From a virus, in IMG/VR virus record IMGVR_UViG_3300047496_000204, positions 74,764-134,526 of that record: a stretch of 59,763 nucleotides of DNA; one strand, written 5' to 3'. Position numbers and translations under genes: made by a program. Shown one piece after another: positions 1 to 59,763 of this stretch (the stretch's first letter is position 1; each line of letters starts with the position of its first letter). The notes below the pieces were generated by a model, which worked only from the letters and a program-made list of their open reading frames with translations, did not search any database and had not been told where the DNA came from.

Positions 1-100
1 CATTGTAGATAGCATTATTGATAAAATTTATACATTCATCGGTTGCGAATTGAATTGGCATGTTTTCGTTGATGATATCAATAAAATTTCTTATAGACAT
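1..100 (-). CDS. Partial gene (runs off window start) with capsid-targeting-like leader MSIRNFIDIINE
   Basis: Open frame from ATG at 100; TAAATA and AAGGA upstream; leader nearly the same as that of the 259..1170 gene. Confidence 0.7.
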   Translation of the reverse strand, partial: MSIRNFIDIINENMPIQFATDECINFINNAIYN

Positions 101-106
101 GCGTTT

Positions 107-146
107 TCCTTTATATGTATTTATTGTCCTTTATATGTATTTATTG
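107..146. repeat. 20-bp tandem duplication carrying late promoter and SD (minus strand)
   Basis: tcctttatatgtatttattg at 107-126 and 127-146. Confidence 0.9.
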
Positions 147-246
147 TAGCGGCCATTTACCAGTCAAAATAATCGATCCGATTCCATAAGAAAAACACAA
201 ATAACACCGATTATTCCAAGTATGATTGCAAAAACTACAGCCGTAA
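133..246. repeat. 114-bp direct repeat, copy 1 (copy 2 at 1174..1288)
   Basis: Identical apart from one A in a homopolymer; contains TAAATA and the 3' end of the 1182..1430 gene. Confidence 0.95.
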
Positions 247-258
247 TGTGAATAATCA

Positions 259-1170
259 CTAAAACCGTCCAAGCACATCAATAGCTAAGTCTATATCTCC
301 CCAGGCGCGCATTTCAGTGCGTTGTTGAGAATAGTCAGGTGGTTCGCCTCTTGCTATTTGAGCCTGAAGTTGTTTTAAACTGATATGAACTTTGTTCTTG
401 ATACTATCAAAACCGAACAAATAATTTTCGAGGCCGGGAATATTCTGCTCCTGTTGTAGGATAGCAATATGGTTGGACATCTCCTTAATTTCTTTCCACA
501 ATTTATTGGGAATAAAAAAAGCTAACTTTTCGAGCATCACTGGTATTTCCGCAGCGGCCTTGAAGGCGGCATTTATGGTTGATGGCATCAAACTGCCTCG
601 CGCTTTGGATAGGGCTTGTGCGGTTCTCTGATAGGTTTCCACAAAGTATTTACCGATAGGCGCCAACTGCCCAGGCTCCACATTGATATTTCCATTTGAT
701 TCCACAAATTGTTCGAGTGTCATCGCAACTTTATGCATGTCATATGAACCATTTAGTGTTCCATTTATTCCACCGTAGCTGAGAAACTTGGTTATGACAT
801 TGAGAAGAACTGGTATTTCATCCTCGGTGTAGATGTAGTTACGGCCAGATGCATCGATTGGCACGTAGTCTCTGTCGTTGAAATTATATCGTCGTCCCAA
901 AGTGTATAGAACATCTTTACCGGTATGGTGATCATCATTATTGGCAATCGGAATGATCGTGTTATCTTTTGTGGATATCATTACGTATCCAACTTCATCC
1001 ATCTCGCCCTTTGAACCACCATTATTGGCAACATAAGTCATGGCTCGCCAACGCGCAACATCACGAAGAGAGCCAGTCATTATGTAATTTTCTGGTTTCA
1101 GGTTAGGTTGAAGTATAAACGGAGCACGCCGAACAGCTTCTACAATATCGATATATTTTCTTATAGACAT
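259..1170 (-). CDS. Hypothetical late protein with leader MSIRKYIDIVE (putative virion cargo)
   Basis: Long ORF; start reassigned to 1170, 8 nt after TAAATA. Confidence 0.75.
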   Translation of the reverse strand: MSIRKYIDIVEAVRRAPFILQPNLKPENYIMTGSLRDVARWRAMTYVANNGGSKGEMDEVGYVMISTKDNTIIPIANNDDHHTGKDVLYTLGRRYNFNDRDYVPIDASGRNYIYTEDEIPVLLNVITKFLSYGGINGTLNGSYDMHKVAMTLEQFVESNGNINVEPGQLAPIGKYFVETYQRTAQALSKARGSLMPSTINAAFKAAAEIPVMLEKLAFFIPNKLWKEIKEMSNHIAILQQEQNIPGLENYLFGFDSIKNKVHISLKQLQAQIARGEPPDYSQQRTEMRAWGDIDLAIDVLGRF

Positions 1171-1173
1171 TAG

Positions 1174-1288
1174 ATATGTATTTATTGTAGCGGCCATTTA
1201 CCAGTCAAAATAATCGATCCGATTCCATAAGAAAAAACACAAATAACACCGATTATTCCAAGTATGATTGCAAAAACTACAGCCGTAA
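1174..1288. repeat. 115-bp direct repeat, copy 2
   Basis: Matches 133..246. Confidence 0.95.
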
Positions 1289-1430
1289 GCAGCCAAGGCC
1301 TTATGTATTCTTCCCAATATGTTTCAATAAACATAATAATTGAAAGGATTATTGCAAAAAAACATACAACGAAAACTAAACCGACAAAACCAGTCCCCAA
1401 GTATCCTGCCATCAAAGCGATAAAGTTCAT
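1182..1430 (-). CDS. Small two-TM membrane protein
   Basis: Two hydrophobic stretches; GGAG SD. Confidence 0.75.
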   Translation of the reverse strand: MNFIALMAGYLGTGFVGLVFVVCFFAIILSIIMFIETYWEEYIRPWLLTAVVFAIILGIIGVICVFSYGIGSIILTGKWPLQ

Positions 1431-1439
1431 AATTTTCTC

Positions 1440-1763
1440 CTATACGTAGAGCACAACAATTTTCGAAGTTTTTTCGAATTGATTGTAATTGACTTCGTGT
1501 TTCTCTCTGATGACTTCTCGGACATTACGGCGCCTATCCAGGCCCTTCAAAAGCTTCCTGGCGATGGTTAGGCGATCCTCATATCGATCTGGCACGAGCG
1601 CATAGAAGGACGCTGTAGGTGGAATTACTGAGCACAAGCCTTCAAAAGGATTTTGTCCACCATGCGTATAAAAAGCTGGAACGTCCATGCGATCAAAAGA
1701 GGCATACAAAGTTTCTACGCTTTGTATGGTGACTCCGTTCGATCCTGTATCAACCGATATCAT
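1440..1763 (-). CDS. Hypothetical protein
   Basis: 107-aa ORF in minus-strand operon. Confidence 0.6.
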   Translation of the reverse strand: MISVDTGSNGVTIQSVETLYASFDRMDVPAFYTHGGQNPFEGLCSVIPPTASFYALVPDRYEDRLTIARKLLKGLDRRRNVREVIREKHEVNYNQFEKTSKIVVLYV

Positions 1764-1823
1764 TTTAATTTATTCCATCTGGATAGGTTTCAGGTTCCTT
1801 GATTTTCTGCACGAATCAATTTC

Positions 1824-2153
1824 CTAACAAAGACGGCCCATAATGGATACGCCGTAAAGTTCCTCGAAATTCTTGGCTTCATTCATTACCGCTTCGATAT
1901 AAAAATCTTCCCAAGTCGAAATATCCGGATCGAAGCGATCACCTTCCGCTTCAGCTTCAGCTTCAGCTTCTTCCAAGGCAACTCGAACCGCCAGCGTGGA
2001 AGGGGCTTGGCCGTGATATTCCTTAAGGATGGGATAAACTTCTTGATATTCCGATTCGCGGAAAGCACGTTCCGCCAAATCACAGAGAAGAAAATCCTTC
2101 GCCAGTTCTTGAGCGAATTGCTGAGCAGTAAAAATCTGGGACATGCGGCTCAT
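1824..2153 (-). CDS. Hypothetical acidic early protein
   Basis: AGGAG SD; TTGACA-type promoter at ~2195-2221. Confidence 0.7.
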   Translation of the reverse strand: MSRMSQIFTAQQFAQELAKDFLLCDLAERAFRESEYQEVYPILKEYHGQAPSTLAVRVALEEAEAEAEAEGDRFDPDISTWEDFYIEAVMNEAKNFEELYGVSIMGRLC

Positions 2154-2245
2154 AAAATTTCTCCTATTAAATTGTTTTCCCGGTATGAAATTGATACTAT
2201 CCTATTCTTGGTTTCTGTCAACCAAATTATGTAGGATTTATAATT

Positions 2246-2866
2246 TTGTTTGTAGAAGATTTTATTACTGAACTATCCCATAAAACAGTCAAATTCAAAG
2301 AGTGGGATGAAAAATTTGTAAATAGCATTAAGACGCAAATAGAACGCGATAAAGGACTATCAACTAAGCAAATAAAAACATTTCAAAACATAGTCGGCAA
2401 CTACAAAAAATCCCTTATCGCAGAAGGATTTTCAAATCATGTGATAGAAGAAATACTTCTGCGTCCTCGTTATAGAAACGATCCTTATCAATCTATAAAC
2501 TTACCTAATGAGGTTAGATATTTAGGGGATAACAAACTTGGATTTCGATTTAAACCAACACCCGAACTTATCGCCTTAATAAAAAATACTAGAAAACCAG
2601 TAACTTCAAAGATTAAACCAGTTTTCAATAGAAAACTAAAAATTTGGGTTTTAAGTATTACTCCTGCAAATTTCTCTTCAATTATGGACTTAGTTTCGCA
2701 TTTTGAATACGATGATGCCGTTTTAGAATATCTAACTCTTTGTGAAAATAGTAAACAGGAAAAAAGTACATTTTTCATTGAAGGAGATGAAATTTTAGCA
2801 AATATTTCTAACAATATATATTTGGATTGTTGGGTAAGAAATATGCTTTATGGAGAAATTTTGTGA
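2246..2866 (+). CDS. Hypothetical phage protein
   Basis: 206-aa ORF coupled (GTGA) to next gene. Confidence 0.7.
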   Translation: MFVEDFITELSHKTVKFKEWDEKFVNSIKTQIERDKGLSTKQIKTFQNIVGNYKKSLIAEGFSNHVIEEILLRPRYRNDPYQSINLPNEVRYLGDNKLGFRFKPTPELIALIKNTRKPVTSKIKPVFNRKLKIWVLSITPANFSSIMDLVSHFEYDDAVLEYLTLCENSKQEKSTFFIEGDEILANISNNIYLDCWVRNMLYGEIL

Positions 2867-3498
2867 ATACCGATTTTGCTCTTAAAAAAACGCCAGCAAT
2901 GGCCAGACGCATTATAGAACTATCAGAAGTTTTTGACCTTAATATTGATCCTGCCATAAAAGAATTGGCCAGGGAAAATCTGATAACAGAAGTCGATTTT
3001 GAAGGTTATAATTTTACCTCAGAACAAAAACGAATGGTACAAAAGTTAATTGATTACAACTTTAGAGCCATTATGCCATTAGAAACCGATGTAATTATGG
3101 CTGCTGCTAATATAGCCAATATAAAAACGGTAGTAGTCAATTCTATTATTGATTTTGGAGATGAATACAAAAATAAAATCATATATAAACAGTTTTCTTC
3201 GGTAATACCTAAGGATTATTCTGATTTTGCTAAAGCCCATAGAGATGGCATACTAATACTACCTGCCATTCTTCCGGGTTACATATCTATTTTAACAAGC
3301 GATTTCTACAAAACAATTTTTGTTACAGCGTCGTCATCAAAGTCTCCATTAGTCAGAGCACTATTTCCAAATTATGAAGAAAAAATGCTTATTAGTGACA
3401 AGCAGTATGCTGATTTCCCAAAAAAACAACTTGGTCTCAACAACGATAATAACAAAAATTTAGGATTCTTGGTAAACATTATAAATAATGAATGCTGA
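2863..3498 (+). CDS. Hypothetical phage protein
   Basis: ORF; GTG start overlaps upstream stop. Confidence 0.65.
   Translation: MNTDFALKKTPAMARRIIELSEVFDLNIDPAIKELARENLITEVDFEGYNFTSEQKRMVQKLIDYNFRAIMPLETDVIMAAANIANIKTVVVNSIIDFGDEYKNKIIYKQFSSVIPKDYSDFAKAHRDGILILPAILPGYISILTSDFYKTIFVTASSSKSPLVRALFPNYEEKMLISDKQYADFPKKQLGLNNDNNKNLGFLVNIINNEC
3482..3487 (+). promoter_or_regulatory. T4-like late promoter TAAATA (representative of ~20 copies)
   Basis: TATAAATA 4 nt before ATG; same hexamer at 15942, 17537(-), 21947, 26466(-), 27439, 28934(-), 30051, 37861(-), 41762, 49222, 58492. Confidence 0.8.
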
Positions 3499-4070
3499 TC
3501 AAAGAATTATATGGTGTCAAAGCACATAAACAGGAATGGCCTGTATTAACCACAAATAAATATTTAGATGCTAACAATCTAAAGAACTATATGCAGAAAT
3601 TAGGTTTTAGTTATGTAAATGGTGGACTTTATTCAGAAGTTTTTACCGATAATAAAAATATAGTAAAAATATTTAGAGACAACGATTTTGCTTATAGAGA
3701 TTTTATTAAATATTGTAATGAAAATAGAAATAATCCCGCTCTTCCAAAATTTAAAGGAAAAGCGGTAAGATTAACTTCAAATGTTAGAATGATACGAATG
3801 GAGATATTATCACCGGTTCCATCGAATTATTCAGATGATTATAGAGTTATCATGAATTACTATTATGGAATTTATTCTTATTATACTTCTGGTTCCGGAA
3901 GGTATCCCATTAAATTAACCGATTTAAGCAGACCTATGAGAATATTTATGATAACGCTCAAAGACCTTAGAGATTATAATAAAGATTATTTTATGGATTT
4001 ACACCAAGGGAACGTAATGATGCGGGGCGATCAACCCGTAATTATTGATCCGTATGCAATGGTAAATTAA
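3492..4070 (+). CDS. Protein kinase-like enzyme with leader MLIKELY
   Basis: GGLYSEVF Gly-loop, VKIF, DLHQGNVM catalytic loop, IIDP. Confidence 0.8.
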   Translation: MLIKELYGVKAHKQEWPVLTTNKYLDANNLKNYMQKLGFSYVNGGLYSEVFTDNKNIVKIFRDNDFAYRDFIKYCNENRNNPALPKFKGKAVRLTSNVRMIRMEILSPVPSNYSDDYRVIMNYYYGIYSYYTSGSGRYPIKLTDLSRPMRIFMITLKDLRDYNKDYFMDLHQGNVMMRGDQPVIIDPYAMVN

Positions 4071-4129
4071 ATTGAAAAAATCGACCATTTCGAGTATTAT
4101 TTGATGATAATTTAACTGGTATTGATTTA

Positions 4130-5596
4130 GTGATAGCGACAATAGTAATAAAAGATCAAGTAAACGTAAAAATTACAGGTTTAGACCCAGAACTTAGAAG
4201 GAAAATTGTAGCATCTTCTAAATATATGGTTCCTCATGCTTTTCATACCGATAAGTATAAAATGGGACGATGGGATGGAAAAGTAGCTTTTGCTACTATT
4301 GGTGGTGGCACATTCATCAATATGTTAGATAAAATTCTCCCAATGATAATTGGTGCTGGTTATGATATTGAAATTGATGATAAACGACCAGCGTATAATT
4401 TCTATTTTCCTGAAATATCGGAAGAAATATTTTCTGATACCTTGTGGCCAGAAGGCCATGACCGTGCAGGAGAACCAATTATTCTGCGGGATTATCAAGT
4501 TAAGGCGATAACTAGCTATTTGCGTTATAATCAATCAATTATCCCCATTGCAACTGGCGCAGGTAAAACGATTATATGTGCGGGATTATCCAAACTTACT
4601 GAACCATATGGTAGAAGTCTTTGTATTGTTCCGTCCAAAGACTTAGTTATACAAACCGAAGAAGATTACAAAAATCTTCGGCTAGATACTGGTGTATGGT
4701 TTGGAGACAGAAAAGAAGACGGGCATACCCATACTATAGCAACATGGCAATCTCTTGGCGTGTTTGATAAAAATAGTAAGAAATATGATGCTGGAAGCAA
4801 TTTCTCACTCTTTCTTAAAGATGTGGTTTGTGTAATTTCCGATGAGGCGCATGGAGCATCAGCAACCATCTTACAAAATTTGTTGACGGGGCCGATGGCG
4901 AATATTCCTATTAGAATTGGTATGACTGGAACAATTCCAAAGGAAGAATATCTTCAAGTATCCTTGGAATGTGCCATTGGTAAAATTCAAACAGAAAATC
5001 AGGTCATAACAAAAGATTTACAAGAACGAAAAGTCTTGTCTGATTGCGAAGTAAAAATAGTTCAATTGCAAGATGAAGAATTTGATTTTGCTACTTACGA
5101 TGCTGAACATGATTTCCTAATTTCTGATGAAGATCGTTTGAATTGGATAGCCGCATATTGTAAAAAGATAGTTGCAGAAAGCGGGAACACTCTTGTAATC
5201 GTGGACAGAATAAAAACTGGTAATTATTTAGTAAATGCTATTGGAGACGACGCAGTGTTCATTAATAGTACAGTAAAAACTAAGGATAGAAAGCGAGAGT
5301 ATAAAGAATTTGGAGATGTTAACGGGAAAATACTTATTGGCACACCTGGATGTATAGCAACTGGAGTAAATATAGTCAGAATATACAACCTTGTTATTAT
5401 TGAACTGGGCACAAGTTTTACTAGAACTATTCAGTCAGCGGGGCGTGTTTTGCGTAGAGGCAAGGATAAAAACTATGCTATTATTCATGATATTTATTCT
5501 AACTTAAAGTATTCCAAAAAACATTTAGCAAAAAGAAAGGGTTTTTATATAGAAGCAGGTTTCCCAGTTGAAAGTATAAAAATAAAATATTTATGA
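4130..5596 (+). CDS. uvsW: UvsW-like SF2 DNA helicase
   Basis: LRDYQ, ATGAGKT, DEAH, MTGT, QSAGRVLR motifs. Confidence 0.9.
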   Translation: MIATIVIKDQVNVKITGLDPELRRKIVASSKYMVPHAFHTDKYKMGRWDGKVAFATIGGGTFINMLDKILPMIIGAGYDIEIDDKRPAYNFYFPEISEEIFSDTLWPEGHDRAGEPIILRDYQVKAITSYLRYNQSIIPIATGAGKTIICAGLSKLTEPYGRSLCIVPSKDLVIQTEEDYKNLRLDTGVWFGDRKEDGHTHTIATWQSLGVFDKNSKKYDAGSNFSLFLKDVVCVISDEAHGASATILQNLLTGPMANIPIRIGMTGTIPKEEYLQVSLECAIGKIQTENQVITKDLQERKVLSDCEVKIVQLQDEEFDFATYDAEHDFLISDEDRLNWIAAYCKKIVAESGNTLVIVDRIKTGNYLVNAIGDDAVFINSTVKTKDRKREYKEFGDVNGKILIGTPGCIATGVNIVRIYNLVIIELGTSFTRTIQSAGRVLRRGKDKNYAIIHDIYSNLKYSKKHLAKRKGFYIEAGFPVESIKIKYL

Positions 5597-7344
5597 ATGC
5601 ATTTACAGAGAAAGAAAAAGATGAACTTAAAACTATTTTTAAGCAGGTAAAGCATTGGCAAAAAATAAAGAAAATTATTTCTTTTGAGTGTTCTCAAGAA
5701 GATGCTTATAATATAATTTATCCTGATATTTCATCGACTAGTGAATGCGGAAAGTCGAAGACATTCATTAGCCTGTCTGTTGGTTATACTTTTTGTGGAA
5801 CAACTAGAGGAGATAATCGTTGTCAATGTGCGATAAAAACGATGGTAGAAAAAGTTGCCAAAGCTAGAAATAATTTAACAGAAGAACAAAAAACGGAAAT
5901 CCATGAAAAGTACAAAAATTCTATGTTGGCTATTTATGGTACAGATAATATATTTAAGGACAAAAATTTTATTGAAAAAAATAAATTCAGTTGGACTGAG
6001 GAATCTTCAAATAAAAGAAAAATGACTAACCTAGAGAAGTATGGAGTAGAGAATCCTCGTCAAAATATTTATGTAAGCGATAAAATAAAAAAAACTTGTT
6101 TAGATCGATATGGAACGGAAAACCCGCTATCAAGTGATATTGTAAAAGAAAAAGTAAAGAGTACAATGGAAAAAAAATACGGGGAAACTATTCCTGCCAG
6201 AATTCCATCTGTAATGAAAAAGACAAAAACAACAAATTTGGAAAAATATGGCGTGGAAAATGTATCCTATTCACCAGAAATTATTGAAAAGATTAGAGAA
6301 GTCTTAATAGAAAAATATAAAAAAAGAGTATTGGAGAGAATTAATAAAGATTTTATACTAATTGATGATTATAAAGGAGTTTGTATTGATCATAAATATA
6401 TCAGATATTCTATGCAATGCAAAAAATGTAGTAGTGTATCTGATTATATAATAGCAAATGAAATAAATCCTATATGTAGAATATGTACCCCGATAGGATC
6501 GGGTGGTGAACAAGCTATATATGACTGGTTATTAAGCGAAGGTTTTCATACAGTCACACGGCATAACCGACAAATAATTAAACCGTTTGAACTAGACTTG
6601 GTGATAGAAGACAAAAAAATAGCAATTGAATATTGTGGTTTATATTGGCATTCCGAAGAATTCATAGATAAATTTTATCATAAAAATAAGCTTCAAATAA
6701 CAAATGCCGCTGGCTATAGATTAATTACTATATTTGAAGATGAATGGTTAAGTAATACTGAAGCAACAAAAAATAGATTACGCCATATATTAGGAAAAAC
6801 TAATAAGAAGTTATTTGCTAGAAAAACAAAATTATCAAAAATATCATGTGAAGAAATCGGAGAATTTTTAGATAAACATCATCTACAAAAAACTTGTAAT
6901 GCATCAATAAACTATTGTTTAAAAAATATTGATAATGATGTAGTGGCAGTAATGAATTTTTCCAAAGCTAGATTTTCCAAGAATACAGAGGCATGGGAGT
7001 TAGTGCGATTTGCGTCTGATGGGTTAGTGGTTGGAGGAGCACAGAAACTATTCAGTGCTTTCATCAAGGATTATCATCCTAAAAAAATAATATCATATGC
7101 AGATTTGCGATGGAGTAATGGAAAATTATATGAAATACTTGGATTTGACTTGATAAGTATAACATCTCCGAATTATTGGTATTTCAAGAATCTACAGCGT
7201 CTCAATAGAATGCGTTTTATGAAATCTAAACTAATAAAAGACGGTTATGATAGTTCATTAACAGAAAGTGTAATTATGAAAAGTAAAGGATATAACAAAA
7301 TTTGGGATTGTGGTAGTCTAAAATATGAATGGAAATATCGATGA
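5593..7344 (+). CDS. Putative homing endonuclease (KYGVEN repeats + PD-(D/E)xK/Vsr-like domain + C-terminal GNAT-like domain)
   Basis: Repeated xKYGVENP motifs, ELD..IAIEYCGLYWHS, ELVRFA..SYADLRWS..IWDCG. Confidence 0.8.
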   Translation: MNAFTEKEKDELKTIFKQVKHWQKIKKIISFECSQEDAYNIIYPDISSTSECGKSKTFISLSVGYTFCGTTRGDNRCQCAIKTMVEKVAKARNNLTEEQKTEIHEKYKNSMLAIYGTDNIFKDKNFIEKNKFSWTEESSNKRKMTNLEKYGVENPRQNIYVSDKIKKTCLDRYGTENPLSSDIVKEKVKSTMEKKYGETIPARIPSVMKKTKTTNLEKYGVENVSYSPEIIEKIREVLIEKYKKRVLERINKDFILIDDYKGVCIDHKYIRYSMQCKKCSSVSDYIIANEINPICRICTPIGSGGEQAIYDWLLSEGFHTVTRHNRQIIKPFELDLVIEDKKIAIEYCGLYWHSEEFIDKFYHKNKLQITNAAGYRLITIFEDEWLSNTEATKNRLRHILGKTNKKLFARKTKLSKISCEEIGEFLDKHHLQKTCNASINYCLKNIDNDVVAVMNFSKARFSKNTEAWELVRFASDGLVVGGAQKLFSAFIKDYHPKKIISYADLRWSNGKLYEILGFDLISITSPNYWYFKNLQRLNRMRFMKSKLIKDGYDSSLTESVIMKSKGYNKIWDCGSLKYEWKYR

Positions 7345-8144
7345 AAAATATAGTTTTCTTCATTACCCATAAAACGTTATCGCTGAAGCATGCAAATGCT
7401 ACCTTCTACTCAATGTCCAAACAAGATATTAGAGATACTGCTAATTTCGATGTTCTTTACATCTATAATACGCATGAAGATGAACTATCCAATGAAAACC
7501 TGTTAGAGTTATACAAAAAATATGATCTAGCTCGGTTCTTCAACAGTGTGGAAATATTTCCTTACGACAAAAACACCCATAAATCACTTGGTGGTGATAC
7601 ACATGCTATAAGAACGTTTATGCAACAACGATACTTGGCAGATGATCGCTACCTAATGCTTAAGTCTGATTGCGTATTGTCGAAGAATTATTTTGATGAA
7701 ATATTACATATTGGGCCGGGATTGATTAGTTTCATTGCGCCTTTTATCTGCGCTAAAGAACGTTTAACCGACGAAGAGATTTTTGAGTATGCTGAAAGGG
7801 ATCGATATATCCCTTCCGACTCTATCACATTTTTTGTAGAGGATCAGTTCAACTCTCCTAATAACGATTTCAATAATCGTCCTGGTGTGAATGTGACTGA
7901 TCATGAAATCAAGTTTACCTCTTGTTATGTTATAACAGATTTCTCTGCTCATTTTATAAGTGTAGAATTAGCAAGTAAGATGAATATCAATACACAATCA
8001 TGGGGCGGTGTAAAATTTTATCTATTAGCTCCGTTCTTTATAGGAACTGATCGTTGTTTTGTGATACACAAATACCACGATATAATTTCCGAAAATAGAA
8101 GCACAGACAGAGAAGGGCCAGTCAAAACTTGGCTAAAAAGTTAA
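7341..8144 (+). CDS. Putative glycosyltransferase-like protein
   Basis: N-terminal beta strand, YLMLKSD (DxD-like), late HxxH; operon with TylF. Confidence 0.45.
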   Translation: MKNIVFFITHKTLSLKHANATFYSMSKQDIRDTANFDVLYIYNTHEDELSNENLLELYKKYDLARFFNSVEIFPYDKNTHKSLGGDTHAIRTFMQQRYLADDRYLMLKSDCVLSKNYFDEILHIGPGLISFIAPFICAKERLTDEEIFEYAERDRYIPSDSITFFVEDQFNSPNNDFNNRPGVNVTDHEIKFTSCYVITDFSAHFISVELASKMNINTQSWGGVKFYLLAPFFIGTDRCFVIHKYHDIISENRSTDREGPVKTWLKS

Positions 8145-8145
8145 T

Positions 8146-8850
8146 ATGACAAATCTTTACAATAACTCATCTGATATTCACGCAAATCAAAACATTTACG
8201 ATAGTTTTAACAATTTCATATTCTCCAAAGATCGAAATGTCTTTAACAAACTCCATAGTAAGTTCTGGTTCTATGGAATGACCAAGCATCTTCATGGTGA
8301 TATAGTTGAGTGTGGCGTATTTAAAGGTTCTGGTCTCCTAAGTTGGTTGAAGATCATAGATATTTACGAACCGAGAAGTATCAAAAAAGTTATGGGTTTT
8401 GATTTCTTCGATTCGACATTCGTAGATAATATGGTGGATGGAGTTGATAAAGACACCATGGCACAAGTTTTTGACCGCTGCAAAGAGTTAAGCAACGATG
8501 ATATATCTATGGAAGGAATTCGTCATAAGATTCTTAATGCTGGATTTGACGAAAGTAAGTTTGAGCTTATCCAAGGAGATATCGCGCTGACTTCCGGAAA
8601 AATAATTGGTAATCGTCCTGGATTCAGGATTAGTATTCTCTATTTGGATATGGATTTGGAAAAACCTACATACGATGCCTTAGACACAATGTGGGAACGT
8701 GTTGTTCCGGGTGGTGTCGTGGTTTTTGATGAATATGCTTACCATAGTTGGAGTGAATCCAATGCCGTAGACCGGTTTCTTAAAGAAAAGGGGCTCACTC
8801 TTATCAAAATGAACATTGCCGCCCCAACAGCTTACATAATCAAGGAATAA
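8146..8850 (+). CDS. TylF/MycF-family SAM-dependent O-methyltransferase
   Basis: GDIVECGVFKG, ISILYLDMDL, VPGGVVVFDEY. Confidence 0.9.
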   Translation: MTNLYNNSSDIHANQNIYDSFNNFIFSKDRNVFNKLHSKFWFYGMTKHLHGDIVECGVFKGSGLLSWLKIIDIYEPRSIKKVMGFDFFDSTFVDNMVDGVDKDTMAQVFDRCKELSNDDISMEGIRHKILNAGFDESKFELIQGDIALTSGKIIGNRPGFRISILYLDMDLEKPTYDALDTMWERVVPGGVVVFDEYAYHSWSESNAVDRFLKEKGLTLIKMNIAAPTAYIIKE

Positions 8851-8852
8851 CT

Positions 8853-9572
8853 ATGTCAGAAATGAACGATTTTAAGATTGCTATTCTTTTACTTGGTAAT
8901 ATAAGAACTTGGGAAAGTTGTAAAGAAAGTTTTCAACAGACTTTTGGAATGCTTAACGCGGATGTATTTGTTGATACTTATGATCTACGCTATGGATATC
9001 ATCCTTACATTAACGGCCGATTTGAGGGAGATGATGAATTACTTACTCCTGATCAAATTAAAATTATGTTTGAAGGTATTAACGTAGTCAACTTCAATAT
9101 AGATAGTGCCGAAGAAAGACATGCTTATTATAACTCGACGGTAAATACATTACATCCAAATTTTCAAAACATGGAAAATTGTTTCGCACAAAGTGTTAAA
9201 TTGGTCAACGCTTTTATTCCAGTAATGCATACGGAATATGTTGACGGAAAAGAATATGATATCATCATTAAGACACGTTGTGATATGGTATACAATCCAG
9301 TCAATTTCTCGCAGATTTTGAATAAGGTAATTATAGATAGTGGAAATGTATATCCAAATGATTGTATCATTATGTCTGACAGAGATACTATGTTTAACAT
9401 CGCCAAAATGATGCATGCGGAGTATTTTATTCCTGAATTAGGATCAGATACGCATGAAGTTCCTCCACATCGGTTACTTCAACGAGCCGTTGAAAAACTA
9501 GAATTGGAGTTTGACGCTCAGAAAATCATGGATTATGTGATGCGGAGAAATAACATACCTCAACGGTATTAG
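8853..9572 (+). CDS. Putative glycosyltransferase-like protein
   Basis: KIAILLLGNIR and YDIIIKTRCD motifs typical of viral GT-A-like proteins. Confidence 0.6.
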   Translation: MSEMNDFKIAILLLGNIRTWESCKESFQQTFGMLNADVFVDTYDLRYGYHPYINGRFEGDDELLTPDQIKIMFEGINVVNFNIDSAEERHAYYNSTVNTLHPNFQNMENCFAQSVKLVNAFIPVMHTEYVDGKEYDIIIKTRCDMVYNPVNFSQILNKVIIDSGNVYPNDCIIMSDRDTMFNIAKMMHAEYFIPELGSDTHEVPPHRLLQRAVEKLELEFDAQKIMDYVMRRNNIPQRY

Positions 9573-9594
9573 TGAAATATTATCACGATAATTC

Positions 9595-9617
9595 AGATTG
9601 CAAATATATATTGCAAT
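9595..9617. promoter_or_regulatory. Palindromic operator-like site
   Basis: gattgcaa-atatata-ttgcaatc perfect 8-bp inverted repeat in intergenic DNA. Confidence 0.4.
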
Positions 9618-9677
9618 CAATAAAATAGAATTGTATTATCCCTTTGATTCTATACAGAATATTATTAAAGGAGCCAA

Positions 9678-10181
9678 TTGCAAATACTTACCCCAGAAAA
9701 TGAGCCGTTTGAGATGTCGGCTATGCCTAATTTAGTTGATGATTTACGATATTGTGTGTTAGATTATTCAGATCAGAACAATGTAGATTTTATTTGGATT
9801 CCAGTTTTTTATTTGGATGTATTCCCTAGACCTGCGGCTGATCTTCAGATTGGACCATATCGCATACAAATGCCTCTAGATTGGAGTGTTATTATTGCTG
9901 ATAAACATCTTGGAAATATGGAGATCATAGAGCTAAAACACCTGAATGATCGTGAATTCGAAGTTTTTGTATTGAATCCGATCACTGGTTATATCCCACA
10001 ATTTTGTGAAATCACTATCCAGAATGTCTTTCCAGACGTGACTTGGCATATTCCTAAACTTAAAAGAGGGCATATTTTAGCAGTTCCTTTGATTTCTGGT
10101 CCGTGTCCTCCTTGTGCTTTTTTTGTCAAAGACACAAATAAGCTTCCCGATAATCTAGATATTAGTAAGGTATTTGCGTAG
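9678..10181 (+). CDS. Conserved jumbo-phage hypothetical protein
   Basis: AAGGAG SD, TTG start, 167 aa. Confidence 0.75.
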   Translation: MQILTPENEPFEMSAMPNLVDDLRYCVLDYSDQNNVDFIWIPVFYLDVFPRPAADLQIGPYRIQMPLDWSVIIADKHLGNMEIIELKHLNDREFEVFVLNPITGYIPQFCEITIQNVFPDVTWHIPKLKRGHILAVPLISGPCPPCAFFVKDTNKLPDNLDISKVFA

Positions 10182-10223
10182 ATAAATAGATATGATCATA
10201 CCTGATCTCGGATCATACCACCT

Positions 10224-10631
10224 ATGAAAATTTCAGATTTATATGGTAAATTTGTAAAACATGACGGAATAATTTACATTCTTTTATTTTTGGCCATAAT
10301 TTCAGCATTCGCCGCTGGTTTAAATTTCGACAAATTACAAAATTGGACGGTAAAAGCTTATTCTACTTCAATACAAAATAAAAAGGATATTATACAAAAT
10401 CATACTGAAACAACTATAACCAATATTCAAGTTGCTAAAAACACATCTATAATTCAGCAAAACGCAGCACAGACCAATATACAAATAGCTAAAAATGCCA
10501 CCCAAACTCATAAAGATCAAGATGTGACAATCGAAGAACTTCGGAAAACTAAATTAGCTATCTCTAAACTTGAAGGAGAAATGGTTATTTTACAAGCAGA
10601 AGTTTCACGCAAAAAACGACCATTGCTTTAG
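10224..10631 (+). CDS. Membrane-anchored coiled-coil protein (possible lysis accessory)
   Basis: N-terminal TM then coiled coil; late promoter upstream. Confidence 0.6.
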   Translation: MKISDLYGKFVKHDGIIYILLFLAIISAFAAGLNFDKLQNWTVKAYSTSIQNKKDIIQNHTETTITNIQVAKNTSIIQQNAAQTNIQIAKNATQTHKDQDVTIEELRKTKLAISKLEGEMVILQAEVSRKKRPLL

Positions 10632-10655
10632 TTCGTTCTGTGTTGCGATTTTTAT

Positions 10656-10868
10656 ATGGTTATTTTGTCTGACGATAAGGTAAAATACGGAATGATAAAA
10701 AATCCCGATCCTAAAAATGAACCATCTGATGATGAGATATCTGATTTTCTAGCAAAGAATCCAGGACATAGCTGGTATACGGCCAGAGAAAAATTACGAG
10801 AACAAGCCTATGGCGGAAGGCCCCCAGGTGGTTTTCAATCTTGGGGCGATTATTGGAAAGCATACTAA
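10656..10868 (+). CDS. Small hypothetical protein
   Basis: ORF coupled to next gene (TAATG). Confidence 0.55.
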   Translation: MVILSDDKVKYGMIKNPDPKNEPSDDEISDFLAKNPGHSWYTAREKLREQAYGGRPPGGFQSWGDYWKAY

Positions 10869-11176
10869 TGACTGATTTCAAAATTGGTAGCCACAACTGG
10901 TCGGGTATAAGCAAGCTTGTAGAAGAAGCGGGCGAGGTTATGCAAGTCTGTGGAAAGTTGATTGGAACCGGAGGAAAATTAGAGCATTGGGATAATGGTC
11001 CTAACCTCAAAGATAGACTTGAAGATGAATTGGCTGATTTACTTGCCGCAATAGATTTTGTTAGTAAAATTAACCACTTAGACCAAGAAAAGATAAATGA
11101 TAGAGTATTCGCAAAATATCAATTATTTTTAGAATGGCATAAAGCAACAAGAATAAAGGAAGATAAACATGAGTAA
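10868..11176 (+). CDS. MazG-like nucleotide pyrophosphohydrolase
   Basis: KLVEEAGEV ... LEDELADL (EExxE...ExxD). Confidence 0.75.
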   Translation: MTDFKIGSHNWSGISKLVEEAGEVMQVCGKLIGTGGKLEHWDNGPNLKDRLEDELADLLAAIDFVSKINHLDQEKINDRVFAKYQLFLEWHKATRIKEDKHE

Positions 11177-11621
11177 GAGAGACATTATCGAAGGTCTTCT
11201 TAAAAATCACGACGGATTTTTAGGGACTGGTAACATGAAAATGGCATCCCGTCAGATTCCACTTTTGATCCGAGCCCTGTTGGATTACGTGGAAGAAATA
11301 GATGATCGCAAGTCGGCGCCAGCTAAACAGGCGGAAATGGATAATCTTTTGGCTACCATCCGAGAGAAAAATATTACCATTCCACCAGTCTTGGCCGTAG
11401 AAGAGCCAGCGAAGCCTTGCCCCCCTTGTGACGTGACAGAAACTAATCCTGAACCAGAAAAACGTATTGATTTCGAAGCTTTGAAAACGTCAAAGGACGA
11501 AACTTTATATGACTTAGACACGGCTTTAGCTGAAGTTGAAAAAGCGGAAGAAGAACTTATAAAAGAAGATGCTATAATTGAGGCTGAAGGTAAGCCTGGA
11601 AAGACTTCAAAGAAAAAGTGA
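11169..11621 (+). CDS. Hypothetical protein
   Basis: 150-aa ORF with SD. Confidence 0.65.
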   Translation: MSKRDIIEGLLKNHDGFLGTGNMKMASRQIPLLIRALLDYVEEIDDRKSAPAKQAEMDNLLATIREKNITIPPVLAVEEPAKPCPPCDVTETNPEPEKRIDFEALKTSKDETLYDLDTALAEVEKAEEELIKEDAIIEAEGKPGKTSKKK

Positions 11622-11629
11622 GTTAACAA

Positions 11630-11665
11630 TTATCCCCATGAGAAAATTAAGTCTCATGGGGATAA
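11630..11665. terminator. 14-bp perfect hairpin (terminator or processing site)
   Basis: ttatccccatgaga-N8-tctcatggggataa; no clear U tract. Confidence 0.5.
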
Positions 11666-11744
11666 CCGGAGCAACCAATAGCAGGGAGATGCCATTGAAA
11701 ATCGTGACTCAATTGTCTACTTCTATTTATAGGAAAATTTTATT

Positions 11745-12035
11745 ATGACCGTTTTAGTCTATCATTTCTCCAAAACTTACGAAACTGATCAAGATTTGCG
11801 TCGCTTAAAGTTCATTGAATTTGGTGCAGAACTCAGTGATTTTGTGAATTCAACTCGTGTAAATTATTGTTCATGGCATGAAGCGAAGTTAGAAGATTTA
11901 ACCTTCACTGTTACCAAATTCTACGAGATCGGTGACAGAGATGTTGAAATTCAGTTTAGAAAATTATTCCCTCCGGATGAAACACAACCGGGTAAGTGGT
12001 ATGGAGATTGGGATATTGGCGAACCACAAGCTTGA
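11745..12035 (+). CDS. Hypothetical protein
   Basis: AGGA SD, 96 aa. Confidence 0.6.
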   Translation: MTVLVYHFSKTYETDQDLRRLKFIEFGAELSDFVNSTRVNYCSWHEAKLEDLTFTVTKFYEIGDRDVEIQFRKLFPPDETQPGKWYGDWDIGEPQA

Positions 12036-12534
12036 TATTTTCGAGACTTTGAATGCAATAGATAAACACGATCTTGATTTCTACGACAAACTTGAGCCAG
12101 AAATCAAGAAAGGATTTGCTGCTCCTGTTGTATTACGATGGGCAAGTGCTGTCACGGATGGAAGTGCATCTGAACATTATCTAATCTCGGTCAACGACCG
12201 GGCCAATAAAAATTTCTGGGAATTGACTGATCATCCAGAACTTCAATATAAATTACTCGCATCCTGTGGACTGGGGAGACAGAGCCGTCATCAATGGATT
12301 CCCATGGTGGGAAAAGGGAAAAGTGTTGATACGATAAACGAATTTTTAAGCGAGTTTTGGCCTGATGCCAATGATTTTGAACTTAAAATTTTGATAAATC
12401 AATTCACAGATGATACATTCAGAGAATTCGTTTTGTTCTCCGGATGCACTCCAGAAAGAATTCAAGAGATTTTAGACGCATATGATCGTTATATCGGAAA
12501 ATCAATTACAAAATCAAAAAAAAGAAAAACCTAA
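11932..12534 (+). CDS. Conserved phage protein (possible clamp-loader small-subunit-like); true start probably TTG ~12016
   Basis: LDIF..L.AID..D..FY, LRWAS, HPELQYKLL motifs; replication context. Confidence 0.55.
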   Translation: MTEMLKFSLENYSLRMKHNRVSGMEIGILANHKLDIFETLNAIDKHDLDFYDKLEPEIKKGFAAPVVLRWASAVTDGSASEHYLISVNDRANKNFWELTDHPELQYKLLASCGLGRQSRHQWIPMVGKGKSVDTINEFLSEFWPDANDFELKILINQFTDDTFREFVLFSGCTPERIQEILDAYDRYIGKSITKSKKRKT

Positions 12535-13309
12535 ACTTGTTTGTTCAACATGTGATAAAGTATATGTTAATCAAAAAAGTTTTGACAAACATGTATGCCC
12601 GGCGTTTAGTTATACTAAACAAAAATTAGAAGAAGAAAATAAAGAAAATTATTGTTCATACTGTAAGAAAAATTTCAAGAATGCGCGTTCTTTTTATGCT
12701 CATATGTGCGAACAAAAACGTAGATGGAATGATCAAGATACTAAATATGTAAAGCTTGGTTTTTCCATTTTTAAACGTTTTCATGAATTTAAAGGAAGAA
12801 AAGAAAAAACATTTGAGGATTTTATAAAAAGTAGTTTTTATACAACATTTACTCATTTTGGTCGGTATTTACTTAACATGAATGCGATAAGACCAAAAGA
12901 TTTTATTGATTTTCTTATTAAACATCAAGTAAAAATGAATAAATGGGAAAGTCAGACTACATACGAGACATATATACGAGAATTAAATAAGCGAGAGACA
13001 CCAGATGCCGCAATAGAAAGAACGTTGCTGCTTATGGAACAGTGGTCAAATGATACAGGAGAGCCATTAACAGATTTCTTTAGAAAGATAACTCCAGTAT
13101 TAGCCACTCAGTGGATACGATCAGGACGTATAAGTCCTTGGTTATTATTCGCTTCTTCAAGTGGTAGTGATTTACTTCAACGTCTTTCAGAAGAACAACA
13201 ATCATTAGTTTGGCAAAATATTGATCCAGCGTTTTGGGAATTCAAAATATTGAAGGCTGGCAATGATATTGATGTAATACGAGAAACTTTAGATGCAGTA
13301 GGATTATAA
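12482..13309 (+). CDS. C2H2-type zinc-finger protein
   Basis: CSTC..HVC and CSYC..HMC. Confidence 0.75.
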   Translation: MIVISENQLQNQKKEKPKLVCSTCDKVYVNQKSFDKHVCPAFSYTKQKLEEENKENYCSYCKKNFKNARSFYAHMCEQKRRWNDQDTKYVKLGFSIFKRFHEFKGRKEKTFEDFIKSSFYTTFTHFGRYLLNMNAIRPKDFIDFLIKHQVKMNKWESQTTYETYIRELNKRETPDAAIERTLLLMEQWSNDTGEPLTDFFRKITPVLATQWIRSGRISPWLLFASSSGSDLLQRLSEEQQSLVWQNIDPAFWEFKILKAGNDIDVIRETLDAVGL

Positions 13310-13660
13310 ATGACTAACAATGAGATAGGCGAGAAAGAAAAACAAAAATTACGAGCTATGATGTATGACAACACATCCTCTGATGAGCCCGCTACTCACA
13401 CAAAAGGTATCAGTAGTGATGCGTTTAAAATCAGTTATTCTGGTGGAAAATCTACATCTATATCTGCGGATGGAAAACAAGTTGAAATTCCGAATATAGG
13501 ATATGTTAACAGTCTGGAACAAAAAATAATCGCCCAACATAGGGTCATTGTTAAACTACAAAATGTAATAAATGCTCTACGAAGTTCTTTAAACAAACAC
13601 ACGGATGATATTAATAACTTGAAACGAGACTTGAATAACAAAATGAATATGAAAGATTAA
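13310..13660 (+). CDS. Coiled-coil hypothetical protein
   Basis: ORF abutting neighbours. Confidence 0.7.
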   Translation: MTNNEIGEKEKQKLRAMMYDNTSSDEPATHTKGISSDAFKISYSGGKSTSISADGKQVEIPNIGYVNSLEQKIIAQHRVIVKLQNVINALRSSLNKHTDDINNLKRDLNNKMNMKD

Positions 13661-14122
13661 ATGATTACAGTAATTATAAATGATTTGGTTTCAGAACGTC
13701 GAACGGCCATACTATTAGATATCAATGATTTTCAAAAAATTGATTCTCAATGGTACGAGAAGGACAAACTGTTAGTTGATCTTGCGAAAACAAACATAAA
13801 TTTTAAAAATCGAACTCATTGGTTTGAATTAACGCCAATATTGTTTAGATTGTTAATAGAAAAAAATATAGAAAAAGCGGCTAAACTTTCTACTGAAGAG
13901 CAAAATGATAAAAATAATCCTGTTATGGTTAGTTTAGTATTTTTGTTGACAGGATTAGTTAAGTCTTTTGGAATTTTAACAGATAGTACATTGGATTTGA
14001 TACGAATAAATCGCATTTCAAAAAACGAAGTGTTATATGATTATACAGGAAGTATGAGTGATTTTGCATCGCTAAAACGTCCTGAGAAAACGCCACTTAA
14101 AGTAGTAGTTGATAACGCATGA
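13661..14122 (+). CDS. Hypothetical protein
   Basis: ORF with ATGA coupling. Confidence 0.7.
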   Translation: MITVIINDLVSERRTAILLDINDFQKIDSQWYEKDKLLVDLAKTNINFKNRTHWFELTPILFRLLIEKNIEKAAKLSTEEQNDKNNPVMVSLVFLLTGLVKSFGILTDSTLDLIRINRISKNEVLYDYTGSMSDFASLKRPEKTPLKVVVDNA

Positions 14123-14727
14123 AAGTAACAACAGATATTGATATAGATTTTGCGAATCGTGATAAGGCTTTGCAAAATCTAAATTACATATCCGCAAGCA
14201 TGTCTCAAAATGGAAATCATGTTAAACATCCAACTGGTGTATATTTTCAAGATATTCCGGTTGATCCGTTGACTGGATATGCCTCTTTGAATTACAAGGA
14301 TGCTGAAAATTTAGGATATTTCAAGATAGATTTCTTAAATAACTCCATTTATGCTGGTGTTCAAAGTGAAGAACATCTTGAAAAACTTATGGCTGAGCCA
14401 GATTGGGATTTGTTTGAATCAGAACATATTGTTGGAATGCTGGCTCACATTCATTCCAGTTTCGGTATCGTTAAATCCATAGAGCCGCGATGCGTAGAAG
14501 ATTTAGCGGTAATCCTTGCTCTCATGCGGCCCGGTAAAAAACATTTGATGGGTAAATCCAGACAGGAAATTGACGATGAGATTTGGCTTCCGGTAAATGA
14601 TGGATATCAATTTCGACGTTCACATGCGATAGCCTATGCAGTTTCTATAGTTGTTCAATTAAATTTGTTGATTGAGCAAACTGCTCAAAAAATTGATAAT
14701 GTCTCAGAGGAATTTTTCAAAATATGA
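14119..14727 (+). CDS. Minimal DnaE-like (family C polymerase) catalytic-core protein
   Basis: DIDIDF, HPTGV, GYFKIDFL, ALMRPG, YQFRRSHAIAY in 202 aa. Confidence 0.85.
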   Translation: MKVTTDIDIDFANRDKALQNLNYISASMSQNGNHVKHPTGVYFQDIPVDPLTGYASLNYKDAENLGYFKIDFLNNSIYAGVQSEEHLEKLMAEPDWDLFESEHIVGMLAHIHSSFGIVKSIEPRCVEDLAVILALMRPGKKHLMGKSRQEIDDEIWLPVNDGYQFRRSHAIAYAVSIVVQLNLLIEQTAQKIDNVSEEFFKI

Positions 14728-14936
14728 TGTCTAACGAAATAATAGATGAACAATATTGGATAAGATATAATCTATATACTGATGATGGTCGTTTGATGGA
14801 AGAACATACTATCCACGATTTATCATGGCGATTGCTTCGATGTGTTGCGACACATTTAGAGAAAACTATAACGAAAATATATACAAAGATCAGGTATATA
14901 TTCGAAATTATCAGGAAGCTATTCATTTCAAAATGA
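14724..14936 (+). CDS. Small hypothetical protein
   Basis: ATGA-coupled ORF. Confidence 0.45.
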   Translation: MMSNEIIDEQYWIRYNLYTDDGRLMEEHTIHDLSWRLLRCVATHLEKTITKIYTKIRYIFEIIRKLFISK

Positions 14937-15021
14937 GATGGTCATGATCGTTTTGGGTTGACTAATCATTTTTTTGTGGTAATGTTATTTCCATAATTAA
15001 TTTACAGATGGAGCCACTTCT

Positions 15022-15255
15022 ATGAATAAAGTTCAATTTCGATCCCGCACTGTTCGCGACGGTGTTATTAAGCCAGTTTTCTCCAAGACGATTTCGCGAC
15101 CGGGCTATAATGAGGAACAATGGGATAGCCTCCAACATCGTGCGAAGAATCGCTGGCTGGATCGTGCGCGACAAGCTGCTTGCATGCTCTTCAATGACAT
15201 GGCAGTCGTGGAACGGCTTCCTTGCCTCACCAAGAACCTTTTGAGCCGGGTGTAA
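15022..15255 (+). CDS. Hypothetical protein
   Basis: GGAG SD. Confidence 0.6.
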   Translation: MNKVQFRSRTVRDGVIKPVFSKTISRPGYNEEQWDSLQHRAKNRWLDRARQAACMLFNDMAVVERLPCLTKNLLSRV

Positions 15256-15257
15256 TT

Positions 15258-15743
15258 ATGGCCAACGAAGAACTCATTCTGGCTATCGCCAATAAGGTAG
15301 CCCAAGCAGTTAATCTGGCTCTTGCTGGTGTAAACGCGGAAGGCCGTCTTTCTGCTGATGGTGATGCCGCCAAGTATTTGGCTGAAGAAATTATGGCTCT
15401 GCTGCCAGAACCAGTCGAACCAGTCGAACCAGTCGAACCACCAAAGGTAGAAACTCGTGCTGAGCTTTTGAAGCGAGCCAATATGGATTCCTTTGCCGCA
15501 AATACTGGCATAGTTCGGTCAACAGACAACAATTTCAGATTGGGCGTAAAATCCGGAATGCATCCTTACGGGGATTGTGTCAGTATTCAAGTGATGTTCG
15601 AAAAAAACCCCGGTCTTTGGTATTATTCTCATTTTTCTCCTGCCCGCGCACGAGTGATTGCCAATTCGCTAATTGCTCAAGCGGAATATCTTGAGCGCAA
15701 TGATCCTGGCATGCGTTGCGTCGATAAGTTGAAGGAGGATTAG
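15258..15743 (+). CDS. Hypothetical protein with PVE repeats
   Basis: ORF; ccagtcgaa x3. Confidence 0.65.
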   Translation: MANEELILAIANKVAQAVNLALAGVNAEGRLSADGDAAKYLAEEIMALLPEPVEPVEPVEPPKVETRAELLKRANMDSFAANTGIVRSTDNNFRLGVKSGMHPYGDCVSIQVMFEKNPGLWYYSHFSPARARVIANSLIAQAEYLERNDPGMRCVDKLKED

Positions 15744-15744
15744 T

Positions 15745-15936
15745 TTGACCAAAATTATTCTTAACGGTGTCGTAGAATCTGAACCAGACGACGGCGGTTC
15801 AGCACTTGTTGCAGAAATTGGCTCGGACAATGACGCGTTTTTCGTCAGGCTTCAAAGTTGGGATGAAACTAAGAAGCATTCTTTCATGCAGAGTCTTGAA
15901 GGTCGCAAGGTTCGAATCATAATTGAGACAGTTTGA
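15745..15936 (+). CDS. Small hypothetical protein
   Basis: GGAGG SD, TTG start. Confidence 0.65.
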   Translation: MTKIILNGVVESEPDDGGSALVAEIGSDNDAFFVRLQSWDETKKHSFMQSLEGRKVRIIIETV

Positions 15937-15953
15937 CTTGCTAAATAGCGGAA

Positions 15954-16244
15954 ATGATTATATTCCATCCTGGACTTAATGTATATCAGCATTTTGCAAA
16001 CCCTATTCAGGTTAGTGCGCAACATGCTTACAAACCTATAGTATTGTGTAGCAAATACACTGACTTCTTTGATGACTCAGGAAAAATGGAAGTTGAATTT
16101 TATGAGCCAACAATGAATGAATGGTTACTAACGCATATTCGAAAACAAATTTGATATTTTGGGTCTTTGGGGTTTTTCGGTCATGGCACTCTTTATTTTG
16201 CGGCGCCATCCGAAGCTATTCATTTTAAAATGCGATGGCTTTAA
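15954..16244 (+). pseudogene. Small W...F...A..FK(L/M)-family gene interrupted by in-frame TGA at 16152
   Basis: Same frame continues YFGSLGFFGHGTLYFAAPSEAIHFKMRWL, matching the C-terminal motif of paralogs at 19950 and 30973. Confidence 0.65.
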
Positions 16245-16247
16245 TAC

Positions 16248-17531
16248 CTATTCTTTATGTAATATGTTGATATTTTGATCAGTGAATAAAACGTAGTTGT
16301 AATGTTTTTCTAATTTATCACGCGTAGAACCAGTATAATATTTTATTCCGGATATTCCATATTTTAGTAGCAACAATGATGCATGTTTCTTAGCAGTATT
16401 TCGATCCATGCCTTTTTCAGTGAAAATAAAAACTATATCCTCATATATACTCGACCCAGACCGATATTGTAAATCATATCCATACCAAGAATTATATTCA
16501 TCTTTTTCAAATAATTCTGGTTCGGTAGCTCTTAAACTATTTTTTACACTTTCTGACTGTTCATCAAAATCGAAATCCCATAATAGAAAATTGGCATCAT
16601 CTGGAATATTAACTTTGTATAATTTTCCCTTTAAAGGAAGATACTTCATGCCCTTAATAGATAAAAAAGCCGCCGCTGTCATGAGTTTTATTGAATATAA
16701 TTCATCATCATAAACTCCTCCAAGATCGCGGATAATTTTTTTAAACCAACTCGCTGGAGTTTCTAAACTTTTGGGGTCTTCAAATATTGAAACACGAATA
16801 TGTCGTATGATCCATTTTTTATACCATTCCCGAGTTTCTTCTCCACTCGCGAAATCTGTTTTTTCTAATGGCGCATATTTGTCAATAAATTTTCCAATTC
16901 TTTCATTCAATAAAGGATCACCATCAATAAAAACTTGACCATCTATTTCTACTTCTTGTCCTTTATTGGAAGGATCAGTAAGATTTTTGCGATACCAGTC
17001 GGCAATTTTTCTCAAATCGGTGAAATATAATCCCCAACCATACATGAAATTTCCTTCACCAGTTCCTATATGATCGGTTGAGAATTGATCAAAATCGTGC
17101 TTGGTTCCGTGCCAAACATCTTCTTCTATATTTCCACGAGGATTTCGATACATCAACTCACTGATCGTAAAATCTTTGTTCCGACCTTTATTGAGAATAA
17201 ATCCAAATCTTTTATAGAAGCCTATTAGACGGCTCTGGGAGGTCGTTCCCTTATTTGGGTCCTTGGTAGCAGGAGATAGTAGAACGCGCCTGTGGTGGCT
17301 ATCAGCGAACCTACAAAGGGCTTCCATAGCCTTACTACCGGTTCCTTGCTTCTTATTTGTGACTTCGATCATCATTAGTTTTAAATCGCCATTACGTTGA
17401 AGTGAAACGTCGAAGAACTTCAATCCAAGTTTAAGGCGAATATCATCTGACCATTTATCAATTGCTTCTCGTGTCAAAGGGCTCCCAATTTCTGGAAGCC
17501 CTTCGTTTTCAAAAAGATCAATGATTTTCAT
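16248..17531 (-). CDS. Two-module late protein: GNAT acetyltransferase + ART-like (polyvalent-protein type) domain, leader MKIIDLFE
   Basis: KQGTGSKAM..LIGFYKRFGF; WHGT..FDQFSTDHIGTGEG..YGWGLYFT; IEE linker. Confidence 0.75.
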   Translation of the reverse strand: MKIIDLFENEGLPEIGSPLTREAIDKWSDDIRLKLGLKFFDVSLQRNGDLKLMMIEVTNKKQGTGSKAMEALCRFADSHHRRVLLSPATKDPNKGTTSQSRLIGFYKRFGFILNKGRNKDFTISELMYRNPRGNIEEDVWHGTKHDFDQFSTDHIGTGEGNFMYGWGLYFTDLRKIADWYRKNLTDPSNKGQEVEIDGQVFIDGDPLLNERIGKFIDKYAPLEKTDFASGEETREWYKKWIIRHIRVSIFEDPKSLETPASWFKKIIRDLGGVYDDELYSIKLMTAAAFLSIKGMKYLPLKGKLYKVNIPDDANFLLWDFDFDEQSESVKNSLRATEPELFEKDEYNSWYGYDLQYRSGSSIYEDIVFIFTEKGMDRNTAKKHASLLLLKYGISGIKYYTGSTRDKLEKHYNYVLFTDQNINILHKE

Positions 17532-18077
17532 TCAACTATTTAGCGCGTCATGATACTCTTGAAGTTCTTTACGCAGAAGACATTTGCCTTGTGCTCTTTT
17601 TTGGCGATGATCAATCTTCTTCGAAAGGGCAACACCATGCATCCGCTGACGGCGGCATGAACCGTTGCGATAGACTTCATTGTGAATACGAAGCCACTTC
17701 TGATATTCATCATGATCCTTTTCGTCGAAATCTGGATTCGGTATCCAAATATCAACGGTATGATAATCGGAAGGTTCTTCCCATTTTTCATACATTGGTG
17801 CATCATATTTAGTGCCGAAATCACAAGGCTGCCCAAAACGTGCCTGATCTCTTAGAAATTCTTCCTCATCAGCCGGTATATAAACCCATGGCCAATGATA
17901 TTTTTGCTCTAAATATTTTTTGTAGACAAATTGCCTAGACCATTGCCCGCGATTCTGGTCTTTCAGCTTAGGAGTATTTTTAAGGATATTATAGTCAAGG
18001 CGGTTGAATGGTCCGTTTGGATACAATTTAACACCACGAGGGCGATCAAGCGGGAGCTTACGCACAGTTCTGCTCAC
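17532..18077 (-). CDS. Basic hypothetical early protein (MSRTVRK...)
   Basis: AAGGAG SD, GTG start. Confidence 0.7.
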   Translation of the reverse strand: MSRTVRKLPLDRPRGVKLYPNGPFNRLDYNILKNTPKLKDQNRGQWSRQFVYKKYLEQKYHWPWVYIPADEEEFLRDQARFGQPCDFGTKYDAPMYEKWEEPSDYHTVDIWIPNPDFDEKDHDEYQKWLRIHNEVYRNGSCRRQRMHGVALSKKIDHRQKRAQGKCLLRKELQEYHDALNS

Positions 18078-18084
18078 AGGATTA

Positions 18085-18281
18085 TCTCCTTCTATTATGG
18101 ATTCATGGGACAGCCTTTCTAGTTAATTGCACACGCAATAACCGTTATGGAAAACCAAATGTTGTTTGGTTTATCCGTTATAAAGTTGTTGGTTAACTTT
18201 GTAACCAATTCAGAATAAGTTTTATCAACGTAGAACTTAATTCTTAATGTAAGTTATCTCATATATTTTGAGATTGTCAAG
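18085..18281 (-). promoter_or_regulatory. Sigma70-like promoter and structured ~170-nt 5' leader
   Basis: TTGACA at 18279-18274; four successive hairpins before the SD. Confidence 0.5.
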
Positions 18282-18290
18282 TGTAAAATA

Positions 18291-18950
18291 TTACAAGAAA
18301 TCCTTGTAGTTTCCGCTAAGTAAAACAATTTCACAGATATGCGATAATCGTTCTATATGTTCAAATGCTCGCCAAGGAGTGGTCGCAACCGCAACAACGC
18401 CATGACCTTCAAACCCAACAATGTCGTATTCCAAATTACCTTCCGCATCCAGGCCCATACTTTGATGACAGGCTATTCCTAATTCTTCAGTCTTTGGTTC
18501 TATATAACCAACATTTGGTGCGACCCTTGTATATTGAGTTAATTCAGGGAAACATTGAGCCATTTTATCAAGTTTGATACCCGCTCTAATTGCCGCAACA
18601 CAATAGGTTGGATGAAAATGAAGAACGACCCGAGTCTCTACCGGTGGATTACCCAATTCCTGCTGCAAACCCAAATGCAATGGAAGCTCGCCGCTCGGAC
18701 GCAACTGCGAACTGATCGACGTATAGTCCATGGTTGTGCTTCGATATTTGACCCTATCCAGGCTATCAGTATATTTATAGATAGCCAATTTCTTGAATTG
18801 GTCAGGCTGCAAAGTTTGTTTTCTTACACCAGCCGGTGTGATGTAAAAATGGGATTGACCATGTGTTCTCAAGCTGGAGTTACCGTCTCTACTGGTTATC
18901 CAGTTCCGCTTGTAACCTTCAACCATGATATCGCAAATTGTCTCTAACAT
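18291..18950 (-). CDS. Class II aldolase/adducin family protein
   Basis: DGNSS, ITPAG, PSGELPLH, VLHFHP, GHGVVA. Confidence 0.9.
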   Translation of the reverse strand: MLETICDIMVEGYKRNWITSRDGNSSLRTHGQSHFYITPAGVRKQTLQPDQFKKLAIYKYTDSLDRVKYRSTTMDYTSISSQLRPSGELPLHLGLQQELGNPPVETRVVLHFHPTYCVAAIRAGIKLDKMAQCFPELTQYTRVAPNVGYIEPKTEELGIACHQSMGLDAEGNLEYDIVGFEGHGVVAVATTPWRAFEHIERLSHICEIVLLSGNYKDFL

Positions 18951-18958
18951 TTCGTTTC

Positions 18959-19516
18959 CTAAATTTCTCTCAAAAGTTGTTTACCAGTGTAGATAGATGT
19001 CAGCTTTACACCTTCATTCGCAAACAATTCATGACCGCCTTCTTCGCGATCAACGATACAAAGAACTTCATCCACATACGCGCCCGCATCTCTCAAGATA
19101 TTGACGGCATCCATAGAACTTTTACCAGAGGTTACCACATCTTCTAGGACAAGCACGCGTTTGTCTCTCAAACTTCCGGTAAACTCGATTTGACGTTTGG
19201 CTCCATGATCGTTTTTATTTTTTCGAAGATAGAACCCATGTAATTCATGACTACAATAATCCGCCGCTACAGCCAGGGCGACCAATGGAATAGCTGCCGT
19301 TTCCATGCCTGAAACGTATTGATAATTGCCTTGTTGAATTGCAGCCCGAAGGTTAACAGAGATTTGACTTACAAATCTCCAATGCATTAACACTGATTTC
19401 AGATTCAGATAATATTCACTGGTTTTCCCGCTGGCGAGAATGAAAAGATGCCCTTCGAGAGCTTTGGTTACAGTATTTTCTGCTAACCATTTGATGAATG
19501 TTTCGTTATCTTCCAT
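18959..19516 (-). CDS. pyrE: Orotate phosphoribosyltransferase
   Basis: FILASGKTSEYY, RK..KDHG-like loop, VLVLEDVVTSG, IVDREEGG. Confidence 0.9.
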   Translation of the reverse strand: MEDNETFIKWLAENTVTKALEGHLFILASGKTSEYYLNLKSVLMHWRFVSQISVNLRAAIQQGNYQYVSGMETAAIPLVALAVAADYCSHELHGFYLRKNKNDHGAKRQIEFTGSLRDKRVLVLEDVVTSGKSSMDAVNILRDAGAYVDEVLCIVDREEGGHELFANEGVKLTSIYTGKQLLREI

Positions 19517-19953
19517 TAATCACCATAATATTTCAGAGCATCTACTTCAATTTTAAGCTGGCGAATTTCAGCCTTCAATTCATTTATTTCATAAAGATAG
19601 TTGTCAATAGATTCTTGTAGTTTTTCAATCTCAGTTTTATCTGGACCCAAAATTTTCAAAATAAAACCAGCGACATCCTTATAAGGTTTTTTCGACATTC
19701 GCCAATTACGACCATCTTGTTCCGGATCACCGCCGTTATCTTCTGGAAGATCACAAAAATATGGTTGGCCCATATAACCACCATACAATTTGAAGAAAAT
19801 TTCAGTGGCAACCCATTCGATCTGTTCTTCTAATGGAGCCGAACGCAATTCTTTTTTATATTGAATGCCACGTTCTATAGCACGATCTAGTGCAGTTTTA
19901 AGTCTATCCGCATCTTCTTCGAAGATAAGAATTTCAGGATCAGATTTGTTCAT
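19516..19953 (-). CDS. Hypothetical protein
   Basis: Coupled ORF. Confidence 0.65.
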   Translation of the reverse strand: MNKSDPEILIFEEDADRLKTALDRAIERGIQYKKELRSAPLEEQIEWVATEIFFKLYGGYMGQPYFCDLPEDNGGDPEQDGRNWRMSKKPYKDVAGFILKILGPDKTEIEKLQESIDNYLYEINELKAEIRQLKIEVDALKYYGD

Positions 19954-20270
19954 AGCATCAACCTCGCCATAATAGCGTCCATTTCATTTTTAAAGAAGAA
20001 AAATGCTTCATAATCGTCAAAAACACATATGTCTATATCTTTATTTTTTGACTTTTCTTTACGAAGAATAAAATAAGTCCATTCGTCTTGTATCTGGTGA
20101 ATAGTTTGGTCGTCAAAAAAACTTTTTTTTCTCGGTTCAAAATTGATATTATTGTCGCATGTGATGACGAAATTGAATGGGTATTTTTCCTTGAAGAAAG
20201 ACACATCTATATCGCGATAATCTATATTACCAAAAAAGATTTCCCAGCTAACAAATTTCGACAAACACAT
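19950..20270 (-). CDS. Small paralog-family hypothetical protein
   Basis: Ends FFKNEMDAIMARL. Confidence 0.55.
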   Translation of the reverse strand: MCLSKFVSWEIFFGNIDYRDIDVSFFKEKYPFNFVITCDNNINFEPRKKSFFDDQTIHQIQDEWTYFILRKEKSKNKDIDICVFDDYEAFFFFKNEMDAIMARLML

Positions 20271-20287
20271 CCATATATTTTATGATT

Positions 20288-20479
20288 TCAGGCTGTAATA
20301 GTCAATAAAAAAGAAGGGCCGGAACGACCATCCCGACCCTTACGATTATATTTGCTACCCTTCCCCTTTATAGGGGGTTGGGCATAGGTTCCGCTTCGCC
20401 GGTTGGAAAGCATGGCGTGAGCAATGGGATTTCGCGGTGTCGGGGCTTTACCCGTAATTTTCAAATCTCTGCGTTTCAT
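20288..20479 (-). CDS. arfA: ArfA-like alternative ribosome-rescue factor
   Basis: 63 aa basic; NPIA..L then KGKGSKYNRKG resembling the ArfA KGKGSYxRK motif; AAGGAG SD; intragenic terminator. Confidence 0.65.
   Translation of the reverse strand: MKRRDLKITGKAPTPRNPIAHAMLSNRRSGTYAQPPIKGKGSKYNRKGRDGRSGPSFLLTITA
20305..20341 (-). terminator. Intrinsic terminator inside the arfA-like ORF, upstream of its stop codon
   Basis: AAGGGUCGGGA-UGGUCG-UUCCGGCCCUU then CUUUUUU; stop codon at 20290-20288. Confidence 0.8.
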
Positions 20480-20526
20480 GACTATTCTCCTTTCAAAGTA
20501 TGATCTTATTTACTGTAAGAAAGGAA

Positions 20527-20826
20527 TCAAGTCAACCTAAGCTCTGGATTTTCATTCTTTATTTTTTCATGTGTATATGCCGCCGCCGCCACCATTTTCT
20601 TAGCTTCTTGTGGTGGCGCCATCTTAAATAATTCTTTTGCCTTCAAAGCTAATTCTTCATTAAGATTATCGAAACCAGTAATACCATTACATGAAGACCA
20701 AAACATCATGAAAGCGGCAAATAGTTCCGCATTTTCAAAATCCATATCTTCTGTATAAATCTTAGGGTCTAGAAATGTCATATTATCTTTCAGACTTTGT
20801 AAGTTTACGACGCAGAGCCGAAACAA
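20527..20826 (-). CDS. Hypothetical protein (start probably internal MTFLD)
   Basis: ORF in early operon. Confidence 0.55.
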   Translation of the reverse strand: MFRLCVVNLQSLKDNMTFLDPKIYTEDMDFENAELFAAFMMFWSSCNGITGFDNLNEELALKAKELFKMAPPQEAKKMVAAAAYTHEKIKNENPELRLT

Positions 20827-20980
20827 CTTCCGATATATCTTTATCCCAAAGATGAGAAATCATGACAACCGTTACCGAAGGAATTTCCTCCGGTTTGTCT
20901 TCTTCCATAAAAGTAGTATCATCATTCAGAGCAACCCATGCAAGGGCTTCATGATATCCAGGCCGAATTGACTTGGGCAT
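20783..20980 (-). CDS. Small hypothetical protein
   Basis: GAGG SD; A..W.ALND motif. Confidence 0.65.
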   Translation of the reverse strand: MPKSIRPGYHEALAWVALNDDTTFMEEDKPEEIPSVTVVMISHLWDKDISEVVSALRRKLTKSER

Positions 20981-20981
20981 C

Positions 20982-21371
20982 TTAATCCTCTGCTTCTGAC
21001 ATAGAGGTTAGATCACGACCAAATCGCCATTCACCTTGAGTCCAAACATACGCATAATATTCCGAAATATTAAGCAATGCTTCTTTAAGAGAAGGAAACA
21101 CTTCTCCGTCCACATCTTCTTCGCCGCGATCTCGACCATAATACACGGTCTGGCCTGGAACCTTGGTTTCGTAACTATGACCAGGGCAACCGTCGCAACG
21201 TGGCCCCAAGCTCGAAATATCTCCCAAAACAACAGCTTCCGCTTGTTCTTGGGTGGTATAATGTTCAACTAATGTTCGACCAATACCAGACGGATATCCG
21301 TCGAAATGAACATAGACTTTCTTAGCCGAACCATCTGATCGTTCGACAATGATGTTTGAATGCGTGCTCAT
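20982..21371 (-). CDS. Conserved phage hypothetical protein
   Basis: MST..I, VYVHFDGYP.G.G..L, YYGRDRGE, EY.Y.W. Confidence 0.75.
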   Translation of the reverse strand: MSTHSNIIVERSDGSAKKVYVHFDGYPSGIGRTLVEHYTTQEQAEAVVLGDISSLGPRCDGCPGHSYETKVPGQTVYYGRDRGEEDVDGEVFPSLKEALLNISEYYAYVWTQGEWRFGRDLTSMSEAED

Positions 21372-21480
21372 GATGCCAACCTTTCACGAAAAGGACTATC
21401 CACAAATCCATTCACGAGTCTGTTCATAATTTTTCTCCTAAGAAATTATGAAAATCAATTTACCATATTTTCGTTGACTG

Positions 21481-21879
21481 TCAATCCATTTTTCGAACAA
21501 GAGTTACCTGTCTTTTGCGCACACGACGAGCAATAGTTTCCTGAAGGCTTACTGATGGCCCAGCTTTCAAATCAAAATCCTTACGACTAAAGTGTTTTAT
21601 GTAGGGCCTAAAGAGTTTTGTTTTGTCCTTCAAGAAAATATGAATAGGAACTTGACGATTACTTTCCCACCACCATTGTTGCCCTAATTCCAAAAACAAT
21701 GGTCTTAACTCAGCCGGGATCATATCTAAAGAATATAGAGATATTAGTTGATTATCCGAATTTAAAATAATTCCTAAATATGGAACATCTAACATAATAC
21801 CATAACTCAAAAAAGGAAACTTTTCGAGAATAGCTTTTATGTCATCATTTATACCATCATTGTCCATTAATTTATCCAA
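21481..21879 (-). CDS. Conserved jumbo-phage hypothetical protein
   Basis: KFPFLS, WWWESNRQVPI motifs. Confidence 0.75.
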   Translation of the reverse strand: MDKLMDNDGINDDIKAILEKFPFLSYGIMLDVPYLGIILNSDNQLISLYSLDMIPAELRPLFLELGQQWWWESNRQVPIHIFLKDKTKLFRPYIKHFSRKDFDLKAGPSVSLQETIARRVRKRQVTLVRKMD

Positions 21880-21956
21880 TTTTTACTCCGCATTATATTG
21901 CTATTTGAAAGTGTCATTATTTAGTCTTATAAAAAATCATATAGAATAAATAATAC

Positions 21957-24362
21957 ATGCGCTATTCTGAACTCAAAGAATCGAAATATTTTCCAGTTGA
22001 AATACGCGGAACTAGACTAGACGTTATTAAAAATCCTAATCATAATGATATTTTAAGATTATTTGCCGCTATTAGAAAATATCTTAGGAATAGTAATCCA
22101 AAATTAAATGAAGAAGCAAGAGGGTTATTATTTGATGATGGCGATCTATATGTTTGGAATGCTTATGAAGCTTCACATGATCAAATTGCAGGAGCTTTAA
22201 AATTATATGATTTTTGCGATAATCTCTACTTTAGTTCTCCAACTACCGTGACTGCATCACATGATTCTGAAATACAACGTAAAATGGATTCTCCAAAATT
22301 TGATAATCTGCGTATCGCTTTAGGCGTTAGAGCTAATGTACTAAAAGAATATCAAAAAATGGAAATAGCCACTATTCCTGGAAAAATATACAAAAAATCA
22401 GTTCCAGTATGGATTAATCCTAGTCGAAAAGAATTGGACAAATTAATTGGTAAATTCAAAATAGGTAAAAGTTATAATAAAGATGATGGATACGCACGCG
22501 GAATAGTAGACACCAAAGGAAATATATTTGTATGGGATTCTTATGAAGCAGAGCACAACCAAATAATACGTAATATGGGCATCGATCCGTTATATCTGTT
22601 CTATATAATAGATACAACTCCTACTGGAATACTGGTCTATGATTTATATAATGATCTTGTTCCACTTGAAAAGATTAGCTTTCCACACTTCAAAGAAATT
22701 TGTAAAGGAAAACTTTCAGAAAGTATTGAAATTCTTCCTATATCATATGGGCCACATCAAAAAAAAGACATAACCGTTTGGAAAAACGAACCAAATCTTG
22801 AAGCTATAATGAAAAAAACTGGAAATAGTGTAAGAGGCATCGTGGATTCACAAGGTAATCTATATGTTTGGGATGAATACGACGCAACGCATTTCGAGAT
22901 AAAAGAAGTTTTAGAAAAAGGTGGAGCGATTACTGAAGAAGATTTGTGGAATGAAAATAATGGTATCAAAATATATTGCGCGCGTGATAAACAATACTAT
23001 GTAGCTCCGAATGGTGTTTATGGTCAACATACCTTTGACGATCCTAAGGTTCCAGAGTTCATTCGAAATGCTTTAGTTAAGATCAAGAAGCCAAAAATCA
23101 CTGAAGGCAAAGTAGAATTTGTTTCGATTAAAGGAATAACCACCAAAGTATTGAAAAATCCGTCTAATACAGAATTGTTAAATCTCATTAACAATATTGA
23201 AGTATTCAAAAATACTGGTATTGGGAAAATTAAAGGTATTATTGACAATAAAAAAGACTTATATGTTTGGGATGCTTATCTAGCTCATCATAATCAAATA
23301 AAATTTATGTTAGCTTTAAATGTTCAGTGTAATGTTTACATAGAATATTATTCAAAAGAAAATAATTTTGTTTATAACGCTTTTCGAAAAGAATATGACG
23401 CTCCTAAAAATGCTATTGTTTTTCCTTCTTTTCGAAAAGCGTTGAATTTACAAAAACTTGCAGAAGGCCGATTAGAAGATTTCAAAAAATTAGCCGATGA
23501 TCAGCGATATCGTCCGGAACTGGCGATGCTTGATGCTCAAAAAGTTTTACATAATTATCCAAATGGCGCCTCTTTAGGATATGCGCTTGAACATGTTGGT
23601 GACTTGACTCATCGCATGTCTCAACGATTCTGCGAGCGCATGGGATATGGTGAAGAATGGGTTGCTCCAAAAGTTAAAATTGGTTTACAATACTTGAAAA
23701 ATATTCCTGATACGGAAGCAGCGATGGCTATTCCAGACCTTCCAGAGTTGAAAACCTACGCAACTGAACATGCTAAGCTAAAAGTCTACAACGCGGTTCA
23801 GAAGGCCGCTAGAGATGCCGCTGTTGCCTTAGGATATCGCAAATTCAATTTGGCAAGAAAAAACTTGGAATATCTTCAAGGATTAATCGATAGCGGTAAA
23901 TATCAAGAAGAAGCCGCAAAGTATGAATTAACCGAAACAGCCCAGCCCTTCTACAGAGGTTTTTGGATCACCGACAAAGGAGAAATTTTGAATTGTGATT
24001 ATGAAAACGATATTCATCATGCCGATTTGCTGGTTAATTACTTCAAGATAAAACAACATAGAGATAAAGACAACGATATTAATTGGGATGAATATTATGG
24101 AAATACTGATCTTGCTTTAAAGCATGGATGGGTACGATGCTCTATATCTGGAAATAAACTAAACATTCAAATGGTAGGTCCGTTAAGTAAAGCAGCAGAT
24201 CACTGTTTACTTGATTGGGTGTCGAAATATGGAAAAATGTTTGGCGGTCTCTTTATTGAGAATCCGTATACCAAAGAAACTACAAAATATTTTGATCGAA
24301 ATAAATTCTATTCTGAAATAAAAAAGCGAATATCGGGGAGGAAGGCAGATGAAGTTAACTGA
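21957..24362 (+). CDS. Six-module late polyprotein (4x YVW-H domain, helical module, GFW-HH domain), leader MRYSELKE
   Basis: Four NP..(R/K)G..D...(Y/F)VW..Y.A.H..I repeats; modules separated by LKE, LSE, ITE, LAE, LTE. Confidence 0.85.
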   Translation: MRYSELKESKYFPVEIRGTRLDVIKNPNHNDILRLFAAIRKYLRNSNPKLNEEARGLLFDDGDLYVWNAYEASHDQIAGALKLYDFCDNLYFSSPTTVTASHDSEIQRKMDSPKFDNLRIALGVRANVLKEYQKMEIATIPGKIYKKSVPVWINPSRKELDKLIGKFKIGKSYNKDDGYARGIVDTKGNIFVWDSYEAEHNQIIRNMGIDPLYLFYIIDTTPTGILVYDLYNDLVPLEKISFPHFKEICKGKLSESIEILPISYGPHQKKDITVWKNEPNLEAIMKKTGNSVRGIVDSQGNLYVWDEYDATHFEIKEVLEKGGAITEEDLWNENNGIKIYCARDKQYYVAPNGVYGQHTFDDPKVPEFIRNALVKIKKPKITEGKVEFVSIKGITTKVLKNPSNTELLNLINNIEVFKNTGIGKIKGIIDNKKDLYVWDAYLAHHNQIKFMLALNVQCNVYIEYYSKENNFVYNAFRKEYDAPKNAIVFPSFRKALNLQKLAEGRLEDFKKLADDQRYRPELAMLDAQKVLHNYPNGASLGYALEHVGDLTHRMSQRFCERMGYGEEWVAPKVKIGLQYLKNIPDTEAAMAIPDLPELKTYATEHAKLKVYNAVQKAARDAAVALGYRKFNLARKNLEYLQGLIDSGKYQEEAAKYELTETAQPFYRGFWITDKGEILNCDYENDIHHADLLVNYFKIKQHRDKDNDINWDEYYGNTDLALKHGWVRCSISGNKLNIQMVGPLSKAADHCLLDWVSKYGKMFGGLFIENPYTKETTKYFDRNKFYSEIKKRISGRKADEVN

Positions 24363-25254
24363 TATCTTTTCTTCCGATAGACCCATTATGGAAATGGCTT
24401 ATGGTGGAATAAACAATGAAAGCAGTGCTCCTAACATAAGAGGTTTTTGGATAACCGACAAAGGTGAATTTATCAGTTGTGATTATGATAATGATAAACA
24501 TCATGGGGATTTATTAAATAATCATTTCGATCTTCCATCAGTTAGAAAGACTCAAAATCATTTTGATTGGAATATCTATGAAAAAAATATAGTTGTAGCA
24601 TTACAACACGGTTGGGTTCGATGTTCTTCTTCAACTCGTGATATCAATATTCAATGGGTTGATCCTTTAAGCCAAGAAACTAAAAAAACATTGCTTAAAT
24701 GGATATCAGAATATGGCAAGATGTTTGAAGTAATGCATATCGATAAGCCATATTCTACTGGTAGTGATTACTATAAAGAACCTACTAAATTTTATGCTAT
24801 ACTTAAAACTTTGTTGGAGAAACAACACAAATTAAAAGAATACAAAATAGAAAAAGCCGAAGTTGGTAAAAACAACCGAGAGATAACAATCTATAAAAAT
24901 CCAAACTACAAAGAAATGCAAGAATTGTATGATAAGGTGTTGAAGACTACGGAAATTCGCGGATTGCTTGATGATAGTGGGATATTATATGTATGGAAAG
25001 CGTATGAAGCCAATCATGATTCCGTTGCATTGAGTTTGGGTGTAAAAATGAAACTTCGTCTCTATATGGACAAACCTGATAGAACTATTGGATATCGTCC
25101 AGGCGATGTTTTAGAACGGCCAGTTCTCATGTCAAAAGAACTATTAACTAAGTATCCCATGTTAGCTCGCGCTATTAAACCTAGAACTATACGCGAAGAA
25201 TTTGAATCTCCGGAACGGTTTGCCGAATTGGCCAAGAGATGCAGCAATACGTAA
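24349..25254 (+). CDS. Late polyprotein: GFW-HH domain + YVW-H domain, leader MKLTDIF
   Basis: Paralogous modules to 21957 gene in swapped order. Confidence 0.8.
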   Translation: MKLTDIFSSDRPIMEMAYGGINNESSAPNIRGFWITDKGEFISCDYDNDKHHGDLLNNHFDLPSVRKTQNHFDWNIYEKNIVVALQHGWVRCSSSTRDINIQWVDPLSQETKKTLLKWISEYGKMFEVMHIDKPYSTGSDYYKEPTKFYAILKTLLEKQHKLKEYKIEKAEVGKNNREITIYKNPNYKEMQELYDKVLKTTEIRGLLDDSGILYVWKAYEANHDSVALSLGVKMKLRLYMDKPDRTIGYRPGDVLERPVLMSKELLTKYPMLARAIKPRTIREEFESPERFAELAKRCSNT

Positions 25255-25765
25255 AACTGACGGAATGGACGTTCTGTATCGTGGTCATTACGATGAAGAA
25301 ATTAATGATAATTCTTTCATGACCGATTGGGTTGGGCATGCTTCTGGTGGAGAGGGAAAAATTGATGCCTTCGCATATGATCCAAATGATGTGTTATACT
25401 TTAATGATGCCCAATTTGAACTTATGCGAAACAGTATTAAAAGGTTTTCAGACAAACGACTTGAAGTTGTCTATAAAGCCGCTCTTGTCGGAAATCGTCA
25501 TGCTGACTATTTGATGGGTGATTTTCATTTAGTAAAGGAAGTATTGAGAGGGAACAAACCATATTCTAAGATTTCCGATAGTCCGCATTTGAATGATCCA
25601 ATTGTTCCACTCTTGCAAGCTTATGCTCGGGAGAAAGGTAAGAATATTATTGCTTTCAACGGAAATGATTATGCGGACTATGGAGGGCAGACCGAGTATG
25701 TTGTTGGATCGGTTTCTAAGCTGATCAATCTCCGCGAACTTTATACGAAAATTAAAAATAAGTGA
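25202..25765 (+). CDS. LYRG-type ART-like module, probably frameshifted continuation of 24349 gene
   Basis: VLYRGH, SFMT, terminal QTEYVV; overlap begins just after an IRE linker. Confidence 0.5.
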   Translation: MNLRNGLPNWPRDAAIRKTDGMDVLYRGHYDEEINDNSFMTDWVGHASGGEGKIDAFAYDPNDVLYFNDAQFELMRNSIKRFSDKRLEVVYKAALVGNRHADYLMGDFHLVKEVLRGNKPYSKISDSPHLNDPIVPLLQAYAREKGKNIIAFNGNDYADYGGQTEYVVGSVSKLINLRELYTKIKNK

Positions 25766-26461
25766 TTATTCATCATCCCAAGGTAAACTACCCCAACCAT
25801 CTTGGTCTGTATCCGCATAAGGATCAATTATGACTGGTGTATTCCCACGTTTCATTACATTTGCTGGATGAATATCAATAAAGGTAGTTGGTCCAGCTTT
25901 TCCTACTATTTGTCGAATTGTATCAAGTAACTCTTTTTGTTCTTCTGTTAAATCCCATAATTCATATTCGTTAAAACCATTTTTTGCAATATTTGTTAAA
26001 GTTTTAATTTTATTATTCGCAAATTCTTGATAGGTTATTGGTTCTAATCGTTCTATACGAATCATTTTGGCATTATCTGTTAACTTGGCTGGCGAACCCC
26101 TGAATTTTGGTAGAAATTTGTTTTCTGGATGTTTCTTACAAAAATTAATAAAACGATCATATTGAGGATCGTTATAAATTTTTAGAACTTTGTCGTTCCC
26201 ATCTTTGGCGAATACATAACTATATTCTCCGGAGCCAATTTCTTTATACCCAAACTTTTTCATATATTCTGAAATGTTTCTTGGATTTTTCAAAACCGCT
26301 AAGTGTTGCTTAACGCCAGCCAGTTCCGTAATGGGAGCCTTTGGCTTGAAATAGCCTTTTGGATCGACCATTTTATTTGCTTTTTTACGGTCAATTTCAC
26401 CGTTTGCCTTGGTCGCACTGGCAATGGTTTCAAATTCAGAAATGATTTCGTGATATCGCAT
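25766..26461 (-). CDS. Protein kinase-like enzyme, leader MRYHEIISE (paralog of 3492 gene)
   Basis: GSGEYSYVF, VLKI, DIHPANVM, IIDP. Confidence 0.82.
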   Translation of the reverse strand: MRYHEIISEFETIASATKANGEIDRKKANKMVDPKGYFKPKAPITELAGVKQHLAVLKNPRNISEYMKKFGYKEIGSGEYSYVFAKDGNDKVLKIYNDPQYDRFINFCKKHPENKFLPKFRGSPAKLTDNAKMIRIERLEPITYQEFANNKIKTLTNIAKNGFNEYELWDLTEEQKELLDTIRQIVGKAGPTTFIDIHPANVMKRGNTPVIIDPYADTDQDGWGSLPWDDE

Positions 26462-26489
26462 ATAGTATTTATAAAAAGTGGATGCGCGA

Positions 26490-26735
26490 TCTAATGAATC
26501 TTATTGAGAATGCTCTGAAGATGGAGCTTGAAGTAGTGGAAGATGTAGCATATCTCCCACTACTCCAAAGAAAAAGTAGACCTTTCAGCTACTTTTTCTT
26601 ATTCTGACGGCCTAGACCGCCAACCTTTTCAAGAAAGGTAAGAGGGAACGCTCCGAAAAGCGTTCCCTATTCTCACTTAATACTAAGAGAATAAGCATGT
26701 CAAATACTAACATGCTTCCTTTGAAGAAAGAATAT
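26490..26735 (-). ncRNA. Candidate multi-hairpin non-coding RNA (at least 7 abutting stems)
   Basis: Back-to-back stems up to ~12-17 bp; UUCG and GAAA tetraloops and G-U pairs on minus strand. Confidence 0.6.
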
Positions 26736-26739
26736 TACC

Positions 26740-26945
26740 CTATCCTTCTTCAATCTGACGGCTTTCGCCGCCAACATCCCGATTTAAGGCCGAGATAGTT
26801 CCTGCGGCACGCTTTGCAATAGAATGCCGATATTGTTTGGAGATGACCAAATCCGGATGGGCATCACAGGTGTTTTTGATAGCACCTTCGATGATTCTTA
26901 GCAATAGGGCTTGTGATGGCGTTGCTCGTTTAGGAGAGTGGTCAT
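26740..26945 (-). pseudogene. Small gene with a one-base deletion after codon 4
   Basis: ATG coupled to upstream stop is out of frame with KRATPSQ...AKRAAGT body; one extra C restores MTTLPKR. Confidence 0.55.
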
Positions 26946-27091
26946 TCCTTTTCCGCTCTATCCTTTTTAGGTTTGGGTGTCTTGCACAGTAGAGGAAAAT
27001 TGTGACGATGCCGTGCTTCACCCATTGCACTACGAGCCACGTGGCCGCAGGAACAGGTAAGTTGTGCTCGATCTAGCCAATGTCTTGCCAT
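26942..27091 (-). CDS. 49-aa Cys/His-rich peptide (possible zinc finger), absent from ORF track
   Basis: MARHWLDRAQLTCSCGH...RHRHNFPLLC; fills operon gap with ATGA overlap. Confidence 0.55.
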   Translation of the reverse strand: MARHWLDRAQLTCSCGHVARSAMGEARHRHNFPLLCKTPKPKKDRAEKE

Positions 27092-27093
27092 CG

Positions 27094-27378
27094 TTAAACA
27101 ATCTCCAAGATAGCCAGAGCGCGCCGCTGAATTTCCTTTATGATCAAGTGATCGTCATCAAACGCTGGATCATAACTGGCAAGAATCGCTAGGATAAACC
27201 GCATATTAGGTGCGAGGGTAATCAAATTGGCATTGGCTTCTGCAACTTCATCGTATTGCGCGCCTTCAGCGTAGACCTTTGCAATATGACGCCGACTTGA
27301 GGAAGAAATACGGATATTACCCGGATGGTCCGCATCACGAACCTTTATCCATTGTCCAACACTATGCTTAGCAATCAT
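27094..27378 (-). CDS. Phage hypothetical protein (EANAxLIxxAP family)
   Basis: KHS.G.W, IA.V, EANANLITLAP. Confidence 0.7.
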   Translation of the reverse strand: MIAKHSVGQWIKVRDADHPGNIRISSSSRRHIAKVYAEGAQYDEVAEANANLITLAPNMRFILAILASYDPAFDDDHLIIKEIQRRALAILEIV

Positions 27379-27449
27379 TATCGCTCTCCATTTAATGCTT
27401 ATGATTTTTTGTATCACTTTTTTTATTTCTGTCAAGCATAAATAATGGA

Positions 27450-28349
27450 ATGACCGCTACCGTTGAAATTTACAATATGCCAAAAGTCACAACGCTGACG
27501 CTTGTGAGTAGTGGAACAGGAGCCAGCCAAATGAATTATCCTATGAATACAACAGAAATTAGCTTATTAAAAGGTGTAACCAACGACGTTTATTTTTTCG
27601 TAAAAGATGTTGATCGCAAACCAGTCACCGCAAATGCTATGGCGAATGCCAATATCAGCAATGTTCGTATTGTTATAACAGACCCTAATGCTACTGGTAA
27701 TGCCGCTTTATTATTAGGTTCTCAACTTCCACCAATGGCAGGAGACCCAAGCTATCTTGTTCCAGCACCAAATATTGATGCCGCCAAAGGATGTTGGATG
27801 TTTACGGCTAACTCATCATTAACGTATGATTGGCCTATTTCTGCTTTAAATTACAGTATTATTTGTGATAGAATTTCTGGTGGTCCAGTCATGTTATATA
27901 CAGATAGAAACTATAATCCAAAAAGTAATATATACATGCTTCCTGGACCTTTTCCGGGACCATCGGAAACAATTTATGTTAGCAATAATGCGTTTGTTCA
28001 ACAAGGCATGAGTATATTCAGTGGTCCTTATCCCGGAGCAGCACAGATAGGAAATCTAAGTGGACAACATAGTATGGTAGCAAACGTGGCTATGTTCACA
28101 GGAAGTATTTCAGTACAAGCGTCTTTAGAAAATCAAGCTCCAACTGAAGATACTGATTGGTTTGAAGGAAATATTACTTCCACAACCGCCGGAACTATAA
28201 CAAATCCTGGAACGGTAACAATTAATGTTGATCAATCTGATCCAGTTTATATTTCTTTCCAAGGAAATTACATGTGGGTTAGATTTATTGTCTACAATAA
28301 TGTCATGGGCGGCGGCTATTTCTTTAATTTAGACTATAGAAATGATTAA
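27450..28349 (+). CDS. Probable virion structural protein
   Basis: Late promoter, beta-rich, KGVTN..F.VKD.DRKP. Confidence 0.65.
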   Translation: MTATVEIYNMPKVTTLTLVSSGTGASQMNYPMNTTEISLLKGVTNDVYFFVKDVDRKPVTANAMANANISNVRIVITDPNATGNAALLLGSQLPPMAGDPSYLVPAPNIDAAKGCWMFTANSSLTYDWPISALNYSIICDRISGGPVMLYTDRNYNPKSNIYMLPGPFPGPSETIYVSNNAFVQQGMSIFSGPYPGAAQIGNLSGQHSMVANVAMFTGSISVQASLENQAPTEDTDWFEGNITSTTAGTITNPGTVTINVDQSDPVYISFQGNYMWVRFIVYNNVMGGGYFFNLDYRND

Positions 28350-28928
28350 CTACACAACACCAATACCGTCACATCCAGGACAAATACCTCCATCTGGATC
28401 AATATATCTAGGGCATTCACCTGTACCATCGCAAGTAATACAGGTATGTTTAGGTACATATTCGGATTTAGGTTTTGGTTTAAAACTATAAGAAGAAACA
28501 CTCGGTGGATTATTTTTATCACCCAATGCATATCTAACATTTATGGTATCTAAATTTTCTACACTATTATTGGTATATTGTGTCATTTTGACTTTACCTT
28601 CGTAATCTTCAAAATAAACACCAAAAGATGAAATGGGTTTCAAACCAAGGGCTGGTCTCATTCCCATATGTGGAGCATCGAAACCGTTCCAAACATAAAG
28701 ATCACCTGATGTTTTGTCAATTAATCCGCGCACATCTTCATTTTGTCCACTGTCATCATATCGATCTTTGTTTTCTTCTTTAGCCGTTTGACATAATTTA
28801 AGCAATTCTCGATTCGATGGATTTATGAAGACTTTAACTTCAACACCGTAAACGGTTACTTTCTCAATCTTAAATTCATTAAGAATTTGTATACTTTCAA
28901 TAAGGTTGATGAGCGAACGCATATCCAT
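28350..28928 (-). CDS. YVW-H domain + DnaJ-type CxxCxGxG zinc finger, leader MRSLINLIE
   Basis: INPS..VRGLID..GDLYVWN..APH; CITCDGTG, CPGCDGIG. Confidence 0.78.
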   Translation of the reverse strand: MDMRSLINLIESIQILNEFKIEKVTVYGVEVKVFINPSNRELLKLCQTAKEENKDRYDDSGQNEDVRGLIDKTSGDLYVWNGFDAPHMGMRPALGLKPISSFGVYFEDYEGKVKMTQYTNNSVENLDTINVRYALGDKNNPPSVSSYSFKPKPKSEYVPKHTCITCDGTGECPRYIDPDGGICPGCDGIGVV

Positions 28929-28975
28929 ATTTTTATTTATCTTGACGTTGCTATTAAAATTTCATATATTATGAT

Positions 28976-29260
28976 ATGGAAATTTTAGAATCTTTTGAAG
29001 GATGGATTGAAGAGATCACTCCTGAAATCATTTACGCTACTATAATCAGTCTTATCGATGAAGAACGATTTTATGTAGAGTTCACACATGACCAATTTAA
29101 AGTTTCGGTGGAACCAGTGTTGGGAATGATTTTCACTATGAATGTATATGAAAATAAACTTGAATTTGTCATTCCTCCACCCTGGACACAAGAAGAATTA
29201 GATGCTATTTATAAAGAGTCAAAAGAAATGGCCGAAAAATTATCAAAACTTTTTATATAA
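28976..29260 (+). CDS. Hypothetical protein
   Basis: TTGACG-N17-TATATT promoter immediately upstream. Confidence 0.65.
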   Translation: MEILESFEGWIEEITPEIIYATIISLIDEERFYVEFTHDQFKVSVEPVLGMIFTMNVYENKLEFVIPPPWTQEELDAIYKESKEMAEKLSKLFI

Positions 29261-29272
29261 GGAGAGTATAAA

Positions 29273-30028
29273 ATTCGTATCCATCTGATCAGTGACGTTC
29301 ACCGAGAATTCGGAGACATGCAGAATTACACGATCCCGCAATGCGATGTTGTGATTCTTGCTGGCGACATTGACGTTGGTTTTCGTGGTGTCACTTGGGC
29401 TGACAAAACTTTTGGTGATATTCCTACGATTTATATAGCCGGTAACCATGAGTATTATGGTGGCATTATCCCAAATGTTATGAATGCGATGAAGGCAGAA
29501 GCTATTGGAACAAACGTCCATGTACTCGATAATGAGAGTATTGTTATCAATGGTGTAAGATTCATTGGGTCTACGCTTTGGACTGATTTTGATCTTATGG
29601 GTCAGGCACCGGTTCATATGCTGAAGGCTCAAATGGAAATGAACGATTACCGAAGGATTAAAATTTCTCAAAGGGTAGCTCTAACGGCAAATGATACGCA
29701 GGAATTTCATAAGATTGCTCGTGCGTATTTAACGGAAGAATTGTTCAAGCCGTTTGAAGGGCCTACTGTGGTTGTGACTCACCATCTACCTTCAGAATTG
29801 TCTGTTCCGGAAAGATTTGCTGGAGATTCTTTGAATCCCGCTTACGCTTCTCGACTGGAAAATCTGATTTTGGATACGAATCCAAATATTTGGTGTCATG
29901 GTCATACCCATGATAATTTCGATTACATGCTGGGTGATACGCGGATAATTTGTAATCCAAGAGGATATCAAGGACATGAACTTAACCCTAATTTCAACCC
30001 TTCGTTTGTAATTGAAGTTAATACCTGA
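29273..30028 (+). CDS. Calcineurin-like metallophosphoesterase (start upstream of tracked ATG)
   Basis: SDVH (before 29318), AGDI, GNHE, THH, HGHTH, NPRGY. Confidence 0.88.
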   Translation: MRIHLISDVHREFGDMQNYTIPQCDVVILAGDIDVGFRGVTWADKTFGDIPTIYIAGNHEYYGGIIPNVMNAMKAEAIGTNVHVLDNESIVINGVRFIGSTLWTDFDLMGQAPVHMLKAQMEMNDYRRIKISQRVALTANDTQEFHKIARAYLTEELFKPFEGPTVVVTHHLPSELSVPERFAGDSLNPAYASRLENLILDTNPNIWCHGHTHDNFDYMLGDTRIICNPRGYQGHELNPNFNPSFVIEVNT

Positions 30029-30061
30029 GTTAAGTAAATACGCATGCTAATAAATATTAGC

Positions 30062-30394
30062 ATGCGTATTTTACCTGTTTTGTTTTTTGTAATTGTTGCC
30101 ACGACTGCGGAAGCACAAGTGGTAACGTCCATAAATCCTGCACTGAATAGTAATAATGATCAATGCCGTATTCCAAGTATTGGATCGGCAACTGCTCTTA
30201 ACATTTCTTTAGAGATTTCTTCTGGTTTGCTTGATAAAAATTGTGTAAAAATCAAAGACGCTCGTATGTTGAATGATTTGGGCTATCCTAAGGCAGCGAT
30301 TCAATTAATGTGTGGTGATAAAAATATAAAAACAGCTATGGATATAGCTGGAACACCATGTGAAGCCCAAGTGGAAAAATCACATGCAAAATGA
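30062..30394 (+). CDS. Exported Cys-containing protein
   Basis: Signal peptide ending AEA; DKNC..AA..LMC..AGTPC. Confidence 0.65.
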   Translation: MRILPVLFFVIVATTAEAQVVTSINPALNSNNDQCRIPSIGSATALNISLEISSGLLDKNCVKIKDARMLNDLGYPKAAIQLMCGDKNIKTAMDIAGTPCEAQVEKSHAK

Positions 30395-30887
30395 AATAAA
30401 AAATGCCATGACAAAATATACTGGAATAATAGGATTACTTTTACTTGTCTATATTTTCAGTTCTTCGTTATTTTTTAACGGATTTTCGTATTATATGGCC
30501 GAAAAAAATACAAAAATATTCACTTTGGCAAAGCCAATAGAAATATTGGACATGAATTTCCAAGATTTCAAAGGAAATATCATAAAAGCTGGTAGTCCGG
30601 TTATTTTTAAATCATATGCTCATCTTAATGCATTACAGTGTTCGGGAAGATTTATACGATATCTTGTAGGTCCAGTTGTTTACACATATCCTCCGATTTA
30701 TACTACTATGGCAGCTAGTATAACTGTTTCTCCTCCAATTCAGGTAGTAGAATTATTTGATAGAATACCTACTGATCTTCCTCCTGGAAAATATCATATG
30801 ATGATGGCTGTCTATCCTACCTGTCAAAATATTGACTTGAAACCATATAACACGGACATGCTCGTCGATATAAATGTTATCAAATGA
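30384..30887 (+). CDS. Membrane-anchored hypothetical protein
   Basis: N-terminal TM. Confidence 0.6.
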   Translation: MQNEIKNAMTKYTGIIGLLLLVYIFSSSLFFNGFSYYMAEKNTKIFTLAKPIEILDMNFQDFKGNIIKAGSPVIFKSYAHLNALQCSGRFIRYLVGPVVYTYPPIYTTMAASITVSPPIQVVELFDRIPTDLPPGKYHMMMAVYPTCQNIDLKPYNTDMLVDINVIK

Positions 30888-30972
30888 TTTGACTTTTTAC
30901 CATCAATCGAATAGATTTCTTTCAGTGAGTGATTGCGATGCTGAAACCATTCACTATTTTTAAGGATATAAA

Positions 30973-31320
30973 ATGAGAGATATTGCAAGTAAAATTGCTG
31001 AACTGAAAGAAATTTGTAAAATATATTGTGAGTCAAGGGTCGGGTGGATTAAGGATGCATTTTTAGAAGAACTTAACGATATGCAGAAAATAGCCGATAG
31101 TCTTAAACCCAATCAATTTGCGTTCGTACATCTTCCAGATAAAGAAGAAATGGATGAAATAGAAGAAACAAAAACATGGTTGGAAAACAATTTATCAGGA
31201 AGATATAATACAAAAGTTATTAATAAAATAAAGTTTACTCAACCATATGAAACTTATGAAATCATAGATTTTGGTGATGATACAGAAGCCGCAGCATTAT
31301 TCAAATTATTCAATTCATAA
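30973..31320 (+). CDS. Small paralog-family protein (WL..N...DFGD...A.LFKL)
   Basis: SD AAGGA; motif. Confidence 0.7.
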   Translation: MRDIASKIAELKEICKIYCESRVGWIKDAFLEELNDMQKIADSLKPNQFAFVHLPDKEEMDEIEETKTWLENNLSGRYNTKVINKIKFTQPYETYEIIDFGDDTEAAALFKLFNS

Positions 31321-31628
31321 ATGTTAGATGAAGTATCTACTCTGCTTTCGGAGCTAAAATCTAAAAACTATCCAAAGCCAGTATATGATATTTATTTTTC
31401 TATCTATACAACAATCATTGAAGAATATGGTGAAAAAATAAATTCATATTCTTCGAAGATAGTGTTGGGTACAAATCAAAATTTAAATGGTTAATGGAAA
31501 ATTTACCCAAAAAATATTTTATCAAAAAACTACAACATGTATCTATATTCGCAGTCTCTATATTCGTATTAGATTTTGGAGATAATACTGCGGAAGCGGT
31601 TTTATTTAAATTATTTCATGATTATTGA
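31321..31628 (+). pseudogene. Frameshifted tandem paralog of 30973 gene
   Basis: Second frame reads KWLMENL...LDFGDNTAEAVLFKLF. Confidence 0.6.
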
Positions 31629-31659
31629 CGGTTCCTATCAAGCTGTATAAAATTGTATC

Positions 31660-32736
31660 ATGGCTAATATGCTCTCGGAAATGCTTGCGGACAGTTTCGT
31701 TTGGGACGCGATCAACTCTCATATAAGAAATACTCGCCGTGGGTCCAATGGTTCCATGATGATCAATTGCACCATGTGTGTAGAACGAGGGGAAACTCCT
31801 GATACTCGTCATCGTTGTGGCATAAAACGTGAGCCAGATGGTGTCATGATTCATTGTTGGAATTGTGCTTTTAAAGCAGCATTTCATTCTGGTGAAACGA
31901 TTTCACCAAAAATGAAGAAATTTTTAAATTCTATTGGAGTAGGTCAAAAAGACATTCAAAGATTGAGTTTTAAAGCGCTCCAATATCGTAGAATGATTGG
32001 TGGAAACGAAGCTGCTCAATCGATTGTTCAAATTAGTCATTCTCCAAATTTTTTAGAAATATCTCTTCCAGATAATGCCTATACTCTTAAGCAATGGATA
32101 GACAATGGAATTGATGACAAAGATTTTTCTGACGTAATTTCTTATCTGTATAGCAGAGGAAATACCGTAGCAACAGCTATAGATTATTTTTGGTCGCCAA
32201 CTCAAGATTATAATTTCAATCGACGGTTTATTATTCCGTTCTATCATAATAAAAAAATCATTGGCTTCAGTGGACGATTGGTTGATAAAGCCACATCAGC
32301 CAAGCCAAAATATTGGACGAATGTTCCATCGAATTTCATTTTCAATAATGAAAAACTGGACATGGATCGTAAATTTATTATTATTGCAGAAGGTCCATTA
32401 GATGCTTTGGCGGTGGAAGGATGTTCGCCGTTAGGTGGGAACATATCTCCAGAGCAAGCCATGTGGCTCAACACCAGTAATAAAACAAAAATAGTTTTAC
32501 CTGATAGAGACAAAAGCGGGCAACGATTGATTGATCACGCGCTAACACATGGATGGATGGTTAGCTTTCCTAAACTAGCGGATGGACATGGTTTCAAAAA
32601 CTGGTGGGATGCGGACATAAAAGATGCCGCGCAAGCTACCGAACGTTACGGAAAGCTTTATACCATCCGCTCTATTATTGAGAGCGCAACGTCTAACAAA
32701 ATTGAGATTGGTGTTAAAAGGAAACGACTGTCATAA
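31660..32736 (+). CDS. DNA primase (T4 gp61/DnaG-like)
   Basis: CTMC..CWNC Zn ribbon, IIPF..GFSGR, KY, AEGPLD, PDRD TOPRIM. Confidence 0.9.
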   Translation: MANMLSEMLADSFVWDAINSHIRNTRRGSNGSMMINCTMCVERGETPDTRHRCGIKREPDGVMIHCWNCAFKAAFHSGETISPKMKKFLNSIGVGQKDIQRLSFKALQYRRMIGGNEAAQSIVQISHSPNFLEISLPDNAYTLKQWIDNGIDDKDFSDVISYLYSRGNTVATAIDYFWSPTQDYNFNRRFIIPFYHNKKIIGFSGRLVDKATSAKPKYWTNVPSNFIFNNEKLDMDRKFIIIAEGPLDALAVEGCSPLGGNISPEQAMWLNTSNKTKIVLPDRDKSGQRLIDHALTHGWMVSFPKLADGHGFKNWWDADIKDAAQATERYGKLYTIRSIIESATSNKIEIGVKRKRLS

Positions 32737-32737
32737 A

Positions 32738-32850
32738 CTCTAACAAGTTGCTACTAATTGATAAGCCAATTAGTCACTTTTGAACTGAGGGCTCAAAAAG
32801 TCTACCCTATACCCGTAGGTATCCTCTTTTAGGGAGGCAACTTGTTAGAG
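32738..32850 (-). ncRNA. Five-way junction structured element
   Basis: 14-bp perfect closing stem ctctaacaagttgc/gcaacttgttagag enclosing four hairpins. Confidence 0.55.
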
Positions 32851-33033
32851 GGGAAAACTTATCATTTTTTCAACTAAAATTCTACTACATTAATATCTAG
32901 AGAAAAAGTATCTCCAAGCTTCACCCAGAAACGACATGTCTTGGGACAAGTTCCACCAAATTTTTTTGTAAGCAATTTCTTATTCGGGCTGTCAACTACA
33001 GAAAAGGTTAAAAGTTTCATTATCTCACATTTG

Positions 33034-33165
33034 AAAAAGTCCCGGCTTTCGCCGGGACAGTCAGAGCACAACACACGGTTTAGAGCGGATAACCATTCGG
33101 GCTTCGTAGAGACAAGCTCTCCACCCGAAAGGTCGTTTAATCACTTAGTGATCCCTATCTAAACT
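33034..33165 (-). ncRNA. Candidate ~130-nt small RNA with own promoter and terminator
   Basis: TTGACA-N16-TATTCT (33199-33172); GUUUAGA/UCUAAAC closing stem; GUCCCGGC-GAAA-GCCGGGAC-UUUUU terminator. Confidence 0.7.
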
Positions 33166-33206
33166 AAAAGTAGAATACCACGATAACCGTGGATGTCAAC
33201 CAATTT

Positions 33207-36068
33207 TTAGAGCATGGAAATAAGTTTTTTCCAGTTGCTTGTCAGACGAAGGTCAAATGCCTGTTGGATTAGACGGAAGTTGATAGCTTTCTTCAGTTTT
33301 CCCATCGTATACAATTCCCGAATCCAATCGACAACTTCTTGCTTTTGCTCATCATTCAACGCGGCTGGAATGTGTGATTTAATCTTGTCGATATAATCAA
33401 GCATTTCTCCGGAAGAGAAGTTCATGTTGATAGTGAATGCACGTGTGAGAATTGCGCTATCCCATTCAGCTTCATCCATGTTTGAGATGAAAATAATACG
33501 ACCTTTGAAATCAATTTTGTTTGGAAGGTGCATCGTGATATATTTTTGAATTTCGTGAATTTTTTCTTCATCACTATCGCCATCTTCTTCATCATAATCT
33601 TCGTCTTCCATATCTTCATCACTAGAAGGTTTTGATTTTTTCTTTTTCTTTTTTAAATAACGGTCGAACATTTCAATGTCGCCTTCTTCGGGAACATTAC
33701 GTAGAATTCTCGACATAGCATCAACCAAAATTTCACGATCTTCATCATCCATGGTTGCTGTATTGATACCACCGCGAACGTCGTAAGAAATTTCACGAAC
33801 TGGATCGGTATCCAAAGCACCCTTAAGCATGTTGACGGCTGCTTTTTCTTCAACTACTGAGTCACAGTCATCAAAGATAACCAGACCATTGACACGCTCG
33901 ATCAATGTTCTATACATAGAGTTGGTAGTGATGTAACCCTTTTTAACAACATAGTCGCGACCAGCTTTCAAACCTAATTCGCGAATAGTTTGCATAACTA
34001 CGAAGGTATTGTGCGTAGGGACATAAGATCGAGAGCAAAGGAAAAGATGCGAAGTAGAATCAACTGTAATACACCGAACAGGAACAGAATCTATTTCTTT
34101 ACATTCCACAATGGTTCTAGAAGTAACATCTCTTTTAAATTCATCTTTGATTCTAGCTATTTTTCGATCAAATCTGAATACAGAAAGAGAAGTAGTGAAA
34201 CCGATTCGATATTTTTCACCTTTATCAATACCATTTATGGTAGAACGACCAATACCGAACGTAGCTTTTATACCCAAACCTTTAACCAAATCAAATACAT
34301 CCTCTGCCAATTGTTTGTTAGTAGAAGTAAATTCGCATCGTCCATCATTAATGCAACCATCAGTATCCATAAGACCTTGTAATAAAGAAAAACGTTGTTT
34401 TTCTGAAGCCCTTAAATAAGAATTGGGAATATGTTTGTTATTGATAAGATTAAGTAAACGCAGTTTAGATATTACCTTTTCATTATTTTTTCCACCGCGA
34501 CCTTTAGATAAACGGATAATCCAATTTTTCTTTCGACTATCTGGTGCAATTTTATAATCTTGATTTTCATATTCTAATAACGTGAGCATTTGTTTTAAAT
34601 CATCATTACCACAAGATACTGTTGCTCCAGATGAAGTTCCATCTCCCAACCAAACTCCCAGAATATAAGGACTTACAGGCAAATCTTTTTCGTGACCAAC
34701 AAAAGGTTTCGCAACGTCAATTCTATGATTTAATTTTCCAGTAGAATATAACGTTTTTGAAATTTCCTCGGTATTAACAATTTTTGGAAAGATTCTTTTA
34801 TTGGATTGATCTGAACCGTTAGGTTGAAGAGGTAATGCACCTTCAAACCATCGCTTTTGTGATCGCTTTTCTGATTGTCTTGAAGCTTGAGTATTAGTAA
34901 GCCAACGATGTTCAGCGTCAGCTACAATTTTAGTTCCATCATCAAAAGTCATTTCAAAGCATTTACGATTTAATTGAACGGGAGTAGCAAAAGTAACTTG
35001 ACACGGATGACCATTTTCATCAAACAATGTATCTCCTATCTTTACTTCGCCCATTGTTGTCCATCCAGAAGGAGTAGGGATAGGAGTATTCAATGCCAAC
35101 GCTTTACCAGACGAAGGCGCACCGGTAATCAGCAATGATTTGATGAAGGCGGATTCACCACCGGCAACAAGACGAACCTTTTCTTTGAGCATGTCATATT
35201 GCTCTTCCATGCCGTCACGGTTATCTCCACCACCGAGACTTTCAATATGACGAGAATGCATTCTTGATAACTGCTCAAGCATATCCTCAACAGATTCAGG
35301 AAAACGAAAGAACTTATTTGTTCTTGGATTTCTTCCCATCAACCAAAGCTTACCACTATAAGTCATTTTTTTAACAGTTTTGATTTTATCCAAAGCTCTT
35401 AAATCTTGGGCCATTGGATCATCATCTACTGGTAACTGGTCATCAAATTCGCCGCCGAGTTCATTGGCGGCGCCAGTCATATCAAAACCCGGAGTAGAGC
35501 TGATGCTTTTTCCTGACAAATTCCAGTGGTGAGCATCAACTTTTAAATTTGGATTTCCTCTAATGCTCGATGGAATTTGCACGTCATTATCTTTAGCGAT
35601 CTTCATCATGTCAGTTAAAGATAACGAATGAACGGTGTCTGGCATGTCTCTACGTGCCATCGCCATAAATTCTTCATCGCTGCTTCGACGTGCTTCATCG
35701 AGCATTTCTTCTGTCAGTTCTTTACCAACAGAAGGAAACTTAAGCCAATGCACGACCTGATCTAAAACTTCAGGAAAAGATATACCTTCTGGTATATCTA
35801 ATTCATAATCAGGCAATCTATTTAAGTCTAAATGATTCCAGACATAAAAGGATTTTACTTTTGGTCCACTAGGGCTTTTGACCCAAGACATACCAAAAGC
35901 TTTTAAAGTTCCTTCAAAAACATATATAACACCAGTTTGATTACCGACAGTATATACACGATTTTTACCACCAATTCTAGTGATTCGTCCACCCAAATGA
36001 GATCGGAGGGCATTTAAAACGGCTGGTGGGGCAAGCGTAGGATCGCTATAAAATTCTAATAAACGCAT
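33207..36068 (-). CDS. Late AAA+-type ATPase with N-terminal extension and intein, leader MRLLEF
   Basis: GAPSSGK/T Walker A split by intein; VIFDDCD Walker B; IIFISN sensor. Confidence 0.85.
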   Translation of the reverse strand: MRLLEFYSDPTLAPPAVLNALRSHLGGRITRIGGKNRVYTVGNQTGVIYVFEGTLKAFGMSWVKSPSGPKVKSFYVWNHLDLNRLPDYELDIPEGISFPEVLDQVVHWLKFPSVGKELTEEMLDEARRSSDEEFMAMARRDMPDTVHSLSLTDMMKIAKDNDVQIPSSIRGNPNLKVDAHHWNLSGKSISSTPGFDMTGAANELGGEFDDQLPVDDDPMAQDLRALDKIKTVKKMTYSGKLWLMGRNPRTNKFFRFPESVEDMLEQLSRMHSRHIESLGGGDNRDGMEEQYDMLKEKVRLVAGGESAFIKSLLITGAPSSGKALALNTPIPTPSGWTTMGEVKIGDTLFDENGHPCQVTFATPVQLNRKCFEMTFDDGTKIVADAEHRWLTNTQASRQSEKRSQKRWFEGALPLQPNGSDQSNKRIFPKIVNTEEISKTLYSTGKLNHRIDVAKPFVGHEKDLPVSPYILGVWLGDGTSSGATVSCGNDDLKQMLTLLEYENQDYKIAPDSRKKNWIIRLSKGRGGKNNEKVISKLRLLNLINNKHIPNSYLRASEKQRFSLLQGLMDTDGCINDGRCEFTSTNKQLAEDVFDLVKGLGIKATFGIGRSTINGIDKGEKYRIGFTTSLSVFRFDRKIARIKDEFKRDVTSRTIVECKEIDSVPVRCITVDSTSHLFLCSRSYVPTHNTFVVMQTIRELGLKAGRDYVVKKGYITTNSMYRTLIERVNGLVIFDDCDSVVEEKAAVNMLKGALDTDPVREISYDVRGGINTATMDDEDREILVDAMSRILRNVPEEGDIEMFDRYLKKKKKKSKPSSDEDMEDEDYDEEDGDSDEEKIHEIQKYITMHLPNKIDFKGRIIFISNMDEAEWDSAILTRAFTINMNFSSGEMLDYIDKIKSHIPAALNDEQKQEVVDWIRELYTMGKLKKAINFRLIQQAFDLRLTSNWKKLISML
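34008..35102 (-). mobile_element. Class 3 intein with LAGLIDADG endonuclease (365 aa)
   Basis: Starts Ala (ALALNTP), DAEHRW, VRCITV, PTHN|T; LGVWLGDG and LQGLMDTDG. Confidence 0.9.
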
Positions 36069-36163
36069 ATTTTCCTCTTTAAGAGATTATTTCTTCTATT
36101 TAGTTTATTATGGCTACTTGACATAACCTAAAAAAGGATTATACTGAAAGAAAGGAGAAAACT

Positions 36164-36385
36164 ATGACATATGATTTTGATGATTTTCTAACATGTTCAC
36201 CCGAAGAGCTTTCTGTCTTGGATAGAATAGCCGAAGGAGAACTATTGGATACGGACCCAATTATCGAAAGTCTTCTTGAACGAAATATTATCGATAATTA
36301 TCTCGGAAAACCAATGATGGCCTTTATGGTGTCTGGTTTATGGAAAAAGTTTAAGGAAACCTATCCAGAAAAATTCAAGTCATAA
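36164..36385 (+). CDS. Small early hypothetical protein
   Basis: TTGACA..TATACT promoter, AAGGAG SD. Confidence 0.7.
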   Translation: MTYDFDDFLTCSPEELSVLDRIAEGELLDTDPIIESLLERNIIDNYLGKPMMAFMVSGLWKKFKETYPEKFKS

Positions 36386-36742
36386 TTTTTCAACAAGATT
36401 AATAAAATGTCTAATTGAGGTACACTCGTAAAGATTTTCTTTAAAAAATTTTAACTTCACCGGATCGGACACCCCTTCTGGATTTAGAGAATCATAATGC
36501 TTTCCATTAAGCATAATCCATGCATGATTATATTCATCAATGGTATTATATTCATTGGCCGTATAATTATCTCCATGCTTGCTAAGCCATGATCTGGAGT
36601 CTATTTCTATAGGTTTATATCCAAATTTCGTTAATTCTTGGTATAGGAATTCTGCAAATTCCTAGCATCTTCCACCACAAATACTTTCTGCACTATAACC
36701 AAATTGGTCTATTGCCTGTAAACAGATTTCTTTAGGGCTCAT
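36380..36742 (-). pseudogene. Papain/transglutaminase-like gene with in-frame TAG at codon 27
   Basis: GGRC*EFA...HAW...HYD Cys-His-Asp pattern; coupled to upstream stop; absent from ORF track. Confidence 0.7.
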
Positions 36743-37311
36743 TACAAGACCAATTTAGCCAATTTGAACAAAGGCATTGCTTGGGCTGGCCTTAAGATAA
36801 TATACGATGTGCTTCCTCGATTTTCAAACTCATTCTTGTAAGAAAATCCATCGATGCCTTTTGTTTCAAGAATTTTTCTAATAATCTGATAAATATCAGA
36901 GTTAGGTATTATGGGTGTTTTATTATATAGTTTAGTCATAATATCTATTTCAGGCCATTCTTTTTCTATAATAGAAGCAAAGTTATAAGCGACATGCATA
37001 CCTGTGTCTTTAATTATCATAGGATTTTGTATAGATAACAAGAAAGGTTTAGTGAAAGAAAAATCATCGTTAACTTCCATACTCCTTTTGTATTTGTAAC
37101 GCATGCGGGCTGCGGTCGCAGTTCCAAAATGCGTGAACGGTTTTGGTAGTTTCCAATTTCCTTCACCAGAATGATAAACTATTAACGGTGCGCCCTTATT
37201 ATCTACGACTGTTGAATTCTTGAACCAAGATTGAAAACGAGAATTATCTTGAAGTTTATTCAAGATTTCTTTCCAAGGTTCGCTTTTTTGTAGTAATTCA
37301 TCTATACGCAT
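36742..37311 (-). CDS. ART-like (polyvalent-protein type) protein, leader MRIDELL
   Basis: WFKNS.VVD..G.PLIVYH, THFGT, LSIQNP, DG..Y.N..E. Confidence 0.75.
   Translation of the reverse strand: MRIDELLQKSEPWKEILNKLQDNSRFQSWFKNSTVVDNKGAPLIVYHSGEGNWKLPKPFTHFGTATAARMRYKYKRSMEVNDDFSFTKPFLLSIQNPMIIKDTGMHVAYNFASIIEKEWPEIDIMTKLYNKTPIIPNSDIYQIIRKILETKGIDGFSYKNEFENRGSTSYIILRPAQAMPLFKLAKLVL
36754..36807. repeat. 54-bp identical repeat (second copy 37325..37378)
   Basis: 3' ends of the two ART-like paralogs. Confidence 0.95.
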
Positions 37312-37312
37312 T

Positions 37313-37855
37313 TTATAACACCAGTTTAGCCAATTTGAACAAAGGCATTGCTTGGGCTGGCCTTAAGATAATATACGAGACACTCCCTTTATGCTCATGC
37401 TTATTAATGTAATCGAAACCATCATACCCATTGTTCTCTACTATACGTCTAATATTTTGAAATCGTTCGCTCGATCTGGTCGAAGAAAATGATTGTCTAG
37501 TAGAAAATGGTATCTCTCGAATTAAATAATCCTCATAATCCGAAGGAGTATGATTATTTAAATCTGGTATTTCTAATGGATTTTGTATAGATAAAATGAA
37601 GGGAATAGTGAAAGAACCCCCTTTACCGTGAGGATTGCCATCATATCTTTGAAATGCGGCATACTCAGTTCCAAAATGAGTAAACGCCCGAGGCAAACGC
37701 CAATCGCCCATTCCCCAATGATATACTATTTTCGGTATTCCTTCTTCCATTACTTTGGATTTCTTGAACCAAGCTTTGAATCTTGGATTCTTCTGTAAGT
37801 TTTCCAATACAGTGATCCATTTCTCATTTTTTTGTAGTAATTCATCTAGACGCAT
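37313..37855 (-). CDS. ART-like paralog, leader MRLDELL
   Basis: Same motifs as 36742 gene. Confidence 0.75.
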   Translation of the reverse strand: MRLDELLQKNEKWITVLENLQKNPRFKAWFKKSKVMEEGIPKIVYHWGMGDWRLPRAFTHFGTEYAAFQRYDGNPHGKGGSFTIPFILSIQNPLEIPDLNNHTPSDYEDYLIREIPFSTRQSFSSTRSSERFQNIRRIVENNGYDGFDYINKHEHKGSVSYIILRPAQAMPLFKLAKLVL

Positions 37856-37941
37856 TTAAATATTTATCCATGCCAGTTTAATTTTGACGCGGCGCGCACT
37901 GACTCGATATGATGCCTCATATAATTATTTGAGGTATATGA

Positions 37942-39408
37942 ATGAAAGATGAATCAGAAGACTTTGGTAAAGAAATTCAAAAACTAATATTGGCGTGTAT
38001 GATTGATGATCATCAATCCTTCGCATTAGCACAAAACATAATAAAATCAGAATACTTTGATGATAACTTGCGGCCAGCGGCTCGTTTTATATTAGAATAT
38101 GCCAACAAATACAAAAAATTACCTACTCGGGTTCTAGTATATGCTGAGACCAACGTTAAGATTATTGAAGATGATGCGTCAAAACTCGGAACATGGTTCA
38201 TTGATAAAATAGAGAAATTTTGTCAATATAGAGCACTTGAGGGTGTAATTCTTGAGAGCATGGAGCTTATAGACCAAGGCAAAGGCGGCGAAGTTCAGAG
38301 ACGCATCAAAGCGGCTATGGAAATTAGTTTGGTAAAAGACCTCGGATCAAACTATTGGGATGACATTCAACACAGACTGGAGCGTCTAAAGGATAGAAAA
38401 AATATTGTCAGTTCCGGATGGAAAACCTTAGATGACAAGCTTTACGGTGGTTTTGAAAGAGGGTCATTGAACATTTTCTGTGCTCCATCTGGACAAGGAA
38501 AAAGTTTATTTCTACAAAATATAGCAAGAAATTGGTCAATAGCTGGAAAAAATGTCATTTATATATCGTTAGAACTAGGCGAAGATTTAATAAATCTTCG
38601 CCTTGATGCTATGATAACAAATCAAAGCACTTCTGAAGCGTTAAAAGGGCCTAAAAATACCGCCTTAAAAGCGGCCATGATATCCAAACAAACCAAAATC
38701 GGCAAGCTGATGGTAAAACGATTGCCAGAAGCAGGAACAACCTGTAATACTATAGCGGCCTATGTAAAAGAGTTTGAAATACAAGAAGGCATTAAACCTG
38801 ATGGCTTAATCGTAGATTATCTTGATTTGCTTTATCCGAACAATGATAAGTTAGATGTTTCCAATTTATGGGTCAAAGACAAATATGTAGCTGAAGAATT
38901 AAGAAGCGTTGCCGGTGATTTAAATATTCCTTGTGTTAGTGCTTCACAATTAGGGCGGACGGCAATCGAAGCACAAGAATATGATAATAGTCACATTGCC
39001 GGTGGAATATCTAAGATAAATACTGCGGATAATGTGTTTGGTATTTATACTTCTATGAGTATGAAAGACAGAGGAGTTTTTCAGCTACAATTTTTGAAAA
39101 CAAGGACTTCTTCTTCCGTTGGGCAAAAGATTGAGCTGGCCTATAATACTTCAACGATGGCGATTGATGACTTACCGGAGGATAATTCCAAAATTCTAAA
39201 ACCAGAAACTACGGAAGAAATAAAAAAGAAACTTAATGCTCCAACTATAACACCAATTAATGAACCAACTATGTCCATTTCACAAATGGCACATCCAGAA
39301 CATAAAAGTAGAGAACAAATAGAGTCAGAAAAAAAATCATCAAACAATCCAGATATGAACCAAGTTGCCAATTTAATGAATAGAATTAGGAACAAAAATG
39401 AAAACTGA
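37942..39408 (+). CDS. Replicative DNA helicase (T4 gp41/DnaB-like)
   Basis: APSGQGKS, ISLE, IVDYLDL, ASQLGR, KTR. Confidence 0.92.
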   Translation: MKDESEDFGKEIQKLILACMIDDHQSFALAQNIIKSEYFDDNLRPAARFILEYANKYKKLPTRVLVYAETNVKIIEDDASKLGTWFIDKIEKFCQYRALEGVILESMELIDQGKGGEVQRRIKAAMEISLVKDLGSNYWDDIQHRLERLKDRKNIVSSGWKTLDDKLYGGFERGSLNIFCAPSGQGKSLFLQNIARNWSIAGKNVIYISLELGEDLINLRLDAMITNQSTSEALKGPKNTALKAAMISKQTKIGKLMVKRLPEAGTTCNTIAAYVKEFEIQEGIKPDGLIVDYLDLLYPNNDKLDVSNLWVKDKYVAEELRSVAGDLNIPCVSASQLGRTAIEAQEYDNSHIAGGISKINTADNVFGIYTSMSMKDRGVFQLQFLKTRTSSSVGQKIELAYNTSTMAIDDLPEDNSKILKPETTEEIKKKLNAPTITPINEPTMSISQMAHPEHKSREQIESEKKSSNNPDMNQVANLMNRIRNKNEN

Positions 39409-41245
39409 TGAATTAAGAAGCGAGGTTTTGGGACTTGGTTTTGTTGTTGACGGTAAGTCTTATTGCGGAAAACTTAAAAATACAATGTATTCAGACCTTG
39501 TTGAAAAGATTTATGCGGATTTTTACTATATTAATGGACGAAACCCGATTAAGATTTCAGAAGCGATATACTGTCTATATCATATAGTTAAACCTTTTAA
39601 GTGCCTATGTGGAAAAGATACGTCTTTTATAGATTTCAAGAACGGCTATAATAAAAATTGCTCTTCTAGGTGTGCTGCTCTAAATCCAGAAGCTCAGTGG
39701 AAACTTAAACAGACTAATATACTTCGGTATGGAGTAGATAATCCACTAAAAAATCCGCAAATACAAGAACAAATTAGAGAGACTATGAAAACTCGATATG
39801 GTGTAGATAACCCGACAAAAAGTGAAGGTATTCGCAATAAAGCTAAAGAAACTAATAGACAAAGGTATGGTTCCGAATTTGTATTGCAGAATAAAGAGAT
39901 TAGAAAAAAAGGCAAAGATACTATGGTGGAACGATATGGGGTTGACCATCCATTGAAGTCTATTGTTTTTCAAACAAAGCAAAGAGAGACCAACCTTGAC
40001 CGACTTGGGGTAGAATATCCAACTCAAAATGCAACCGTTGTTTCCAAAAGCGTAGAAACGAACTTTAGGCTGCATGGTGTTAAGAATTCGATGCAGCGTG
40101 AGGAAGTTAAAGACAAAGCCAAGGCAACTTGGACTAAAAAATATGGTGTTGACAACCCTATGTTAAACCAAAAGCTAGTCAACGATATGCTTAATAGTAA
40201 TATAAAGAAATATGGAGTTAAAGCAACGAGTCAAGAGCATTATTCTTTTTATGCTCGCGAAATACTTTTCAATAAAGAAAAGTTCAATGATTTTATGAAT
40301 GGAAAATCATTGAACGAAGCCTCTAAAATTTTAGGCATCGATCCAAGCACTGTTGGTGATTATTGTAAAAATTATGACATAGTAATATCGAGATCATCAT
40401 ATGAAACAGAAATAGCGACATTTCTGGACTCTTTAGGCTTACAATACTTAAATAATACTAGATCAATAATACCACCAAAAGAATTGGATTTTTATTTACC
40501 AGATTATAACCTAGCCATAGAATTTAATGGTCTTTATTGGCATTCCCATGAAATAAATGGGAATAAACGTTATCATTTGGATAAATTTTTAAGTTGTCAA
40601 TCTAAAGGTATTCAATTAATTATGATAAATGAAGACGAATGGATTGAACGATCATCAGCTATAAAAAATAAAATCAAAAACGTATGTAAATTGTCTAACA
40701 AAGGTGTATCTGCTAGAAAACTAACAATAAAACAGATACCCAATACTATTGGAAATGAGTTTATGAATCAATATCATATTCAAGGAGAATCATCGGGTGT
40801 TATTATAAGCTTTGGTGCTCATTATGATGACTTACTTGTAGGAGTAATACAATTTTCAAAGCAAAGAAATACGGGTGATATAGAATTAACAAGATTTTGT
40901 TCGGACGATCACACTCATGCGGGAATGTTTAGCAAATTATTATCGTATTCCATTAAATCGCAAGACTATAAAAAAATAATTTCGTTTGCGGATAGAAGAT
41001 ACTCAAAAGGAGATGTTTATGAAAAAAACGGATTTAGTGCCATAAACGTTATTCCTCCAGACTATAGATACATAAAAAACCTCAAAACTTTTCACAAATC
41101 AACTTTTAAAAAAAAGAGGATACAAGAGAAATTCGGCTTAGATGTTACCAATCTAACTGAGTCAGAAGCTATGACGCAATTGGGTTATAGAAAAATATAT
41201 GATTGTGGAAAAATTAAATACGAATGGAAACATAATGAAAACTGA
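39398..41245 (+). CDS. Putative homing endonuclease, paralog of 5593 gene
   Basis: Many YGVDNP repeats, ELDFY..AIEFNGLYWHS, SFADRRYS, IYDCG. Confidence 0.8.
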   Translation: MKTDELRSEVLGLGFVVDGKSYCGKLKNTMYSDLVEKIYADFYYINGRNPIKISEAIYCLYHIVKPFKCLCGKDTSFIDFKNGYNKNCSSRCAALNPEAQWKLKQTNILRYGVDNPLKNPQIQEQIRETMKTRYGVDNPTKSEGIRNKAKETNRQRYGSEFVLQNKEIRKKGKDTMVERYGVDHPLKSIVFQTKQRETNLDRLGVEYPTQNATVVSKSVETNFRLHGVKNSMQREEVKDKAKATWTKKYGVDNPMLNQKLVNDMLNSNIKKYGVKATSQEHYSFYAREILFNKEKFNDFMNGKSLNEASKILGIDPSTVGDYCKNYDIVISRSSYETEIATFLDSLGLQYLNNTRSIIPPKELDFYLPDYNLAIEFNGLYWHSHEINGNKRYHLDKFLSCQSKGIQLIMINEDEWIERSSAIKNKIKNVCKLSNKGVSARKLTIKQIPNTIGNEFMNQYHIQGESSGVIISFGAHYDDLLVGVIQFSKQRNTGDIELTRFCSDDHTHAGMFSKLLSYSIKSQDYKKIISFADRRYSKGDVYEKNGFSAINVIPPDYRYIKNLKTFHKSTFKKKRIQEKFGLDVTNLTESEAMTQLGYRKIYDCGKIKYEWKHNEN

Positions 41246-41516
41246 TTTCAAAGATTTAATAGTAGAGGCAGCGGTTTGCCAAATAGCGGTAGATGATTTT
41301 CACGCCGAAGGCGATGATAATAAAGCAGCCTATTCCGATCTTCAGATCGAACTCTGTAGAGCAAAAATCAATCTAGTCAATTATATTCTCGAAAATCCCA
41401 TGATAAAAATGAAATTGGAGTTGGAGCAAACCAAACGCTTAGCAGATGCTAAGACCAAAGGATTAGTGATGACGCATTGTGTTGACGAAGAAATTTTAAA
41501 GTTACTCATTAAATGA
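41235..41516 (+). CDS. Hypothetical protein
   Basis: Coupled ORF. Confidence 0.55.
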   Translation: MKTDFKDLIVEAAVCQIAVDDFHAEGDDNKAAYSDLQIELCRAKINLVNYILENPMIKMKLELEQTKRLADAKTKGLVMTHCVDEEILKLLIK

Positions 41517-41742
41517 AATATTCATTTGCTACCGTGGCATATGAAGAAGATTATAGTCTTCTACTGCTACAAGCCAAGTCAATAATGGCGGCCCTTTTTT
41601 GGCTATTCATCGAGCAGCTATACTTTTGATGGATGATACCGGACAAACTACACTTGCTAAATTTTGGTTCGAAAAACAACTTTTTAGTAGTATAGATCGC
41701 GGAATACAGTATTTAAAGACTGGTGATATATCTACTTTGTAA
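41513..41742 (+). pseudogene. Possible internally deleted gene remnant
   Basis: Protein-like N-terminus (MKYSFATVAYEEDY..LQAKS) and C-terminus (FLAIHRAA..LAKFW) in different frames. Confidence 0.4.
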
Positions 41743-41772
41743 AGACTTACGCCGACATGTATAAATAATCGA

Positions 41773-42066
41773 ATGAGCATGTCAAACCAACAAATGAAAG
41801 ATTTCATAGAGATCACTGATGACTTGCTGCGCGCATATGTGAGCATGGAGCCAGTAATGATCGTTGAAGATAGCAAACCCATAAAGCCTATGGTGAACCC
41901 AATAATTATGGAATGCAAAGATTTGGTTTTCAAGCTGAGAGCTTTCATGGAGGATGCGAGTAGTGGCGACTATGCTCTTGGTCTTGAGATGGGGATGCAA
42001 CGAGCAGCGGATATGATTGAAAATCTTATTCGTCGCCATGAAAAGGAAGACGATGACCGATCCTAA
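41773..42066 (+). CDS. Late hypothetical protein
   Basis: TAAATA 5 nt upstream. Confidence 0.7.
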   Translation: MSMSNQQMKDFIEITDDLLRAYVSMEPVMIVEDSKPIKPMVNPIIMECKDLVFKLRAFMEDASSGDYALGLEMGMQRAADMIENLIRRHEKEDDDRS

Positions 42067-42316
42067 ATTTAGAAGTTTAGTCGAAGAGCTAACTGATTAC
42101 GCACCAGTTAAGGATCGCGATCTCTTTATTGAGAGCCGTGCTCAACAAGTGCTGGCCAGCGTTAGCCATCTTATGCGTCTCATTCGGGAAAGTTATGATG
42201 TTGAAACCGCTGATGATCTACAGAAACGTTTGATAAATTCTATGAGAACTGATGATGAGAACAAATTCCGTCGTAGAATTAAGCAAATTCGAGAAGCGAA
42301 GGAACCTAAAATATGA
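42053..42316 (+). CDS. Conserved late hypothetical protein
   Basis: SD; RSL.EEL, IESRA, KRL.NS motifs. Confidence 0.75.
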   Translation: MTDPKFRSLVEELTDYAPVKDRDLFIESRAQQVLASVSHLMRLIRESYDVETADDLQKRLINSMRTDDENKFRRRIKQIREAKEPKI

Positions 42317-43533
42317 ATAATATACTTAACGAATTAAGTATTGCTGATCGTTTAAAATATATGGCGACCAATGGAGTTAAAAATGCGGTTGATCGCGCGC
42401 TAACTGTTAGTGGAAGCGGTAAAGCAAGAGGTAGATTAATATTAAGAGCGGGAACCGCTAAACTATATAAAGGTTGGCGTGAATATGTTGGAAGAGAAGA
42501 ATTAGCCGGAAATAAAGATATCGAAGACAATCCAACTATTACTGATTTGGTAAATTATCTGGATACTGCATATAGTTTAAACATGAGTGCCGAAACTATT
42601 GAAAGAATAATGAATGGTGGTGCACCTTCTGAAGAAGAACAATCTTCTGAAAATTCAGAAACAACATCGGATGTTTATAATAAATTAAAGGAATTATTAA
42701 CTAATTTTCATAAACAGAATCCAGCACATTCAATTAAGTTAAGTCAACCAACATTTGATTTTATCCATAGCAAAACAAATATAGATATAGAAAATATCAA
42801 ACAAATTCTACAGAAATTTATAGATGAAGGGTTTTTGAAGGATAATGGTAAAGGATCATATGACATTATTATAGATAATAATCATCCAAGTACTAACGAA
42901 AGTATATCTCGCAGAGAATTCGAATATTTCAAAAACATGTTTAATTCTAATGCTTTATACGAAGATGTAGTATTAATGGAAAAAGCAGAATTTGATCCTA
43001 GAACATTATTTCCGAAAATAGCTAATATTTTAATCAAAAATGGTACGATGACGGTTGATCTTGGTGATGGTAAGGGTGGTTCTACTGGTGGAGGCAACAA
43101 TGCCACATTTGGCGTTAATGCTCAAGAAATGAAAAAGAATCTTGAAACATTTCATTTAACTTCTAAAAATATTGACTTTATAAAAAATACTGATTTGCGG
43201 ATTATTTACAAAAAAACCAGAATCGATTCAGTCGTAACAAACACTGTTATAGGATTAGTATATTCTTTATCGAAATCATGGTCTAACAAGATAGACTCAA
43301 CAAAAAATATTACAGCTAGTGGCAATACAATAGATATGTCAATATTAGTAAAAAGTTTATCAGATCATTTGTACGGCAATTTCAAAGTATTAGAAATAAT
43401 TAAACGTGATACAGACAAAGACAGAAATAAAGCCATATTAGAAATGGAAAAAATATTAAAGGGTAGCTCATCAAAAGCAGAAATGATCTGCGATATAGCT
43501 TATGCCGTAGCACAAGCTATCACAAAGGCATAA
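42313..43533 (+). CDS. Late protein with internal xxE linkers (probable head-associated)
   Basis: MNNILNE leader; TNE/LYE/LME cluster mid-protein. Confidence 0.7.
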   Translation: MNNILNELSIADRLKYMATNGVKNAVDRALTVSGSGKARGRLILRAGTAKLYKGWREYVGREELAGNKDIEDNPTITDLVNYLDTAYSLNMSAETIERIMNGGAPSEEEQSSENSETTSDVYNKLKELLTNFHKQNPAHSIKLSQPTFDFIHSKTNIDIENIKQILQKFIDEGFLKDNGKGSYDIIIDNNHPSTNESISRREFEYFKNMFNSNALYEDVVLMEKAEFDPRTLFPKIANILIKNGTMTVDLGDGKGGSTGGGNNATFGVNAQEMKKNLETFHLTSKNIDFIKNTDLRIIYKKTRIDSVVTNTVIGLVYSLSKSWSNKIDSTKNITASGNTIDMSILVKSLSDHLYGNFKVLEIIKRDTDKDRNKAILEMEKILKGSSSKAEMICDIAYAVAQAITKA

Positions 43534-43534
43534 T

Positions 43535-44281
43535 TTGTTTGATTTCATTAATACTTTGTCCGAAAGTAGGCTGATAGCATCTAAAGGAAATCTTCTTCGC
43601 TACTCTGCTATGGAACTTGCTGATCTGGCAGTTCTATACTTTTGTGCATTGTATATAATGTATGAAACCAATAGAACTCATGATTTTGCCGAGAACTATG
43701 CGAAAAGAACCATCCAATATGGTGTAAATTTCAACAAATGGCTTAATTCTTCAACTGATCTCTACGTAATTTTATATGGTCTCACGTCAAATGAGCTTGA
43801 CGACCCAGACAGTGAAAAGTTCCTTAAGAACCTACCTTTTGGTCATAATTTACTGATAAAGTGGCTGAGAGGCATTGCCAGTGATAAGCTGCGTGATTCA
43901 GATCACCGCGCGTTCTTTGTTCGTTTGGACTTCAATTTCAAGATCAACAATTCTTCAATCAAAGCAATTCGACGTTTGGTCATGGATTGGAAGAACCTTT
44001 CCCAGCATGAGAAGGGATTGGCGACTACTCGTTTGCTTCAATTGCTACGAGCGCGGGCACCTAAAAGTGAAATCTTGGCCAACTTTATAAACATGGCCAG
44101 GGATAAAGACTTAATTTTGGGCGATGTTTGTGATCCAGAGACAGGTATAGGTTGTGGAAATATAGCTAAAATTGTGGTTAAAGAACCAGAGAAAAAGAAA
44201 AGTAGTTTCCTCATTGCTTTGGCTTCGGTTGCCGCTGGTGTAGCTGTATCTAACATGATTAGTCATAAGGATAAGAAGTAA
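43535..44281 (+). CDS. Probable virion protein, leader MFDFINTLSE
   Basis: 248-aa ORF in late operon. Confidence 0.7.
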   Translation: MFDFINTLSESRLIASKGNLLRYSAMELADLAVLYFCALYIMYETNRTHDFAENYAKRTIQYGVNFNKWLNSSTDLYVILYGLTSNELDDPDSEKFLKNLPFGHNLLIKWLRGIASDKLRDSDHRAFFVRLDFNFKINNSSIKAIRRLVMDWKNLSQHEKGLATTRLLQLLRARAPKSEILANFINMARDKDLILGDVCDPETGIGCGNIAKIVVKEPEKKKSSFLIALASVAAGVAVSNMISHKDKK

Positions 44282-45954
44282 TGCTTGTCCAAGACTTATT
44301 TGAAGGTAGAGATGCCCCACTATATCATGCGACTGATTTGACACACGCTATACATTCAAGCTATGCAAAAATTATTGAACTGGCAAAAAAACATAATATT
44401 CCGATCATTGATCATAGGACTATTGCTAAACAGTCGGTTTCAGAAGCAGTAGAAAAAGTAGCCGTTGATGGTCATCCGGTTATAGTATTGAAAAATCCTA
44501 CTCGTGAACAGTTCTTCAATTTTGCTGAAAAATACCGTGCTATTCGTGGATTACTTTCTTACAATGGTAAGAATATTTGGCTTTGGAATGCAGCGGCGGC
44601 TGTTCATTCGACTATGATAATGAAGCTTGGTATAGAATATGTATATTGTGTATTCTATAATGATGGACGCTGGTCGGGACCAGTTGATGATTATGACGAC
44701 AAATATAAGGAAGTTATCGAACGATTGACTCCTAAACCGGCTAGAAAATACGATCCGGGTGAGATTGATGCTATACTCAAAGCATTGGAAGACGATATAT
44801 TTGAAAATGCTTCTGGAGGCGCAACAGGTTCAGCAAGCGTTGCAACAGCCGTTGGAGGTTTAGGGGCTGGGTTTGACAACGACTATAGCAAAAGTATTTA
44901 CGGAAAACAGCCCAAAGCAAAGAAACCCTTGATAATCAAACGAGTTTCCGAAGATATTCTAGATGAAATTACACTCATTCCAGATTTCGATGACAATTTG
45001 AATTCTTTTCGTAGAGAAAATAGATACGCGGAATGGGCTATCCCTAAAACCGCCAAAAAGATTGGGGTAATAGGAGAATTCAATCTCTACAAAAATCATG
45101 CCTATGATACAGATACTTACTATCTACTAGACAAAAAGAAATTTCCTATGGGTAAGGCAAATGTAATAAAGACAAATGGTGATTTTTATAAAATATCTCA
45201 CATTTGGTTTGATCCGTCTATTAGAGGCAAAGGATATGGATTCAAGTTCTATGAATATCTATTGAATACTGGTATTTCATTAGTATCTGATTACGATCAA
45301 ACTAGATTTAGTAAAGGTGTTTGGCAAAAACTTGCTCAAAAATATACAGTGAGACCGTTCGATAAATTCAGTGGTAAATTATACACCCCAATAAAAGATA
45401 CTTCATCGATTTACGGAACTGCCAAACTTTTGATCGCCACTAAAAAACCAATGAAGGAATCTCATAAAATTGAAGAAATCAACATCATTGGTGATTTTGA
45501 TGATGACATATTGAGTGATGACAGCACTTATAGAGAAATTATGTGGGCTTTACCAAGCGGTGCTAAAAAAGTTGGTAAAATCGGTGATCTCGATATTTTC
45601 AAGGACAATGATAATTATTTTATAGTTGATGATACGAAAAAGACCATGGGTAAAGCTACTATTGCTAAATTAGTTGGAGGATACAAGGTGTCGAACATAC
45701 TGTTTGATCCATCTATTAGAGGTAAAGGTTATGGTTTCAAATTCTATGAATACTTACTGGATAAAGGCATTTCTATAATTTCTGATAAGAAACAAACCAG
45801 ATTTAGTCAAAAAATTTGGCAAAAACTTGCTCAAAAATATACAGTGAGACCTTATATAAACGGACGAAAAGGCGATCCAGTAGACGACCTATCAAAGTTT
45901 TATGACCACTCCAATAAAACCGTCTTGTTGATCGCCTCAATAAATCTAAGGTAG
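44281..45954 (+). CDS. Late polyprotein: truncated YHxT module, YVW-H-like domain, Gly/Ala motif, two GNAT domains; leader MLVQDLFE
   Basis: FDPSIRGKGYGFKFYEYLL twice; VSE, IFE, LDE, IEE linkers; 37-bp identical repeat 45320-45356/45815-45851. Confidence 0.8.
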   Translation: MLVQDLFEGRDAPLYHATDLTHAIHSSYAKIIELAKKHNIPIIDHRTIAKQSVSEAVEKVAVDGHPVIVLKNPTREQFFNFAEKYRAIRGLLSYNGKNIWLWNAAAAVHSTMIMKLGIEYVYCVFYNDGRWSGPVDDYDDKYKEVIERLTPKPARKYDPGEIDAILKALEDDIFENASGGATGSASVATAVGGLGAGFDNDYSKSIYGKQPKAKKPLIIKRVSEDILDEITLIPDFDDNLNSFRRENRYAEWAIPKTAKKIGVIGEFNLYKNHAYDTDTYYLLDKKKFPMGKANVIKTNGDFYKISHIWFDPSIRGKGYGFKFYEYLLNTGISLVSDYDQTRFSKGVWQKLAQKYTVRPFDKFSGKLYTPIKDTSSIYGTAKLLIATKKPMKESHKIEEINIIGDFDDDILSDDSTYREIMWALPSGAKKVGKIGDLDIFKDNDNYFIVDDTKKTMGKATIAKLVGGYKVSNILFDPSIRGKGYGFKFYEYLLDKGISIISDKKQTRFSQKIWQKLAQKYTVRPYINGRKGDPVDDLSKFYDHSNKTVLLIASINLR

Positions 45955-46845
45955 TTTGAAATCGCTTTCCCATATTTGAACTAAATTATATCCAGAAGAT
46001 TCAATATCTTTGATTTTCTGAATAGTCCGCGAATAAAGATAACCATAAGATTTTTTAATTACTGGATGAATAGCGGCTTGATCAAACTTATTTGGATTAC
46101 CGTGCCAATAATCACCCCAAAATTCATACGCAGTATTAGTGAGTGGATTAAAACCATCAACTTTAACATACTTCCCTGTATGCAGTTTAAGTTTTAATTG
46201 TCGATGTTCTTTATCATCCGGAAGACCAAGAGAGTTAAGCCATTTTGTTTCGCCTTTACTGATAATTTTCGAACATTTTGGACAACCATGATTTGCCAAA
46301 TGATTATCTATGGTTTGATTAAAGATTTTATGGATTGGGCATATTATTTCTATTTTTTGTTTGTTTGACAGATAATCAAAATTTGAATATGAATATTTAT
46401 TTTTATGAATAATGGAAGATTTTTTTACAAAATTATTGAAATTGGATTTTAACGTGCCACCACATACATTACAACCGTATCCTTGAAGATGCTCTCTGGG
46501 CATCTGCGTAAAATAATCATTATGTTTTTTACAAAATATTTCTATCGGTGTAATGCTGTTTACATAAAAATCATATCTATAAATATTTCCATGTATAGAA
46601 AATGCTTTTTCTACAAAATCTTGTAATGACCTTCTTTGTTTATTAGTAGTTTTTTGACGACCGCAATCATTGCAACCACATCCAGAAATATGACTGTAAG
46701 CTTCTTGCCAGAAATAACCATGTTTTTTACAACCAATTTCTATTTTTTTCTTAGCCGTAAAATATTGCACTCTTGTATAATCATACTGATTTGAGTGAAT
46801 TTTCCGAGCACGCTCTATAAATTCTTCTGTTGTTAGACTTTTCAT
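45946..46845 (-). CDS. Putative homing endonuclease (Zn-ribbon repeats + PD-(D/E)xK)
   Basis: I.C..HG.F.Q...H..G.GC..C x3; VDG..YEFWGDYWHGNP. Confidence 0.8.
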   Translation of the reverse strand: MKSLTTEEFIERARKIHSNQYDYTRVQYFTAKKKIEIGCKKHGYFWQEAYSHISGCGCNDCGRQKTTNKQRRSLQDFVEKAFSIHGNIYRYDFYVNSITPIEIFCKKHNDYFTQMPREHLQGYGCNVCGGTLKSNFNNFVKKSSIIHKNKYSYSNFDYLSNKQKIEIICPIHKIFNQTIDNHLANHGCPKCSKIISKGETKWLNSLGLPDDKEHRQLKLKLHTGKYVKVDGFNPLTNTAYEFWGDYWHGNPNKFDQAAIHPVIKKSYGYLYSRTIQKIKDIESSGYNLVQIWESDFKLP

Positions 46846-46916
46846 ATGTTATTTTCATAATATTTAGAATTAAGATAAATAACTTTATCACTCCTTAAAT
46901 AAAAAGGAAATATAAA

Positions 46917-47387
46917 ATGTCTTTGTCTTCTAATCGTGTAAACGGATTTGCAATAAGTCCCGCTGAGCATCTGACTTCTAATGTTCAATTTTTTACTATC
47001 AATACTTCAGTTGATTTGGCTAACACTTTGGCCACAAATGCTGTCGCTACAGTTGCCTTGCTTCCAGCGGCATTAGCTAATAATGCGCTTGCATATGTTA
47101 ATGGCGCAACTGCTTTGGATAAACTGATCGAAATTTTCTCTCTACGTGGTCAACCAGTAATCATGGCTCCAATCACGTTCGCGTCGGCTACTGGCTATAC
47201 TCTGTCTCTGATGTCCGAGCACAATGGTTCATGGTCACTGACTGGTTCTTTCACTGTTGATAACTCTGCGGTTGATTTGGCGGCGGCTCTAAATGCAGGC
47301 GGCGTTGATTATGGTTTCGCTATCCCAGCAGCGAACGTAGTTGTTTCATCGTCTCTGTTTCCAGCATATCCGGTTTTTATCGAGTAA
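46917..47387 (+). CDS. Ala-rich probable abundant virion protein
   Basis: Two TAAATA, strong SD, own terminator. Confidence 0.65.
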   Translation: MSLSSNRVNGFAISPAEHLTSNVQFFTINTSVDLANTLATNAVATVALLPAALANNALAYVNGATALDKLIEIFSLRGQPVIMAPITFASATGYTLSLMSEHNGSWSLTGSFTVDNSAVDLAAALNAGGVDYGFAIPAANVVVSSSLFPAYPVFIE

Positions 47388-47412
47388 TTTTACTCACATT
47401 TATCGAAAATAC

Positions 47413-47441
47413 AAAAACCCTGTCCGTTGGACAGGGTTTTT
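47413..47441. terminator. Bidirectional intrinsic terminator
   Basis: aaaaaccctgtcc-gtt-ggacagggttttt. Confidence 0.9.
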
Positions 47442-47478
47442 TATTGAAAATTTATCTCGATCTTTAGTATAATTTGTT

Positions 47479-48381
47479 ATGAAAAGACTGTCAAATGAAG
47501 AATTTATCGAAAAAATAAATCTCATACATCCTGGAAAATATCAATATCCAGAAAAATATATCAATTCTCGACAAAAAATAAAAATTATTTGTCCAACTCA
47601 TGGATCATTTTTTCAGCTAGTTTCGGATCATTTAGGCGGTCATGGATGTAAAGATTGTGCTCATAATAGACCGTTAGATACTAACAAATTTGTTGAATTA
47701 TCTATTAATATTCATAGAAATAGATATAATTATGATTTTGTATCATATAAGAATTCTTCTACTTATGTAAAGATAAAATGTTCTATACATGGTATATTTT
47801 TACAAAAACCAAACTCTCATCTTCAAGGAGAGGGATGTCCTAAATGTGGCAATCAATTGATATCTGAACTAAAAACTTCAAATATAGATGAGTTTATTCT
47901 AAAAGCCAATGCTATTCATAATAATAAATATAGCTATACAAATTCTATTTATATTGATAGTTATACTAAAATAGAAATAATTTGTTCTCAACATGGCAAA
48001 TTTTGGCAAAAACCAAATGCTCATATGCAAAACGCTGGTTGTCCAAAATGTGCTGGAAGAATAAGCAAGAAAGAATTGGCATGGCTTGATTTTGTTGGAG
48101 TTCCAGATGATAAACAGCATCGCCAAGTAAAATTGCCGTTTCATAGCGGAAGAAAATATAAAGTAGATGGATATGATCCGTCTACAAATACAGTGTATGA
48201 ATTCTGGGGAGATTATTTTCATGGTAATCCACGAACTCGCGGAAAAGACCCAGAGGCTATGAATAAAAAATTAAAGAAAACATTCGGTCAATTATATGAG
48301 GAGACCTTACAAAAAATCAGAGATATTGAAGTCTCTGGTTACAAATTAATTTATATTTGGGAAGATGAATTTTGCAATTAA
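47479..48381 (+). CDS. Putative homing endonuclease, paralog of 45946 gene
   Basis: Same repeat and nuclease motifs. Confidence 0.8.
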   Translation: MKRLSNEEFIEKINLIHPGKYQYPEKYINSRQKIKIICPTHGSFFQLVSDHLGGHGCKDCAHNRPLDTNKFVELSINIHRNRYNYDFVSYKNSSTYVKIKCSIHGIFLQKPNSHLQGEGCPKCGNQLISELKTSNIDEFILKANAIHNNKYSYTNSIYIDSYTKIEIICSQHGKFWQKPNAHMQNAGCPKCAGRISKKELAWLDFVGVPDDKQHRQVKLPFHSGRKYKVDGYDPSTNTVYEFWGDYFHGNPRTRGKDPEAMNKKLKKTFGQLYEETLQKIRDIEVSGYKLIYIWEDEFCN

Positions 48382-48475
48382 ATATTGACTTAATCGTTTT
48401 TGTTCATTTATAAATTGTCAATGTGATGCCTTTTCAGGGTCACATTAACTTTTTTGCTTATAAAGGAAAAACGAA

Positions 48476-48904
48476 ATGAGTATTATCGCAAGACGTTTAA
48501 TTGATGATTTTTTCAATTGGGGATTTCAAGAACACTATGCCTTGGAACCTCAAAATACCTGGGAAACTTATTCTGTCAAAGGTTTCCCTCATTATAATAT
48601 AGCTCGTGTTAATGAGCGAAATTATAATATAGAAGTAGCTTTGGCAGGATATTCTGTTGATGATATCAAAGTTGAGCTTGAAAATGATGTTCTTACTATT
48701 ACTGGTAAAAATAAAGAAGTAAGTAATAAATATGCGTATAAAGGTATAACTACACAAGCATTTTCAAGAGACTTTTGTCTTCATCCTGGGGCAGACATTG
48801 GAACTATAAGTTTCGAAAATGGAATATTAACAATTCCAGTGCATGTTCCTGAGATAGAAAATACAAGAAAAACATTACAGATAAAACAAATAAAAACTGA
48901 GTAA
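48476..48904 (+). CDS. Small heat-shock protein Hsp20 (IbpA-like)
   Basis: FPHYNI, IEVALAG, YKGI..FSR.F, ENGILTI. Confidence 0.92.
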   Translation: MSIIARRLIDDFFNWGFQEHYALEPQNTWETYSVKGFPHYNIARVNERNYNIEVALAGYSVDDIKVELENDVLTITGKNKEVSNKYAYKGITTQAFSRDFCLHPGADIGTISFENGILTIPVHVPEIENTRKTLQIKQIKTE

Positions 48905-48911
48905 ATTAACG

Positions 48912-48940
48912 AAAAGGGGGACTAACAATCCCCCTTTTTT
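48912..48940. terminator. Bidirectional intrinsic terminator
   Basis: aaaaggggga-N7-tccccctttttt. Confidence 0.88.
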
Positions 48941-49176
48941 AGTCCAAATATGCCGTATCGTTTTCCAATATCAATCCATTTTCAGAGGCAAGTTCTTTTG
49001 CATATTTGAACGCGACGTGTGGATCACATAGAATCTGTGTCTTGAGGCCACATCGTATTCGCTAATTTCGTATCCCATACCTTGGCAGATTTCAACCGTA
49101 GCCAGCGTTTCCGGTTTCCACATGGATAAACAATTATCCATGTGCTATCAGCATTGAAATAGGGTTCATAAGACAT
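48939..49176 (-). pseudogene. Small gene with two one-base deletions
   Basis: 238 nt; three frames join to MSYEPY..YPCGNRKR/LATVEI..ASRHRF/DPHVAFKYAKELA..YLD. Confidence 0.6.
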
Positions 49177-49232
49177 ATTTCACTTATAACTGATAAAAAT
49201 TAAAAGTCAACCATGTTATGCTAAATACACCT

Positions 49233-51032
49233 ATGAGAAATTTTATTAATGAAGTTGAACAAAAATTAGAAGGTGGTTTTGATTTTGCTGCTTCTCTTAA
49301 AACTATGCTTGGCATAGAAGACAACGAAGTTGAAGAAATTATTGAAAAACTATCGGTAGATGAGTTATCTGATCTTATTGATGCATGTTTGAAGAAAAAT
49401 AAGCAGGTAGCTCGTGAAATTATTGATAACTTAAACGTGGATGAAAAGGAAATTCCGCGAAAAAAATCTCGTAAACATCACCATAAAGAAGAAGAAATTG
49501 AAGAAGAAGTTTCTAGAAATATTGGTGATCCTGTTTCAGTTAATGGAAAAGAAGCAACTATAAAATATCCACAGGCGCCGAATGATACTGTTGGAGTTTT
49601 AATTGATGGAGAATTACAAATGGCTAAAAGTAAAGATGTTAAAAAGGTTAAAGAAGCCATTCTTGGAATGTCTCCTTTACCTGGATTAAATGGAATGCAA
49701 GATGATTCTCAAAACGATGATATTCGTCGTATGAAAGAATTGGCTGGTGTTCGCGATGAAGTTCCGGCTGAAATGCCAGGACAACCTCCTATGGTTCCTC
49801 CAAGTATGGAAGCCCATCCTGACGAGCGTCTTCCATTTCATAATATGGATTTTGATAATTACGAAGAAGATGAAGGCAATTTTGATACTTTTGGCGATGA
49901 TTATCATGAACCCGTATCGGCTGAAACCCCTACGATTCCTATTCCTATGCCATCCGAAACTATTGGCGCGGAAGAAGGCGACTACGCGTCCATAGAAGGG
50001 GCTATCACTGAAATTGAGGATATGATCCCAAATATTAAAATAAGCGAATACAAGGCCCTTGTAGCGCGTTTAAAGGCATTGCTGTCTATGGCTGAAGGTG
50101 CGGGTCGTTCGGCGTTGGCTGAAGCCGCTAAAAAAAAGGGTAGACGTTTAAGAGAAGGTTTCGAAAATGGCGTTTGGGTTGAACCAAACGGTGGCGGTGA
50201 TAATAGTGATGAAGTAGAATATGTAGTTGTTGGTAAAACACCTAAAAACAAATATTATCGCTTAGGAACAGTTGAAAGTTCTGATGCCGATCTATCCAAA
50301 TTCAGTCCAAAATCTAAGGATGATAAAGTCGTTATTATGAGCAGAAGTAATAATGGAAAATTCAGTCTTGTTAAGAATGTAGATGAAAGTGATCGTCTAC
50401 AAAGGTCTGGGAAATTCAAGGTAGGACAGCGCATTGAGGCTGGGAAAAAGGGCACTGAAGACTATGACACAGGCCGCGTGACGAAGGTCGAAGGTGATCA
50501 GATCACCGTGGCATGGGATAGCGGGTCAAAGACGACTCAGCCTTCACGGGCGCTGAAAGTAGATTCAGAGTCACGAAAGGATGCGGCCAATGCGGTAAAA
50601 AAACTAGAACCTAAAAAAGAAGATCGAATTCTTCCAAAGGATGCTCCTAAAAAGGACAAGCCTCGTAGTGATGAACCAACTGGAACCCGTAAGACTTTGA
50701 TGGACTATGTTTTTGAAGCTGATGACGATGGTATGCAGACTATTGGAGCTAATCGCAATGATGCCATAAAAGCATTAAAGATGAGAATGGGACCAAATAT
50801 TTCTGATCAACAAGCCAGTGCGGCATTTGATGGTATGATGAAAGCTGGTACAGTAAAACAAGATGGACCAGCATTTAAAATGCCAACTATGAGCGATGAT
50901 GCACTAAAAACTTCTATGGCTCCTAATACAAATACTCCAAATAATTCTGGTATGTCTAATGGCCCAACAAATTTAGGTACGGACATGAATCAAATCAATC
51001 AAGGTCCAATTCAAACAATTAAGCCACGATAA
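49233..51032 (+). CDS. Acidic head/scaffold-like protein with inserted modules, leader MRNFINEVE
   Basis: Start 5 nt after TAAATA; RRMKELAG motif; many xxE sites; SH3-like insert. Confidence 0.75.
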   Translation: MRNFINEVEQKLEGGFDFAASLKTMLGIEDNEVEEIIEKLSVDELSDLIDACLKKNKQVAREIIDNLNVDEKEIPRKKSRKHHHKEEEIEEEVSRNIGDPVSVNGKEATIKYPQAPNDTVGVLIDGELQMAKSKDVKKVKEAILGMSPLPGLNGMQDDSQNDDIRRMKELAGVRDEVPAEMPGQPPMVPPSMEAHPDERLPFHNMDFDNYEEDEGNFDTFGDDYHEPVSAETPTIPIPMPSETIGAEEGDYASIEGAITEIEDMIPNIKISEYKALVARLKALLSMAEGAGRSALAEAAKKKGRRLREGFENGVWVEPNGGGDNSDEVEYVVVGKTPKNKYYRLGTVESSDADLSKFSPKSKDDKVVIMSRSNNGKFSLVKNVDESDRLQRSGKFKVGQRIEAGKKGTEDYDTGRVTKVEGDQITVAWDSGSKTTQPSRALKVDSESRKDAANAVKKLEPKKEDRILPKDAPKKDKPRSDEPTGTRKTLMDYVFEADDDGMQTIGANRNDAIKALKMRMGPNISDQQASAAFDGMMKAGTVKQDGPAFKMPTMSDDALKTSMAPNTNTPNNSGMSNGPTNLGTDMNQINQGPIQTIKPR

Positions 51033-51036
51033 GAAA

Positions 51037-51456
51037 ATGGATGATGACAAAATTCTACTGGGTGAAACGAGAAGAGAGGCCATAAATCGCTTACAAGAGC
51101 GACTTGGCCCTATGACTTTGCGTCATCTTGCCGAAAAAACCTTTTGGGAATTAGCTAAAAAAGGTATCATCACTAAGAATCAAGACGGTGCTTATTTGAT
51201 TAAAACTATTTCTAATGAAGTACCACTGTTGCGTGAGGCGGCTCTTACTACTATGAGTGCCGAAGATAGCCAAAATAGTAAACAGCAACGTAGCAGAAGT
51301 AATATGCGGCATTTTATGGTTAATAATCAAAATTTTCATCAGGCTAGAATAAGTACCAAATTCCAATCTATAAACCGTCGTCTTGCCTCATTTCTTTCTC
51401 CTGATTTAATGTCTTCTGAAGGATATGATCCTGACCAAGATAATTCACTATGGTAA
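51037..51456 (+). CDS. Late hypothetical protein
   Basis: N-half resembles C-terminal module of 49233 gene (G..R..AI..L..R.GP). Confidence 0.6.
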   Translation: MDDDKILLGETRREAINRLQERLGPMTLRHLAEKTFWELAKKGIITKNQDGAYLIKTISNEVPLLREAALTTMSAEDSQNSKQQRSRSNMRHFMVNNQNFHQARISTKFQSINRRLASFLSPDLMSSEGYDPDQDNSLW

Positions 51457-51478
51457 ATATATTGAAAAGTGAGACGAC

Positions 51479-51706
51479 ATGAGGTTTTATGAAATATCAG
51501 GTGGATTAAGAATTCCAATTTCAGAAGAAGAGCAATCTGTCTTAGATATAATTTCTGATGAAGGCATTCAAAAATCAAAATTAGACGAACGGCAACAAGA
51601 AGTTGCTCGTCTAATGGTAACTCGGGGTCTGCTATTAAGAAGCCGCGATAGTGATGGTAATATTGTATTAAGGTGTAATTCTATGGAAGATATTTGGAGG
51701 ATATAA
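51479..51706 (+). CDS. Conserved small late protein
   Basis: MRFYEI; ISEEE..LDERQ..VAR.MV.RG. Confidence 0.75.
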   Translation: MRFYEISGGLRIPISEEEQSVLDIISDEGIQKSKLDERQQEVARLMVTRGLLLRSRDSDGNIVLRCNSMEDIWRI

Positions 51707-52368
51707 TGGGTAACACATCTCAATTAGAAAAAGATCAAATGGCGGACTTGATACGCATTATCAATGCTGGATCAAGTAATTCTCCAGAAAAGGCGCCAGC
51801 AATGCGTCAAGCTCCTTCTATGGGACCTGGATTAATGTCTGGTCCGGAAGTTGATGCAAAAGCCGATATGAAACGTATCCTGGAAACATTCTATGGCCAA
51901 GGTAGTCCATCTGATAATTTAAAACAGCGTGCTACGGTTGATCGTGAATTACGAGAAGCATTGATTACCGAAGCAACTACAAATGGCACTAAAATGGGGA
52001 GTTGGGAAATTGTTACTCAACAAGATGACAATGGCTTAAAAAGTTTTGATATCGTTAACGTTCACACCAACGAAGCCATTGCTACTGATCTCAGCCTGTA
52101 TGATGCAGCTTTTGGTATAGTTCGAACCCTTAACGAAGGTGGCGCGATCAATAGCCCGAAGGTGCGAGATATTCTCGTGACCGAGGCGGAATATGCTCGT
52201 ATGCGTCAAAACGCAGCAAATTTTAGAGATCGCGTTAAACAATATTCCAAAAATGTATTGAACGAAGGCGTAGAAAATAAACTTGAATTAGCAAAATCTC
52301 GCTATTCTGATGCTCTTTCACGAGCAAAAATGGCTCGATCCCGAATTGAGAAATTAGTTAAAGGCTAA
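51706..52368 (+). CDS. Conserved late hypothetical protein
   Basis: GGAGG SD; MKRILE, DLSLYDAA. Confidence 0.75.
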   Translation: MGNTSQLEKDQMADLIRIINAGSSNSPEKAPAMRQAPSMGPGLMSGPEVDAKADMKRILETFYGQGSPSDNLKQRATVDRELREALITEATTNGTKMGSWEIVTQQDDNGLKSFDIVNVHTNEAIATDLSLYDAAFGIVRTLNEGGAINSPKVRDILVTEAEYARMRQNAANFRDRVKQYSKNVLNEGVENKLELAKSRYSDALSRAKMARSRIEKLVKG

Positions 52369-52549
52369 TTAATTTGCGAACTTTCTCTTCAAAATTTGGA
52401 TAGCTTCATCTGGTGATGCTTCAAGCAATTTTTCTATGCCATAACACATCATGAAATAACAGGAATACTCTTGATCTAATTCCATTGCCGTAGCAAAATG
52501 ATATTGAATCGGATGAGCGCCGTGGACCCAAACAACAAACTCCTCGGAG

Positions 52550-52762
52550 GGTTGAGGAGTTCGCCCACGGTGGACTGGGGCGTGTAGGCTATAGCCTCGC
52601 GGAGGGTGGAGTCTTCGTTGGGGCGGCCAAAGAACCAGCGGCGGCGGCCGAGGGGGTGTCGAGGTATTGGTGGGTTAGGAGTTGGGCTTTGACCCAGTCA
52701 TGCCAGCGACGAATGGCGGGGAAAGCGTTGTAATAACGAGATTGGAAATCCTCAACAATCTT
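52550..52762 (-). pseudogene. Fragment of a family A DNA polymerase gene with a one-base deletion
   Basis: RYYNAFPAIRRW...YLDTP/LGRRRWFFGR...REAIAYTPQSTVGELLN across two frames. Confidence 0.75.
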
Positions 52763-53126
52763 TCCGGGGAGTCGCCTCGGAAGGTGGGGCGGGGAGGGGG
52801 CGCCAGTGGGTGGGGGCATGATCCCCGTAACCAGAAAAGGGCTCCTCGTAATGCCACCTGCCACGGCTGCCATAATCAAACGAAACCCACTTACCCACCA
52901 CAAGTTTGAAAAAAATGTCCCGCGCGTAGGGTTTGCATTCAATACAAAGCAGAACATCGACGCCACTTGCCTTCACCAAATCCGGCGCGCTCTCAATCGG
53001 CCGCCACTCCCTCGCCGCAGCGAGTTCGGCGCGGAGGGAGGCGGCGGACTTGGCGAGGGTTAGGAGGGCGCGGTCGGCGAAGGCCAGGCGTTCCTCCGCC
53101 CTCGCGATTGCTTCATCGTCGGTCAT
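52752..53126 (-). CDS. DUF551-like phage protein
   Basis: WRPIESAP ... PTHWRPLPAPP. Confidence 0.8.
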   Translation of the reverse strand: MTDDEAIARAEERLAFADRALLTLAKSAASLRAELAAAREWRPIESAPDLVKASGVDVLLCIECKPYARDIFFKLVVGKWVSFDYGSRGRWHYEEPFSGYGDHAPTHWRPLPAPPSEATPRKDC

Positions 53127-53350
53127 GGTTCCCTCCTGGGTTCGGTGTGGGGGTTGGTGACTACGGCATCCAAAATTTCTTCGGCTTCGTAGTCATAATA
53201 TCCAGCACCGCATGAATTGCAAACATATACAGGAATTGTGGCCTCAAGTTCAACCGCAGTTTCCCCACTTCCATAGGGAAACTTATGGACCACGATTTGA
53301 CGTTCGCAAACACCAGTTTCGCAATCGATACAAGCGGTCATATCAAGCAT
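53123..53350 (-). CDS. YgiT/MqsA-type zinc-finger protein (no HTH)
   Basis: CIDC...IPVYVCNSCG..YY. Confidence 0.75.
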   Translation of the reverse strand: MLDMTACIDCETGVCERQIVVHKFPYGSGETAVELEATIPVYVCNSCGAGYYDYEAEEILDAVVTNPHTEPRREP

Positions 53351-53364
53351 GATGTTTTTTCTCC

Positions 53365-53778
53365 TTAATTAAGAATACCGCCAATAATTTCCCTGGCCTT
53401 ACGCAGATTGAGAACGGCTCCTTGCTGAAAATCTTGGTGCATACCAGAATAAAGATAAGGATCATGGACGGCGCCGAGCACGAATTTCATATTATTTCGA
53501 ACAAAATTGCGCTGGCCAGATGCACCAAAATCGACATTGAATTCGCCGCGCCCCTTGCGGTCAAAAACCGGTAGACATGTGATTCTCGAAAAAAGATCGT
53601 AAAGATGCATAAGTTCTTCTTCGAGTTGAATCATTGTGGTTCGATAAAATCCAGGAACCCGCTCTCCGCGATAACGAAATGTTTCTTCAACAGAAAGAAG
53701 TTGGAGAATGGTGGAAACGGTTATTTCCACTGAATCGGTGAAACCGTTTACGGTCGTAAACTTCATAAGTTCGGTCAT
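53365..53778 (-). CDS. Early hypothetical protein
   Basis: TTGACA..TGCTATCTT promoter upstream; SD. Confidence 0.65.
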   Translation of the reverse strand: MTELMKFTTVNGFTDSVEITVSTILQLLSVEETFRYRGERVPGFYRTTMIQLEEELMHLYDLFSRITCLPVFDRKGRGEFNVDFGASGQRNFVRNNMKFVLGAVHDPYLYSGMHQDFQQGAVLNLRKAREIIGGILN

Positions 53779-53849
53779 GTGATTATTTCCTTCTTTAATA
53801 ATACCTAATTTTTATAAATTTAAGATAGCATACATCTATAATCTGTCAA

Positions 53850-54131
53850 TCACTTTGTAAATATTTCTTCTAATGCATCATACATATCTTTTCTCTTACG
53901 AAAAAATTTACATGATGTTGTAGGAATTTTGAGGAAATCTTCTGATGTTGTATTAAAGATGTATCCTTGAACTGTAATGGTCCAACCATCAACTCCACCG
54001 CGCCGAGCCCGACGAATCATTCCAATCGTATTTTCCCCATTATAAATGAGTTTTTGTTCACTTCGTGGGGTAGTAGAAACCAAGGAATAGGTTTCTACTA
54101 CCGGCGGTTTATTTTTCCAATATCCAAACAA
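53850..54131 (-). CDS. Hypothetical protein
   Basis: 93-aa ORF. Confidence 0.5.
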   Translation of the reverse strand: MFGYWKNKPPVVETYSLVSTTPRSEQKLIYNGENTIGMIRRARRGGVDGWTITVQGYIFNTTSEDFLKIPTTSCKFFRKRKDMYDALEEIFTK

Positions 54132-54182
54132 GATTTCACCAAAACTTTTGAATAAAATGTATTACGCTAAAGGCAAAACCGA

Positions 54183-54590
54183 CTATGCAGAAAATCGGTC
54201 TCCACCTTCAAATTCAAAATACCATGTCGAATAAAGTTCGTTCGAATGACGAAGAGCCCGACTAAACGTATTCTGCATGTCCCCAATGAGCGAAAGTTCT
54301 TCTGAATCTACATCAAAATAGCTACGAGACATTTCCATAATCTTGCAGCAAATTTGAATCTCATTGTTTTTAGCGATAATCCTGAACACGTCGCCCTCGT
54401 CGGCATACTTATTAAAATTTTGCAGTTGGCCTTCCCAGATAATTAGAAATCCCATCATCTTATCATTATTACGAGAGGCTTGCTTACACACTCCATCATA
54501 ATGACGACCACTCAAAAGCTTAAGAATGTCAATATGCGCTTGAGTCGGAGAAAAAATGAATTCTGGAATACCTTGGAGCCGCATATGCAT
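54183..54590 (-). CDS. Early hypothetical protein
   Basis: TTGACA promoter ~54625-54651; TAGGAGAAAAATTATG. Confidence 0.7.
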   Translation of the reverse strand: MHMRLQGIPEFIFSPTQAHIDILKLLSGRHYDGVCKQASRNNDKMMGFLIIWEGQLQNFNKYADEGDVFRIIAKNNEIQICCKIMEMSRSYFDVDSEELSLIGDMQNTFSRALRHSNELYSTWYFEFEGGDRFSA

Positions 54591-54711
54591 AATTTTTCTC
54601 CTAATTGCCCGAGTTATGTAAACAAAATAGCACGAAAATAATCCTTGTCAACCAAAAACATGATGCAAGCTGATCTGGATAAATAACTAATATCATTGTT
54701 GCGGAGTATCC

Positions 54712-55005
54712 ATGAATATCCGAGAGGATCGAGAACAAGCCATTAAGAAGGTTATGCCTTTGACCGAGAGACTATCTCGTCAATATGGGCTTACCCTTAA
54801 TTTGAGGGCTGACAACGATCATCTTCGTTCTGTGCTTGAGCATTATGTCGCCAAACGCGAACTAATGCTGAACACTCAGGGTGAGGCCAACGCAATTAAA
54901 AATCCGAACTACTGCAAGGCAGTTCTAATATCAGAGACGGTGCGTCTATTTCTGCGAGAGATTGCTCCAAAAAGATTATCTCGCAGAACAAAAAAGGAAA
55001 AATAA
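54712..55005 (+). CDS. Late hypothetical protein
   Basis: TAAATA and GGAG upstream. Confidence 0.7.
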   Translation: MNIREDREQAIKKVMPLTERLSRQYGLTLNLRADNDHLRSVLEHYVAKRELMLNTQGEANAIKNPNYCKAVLISETVRLFLREIAPKRLSRRTKKEK

Positions 55006-55007
55006 AA

Positions 55008-56810
55008 ATGAAGAAATATGTCACTATCACTTCAAAGAAACCAGACGAAAAAATTGGCAAAGTATTCAATTTGCGTCCATATGATACTGCTAAAGAAGCT
55101 CATAACGCTTGCAAATCACCAGATTGCAATGTCTTTGAAGTAACAGTGGAAGATGTTGATAAAACTGGCAAAGGCAAATGCACCGTCATAAAAAAATTAG
55201 CTAAAAAAGTTGTTAAAGAAAACAAAGCTGTTTCTGGTTTGGCTATTCTTGTAGAAAATGAACTTGAAAAAGCTCAAGTTGTCATTGCGGCTAAAGGTAT
55301 CTTAGACAAACTTCAGAAGATGGCAGAAAGCCTTTCTAAAGTTGAAGCCGATGATATTATGCCAATGCTTGACAGCATGCGTTTGACTTTTGGCCCACAA
55401 ATTACTGATCGTTTCAATGAAGTAGCGACCGCAAAAATTCGTGCGACTATGGACGTAGTTCAAGAAGCTAAGCAAGCGATTACTACTGAAGTTGGTCGTT
55501 TGGAAAGTTCTGTCAATGGTGAACCAACCGATGATCTCAGCATGGGTATGGAACCAGAAGAAGATTTACCGGATATGGGTGATGGAGATATGGACGATGA
55601 CAGCATGGGAATGAGTGATATGGGAATGGGCGATCAGCCAAATGACATGGATACCGGAAATGACATGGCTGCGGATTTAGATGCAGCATTTGATTCTCCT
55701 GCGGCAGATTCGACTTCGGCTGGACGTGCTCGGAAAGAAAGCGTTCAAATGGCCAACATAAAAGCTTTGAAAGAATCAAGAAATCCAGATCGTTTAATTT
55801 TTGAAACTTTCCGTAGAACTCTAAAAGAAAGCAAGAAAGTAGTTGAATCGGCTAAAGCCGTAGCACGCGCCTTTGCTATTGATTATTCTGATGTTGTTGG
55901 AATTATTCGCGAGTTCAAAGAAAATAATGCTATCAGCAAAGACACAAGTTTTACTATAAAGCCTTGTGATGATGAAGAAGGTGTTTTTTGCGTAATTGGA
56001 AACAATTCTAAGTATTGCTATATTAGAGGTTCAAAGAAAGCTTGTGCTGCAAAAGTAGCTGAATTGAAAACTCGCAAGTCTTCTCTTTCTGAAGGTAATA
56101 CTTGGAAGGACAATGAGAAACGTGGGAATGGTTATACCAAAAAACCTTGGGAAAAGGATCGCAAAGAAAAGAAAAAATCAAAGGATCGCGATATTTTAGA
56201 TGAAAGTGTTAATGAATTAAATCGTGAACAAAAAGAATTTTTAGTAAAAGTTTGTAGACATGCTCGTGTACCAAATGTTGATATAAATTCATTGAATTAT
56301 ATTCCTATAAAAACACTCAAAGCTGCTCTTGAAAGATCACGAGAACTGACTCAACCGGGCGTAGTTGATGAAATATTAGATATAATTGACGGAGAAATAG
56401 CCGAAGGTAAAACTTGGAAAGATGATGCTAATCGTGGAAACACACAAAAGAAAAAAGGTTATTTCCAAGCTAAAGGAAGAGAAGAAAAGAATCGTCGTCG
56501 CGAAGAAACTGATGAAGCTTTGACTGATCCTATTAAGCAACGTTTGGCTTCAAAGGAAAAAAGTGCTGATGCTCGTAGAGCTAAGGGATTTAGTGCTATG
56601 GCTGATGCCAAGAAAAAAGTATCTGAATCTAACAGACTCGTTCATTTAGATGTAGCAAGAGGCGGAACATGCAGAACAGAATGCGGAGCAAAAGCTTCGC
56701 AGGATGATGGCACGGCATCCACCGAAATAAACGATATAACATGTAAAAAATGTTTGAGTGGACATGACCTATATATGAAAGACAACTACTATAACAACGA
56801 AACTGAATAA
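55008..56810 (+). CDS. Probable prohead core/scaffold-like protein with appended modules
   Basis: E.E.AQVV.AAK...D..QKM.E core, acidic linker, GRARKE, many xxE sites. Confidence 0.7.
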   Translation: MKKYVTITSKKPDEKIGKVFNLRPYDTAKEAHNACKSPDCNVFEVTVEDVDKTGKGKCTVIKKLAKKVVKENKAVSGLAILVENELEKAQVVIAAKGILDKLQKMAESLSKVEADDIMPMLDSMRLTFGPQITDRFNEVATAKIRATMDVVQEAKQAITTEVGRLESSVNGEPTDDLSMGMEPEEDLPDMGDGDMDDDSMGMSDMGMGDQPNDMDTGNDMAADLDAAFDSPAADSTSAGRARKESVQMANIKALKESRNPDRLIFETFRRTLKESKKVVESAKAVARAFAIDYSDVVGIIREFKENNAISKDTSFTIKPCDDEEGVFCVIGNNSKYCYIRGSKKACAAKVAELKTRKSSLSEGNTWKDNEKRGNGYTKKPWEKDRKEKKKSKDRDILDESVNELNREQKEFLVKVCRHARVPNVDINSLNYIPIKTLKAALERSRELTQPGVVDEILDIIDGEIAEGKTWKDDANRGNTQKKKGYFQAKGREEKNRRREETDEALTDPIKQRLASKEKSADARRAKGFSAMADAKKKVSESNRLVHLDVARGGTCRTECGAKASQDDGTASTEINDITCKKCLSGHDLYMKDNYYNNETE

Positions 56811-56818
56811 GCGTAAAA

Positions 56819-57193
56819 ATGTTGCTTAAAGAATTATTTGACGATGGTTCTCTTGATGTTGAAAACGACATCAAGCAGAATCTCATGGATATCCTGACAC
56901 CTATGGTGGCGGCGCATGTCCCATTTGTGACTATTCAACAAATAATTGACAAGATGAATCAGTTCAATATGGGTATCTCTATCGACCGAAGTTTTATAAT
57001 GAATTTACTTGATCCCGATCAAATTAAAATCATCGATAAAATTGAGGGCGATAGAGTTTATCTAACGAATGAACAATCTCCTGATAGAAGTTTAGGCAAA
57101 GATGACGAAGAACAAGAAGAAGAGCATGTAGAAGATATGGCTAAAAAACAAGCATCAAAAGATTTAAGTAATAAAAACAAGCCGCCTATGTAG
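56819..57193 (+). CDS. Conserved late protein, leader MLLKELF
   Basis: ORF; V.DMAKK.A tail. Confidence 0.7.
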   Translation: MLLKELFDDGSLDVENDIKQNLMDILTPMVAAHVPFVTIQQIIDKMNQFNMGISIDRSFIMNLLDPDQIKIIDKIEGDRVYLTNEQSPDRSLGKDDEEQEEEHVEDMAKKQASKDLSNKNKPPM

Positions 57194-57205
57194 ACAAACG
57201 GTTTG

Positions 57206-57510
57206 TTATTTGCACCATCTGAATAAACGCGAGACAATTTCGGCATGCCCTTGTTCGGCTTCTTCCCAAGTAGTATATCGCTCACATATTTCAATATCTA
57301 AACCAAAAGTCATGGTTTCAAATAATATTGGTTTACCAACTCTAAAACCATGATCCATACCAAGAAAAACCGTAGACACAGTAACTACATTTGCAAAATC
57401 GAATAAATAAAAAATTGTCAGATTTACCTGCCTATAATCTTGGTAAGATTTTAACCATTGGCTCTCGTTATTTTAACAGGCTCATGACCATTCAAAATAT
57501 AGAAGTCCAT
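57206..57510 (-). pseudogene. Phage VSTVFLG/FETM family gene with one-base deletion near 57468
   Basis: MDFYILNGHEPV then shifted frame VSTVFLGMDH..LFETM..RYTTWEEAEQGH; 305 nt. Confidence 0.7.
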
Positions 57511-57588
57511 TTAGTGCTCCGAGAAAGAAATAGAAAATCACGCCAGTTTTTGGTATGTTGGCTGATCATATTAAGGTTATAATATCAA

Positions 57589-58272
57589 GTGTTAATTAAA
57601 AATTTATACGAATATATTTCATTGGATAGAACTACTCATGAAGATGGAACAAGATTTTATATTGATCCTGTATCGAAGGAACCGTTACCTTCGGTCACGA
57701 CGATTTTGAGTGCAACAGCCGATAAAAAATTCCTCAAAGAGTGGCAAGATAGGGTAGGTTTAAAGAAAGCTGATGCTATCAGAGACGAAGCCGCTGCCCT
57801 TGGAACGTTGATGCACACTCATTTAGAGTGTCATATACAAGAGATAGAACGACCCAAAGGAAATAATCTTATTCGTCAGATGGCATCGAGGATGGCTGAC
57901 GTAATTATAGAAAAAGGGTTGAAGGATGTAAGTGAGGTATGGGGATTTGAGATTCCATTATATTATAGTGGTCTTGCGGCTGGAACTTGTGATATGGTAG
58001 GAAAATATCGTGGAAATGGTGCTATTTTTGATTATAAATCTACAAGAAAAATGAAAACCAGAGAACAAATACAGGATTACTACACCCAGATAGCAGCTTA
58101 TTCTATTTTTCATGATTATTTATATAATACTAATATTGAAACTGGTGTAATTTTTATGGTTGATAGAGCTTTAAACTATAAAACTTTTGTAATTGAGGGT
58201 AAAGAGTTTAAACATCATAAATTTCAATTTCTTACTCGCTTAGAAATTTTTCTTTCCAATAAGCAAGTTTAG
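57589..58272 (+). CDS. PD-(D/E)xK exonuclease
   Basis: LPSVTTIL, GTLMH, E, AGTCD, DYKS, QIAAY. Confidence 0.88.
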   Translation: MLIKNLYEYISLDRTTHEDGTRFYIDPVSKEPLPSVTTILSATADKKFLKEWQDRVGLKKADAIRDEAAALGTLMHTHLECHIQEIERPKGNNLIRQMASRMADVIIEKGLKDVSEVWGFEIPLYYSGLAAGTCDMVGKYRGNGAIFDYKSTRKMKTREQIQDYYTQIAAYSIFHDYLYNTNIETGVIFMVDRALNYKTFVIEGKEFKHHKFQFLTRLEIFLSNKQV

Positions 58273-58500
58273 CTAATCTTCTTTTTCTAAAAGTTCGCGC
58301 GCCTTCTCTACTCCGTAAATTTCTTCATATGTTTTACCTTTCGTTGGTTGCTTTCTATTTTTTAATTTTGACCTTAAATCTTTCGCCTTGTCAACTCCAT
58401 AGAATTCCTCATATGTCTTGCCTTTTCTGGTAGAAATTCTTCCAATAGAAGATTTGGATATTTTTTCTCTAGTTTCTTCAGAAATAGGAGATAAATACAA
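58273..58500 (-). pseudogene. NUMOD3-like homing endonuclease remnant
   Basis: SEETREKIS and KGKTYEE.YG repeats without a nuclease domain. Confidence 0.55.
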
Positions 58501-58502
58501 AC

Positions 58503-58949
58503 ATGAATCCTTTTTTACTTCCTCCTAAACCGCGTTTATCTGAATGGAAAAAATTGCGGGATTCTCTCAAAGATTTAGTTGAAATTGATCAGTTAAATGC
58601 TGTAGCTAAGTATTGGGCTCAGGCTCCTTTGCTTAATATTGCTTATGATCCAGAAAGATTGGATTTATATCCATCGCCATGGGAAATGATGAACGCTAAT
58701 AAATGGTGTCGAAATTCAATCGCTGTTGGCATGGATTTCACTTTACGATTAAGCGGTTGGGAGACTGCGCGGTTGATTGTGAAAATGATGCGGGATTATG
58801 ATATTTCTGATCAAAAATTGATCTTAGAAATTGACGGTGACAAACTACTTAACTATGATTATGGTATCGTTTCAAACATACCAAAAACAAAATTTGTCAT
58901 ACTTAATTCATGGAATTTTTCGAACAAAAACTATTCTCAAAAAACATAA
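58503..58949 (+). CDS. Conserved late hypothetical protein
   Basis: RL..WK.LR, W..AP, PWE, C motifs; TAAATA 5 nt upstream. Confidence 0.75.
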   Translation: MNPFLLPPKPRLSEWKKLRDSLKDLVEIDQLNAVAKYWAQAPLLNIAYDPERLDLYPSPWEMMNANKWCRNSIAVGMDFTLRLSGWETARLIVKMMRDYDISDQKLILEIDGDKLLNYDYGIVSNIPKTKFVILNSWNFSNKNYSQKT

Positions 58950-59041
58950 TTTATACCGTCAAATAAAATATAAAGACCGGTTTGAAACTATTTTAAGCTT
59001 ACTAAATAATCTCTCCCCTACTCAATTATAAGGCAATATCT

Positions 59042-59763
59042 ATGGAAATCTCTCAATCAATTCTTTCTGATATAACAGTATATATGAAATATGCTAAGTT
59101 TTTACCGCATATACAAAGACGAGAAAATTGGAAAGAACTTATTGATCGTAATAAGCTAATGCATATTACAAAATTTCCTCATTTATCTGAAGAAATTTCT
59201 GAAGCGTACCAATTCGTATATGATAAGAAAATACTTCCTTCAATGCGTTCCATTCAATTTGCGGGTAAACCCATAGAATTAAATAATACTAGACTTTATA
59301 ATTGTTGTTTTCTTCCAGTGGATCATTACGCTGCATTTAGCGAGATTATGTTTCTTTTATTATCTGGAACTGGTGTTGGGTATTCTGTTCAAAATCACCA
59401 CATAGAAAAATTACCTTCGATAACGAAGCCAACCAAAACTCGACGCTATTTAATTGGAGATAGCATTGAAGGTTGGGCAGATGCCGTTAAAGTTCTGGTC
59501 AAGGCTTATTTGTCCGGAAATCCTATGCCTTTATTCGATTTTAATGATATTCGGGTCAAAGGAGCAATGTTAATTACTGCCGGTGGAAAAGCTCCTGGTC
59601 CAGAACCACTTAAAGATTGTTTACATAATATCCAAAAGATTTTTGATCGTAAAGAAAACGGTGAAAATTTAACTTCTCTGGAAGTACATGATATTTGTTG
59701 TTTTATAGCAGATGCAGTTCTATCAGGAGGTATACGTCGATCTGCTATGATATCGTTATTCGA
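59042..59763 (+). CDS. nrdJ: Class II (B12-dependent) ribonucleotide reductase, 5' part
   Basis: Own translation: KYA..RRENW, ILPSMRS, YNCCF, GTGVGYSVQ, GGKAPGPEPL, VLSGGIRRSAMI. Confidence 0.88.
   Translation, partial: MEISQSILSDITVYMKYAKFLPHIQRRENWKELIDRNKLMHITKFPHLSEEISEAYQFVYDKKILPSMRSIQFAGKPIELNNTRLYNCCFLPVDHYAAFSEIMFLLLSGTGVGYSVQNHHIEKLPSITKPTKTRRYLIGDSIEGWADAVKVLVKAYLSGNPMPLFDFNDIRVKGAMLITAGGKAPGPEPLKDCLHNIQKIFDRKENGENLTSLEVHDICCFIADAVLSGGIRRSAMISLF

Follow-up and report, generated by a model that had tools for sequence, protein, structure and literature searches.

Repeated (L/I/V)-x-E joints and short leaders suggest capsid-cargo polyproteins in a giant phage

How a single phage gene that encodes six modules behind one short leader is put to use is the question raised by the window analyzed here, a stretch of 59,763 nucleotides (positions 74,764 to 134,526 of IMG/VR record IMGVR_UViG_3300047496_000204). 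According to the original prediction, the leader resembles a T4 capsid-targeting sequence (CTS), the modules are joined by tripeptides of the kind cut by the T4 prohead protease gp21, and the phage packages such polyproteins, matures them into separate effectors and injects them. The gene (21957-24362, + strand) encodes the 801-aa protein P0001, in which an uncatalogued domain of ~120 aa, here called A, occurs four times in tandem and is followed by a helical mid module and a ~140-aa module B. The features of this gene are:

21946..21952, + strand: ATAAATA box, T4 late-promoter-like (TAAATA count in upstream windows)
21957..21980, + strand: leader MRYSELKE, candidate capsid-targeting propeptide with a putative cut after E8 (sequence, PSSM and model)
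21981..22349, + strand: module A1, residues 9-131, C-terminal LKE-131 (BLAST/HMM, AlphaFold)
22350..22721, + strand: module A2, residues 132-255, C-terminal LSE-255 (BLAST/HMM; linker 125-130 with pLDDT <50)
22722..23105, + strand: module A3, residues 256-383, C-terminal ITE-383 (BLAST/HMM)
23106..23465, + strand: module A4, residues 384-503, C-terminal LAE-503 (AF2 pLDDT 85; ITE in the coil preceding strand 1)
23466..23936, + strand: helical mid module, residues 504-660, C-terminal LTE-660 (homology to other ORFs)
23937..24362, + strand: module B, residues 661-801, plus stop (48% identity to residues 24-153 of the second gene)

The module limits in P0001 were set independently of the motif by BLAST/HMM, which placed the A domains at residues 1-127, 128-252, 253-376 and 377-500, the mid module at ~507-654 and module B at 660-789. 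An [LIV]-x-E tripeptide was present at all six module starts and coincided with these limits (LKE 6-8; LKE 129-131, 22341; LSE 253-255, 22713; ITE 381-383, 23097; LAE 501-503, 23457; LTE 658-660, 23928), each at the coordinate where it had been predicted. The further claim that the six modules are separate, distinct effectors did not stand, since four of them are the same domain A and P0001 contains no recognizable enzyme. The mid module is homologous to parts of P0004 (58% identity), P0018 and P0108. For module B, a word-based search returned no homologues, and its assignment as a diverged A domain was rejected (hhalign probability 0.1). P0001 is surrounded by replication, nuclease and small unknown genes, without head-gene context; the ip and alt genes of T4 are likewise scattered.

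In total, 12 [LIVM]xE tripeptides were found in the 801 aa of P0001, and the six others lie inside modules. When the tripeptides were placed at random, 0.017% of trials put one no further than 7 residues from each of the five internal boundaries. Being homologous, the four A modules do not count as independent events, and a test on the level of the domain family is stronger. In other phages, 281 of 346 A domains (81%; 147 proteins) carried [LIVM]xE 14-30 residues upstream of a conserved N-P, compared to 26 ± 2.4% of random control windows; anchoring the window (-30 to -14) on N-P keeps this count free from alignment bias. The enrichment, which had been proposed as a check of boundaries versus background, was specific for L/I-x-E: LxD was depleted, [FYW]xE was not enriched and [AGS]xE occurred in 16% of the windows versus 22% expected. 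Leucine (57%) and isoleucine (27%) prevailed at P3, and A, S, G, E or K at P1'. Columns 5-7 of the domain A profile read L/I/V (127/129), x, E (142/145). The background rate of [ILV]xE is 2% per position. The motif at the boundaries is therefore not due to chance.

In AF2 models the motif is located in a coil, two residues ahead of strand 1, and the 10-residue block that contains it had a mean pLDDT of 68 versus >90 in the core. A two-domain model of P0001 gave a pLDDT <50 for residues 1-5 and for the inter-domain linker 125-130, with strand 1 starting at residue 10. The motif is thus found in linkers that are predicted with low confidence. Two solo A homologues without strand 1 and without the motif have kept the core, indicating that the A fold requires neither of them.

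Leaders were then considered across all genes. Of the 146 ORFs that encode 100 aa or more, 44 have an [LIVM]xE tripeptide in residues 2-12; when these residues were shuffled protein by protein, the count was 27.4 ± 4.3, and 0 of 2000 shuffles reached 44. This corresponds to an excess of about 17 genes, in good agreement with the about 15 leader genes originally proposed. Leaders such as MRYSELKE, MRYHEIISE, MKIIDLFE and MLLKELFD were present on kinase-like (phrog_15752), GNAT, ART-PolyVal, A-array and unknown proteins of the phage, and the kinase, GNAT and ART-PolyVal identities suggested for the other leader genes could be confirmed. A leader-bearing 395-aa protein (G000, 41283-42470) was considered as an Alt-like ART, which was unsupported by BLASTP against T4 Alt and by Pfam. 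The codons of the leaders vary synonymously (Arg is encoded by CGC, CGA or CGT, and the D, L and F codons differ), and the leader is kept at the amino-acid level across unrelated metagenomes. Among proteins of other phages with a non-A N-terminal domain, 24 of 61 had a leader versus 14.2 ± 2.8 in shuffles. A leader PSSM that was trained solely on other phages flagged 12 of the 213 ORFs of the record (2.1 expected) and scored LKE-8 of P0001 at 10.9, compared to 7.5 for the 99th percentile of controls. With the same PSSM, T4 Alt scored among the highest 0.4% of controls and IPII/III among the highest 2.3%, in each case at the experimentally known T4 cut position, IAE-10 (IPII/III) or ITE-6 (Alt). 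Judged from these sequences, the leaders are real and portable between proteins.

The ATAAATA box ends 4 nt ahead of the P0001 ATG, which leaves no space for a Shine-Dalgarno sequence. TAAATA was found within 25 nt 5' of 22 of 146 genes versus 1.2% of random windows, and the ATAAATA box was associated with the leader (12/22 versus 38/124, p=0.03). In many leader genes the box is located 4-5 nt 5' of the ATG. I, L and E are overrepresented at the N-termini.

Downstream of P0001, the same grammar of leader and joints continues, with the following features:

24349..25254, + strand: second gene, 301 aa (14-nt overlap with gene 1)
25236..25254, + strand: frame break (linker motif split over two frames)
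25265..25765, + strand: module C, 166 aa from ATG (TTG-ORF from 25202; 26 homologues)

The second gene consists of a leader-like MKLTDIF...IME-15, B, LKE-164, A, IRE-283 and the first half of the linker that precedes module C; the three tripeptides are those originally proposed for this gene. The linker reads FAELAKRC in the frame of the second gene (then SNT-stop) and continues as AIRKTDG-MDVLYRGH in the +1 frame. Based on this split, the two ORFs after P0001 are read as one frame-broken B-A-C polyprotein. The 26 homologues of module C are 49-62% identical. Of 20 inspected, 16 start with a leader of the MR.FI.IhE- or MRY.EI..E-type, two start at MDVLYRGH, one has a short unmarked extension and one has a long N-terminal extension preceding the motif. 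Here, module C is preceded by the internal IRE-283, with the spacing of the leader in the solo homologues, so that this joint appears to stand where these homologues have the candidate cut site of their leader. The predicted shuffling of modules between linkers is borne out at this level, as modules common to several genes meet at these joints.

Domain A was found in 673 representative proteins (cluster representatives, E <= 0.001) with up to 10 copies. Its conserved residues are N-P, R-G, D, W-D and H. In giant proteins of up to 3624 aa its partners are ART-PolyVal, GNAT, Zeta/AAA_33, 2H and kinase domains. A distant family member (G002) lies inside a lambda-type portal fusion, which physically places an A domain in a capsid. 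Among cultured phages domain A was detected only in Brevundimonas jumbo siphophages, and it is absent from T4. In blastn/tblastn searches of the locus against cultured phages, only a 31%-identical match of the mid module to Salicola phage SCTP-2 was obtained. Neither Pfam nor PHROGs gave matches for P0001, P0002 and P0003, and Pfam searches of 22 A-domain members gave scattered single matches only. A PDB sequence profile search gave no credible match, Foldseek had no hits in PDB or BFVD at E <= 0.001, VIA-align wide reached a best Z of 4.2 and matches in the ESM Atlas were to unnamed viral clusters only. Thus, A, mid, B and C were matched to no family in Pfam or PHROGs and to no PDB entry or fold.

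As no prohead protease or other head gene was found on the 134-kb, 26%-complete fragment, the type of protease was deduced from relatives. Among the genomes that could be classified, the motif was present in all S77-positive ones (G001, G005/G006, G007 and G008) and missing from all S77-negative ones (G002, G003, G009/G011 and Brevundimonas phage Kabachok), the latter being counted if at least 80% complete and with T4 as positive control. Motif and Peptidase_S77 (T4 gp21-type) hence co-occur in 4/4 versus 0/4 lineages (Fisher p=0.014). This association over 8 lineages may be confounded by phylogeny, since jumbo T4-like phages may simply carry an A subfamily with an N-terminal extension. S77 is also encoded by each of the nearest cultured relatives, namely Atu_ph07, PA5oct and SCTP-2.

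The motif occupies a conserved position in a homologous domain, and its conservation alone would also fit a structural or binding role. The [LIV]xE could then serve A itself, structurally or in ligand binding, for example by capping strand 1; the leader would be an ordinary N-terminus, and the proteins would work uncut as multi-domain (polyvalent) proteins, whether packaged or not. The fixed position within one domain family, the dependence among the four P0001 copies and the fact that boundary enrichment was demonstrated statistically for no domain other than A (for ART-PolyVal, motif in the 20 residues upstream of 5/11 starts, few cases) speak for this explanation, as does the finding that polyvalent proteins of the N4 vRNAP type are packaged unprocessed (PMC5512222). 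However, the motif is located in low-confidence coil outside the modeled core, is missing from A in the four S77-less lineages and in two solo homologues that keep the core, and the same leader or motif precedes unrelated kinase-like, GNAT, ART-PolyVal, C and mid modules. We consider this explanation rather unlikely, though of the alternatives it deserves the most attention.

Leader and motif might also be a signal for a system other than the prohead, for instance a cytoplasmic protease of host or phage, a degron or another compartment. This would be in line with a fragment on which no protease gene was found and a locus that lacks head-gene context, but L/I at P3, E and not D at P1, a small P1' and a leader of 6-12 aa are the properties of T4 gp21 substrates (PMC5694885), S77 and the motif are found in the same genomes and an A domain is part of one portal fusion, which makes such a signal improbable. 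Finally, [ILV]xE could arise as a by-product of composition, from the I/L/E-rich, AT-rich 5' codons of leaderless late mRNAs. The I, L and E enrichment at N-termini, the box 4-5 nt 5' of the ATG and the 2% background are what such an origin would produce; yet shuffles that keep the composition never reached the observed count, leaders differ in their Arg, D, L and F codons, the leader is kept at the amino-acid level in unrelated metagenomes and internal joints bear the same motif. The tests performed largely reject this explanation, which is given very little credence.

On balance, it is probable, if only by a little, that the products of the locus are capsid-cargo polyproteins of a jumbo phage related to T4, targeted by a leader and cut at the joints by an S77 protease. 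At the level of sequence the original prediction held for boundary enrichment, L/I-x-E specificity, the tracking of S77 and the likeness of the leaders to those of T4; position in predicted linkers, conservation of the motif, leader portability and module sharing were likewise shown. The route from late expression through targeting, cleavage, packaging and ejection to effector activity would be the following. The gene is probably transcribed late from the ATAAATA box, and the MRYSELKE leader probably directs the protein to the prohead core. An exposed (L/I/V)-x-E would lie in a flexible linker ahead of every module, and cleavage behind the Glu of each site is probably the work of a gp21-type (Peptidase_S77) prohead protease. 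The cuts would remove the leader and free four A modules of ~14 kDa, a helical module of ~18 kDa and B of ~17 kDa, which would remain in the head and exit with the DNA. The B-A-C gene and about 15 other leader genes, which encode T7 gp0.7-like kinases, GNAT, ART-PolyVal and unknown proteins as cargo candidates, would use the same address and joint. Because address and joint would be the same in many genes, modules would be movable between genes at the joints. That T4-related jumbo phages own a general plug-in cargo system, in which one leader and cuttable (L/I)-x-E linkers allow modules to be exchanged, has a chance that falls a little short of even. In such a system any module could stand behind either a leader or a joint, as module C does, and a single gene would deliver several proteins.

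If true, the injected proteins of a giant phage could be read from its genome via leader and joint motif. The phage would load about 15-20 different cargo proteins, among them kinases, acetyltransferases and ADP-ribosyltransferases, and about a tenth of its genes would be cargo. The widespread, uncatalogued domain A, with its 673 cluster representatives, would be identified as capsid cargo, and with four 14-kDa copies in the gene described here it may be a new class of abundant internal head or ejected proteins. It would also be explained how huge 'polyvalent' proteins become working parts without a built-in peptidase, and engineers would have natural leader and joint sequences with which a single gene could fill T4-like heads with several foreign proteins.

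Polyvalent proteins (Iyer, Burroughs, Anand, de Souza, Aravind 2017) are multi-domain and mosaic, as is P0001, and were predicted to be packaged and injected, with processing proposed via an in-built zincin (MPTase) (PMC5512222). By Pfam, no such peptidase is present in P0001, P0002 and P0003; the joints of P0001 instead carry the motif of a separate prohead protease. Moreover, P0001 repeats one uncatalogued domain in an array, whereas polyvalent proteins are strings of enzymes, and their linkage to portal/MuF or virion genes is not seen in the window.

In phiKZ, 201phi2-1 and SPN3US, ejection and inner-body proteins are cut by S80 prohead proteases after Glu, sometimes at several sites, and the presumed role of the propeptides is prohead targeting (PMC5694885). 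Paralogue families and many head-internal proteins cut after Glu recall the candidate sites described here. However, the S/A/G-x-E motif of these phages is not enriched upstream of A domains, their propeptides exceed 100 aa while the leaders here are short, and their multiple cuts serve mostly to clear propeptides and not to part folded modules.

The closest likeness is to the CTS cargo of T4 (IPI-III and Alt, cut by gp21, MEROPS S77), which has a short leader ending in L/I-x-E. P0001 likewise has an N-terminal candidate propeptide of the ~6-20-aa type that ends in (L/I)-x-E, and the T4 leaders MKTYQEFIAE and MELITE resemble those of the phage. IAE-10 is the gp21 site of T4 IPII/IPIII, and the L/I-x-E specificity observed here matches it. 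In each of the two phages one type of leader is found on unrelated, fast-evolving proteins, here candidate cargo, the genes are scattered and late-promoter-like boxes are present. In Alt, gp21 cuts at ITE-6 and LTE-619 (PMC5694885), the latter an internal site comparable, as a motif, to the internal joints of P0001. Each T4 cargo protein is one unit that is cut once or twice, whereas in this phage 3-6 globular modules, parted by internal sites, would follow a single leader, and, unlike in T4, modules of the phage appear to recur in other genes behind a leader or joint. The locus thus reads as a variation on the CTS/gp21 scheme of T4, in which the multi-module array behind one leader would be new.

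The 801-aa protein P0001, for which Pfam and PHROG searches gave no match, was divided into four tandem copies of a ~120-aa domain A (by self-comparison and alignment), a helical middle module and a module B. N-P, R-G, D, G, Y-V-W-D and H are conserved in domain A, and no convincing Pfam or PDB sequence family, nor a convincing match among solved or predicted viral structures, could be identified for it. The modules are distributed as follows.

21957-24362: P0001; A at residues 1-127, 128-252, 253-376 and 377-500, middle module at ~507-654, B at 660-789
24349-25254: P0002, B then A, overlapping P0001 by 14 nt
28350-28928, minus strand: solo A gene
44281: GNAT gene with domain A at residues 50-131

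The B modules of P0001 and P0002 are 48% identical; no relation of B to A was found by hhalign. The middle module is 58% identical to part of a metagenomic protein (P0004), which matched ART-PolyVal weakly and below the cut-off (23.7 vs 31.2 bits).

The original prediction had placed an [ILV]-x-E tripeptide at six sites of this gene, and all six were found exactly there. P0001 contains just 12 [LIVM]xE in total, six of which lie at the leader (a short N-terminal peptide ending in h-x-E) and the five internal module starts, and random placement matched this boundary pattern (±7 residues) in 0.017% of trials. Because the A copies are homologous, the motif was also tested across the whole A family. 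A profile search among 1.84 billion cluster representatives identified 673 proteins at E ≤ 0.001, many of them giant proteins carrying 2-10 copies, and among the matches listed profile columns 5-7 were L/I/V (127/129), x and E (142/145). Counted relative to the N-P anchor (-30 to -14), and thus free of alignment bias, [LIVM]xE was present in 281 of 346 A copies from 147 proteins outside the window, compared with 26 ± 2.4% of random windows from the same proteins, which bears out, for domain A, the expected enrichment at boundaries over background. Upstream of A, LxD was depleted and [AGS]xE and [FYW]xE were at background; the enrichment is specific to [LIVM]xE. P3 is L (57%) or I (27%), and P1' mostly A, S, G, E or K.

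At N-termini, [LIVM]xE within residues 2-12 was found in 44 of the record's 146 ORFs of at least 100 aa; composition-preserving shuffles gave 27.4 ± 4.3 such ORFs. The leader types of the record (MRY.E[LI]..E; M..[QIK][DE]LFE; MR.[WFY]I.[IL]VE; M....[LI].ES) recur in A-domain proteins of unrelated metagenomes, in 63 of the 80 that begin with A and in 24 of the 61 that begin with another domain (14.2 ± 2.8 in shuffles). Leaders of this genome vary at synonymous sites and encode Arg by CGN, which indicates that selection targets the peptide rather than AT-rich 5' codons. A leader PSSM trained exclusively on leaders from other phages flagged 12 of 213 record ORFs (2.1 expected). When it was applied to T4, the scores of Alt and IPII/III lay within the top 0.4% and 2.3% of controls, respectively, and the Glu was placed at position 6 (Alt) and 10 (IPII/III), the known cut sites. 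Leader genes include:

25766-26461 (-) and 3492-4070 (+): two T7 gp0.7-like kinases (phrog_15752, E 8e-13 and 6e-10), paralogues with 34% identity
a double-GNAT protein
a 427-aa protein: weak ART-PolyVal match below cut-off (28.7 vs 31.2 bits), preceded by a region that looks GNAT-like by eye
a 150-aa ART-PolyVal protein
several unknown proteins

One kinase paralogue has the leader MRYHEIISE and a 45-aa spacer; in the other, the kinase domain begins almost at the N-terminus. The record's top leader score belongs to a 248-aa unknown protein at 43535-44281 (+) (MFDFINTLSES...), which abuts the double-GNAT gene; P0005 and P0007, which are the closest multi-A homologues, carry this leader type as well. 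The enzyme calls (kinase, GNAT, ART) belong to these other leader genes; for P0001 an effector role is a guess.

The module C ORF (P0003, 166 aa from ATG 25265) has 26 homologues with 49-62% identity. Among 20 inspected, 16 consist of a leader, 7-12 residues, F..LA..C-DTVE.FI..TDG and a domain starting MDVLYRGH; of the other four, two begin at the domain, a third is extended by a short unmarked stretch, and in the fourth a long N-terminal extension precedes the motif. Here, P0002 has FAELAKRC as its C-terminal tail, and the sequence goes on in the +1 frame with AIRKTDG-MDVLYRGH. When a profile built from the region ahead of the domain in the homologues was run against 234 ORFs, P0002 gave the strongest match (E 0.0025) and TTG-extended P0003 the second (E 0.012). 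The split linker frames and these matches indicate that P0002 and P0003 were formerly one B-A-C polyprotein.

25198-25290: ancestral B-A-C ORF split by a +1 frame change inside the conserved linker FAELAKRC / AIRKTDG

A real deletion, an error of assembly or a restart arrangement could each account for the break. The start Met of P0003 is shared by two homologues. IRE-283 of P0002 has the position and spacing of the leader h-x-E in solo C homologues, and this placement is the clearest sign that leader site and internal joint are equivalent.

The source record, an IMG/VR virus entry of which the window covers bases 74764-134526, comprises 134.5 kb at 26% completeness (CheckV), which implies a genome of ~0.5 Mb. 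The DnaB-type helicase encoded on it shares 51% identity with its counterpart in Agrobacterium phage Atu_ph07, 48% with that in Sinorhizobium phage Phosso and 45% with that in Pseudomonas phage PA5oct. Atu_ph07 has been assigned to jumbo-phage group 2.2, which is part of a larger group whose defining feature is a gp23-type (T4-like) capsid protein (PMC7824862). Helicases, nuclease-like and homing-endonuclease-like proteins and numerous small unknown proteins are encoded in the window, and no head genes were found in it. Further features are:

33207-36068 (-): 953-aa protein starting MRLLEFYSD, LAGLIDADG_3 at residues 559-605, perhaps a leader-bearing gene with an inserted intein or homing endonuclease
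5593-7344 (+) and 39398-41245 (+): paralogues, 32% identical, with DUF7487 and Vsr/MTES_1575-type nuclease domains, the latter gene additionally with a Mom-family domain
52000-54000: GC 46% (genome 31-40%), only short, odd ORFs; candidate region for RNA genes or foreign DNA
21946-21952, 26466-26473 (minus) and 3478-3485: examples of a (T)ATAAATA box

In 22 genes of the record this box stops 4-5 nt short of the ATG, without a Shine-Dalgarno sequence. It lies upstream of 15% of genes vs 1.2% of random windows and is enriched at leader-bearing genes (p=0.03), which suggests T4-type late promoters producing leaderless mRNAs.

Peptidase_S77, the T4-type prohead protease family, was not found on the 134.5-kb record in a search that recovered T4 gene 21; Atu_ph07, PA5oct and SCTP-2 have one each. 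A degenerate DNA pattern for YVWDAxxAxH returned 31 IMG/VR loci, of which about 18 encode true A domains. The upstream motif or a leader was present in all S77-bearing genomes, and A domains without either were found in S77-less ones, a class limited to genomes at least 80% complete.

S77-bearing: G001 (608 kb, complete), G007 (190 kb, complete), G008 (328 kb), G005/G006
S77-less: G002 (81 kb), G003 (64 kb), Brevundimonas phage Kabachok (356 kb), G009/G011

By lineage this is 4/4 vs 0/4 (Fisher one-sided p = 0.014), in a small sample that phylogeny may confound. In G002, domain A and DUF7178 lie in the long tail of a 1780-aa lambda-type portal fusion (L013 7607-12949, IMG/VR 3300012971_000019), encoded between terminase and a ClpP-type protease. 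The fusion is a portal-tethered polyvalent protein and puts the A family physically in capsids.

A4 was modelled by AlphaFold together with the 12 residues upstream of it (22-sequence alignment, mean pLDDT 85); in this model ITE lies in coil, two residues ahead of the first strand, in a 10-residue block with mean pLDDT 68 vs >90 in the core. In an A1-A2 model, pLDDT was below 50 for residues 1-5 and for linker 125-130, which directly precedes E131; strands begin at residues 10 and 133.

The cargo-polyprotein reading is retained as the best one, in narrowed form: somewhat better than evenly, P0001-type proteins are expected to be capsid-cargo polyproteins, in which a T4-CTS-like leader would address the polyprotein to the capsid and an S77 prohead protease would cut it at (L/I)-x-E joints. 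Against it stand the fragment, on which neither protease nor head gene was found, the non-structural neighbourhood of the locus, and the small sample (8 lineages) behind the S77 association. That the motif is intrinsic to domain A and the proteins remain uncut is rather unlikely; two solo A homologues lack both the first strand and the motif, and h-x-E motifs also flank homologues of the middle module. Recognition of the signals by a different protease or sorting system is less probable still. A compositional artefact is highly improbable, being largely rejected by the shuffles, which never reach 44 leaders, and by synonymous variation and CGN Arg codons.

For folded cargo modules joined by prohead-protease sites behind one CTS, no paper was found in the literature searched. 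The new elements are domain A as an uncatalogued repeat, a test of co-occurrence with S77 and, as read from the broken B-A-C gene, the probable leader/joint equivalence. The CTS and gp21 processing of T4 are textbook knowledge, and in phiKZ-type phages head proteins are cut at S/A/G-x-E, whereas [AGS]xE upstream of A is only at background here. The fetched T4 sequences begin with MKTYQEFIAE (IPII and IPIII) and MELITELFDE (Alt). Cleavage of Alt occurs at ITE-6 and LTE-619, and a CTS of 10-20 residues is removed from the IPs (PMC5694885; PMC3012670); for polyvalent proteins, autoprocessing through built-in zincin domains has been proposed (PMC5512222).
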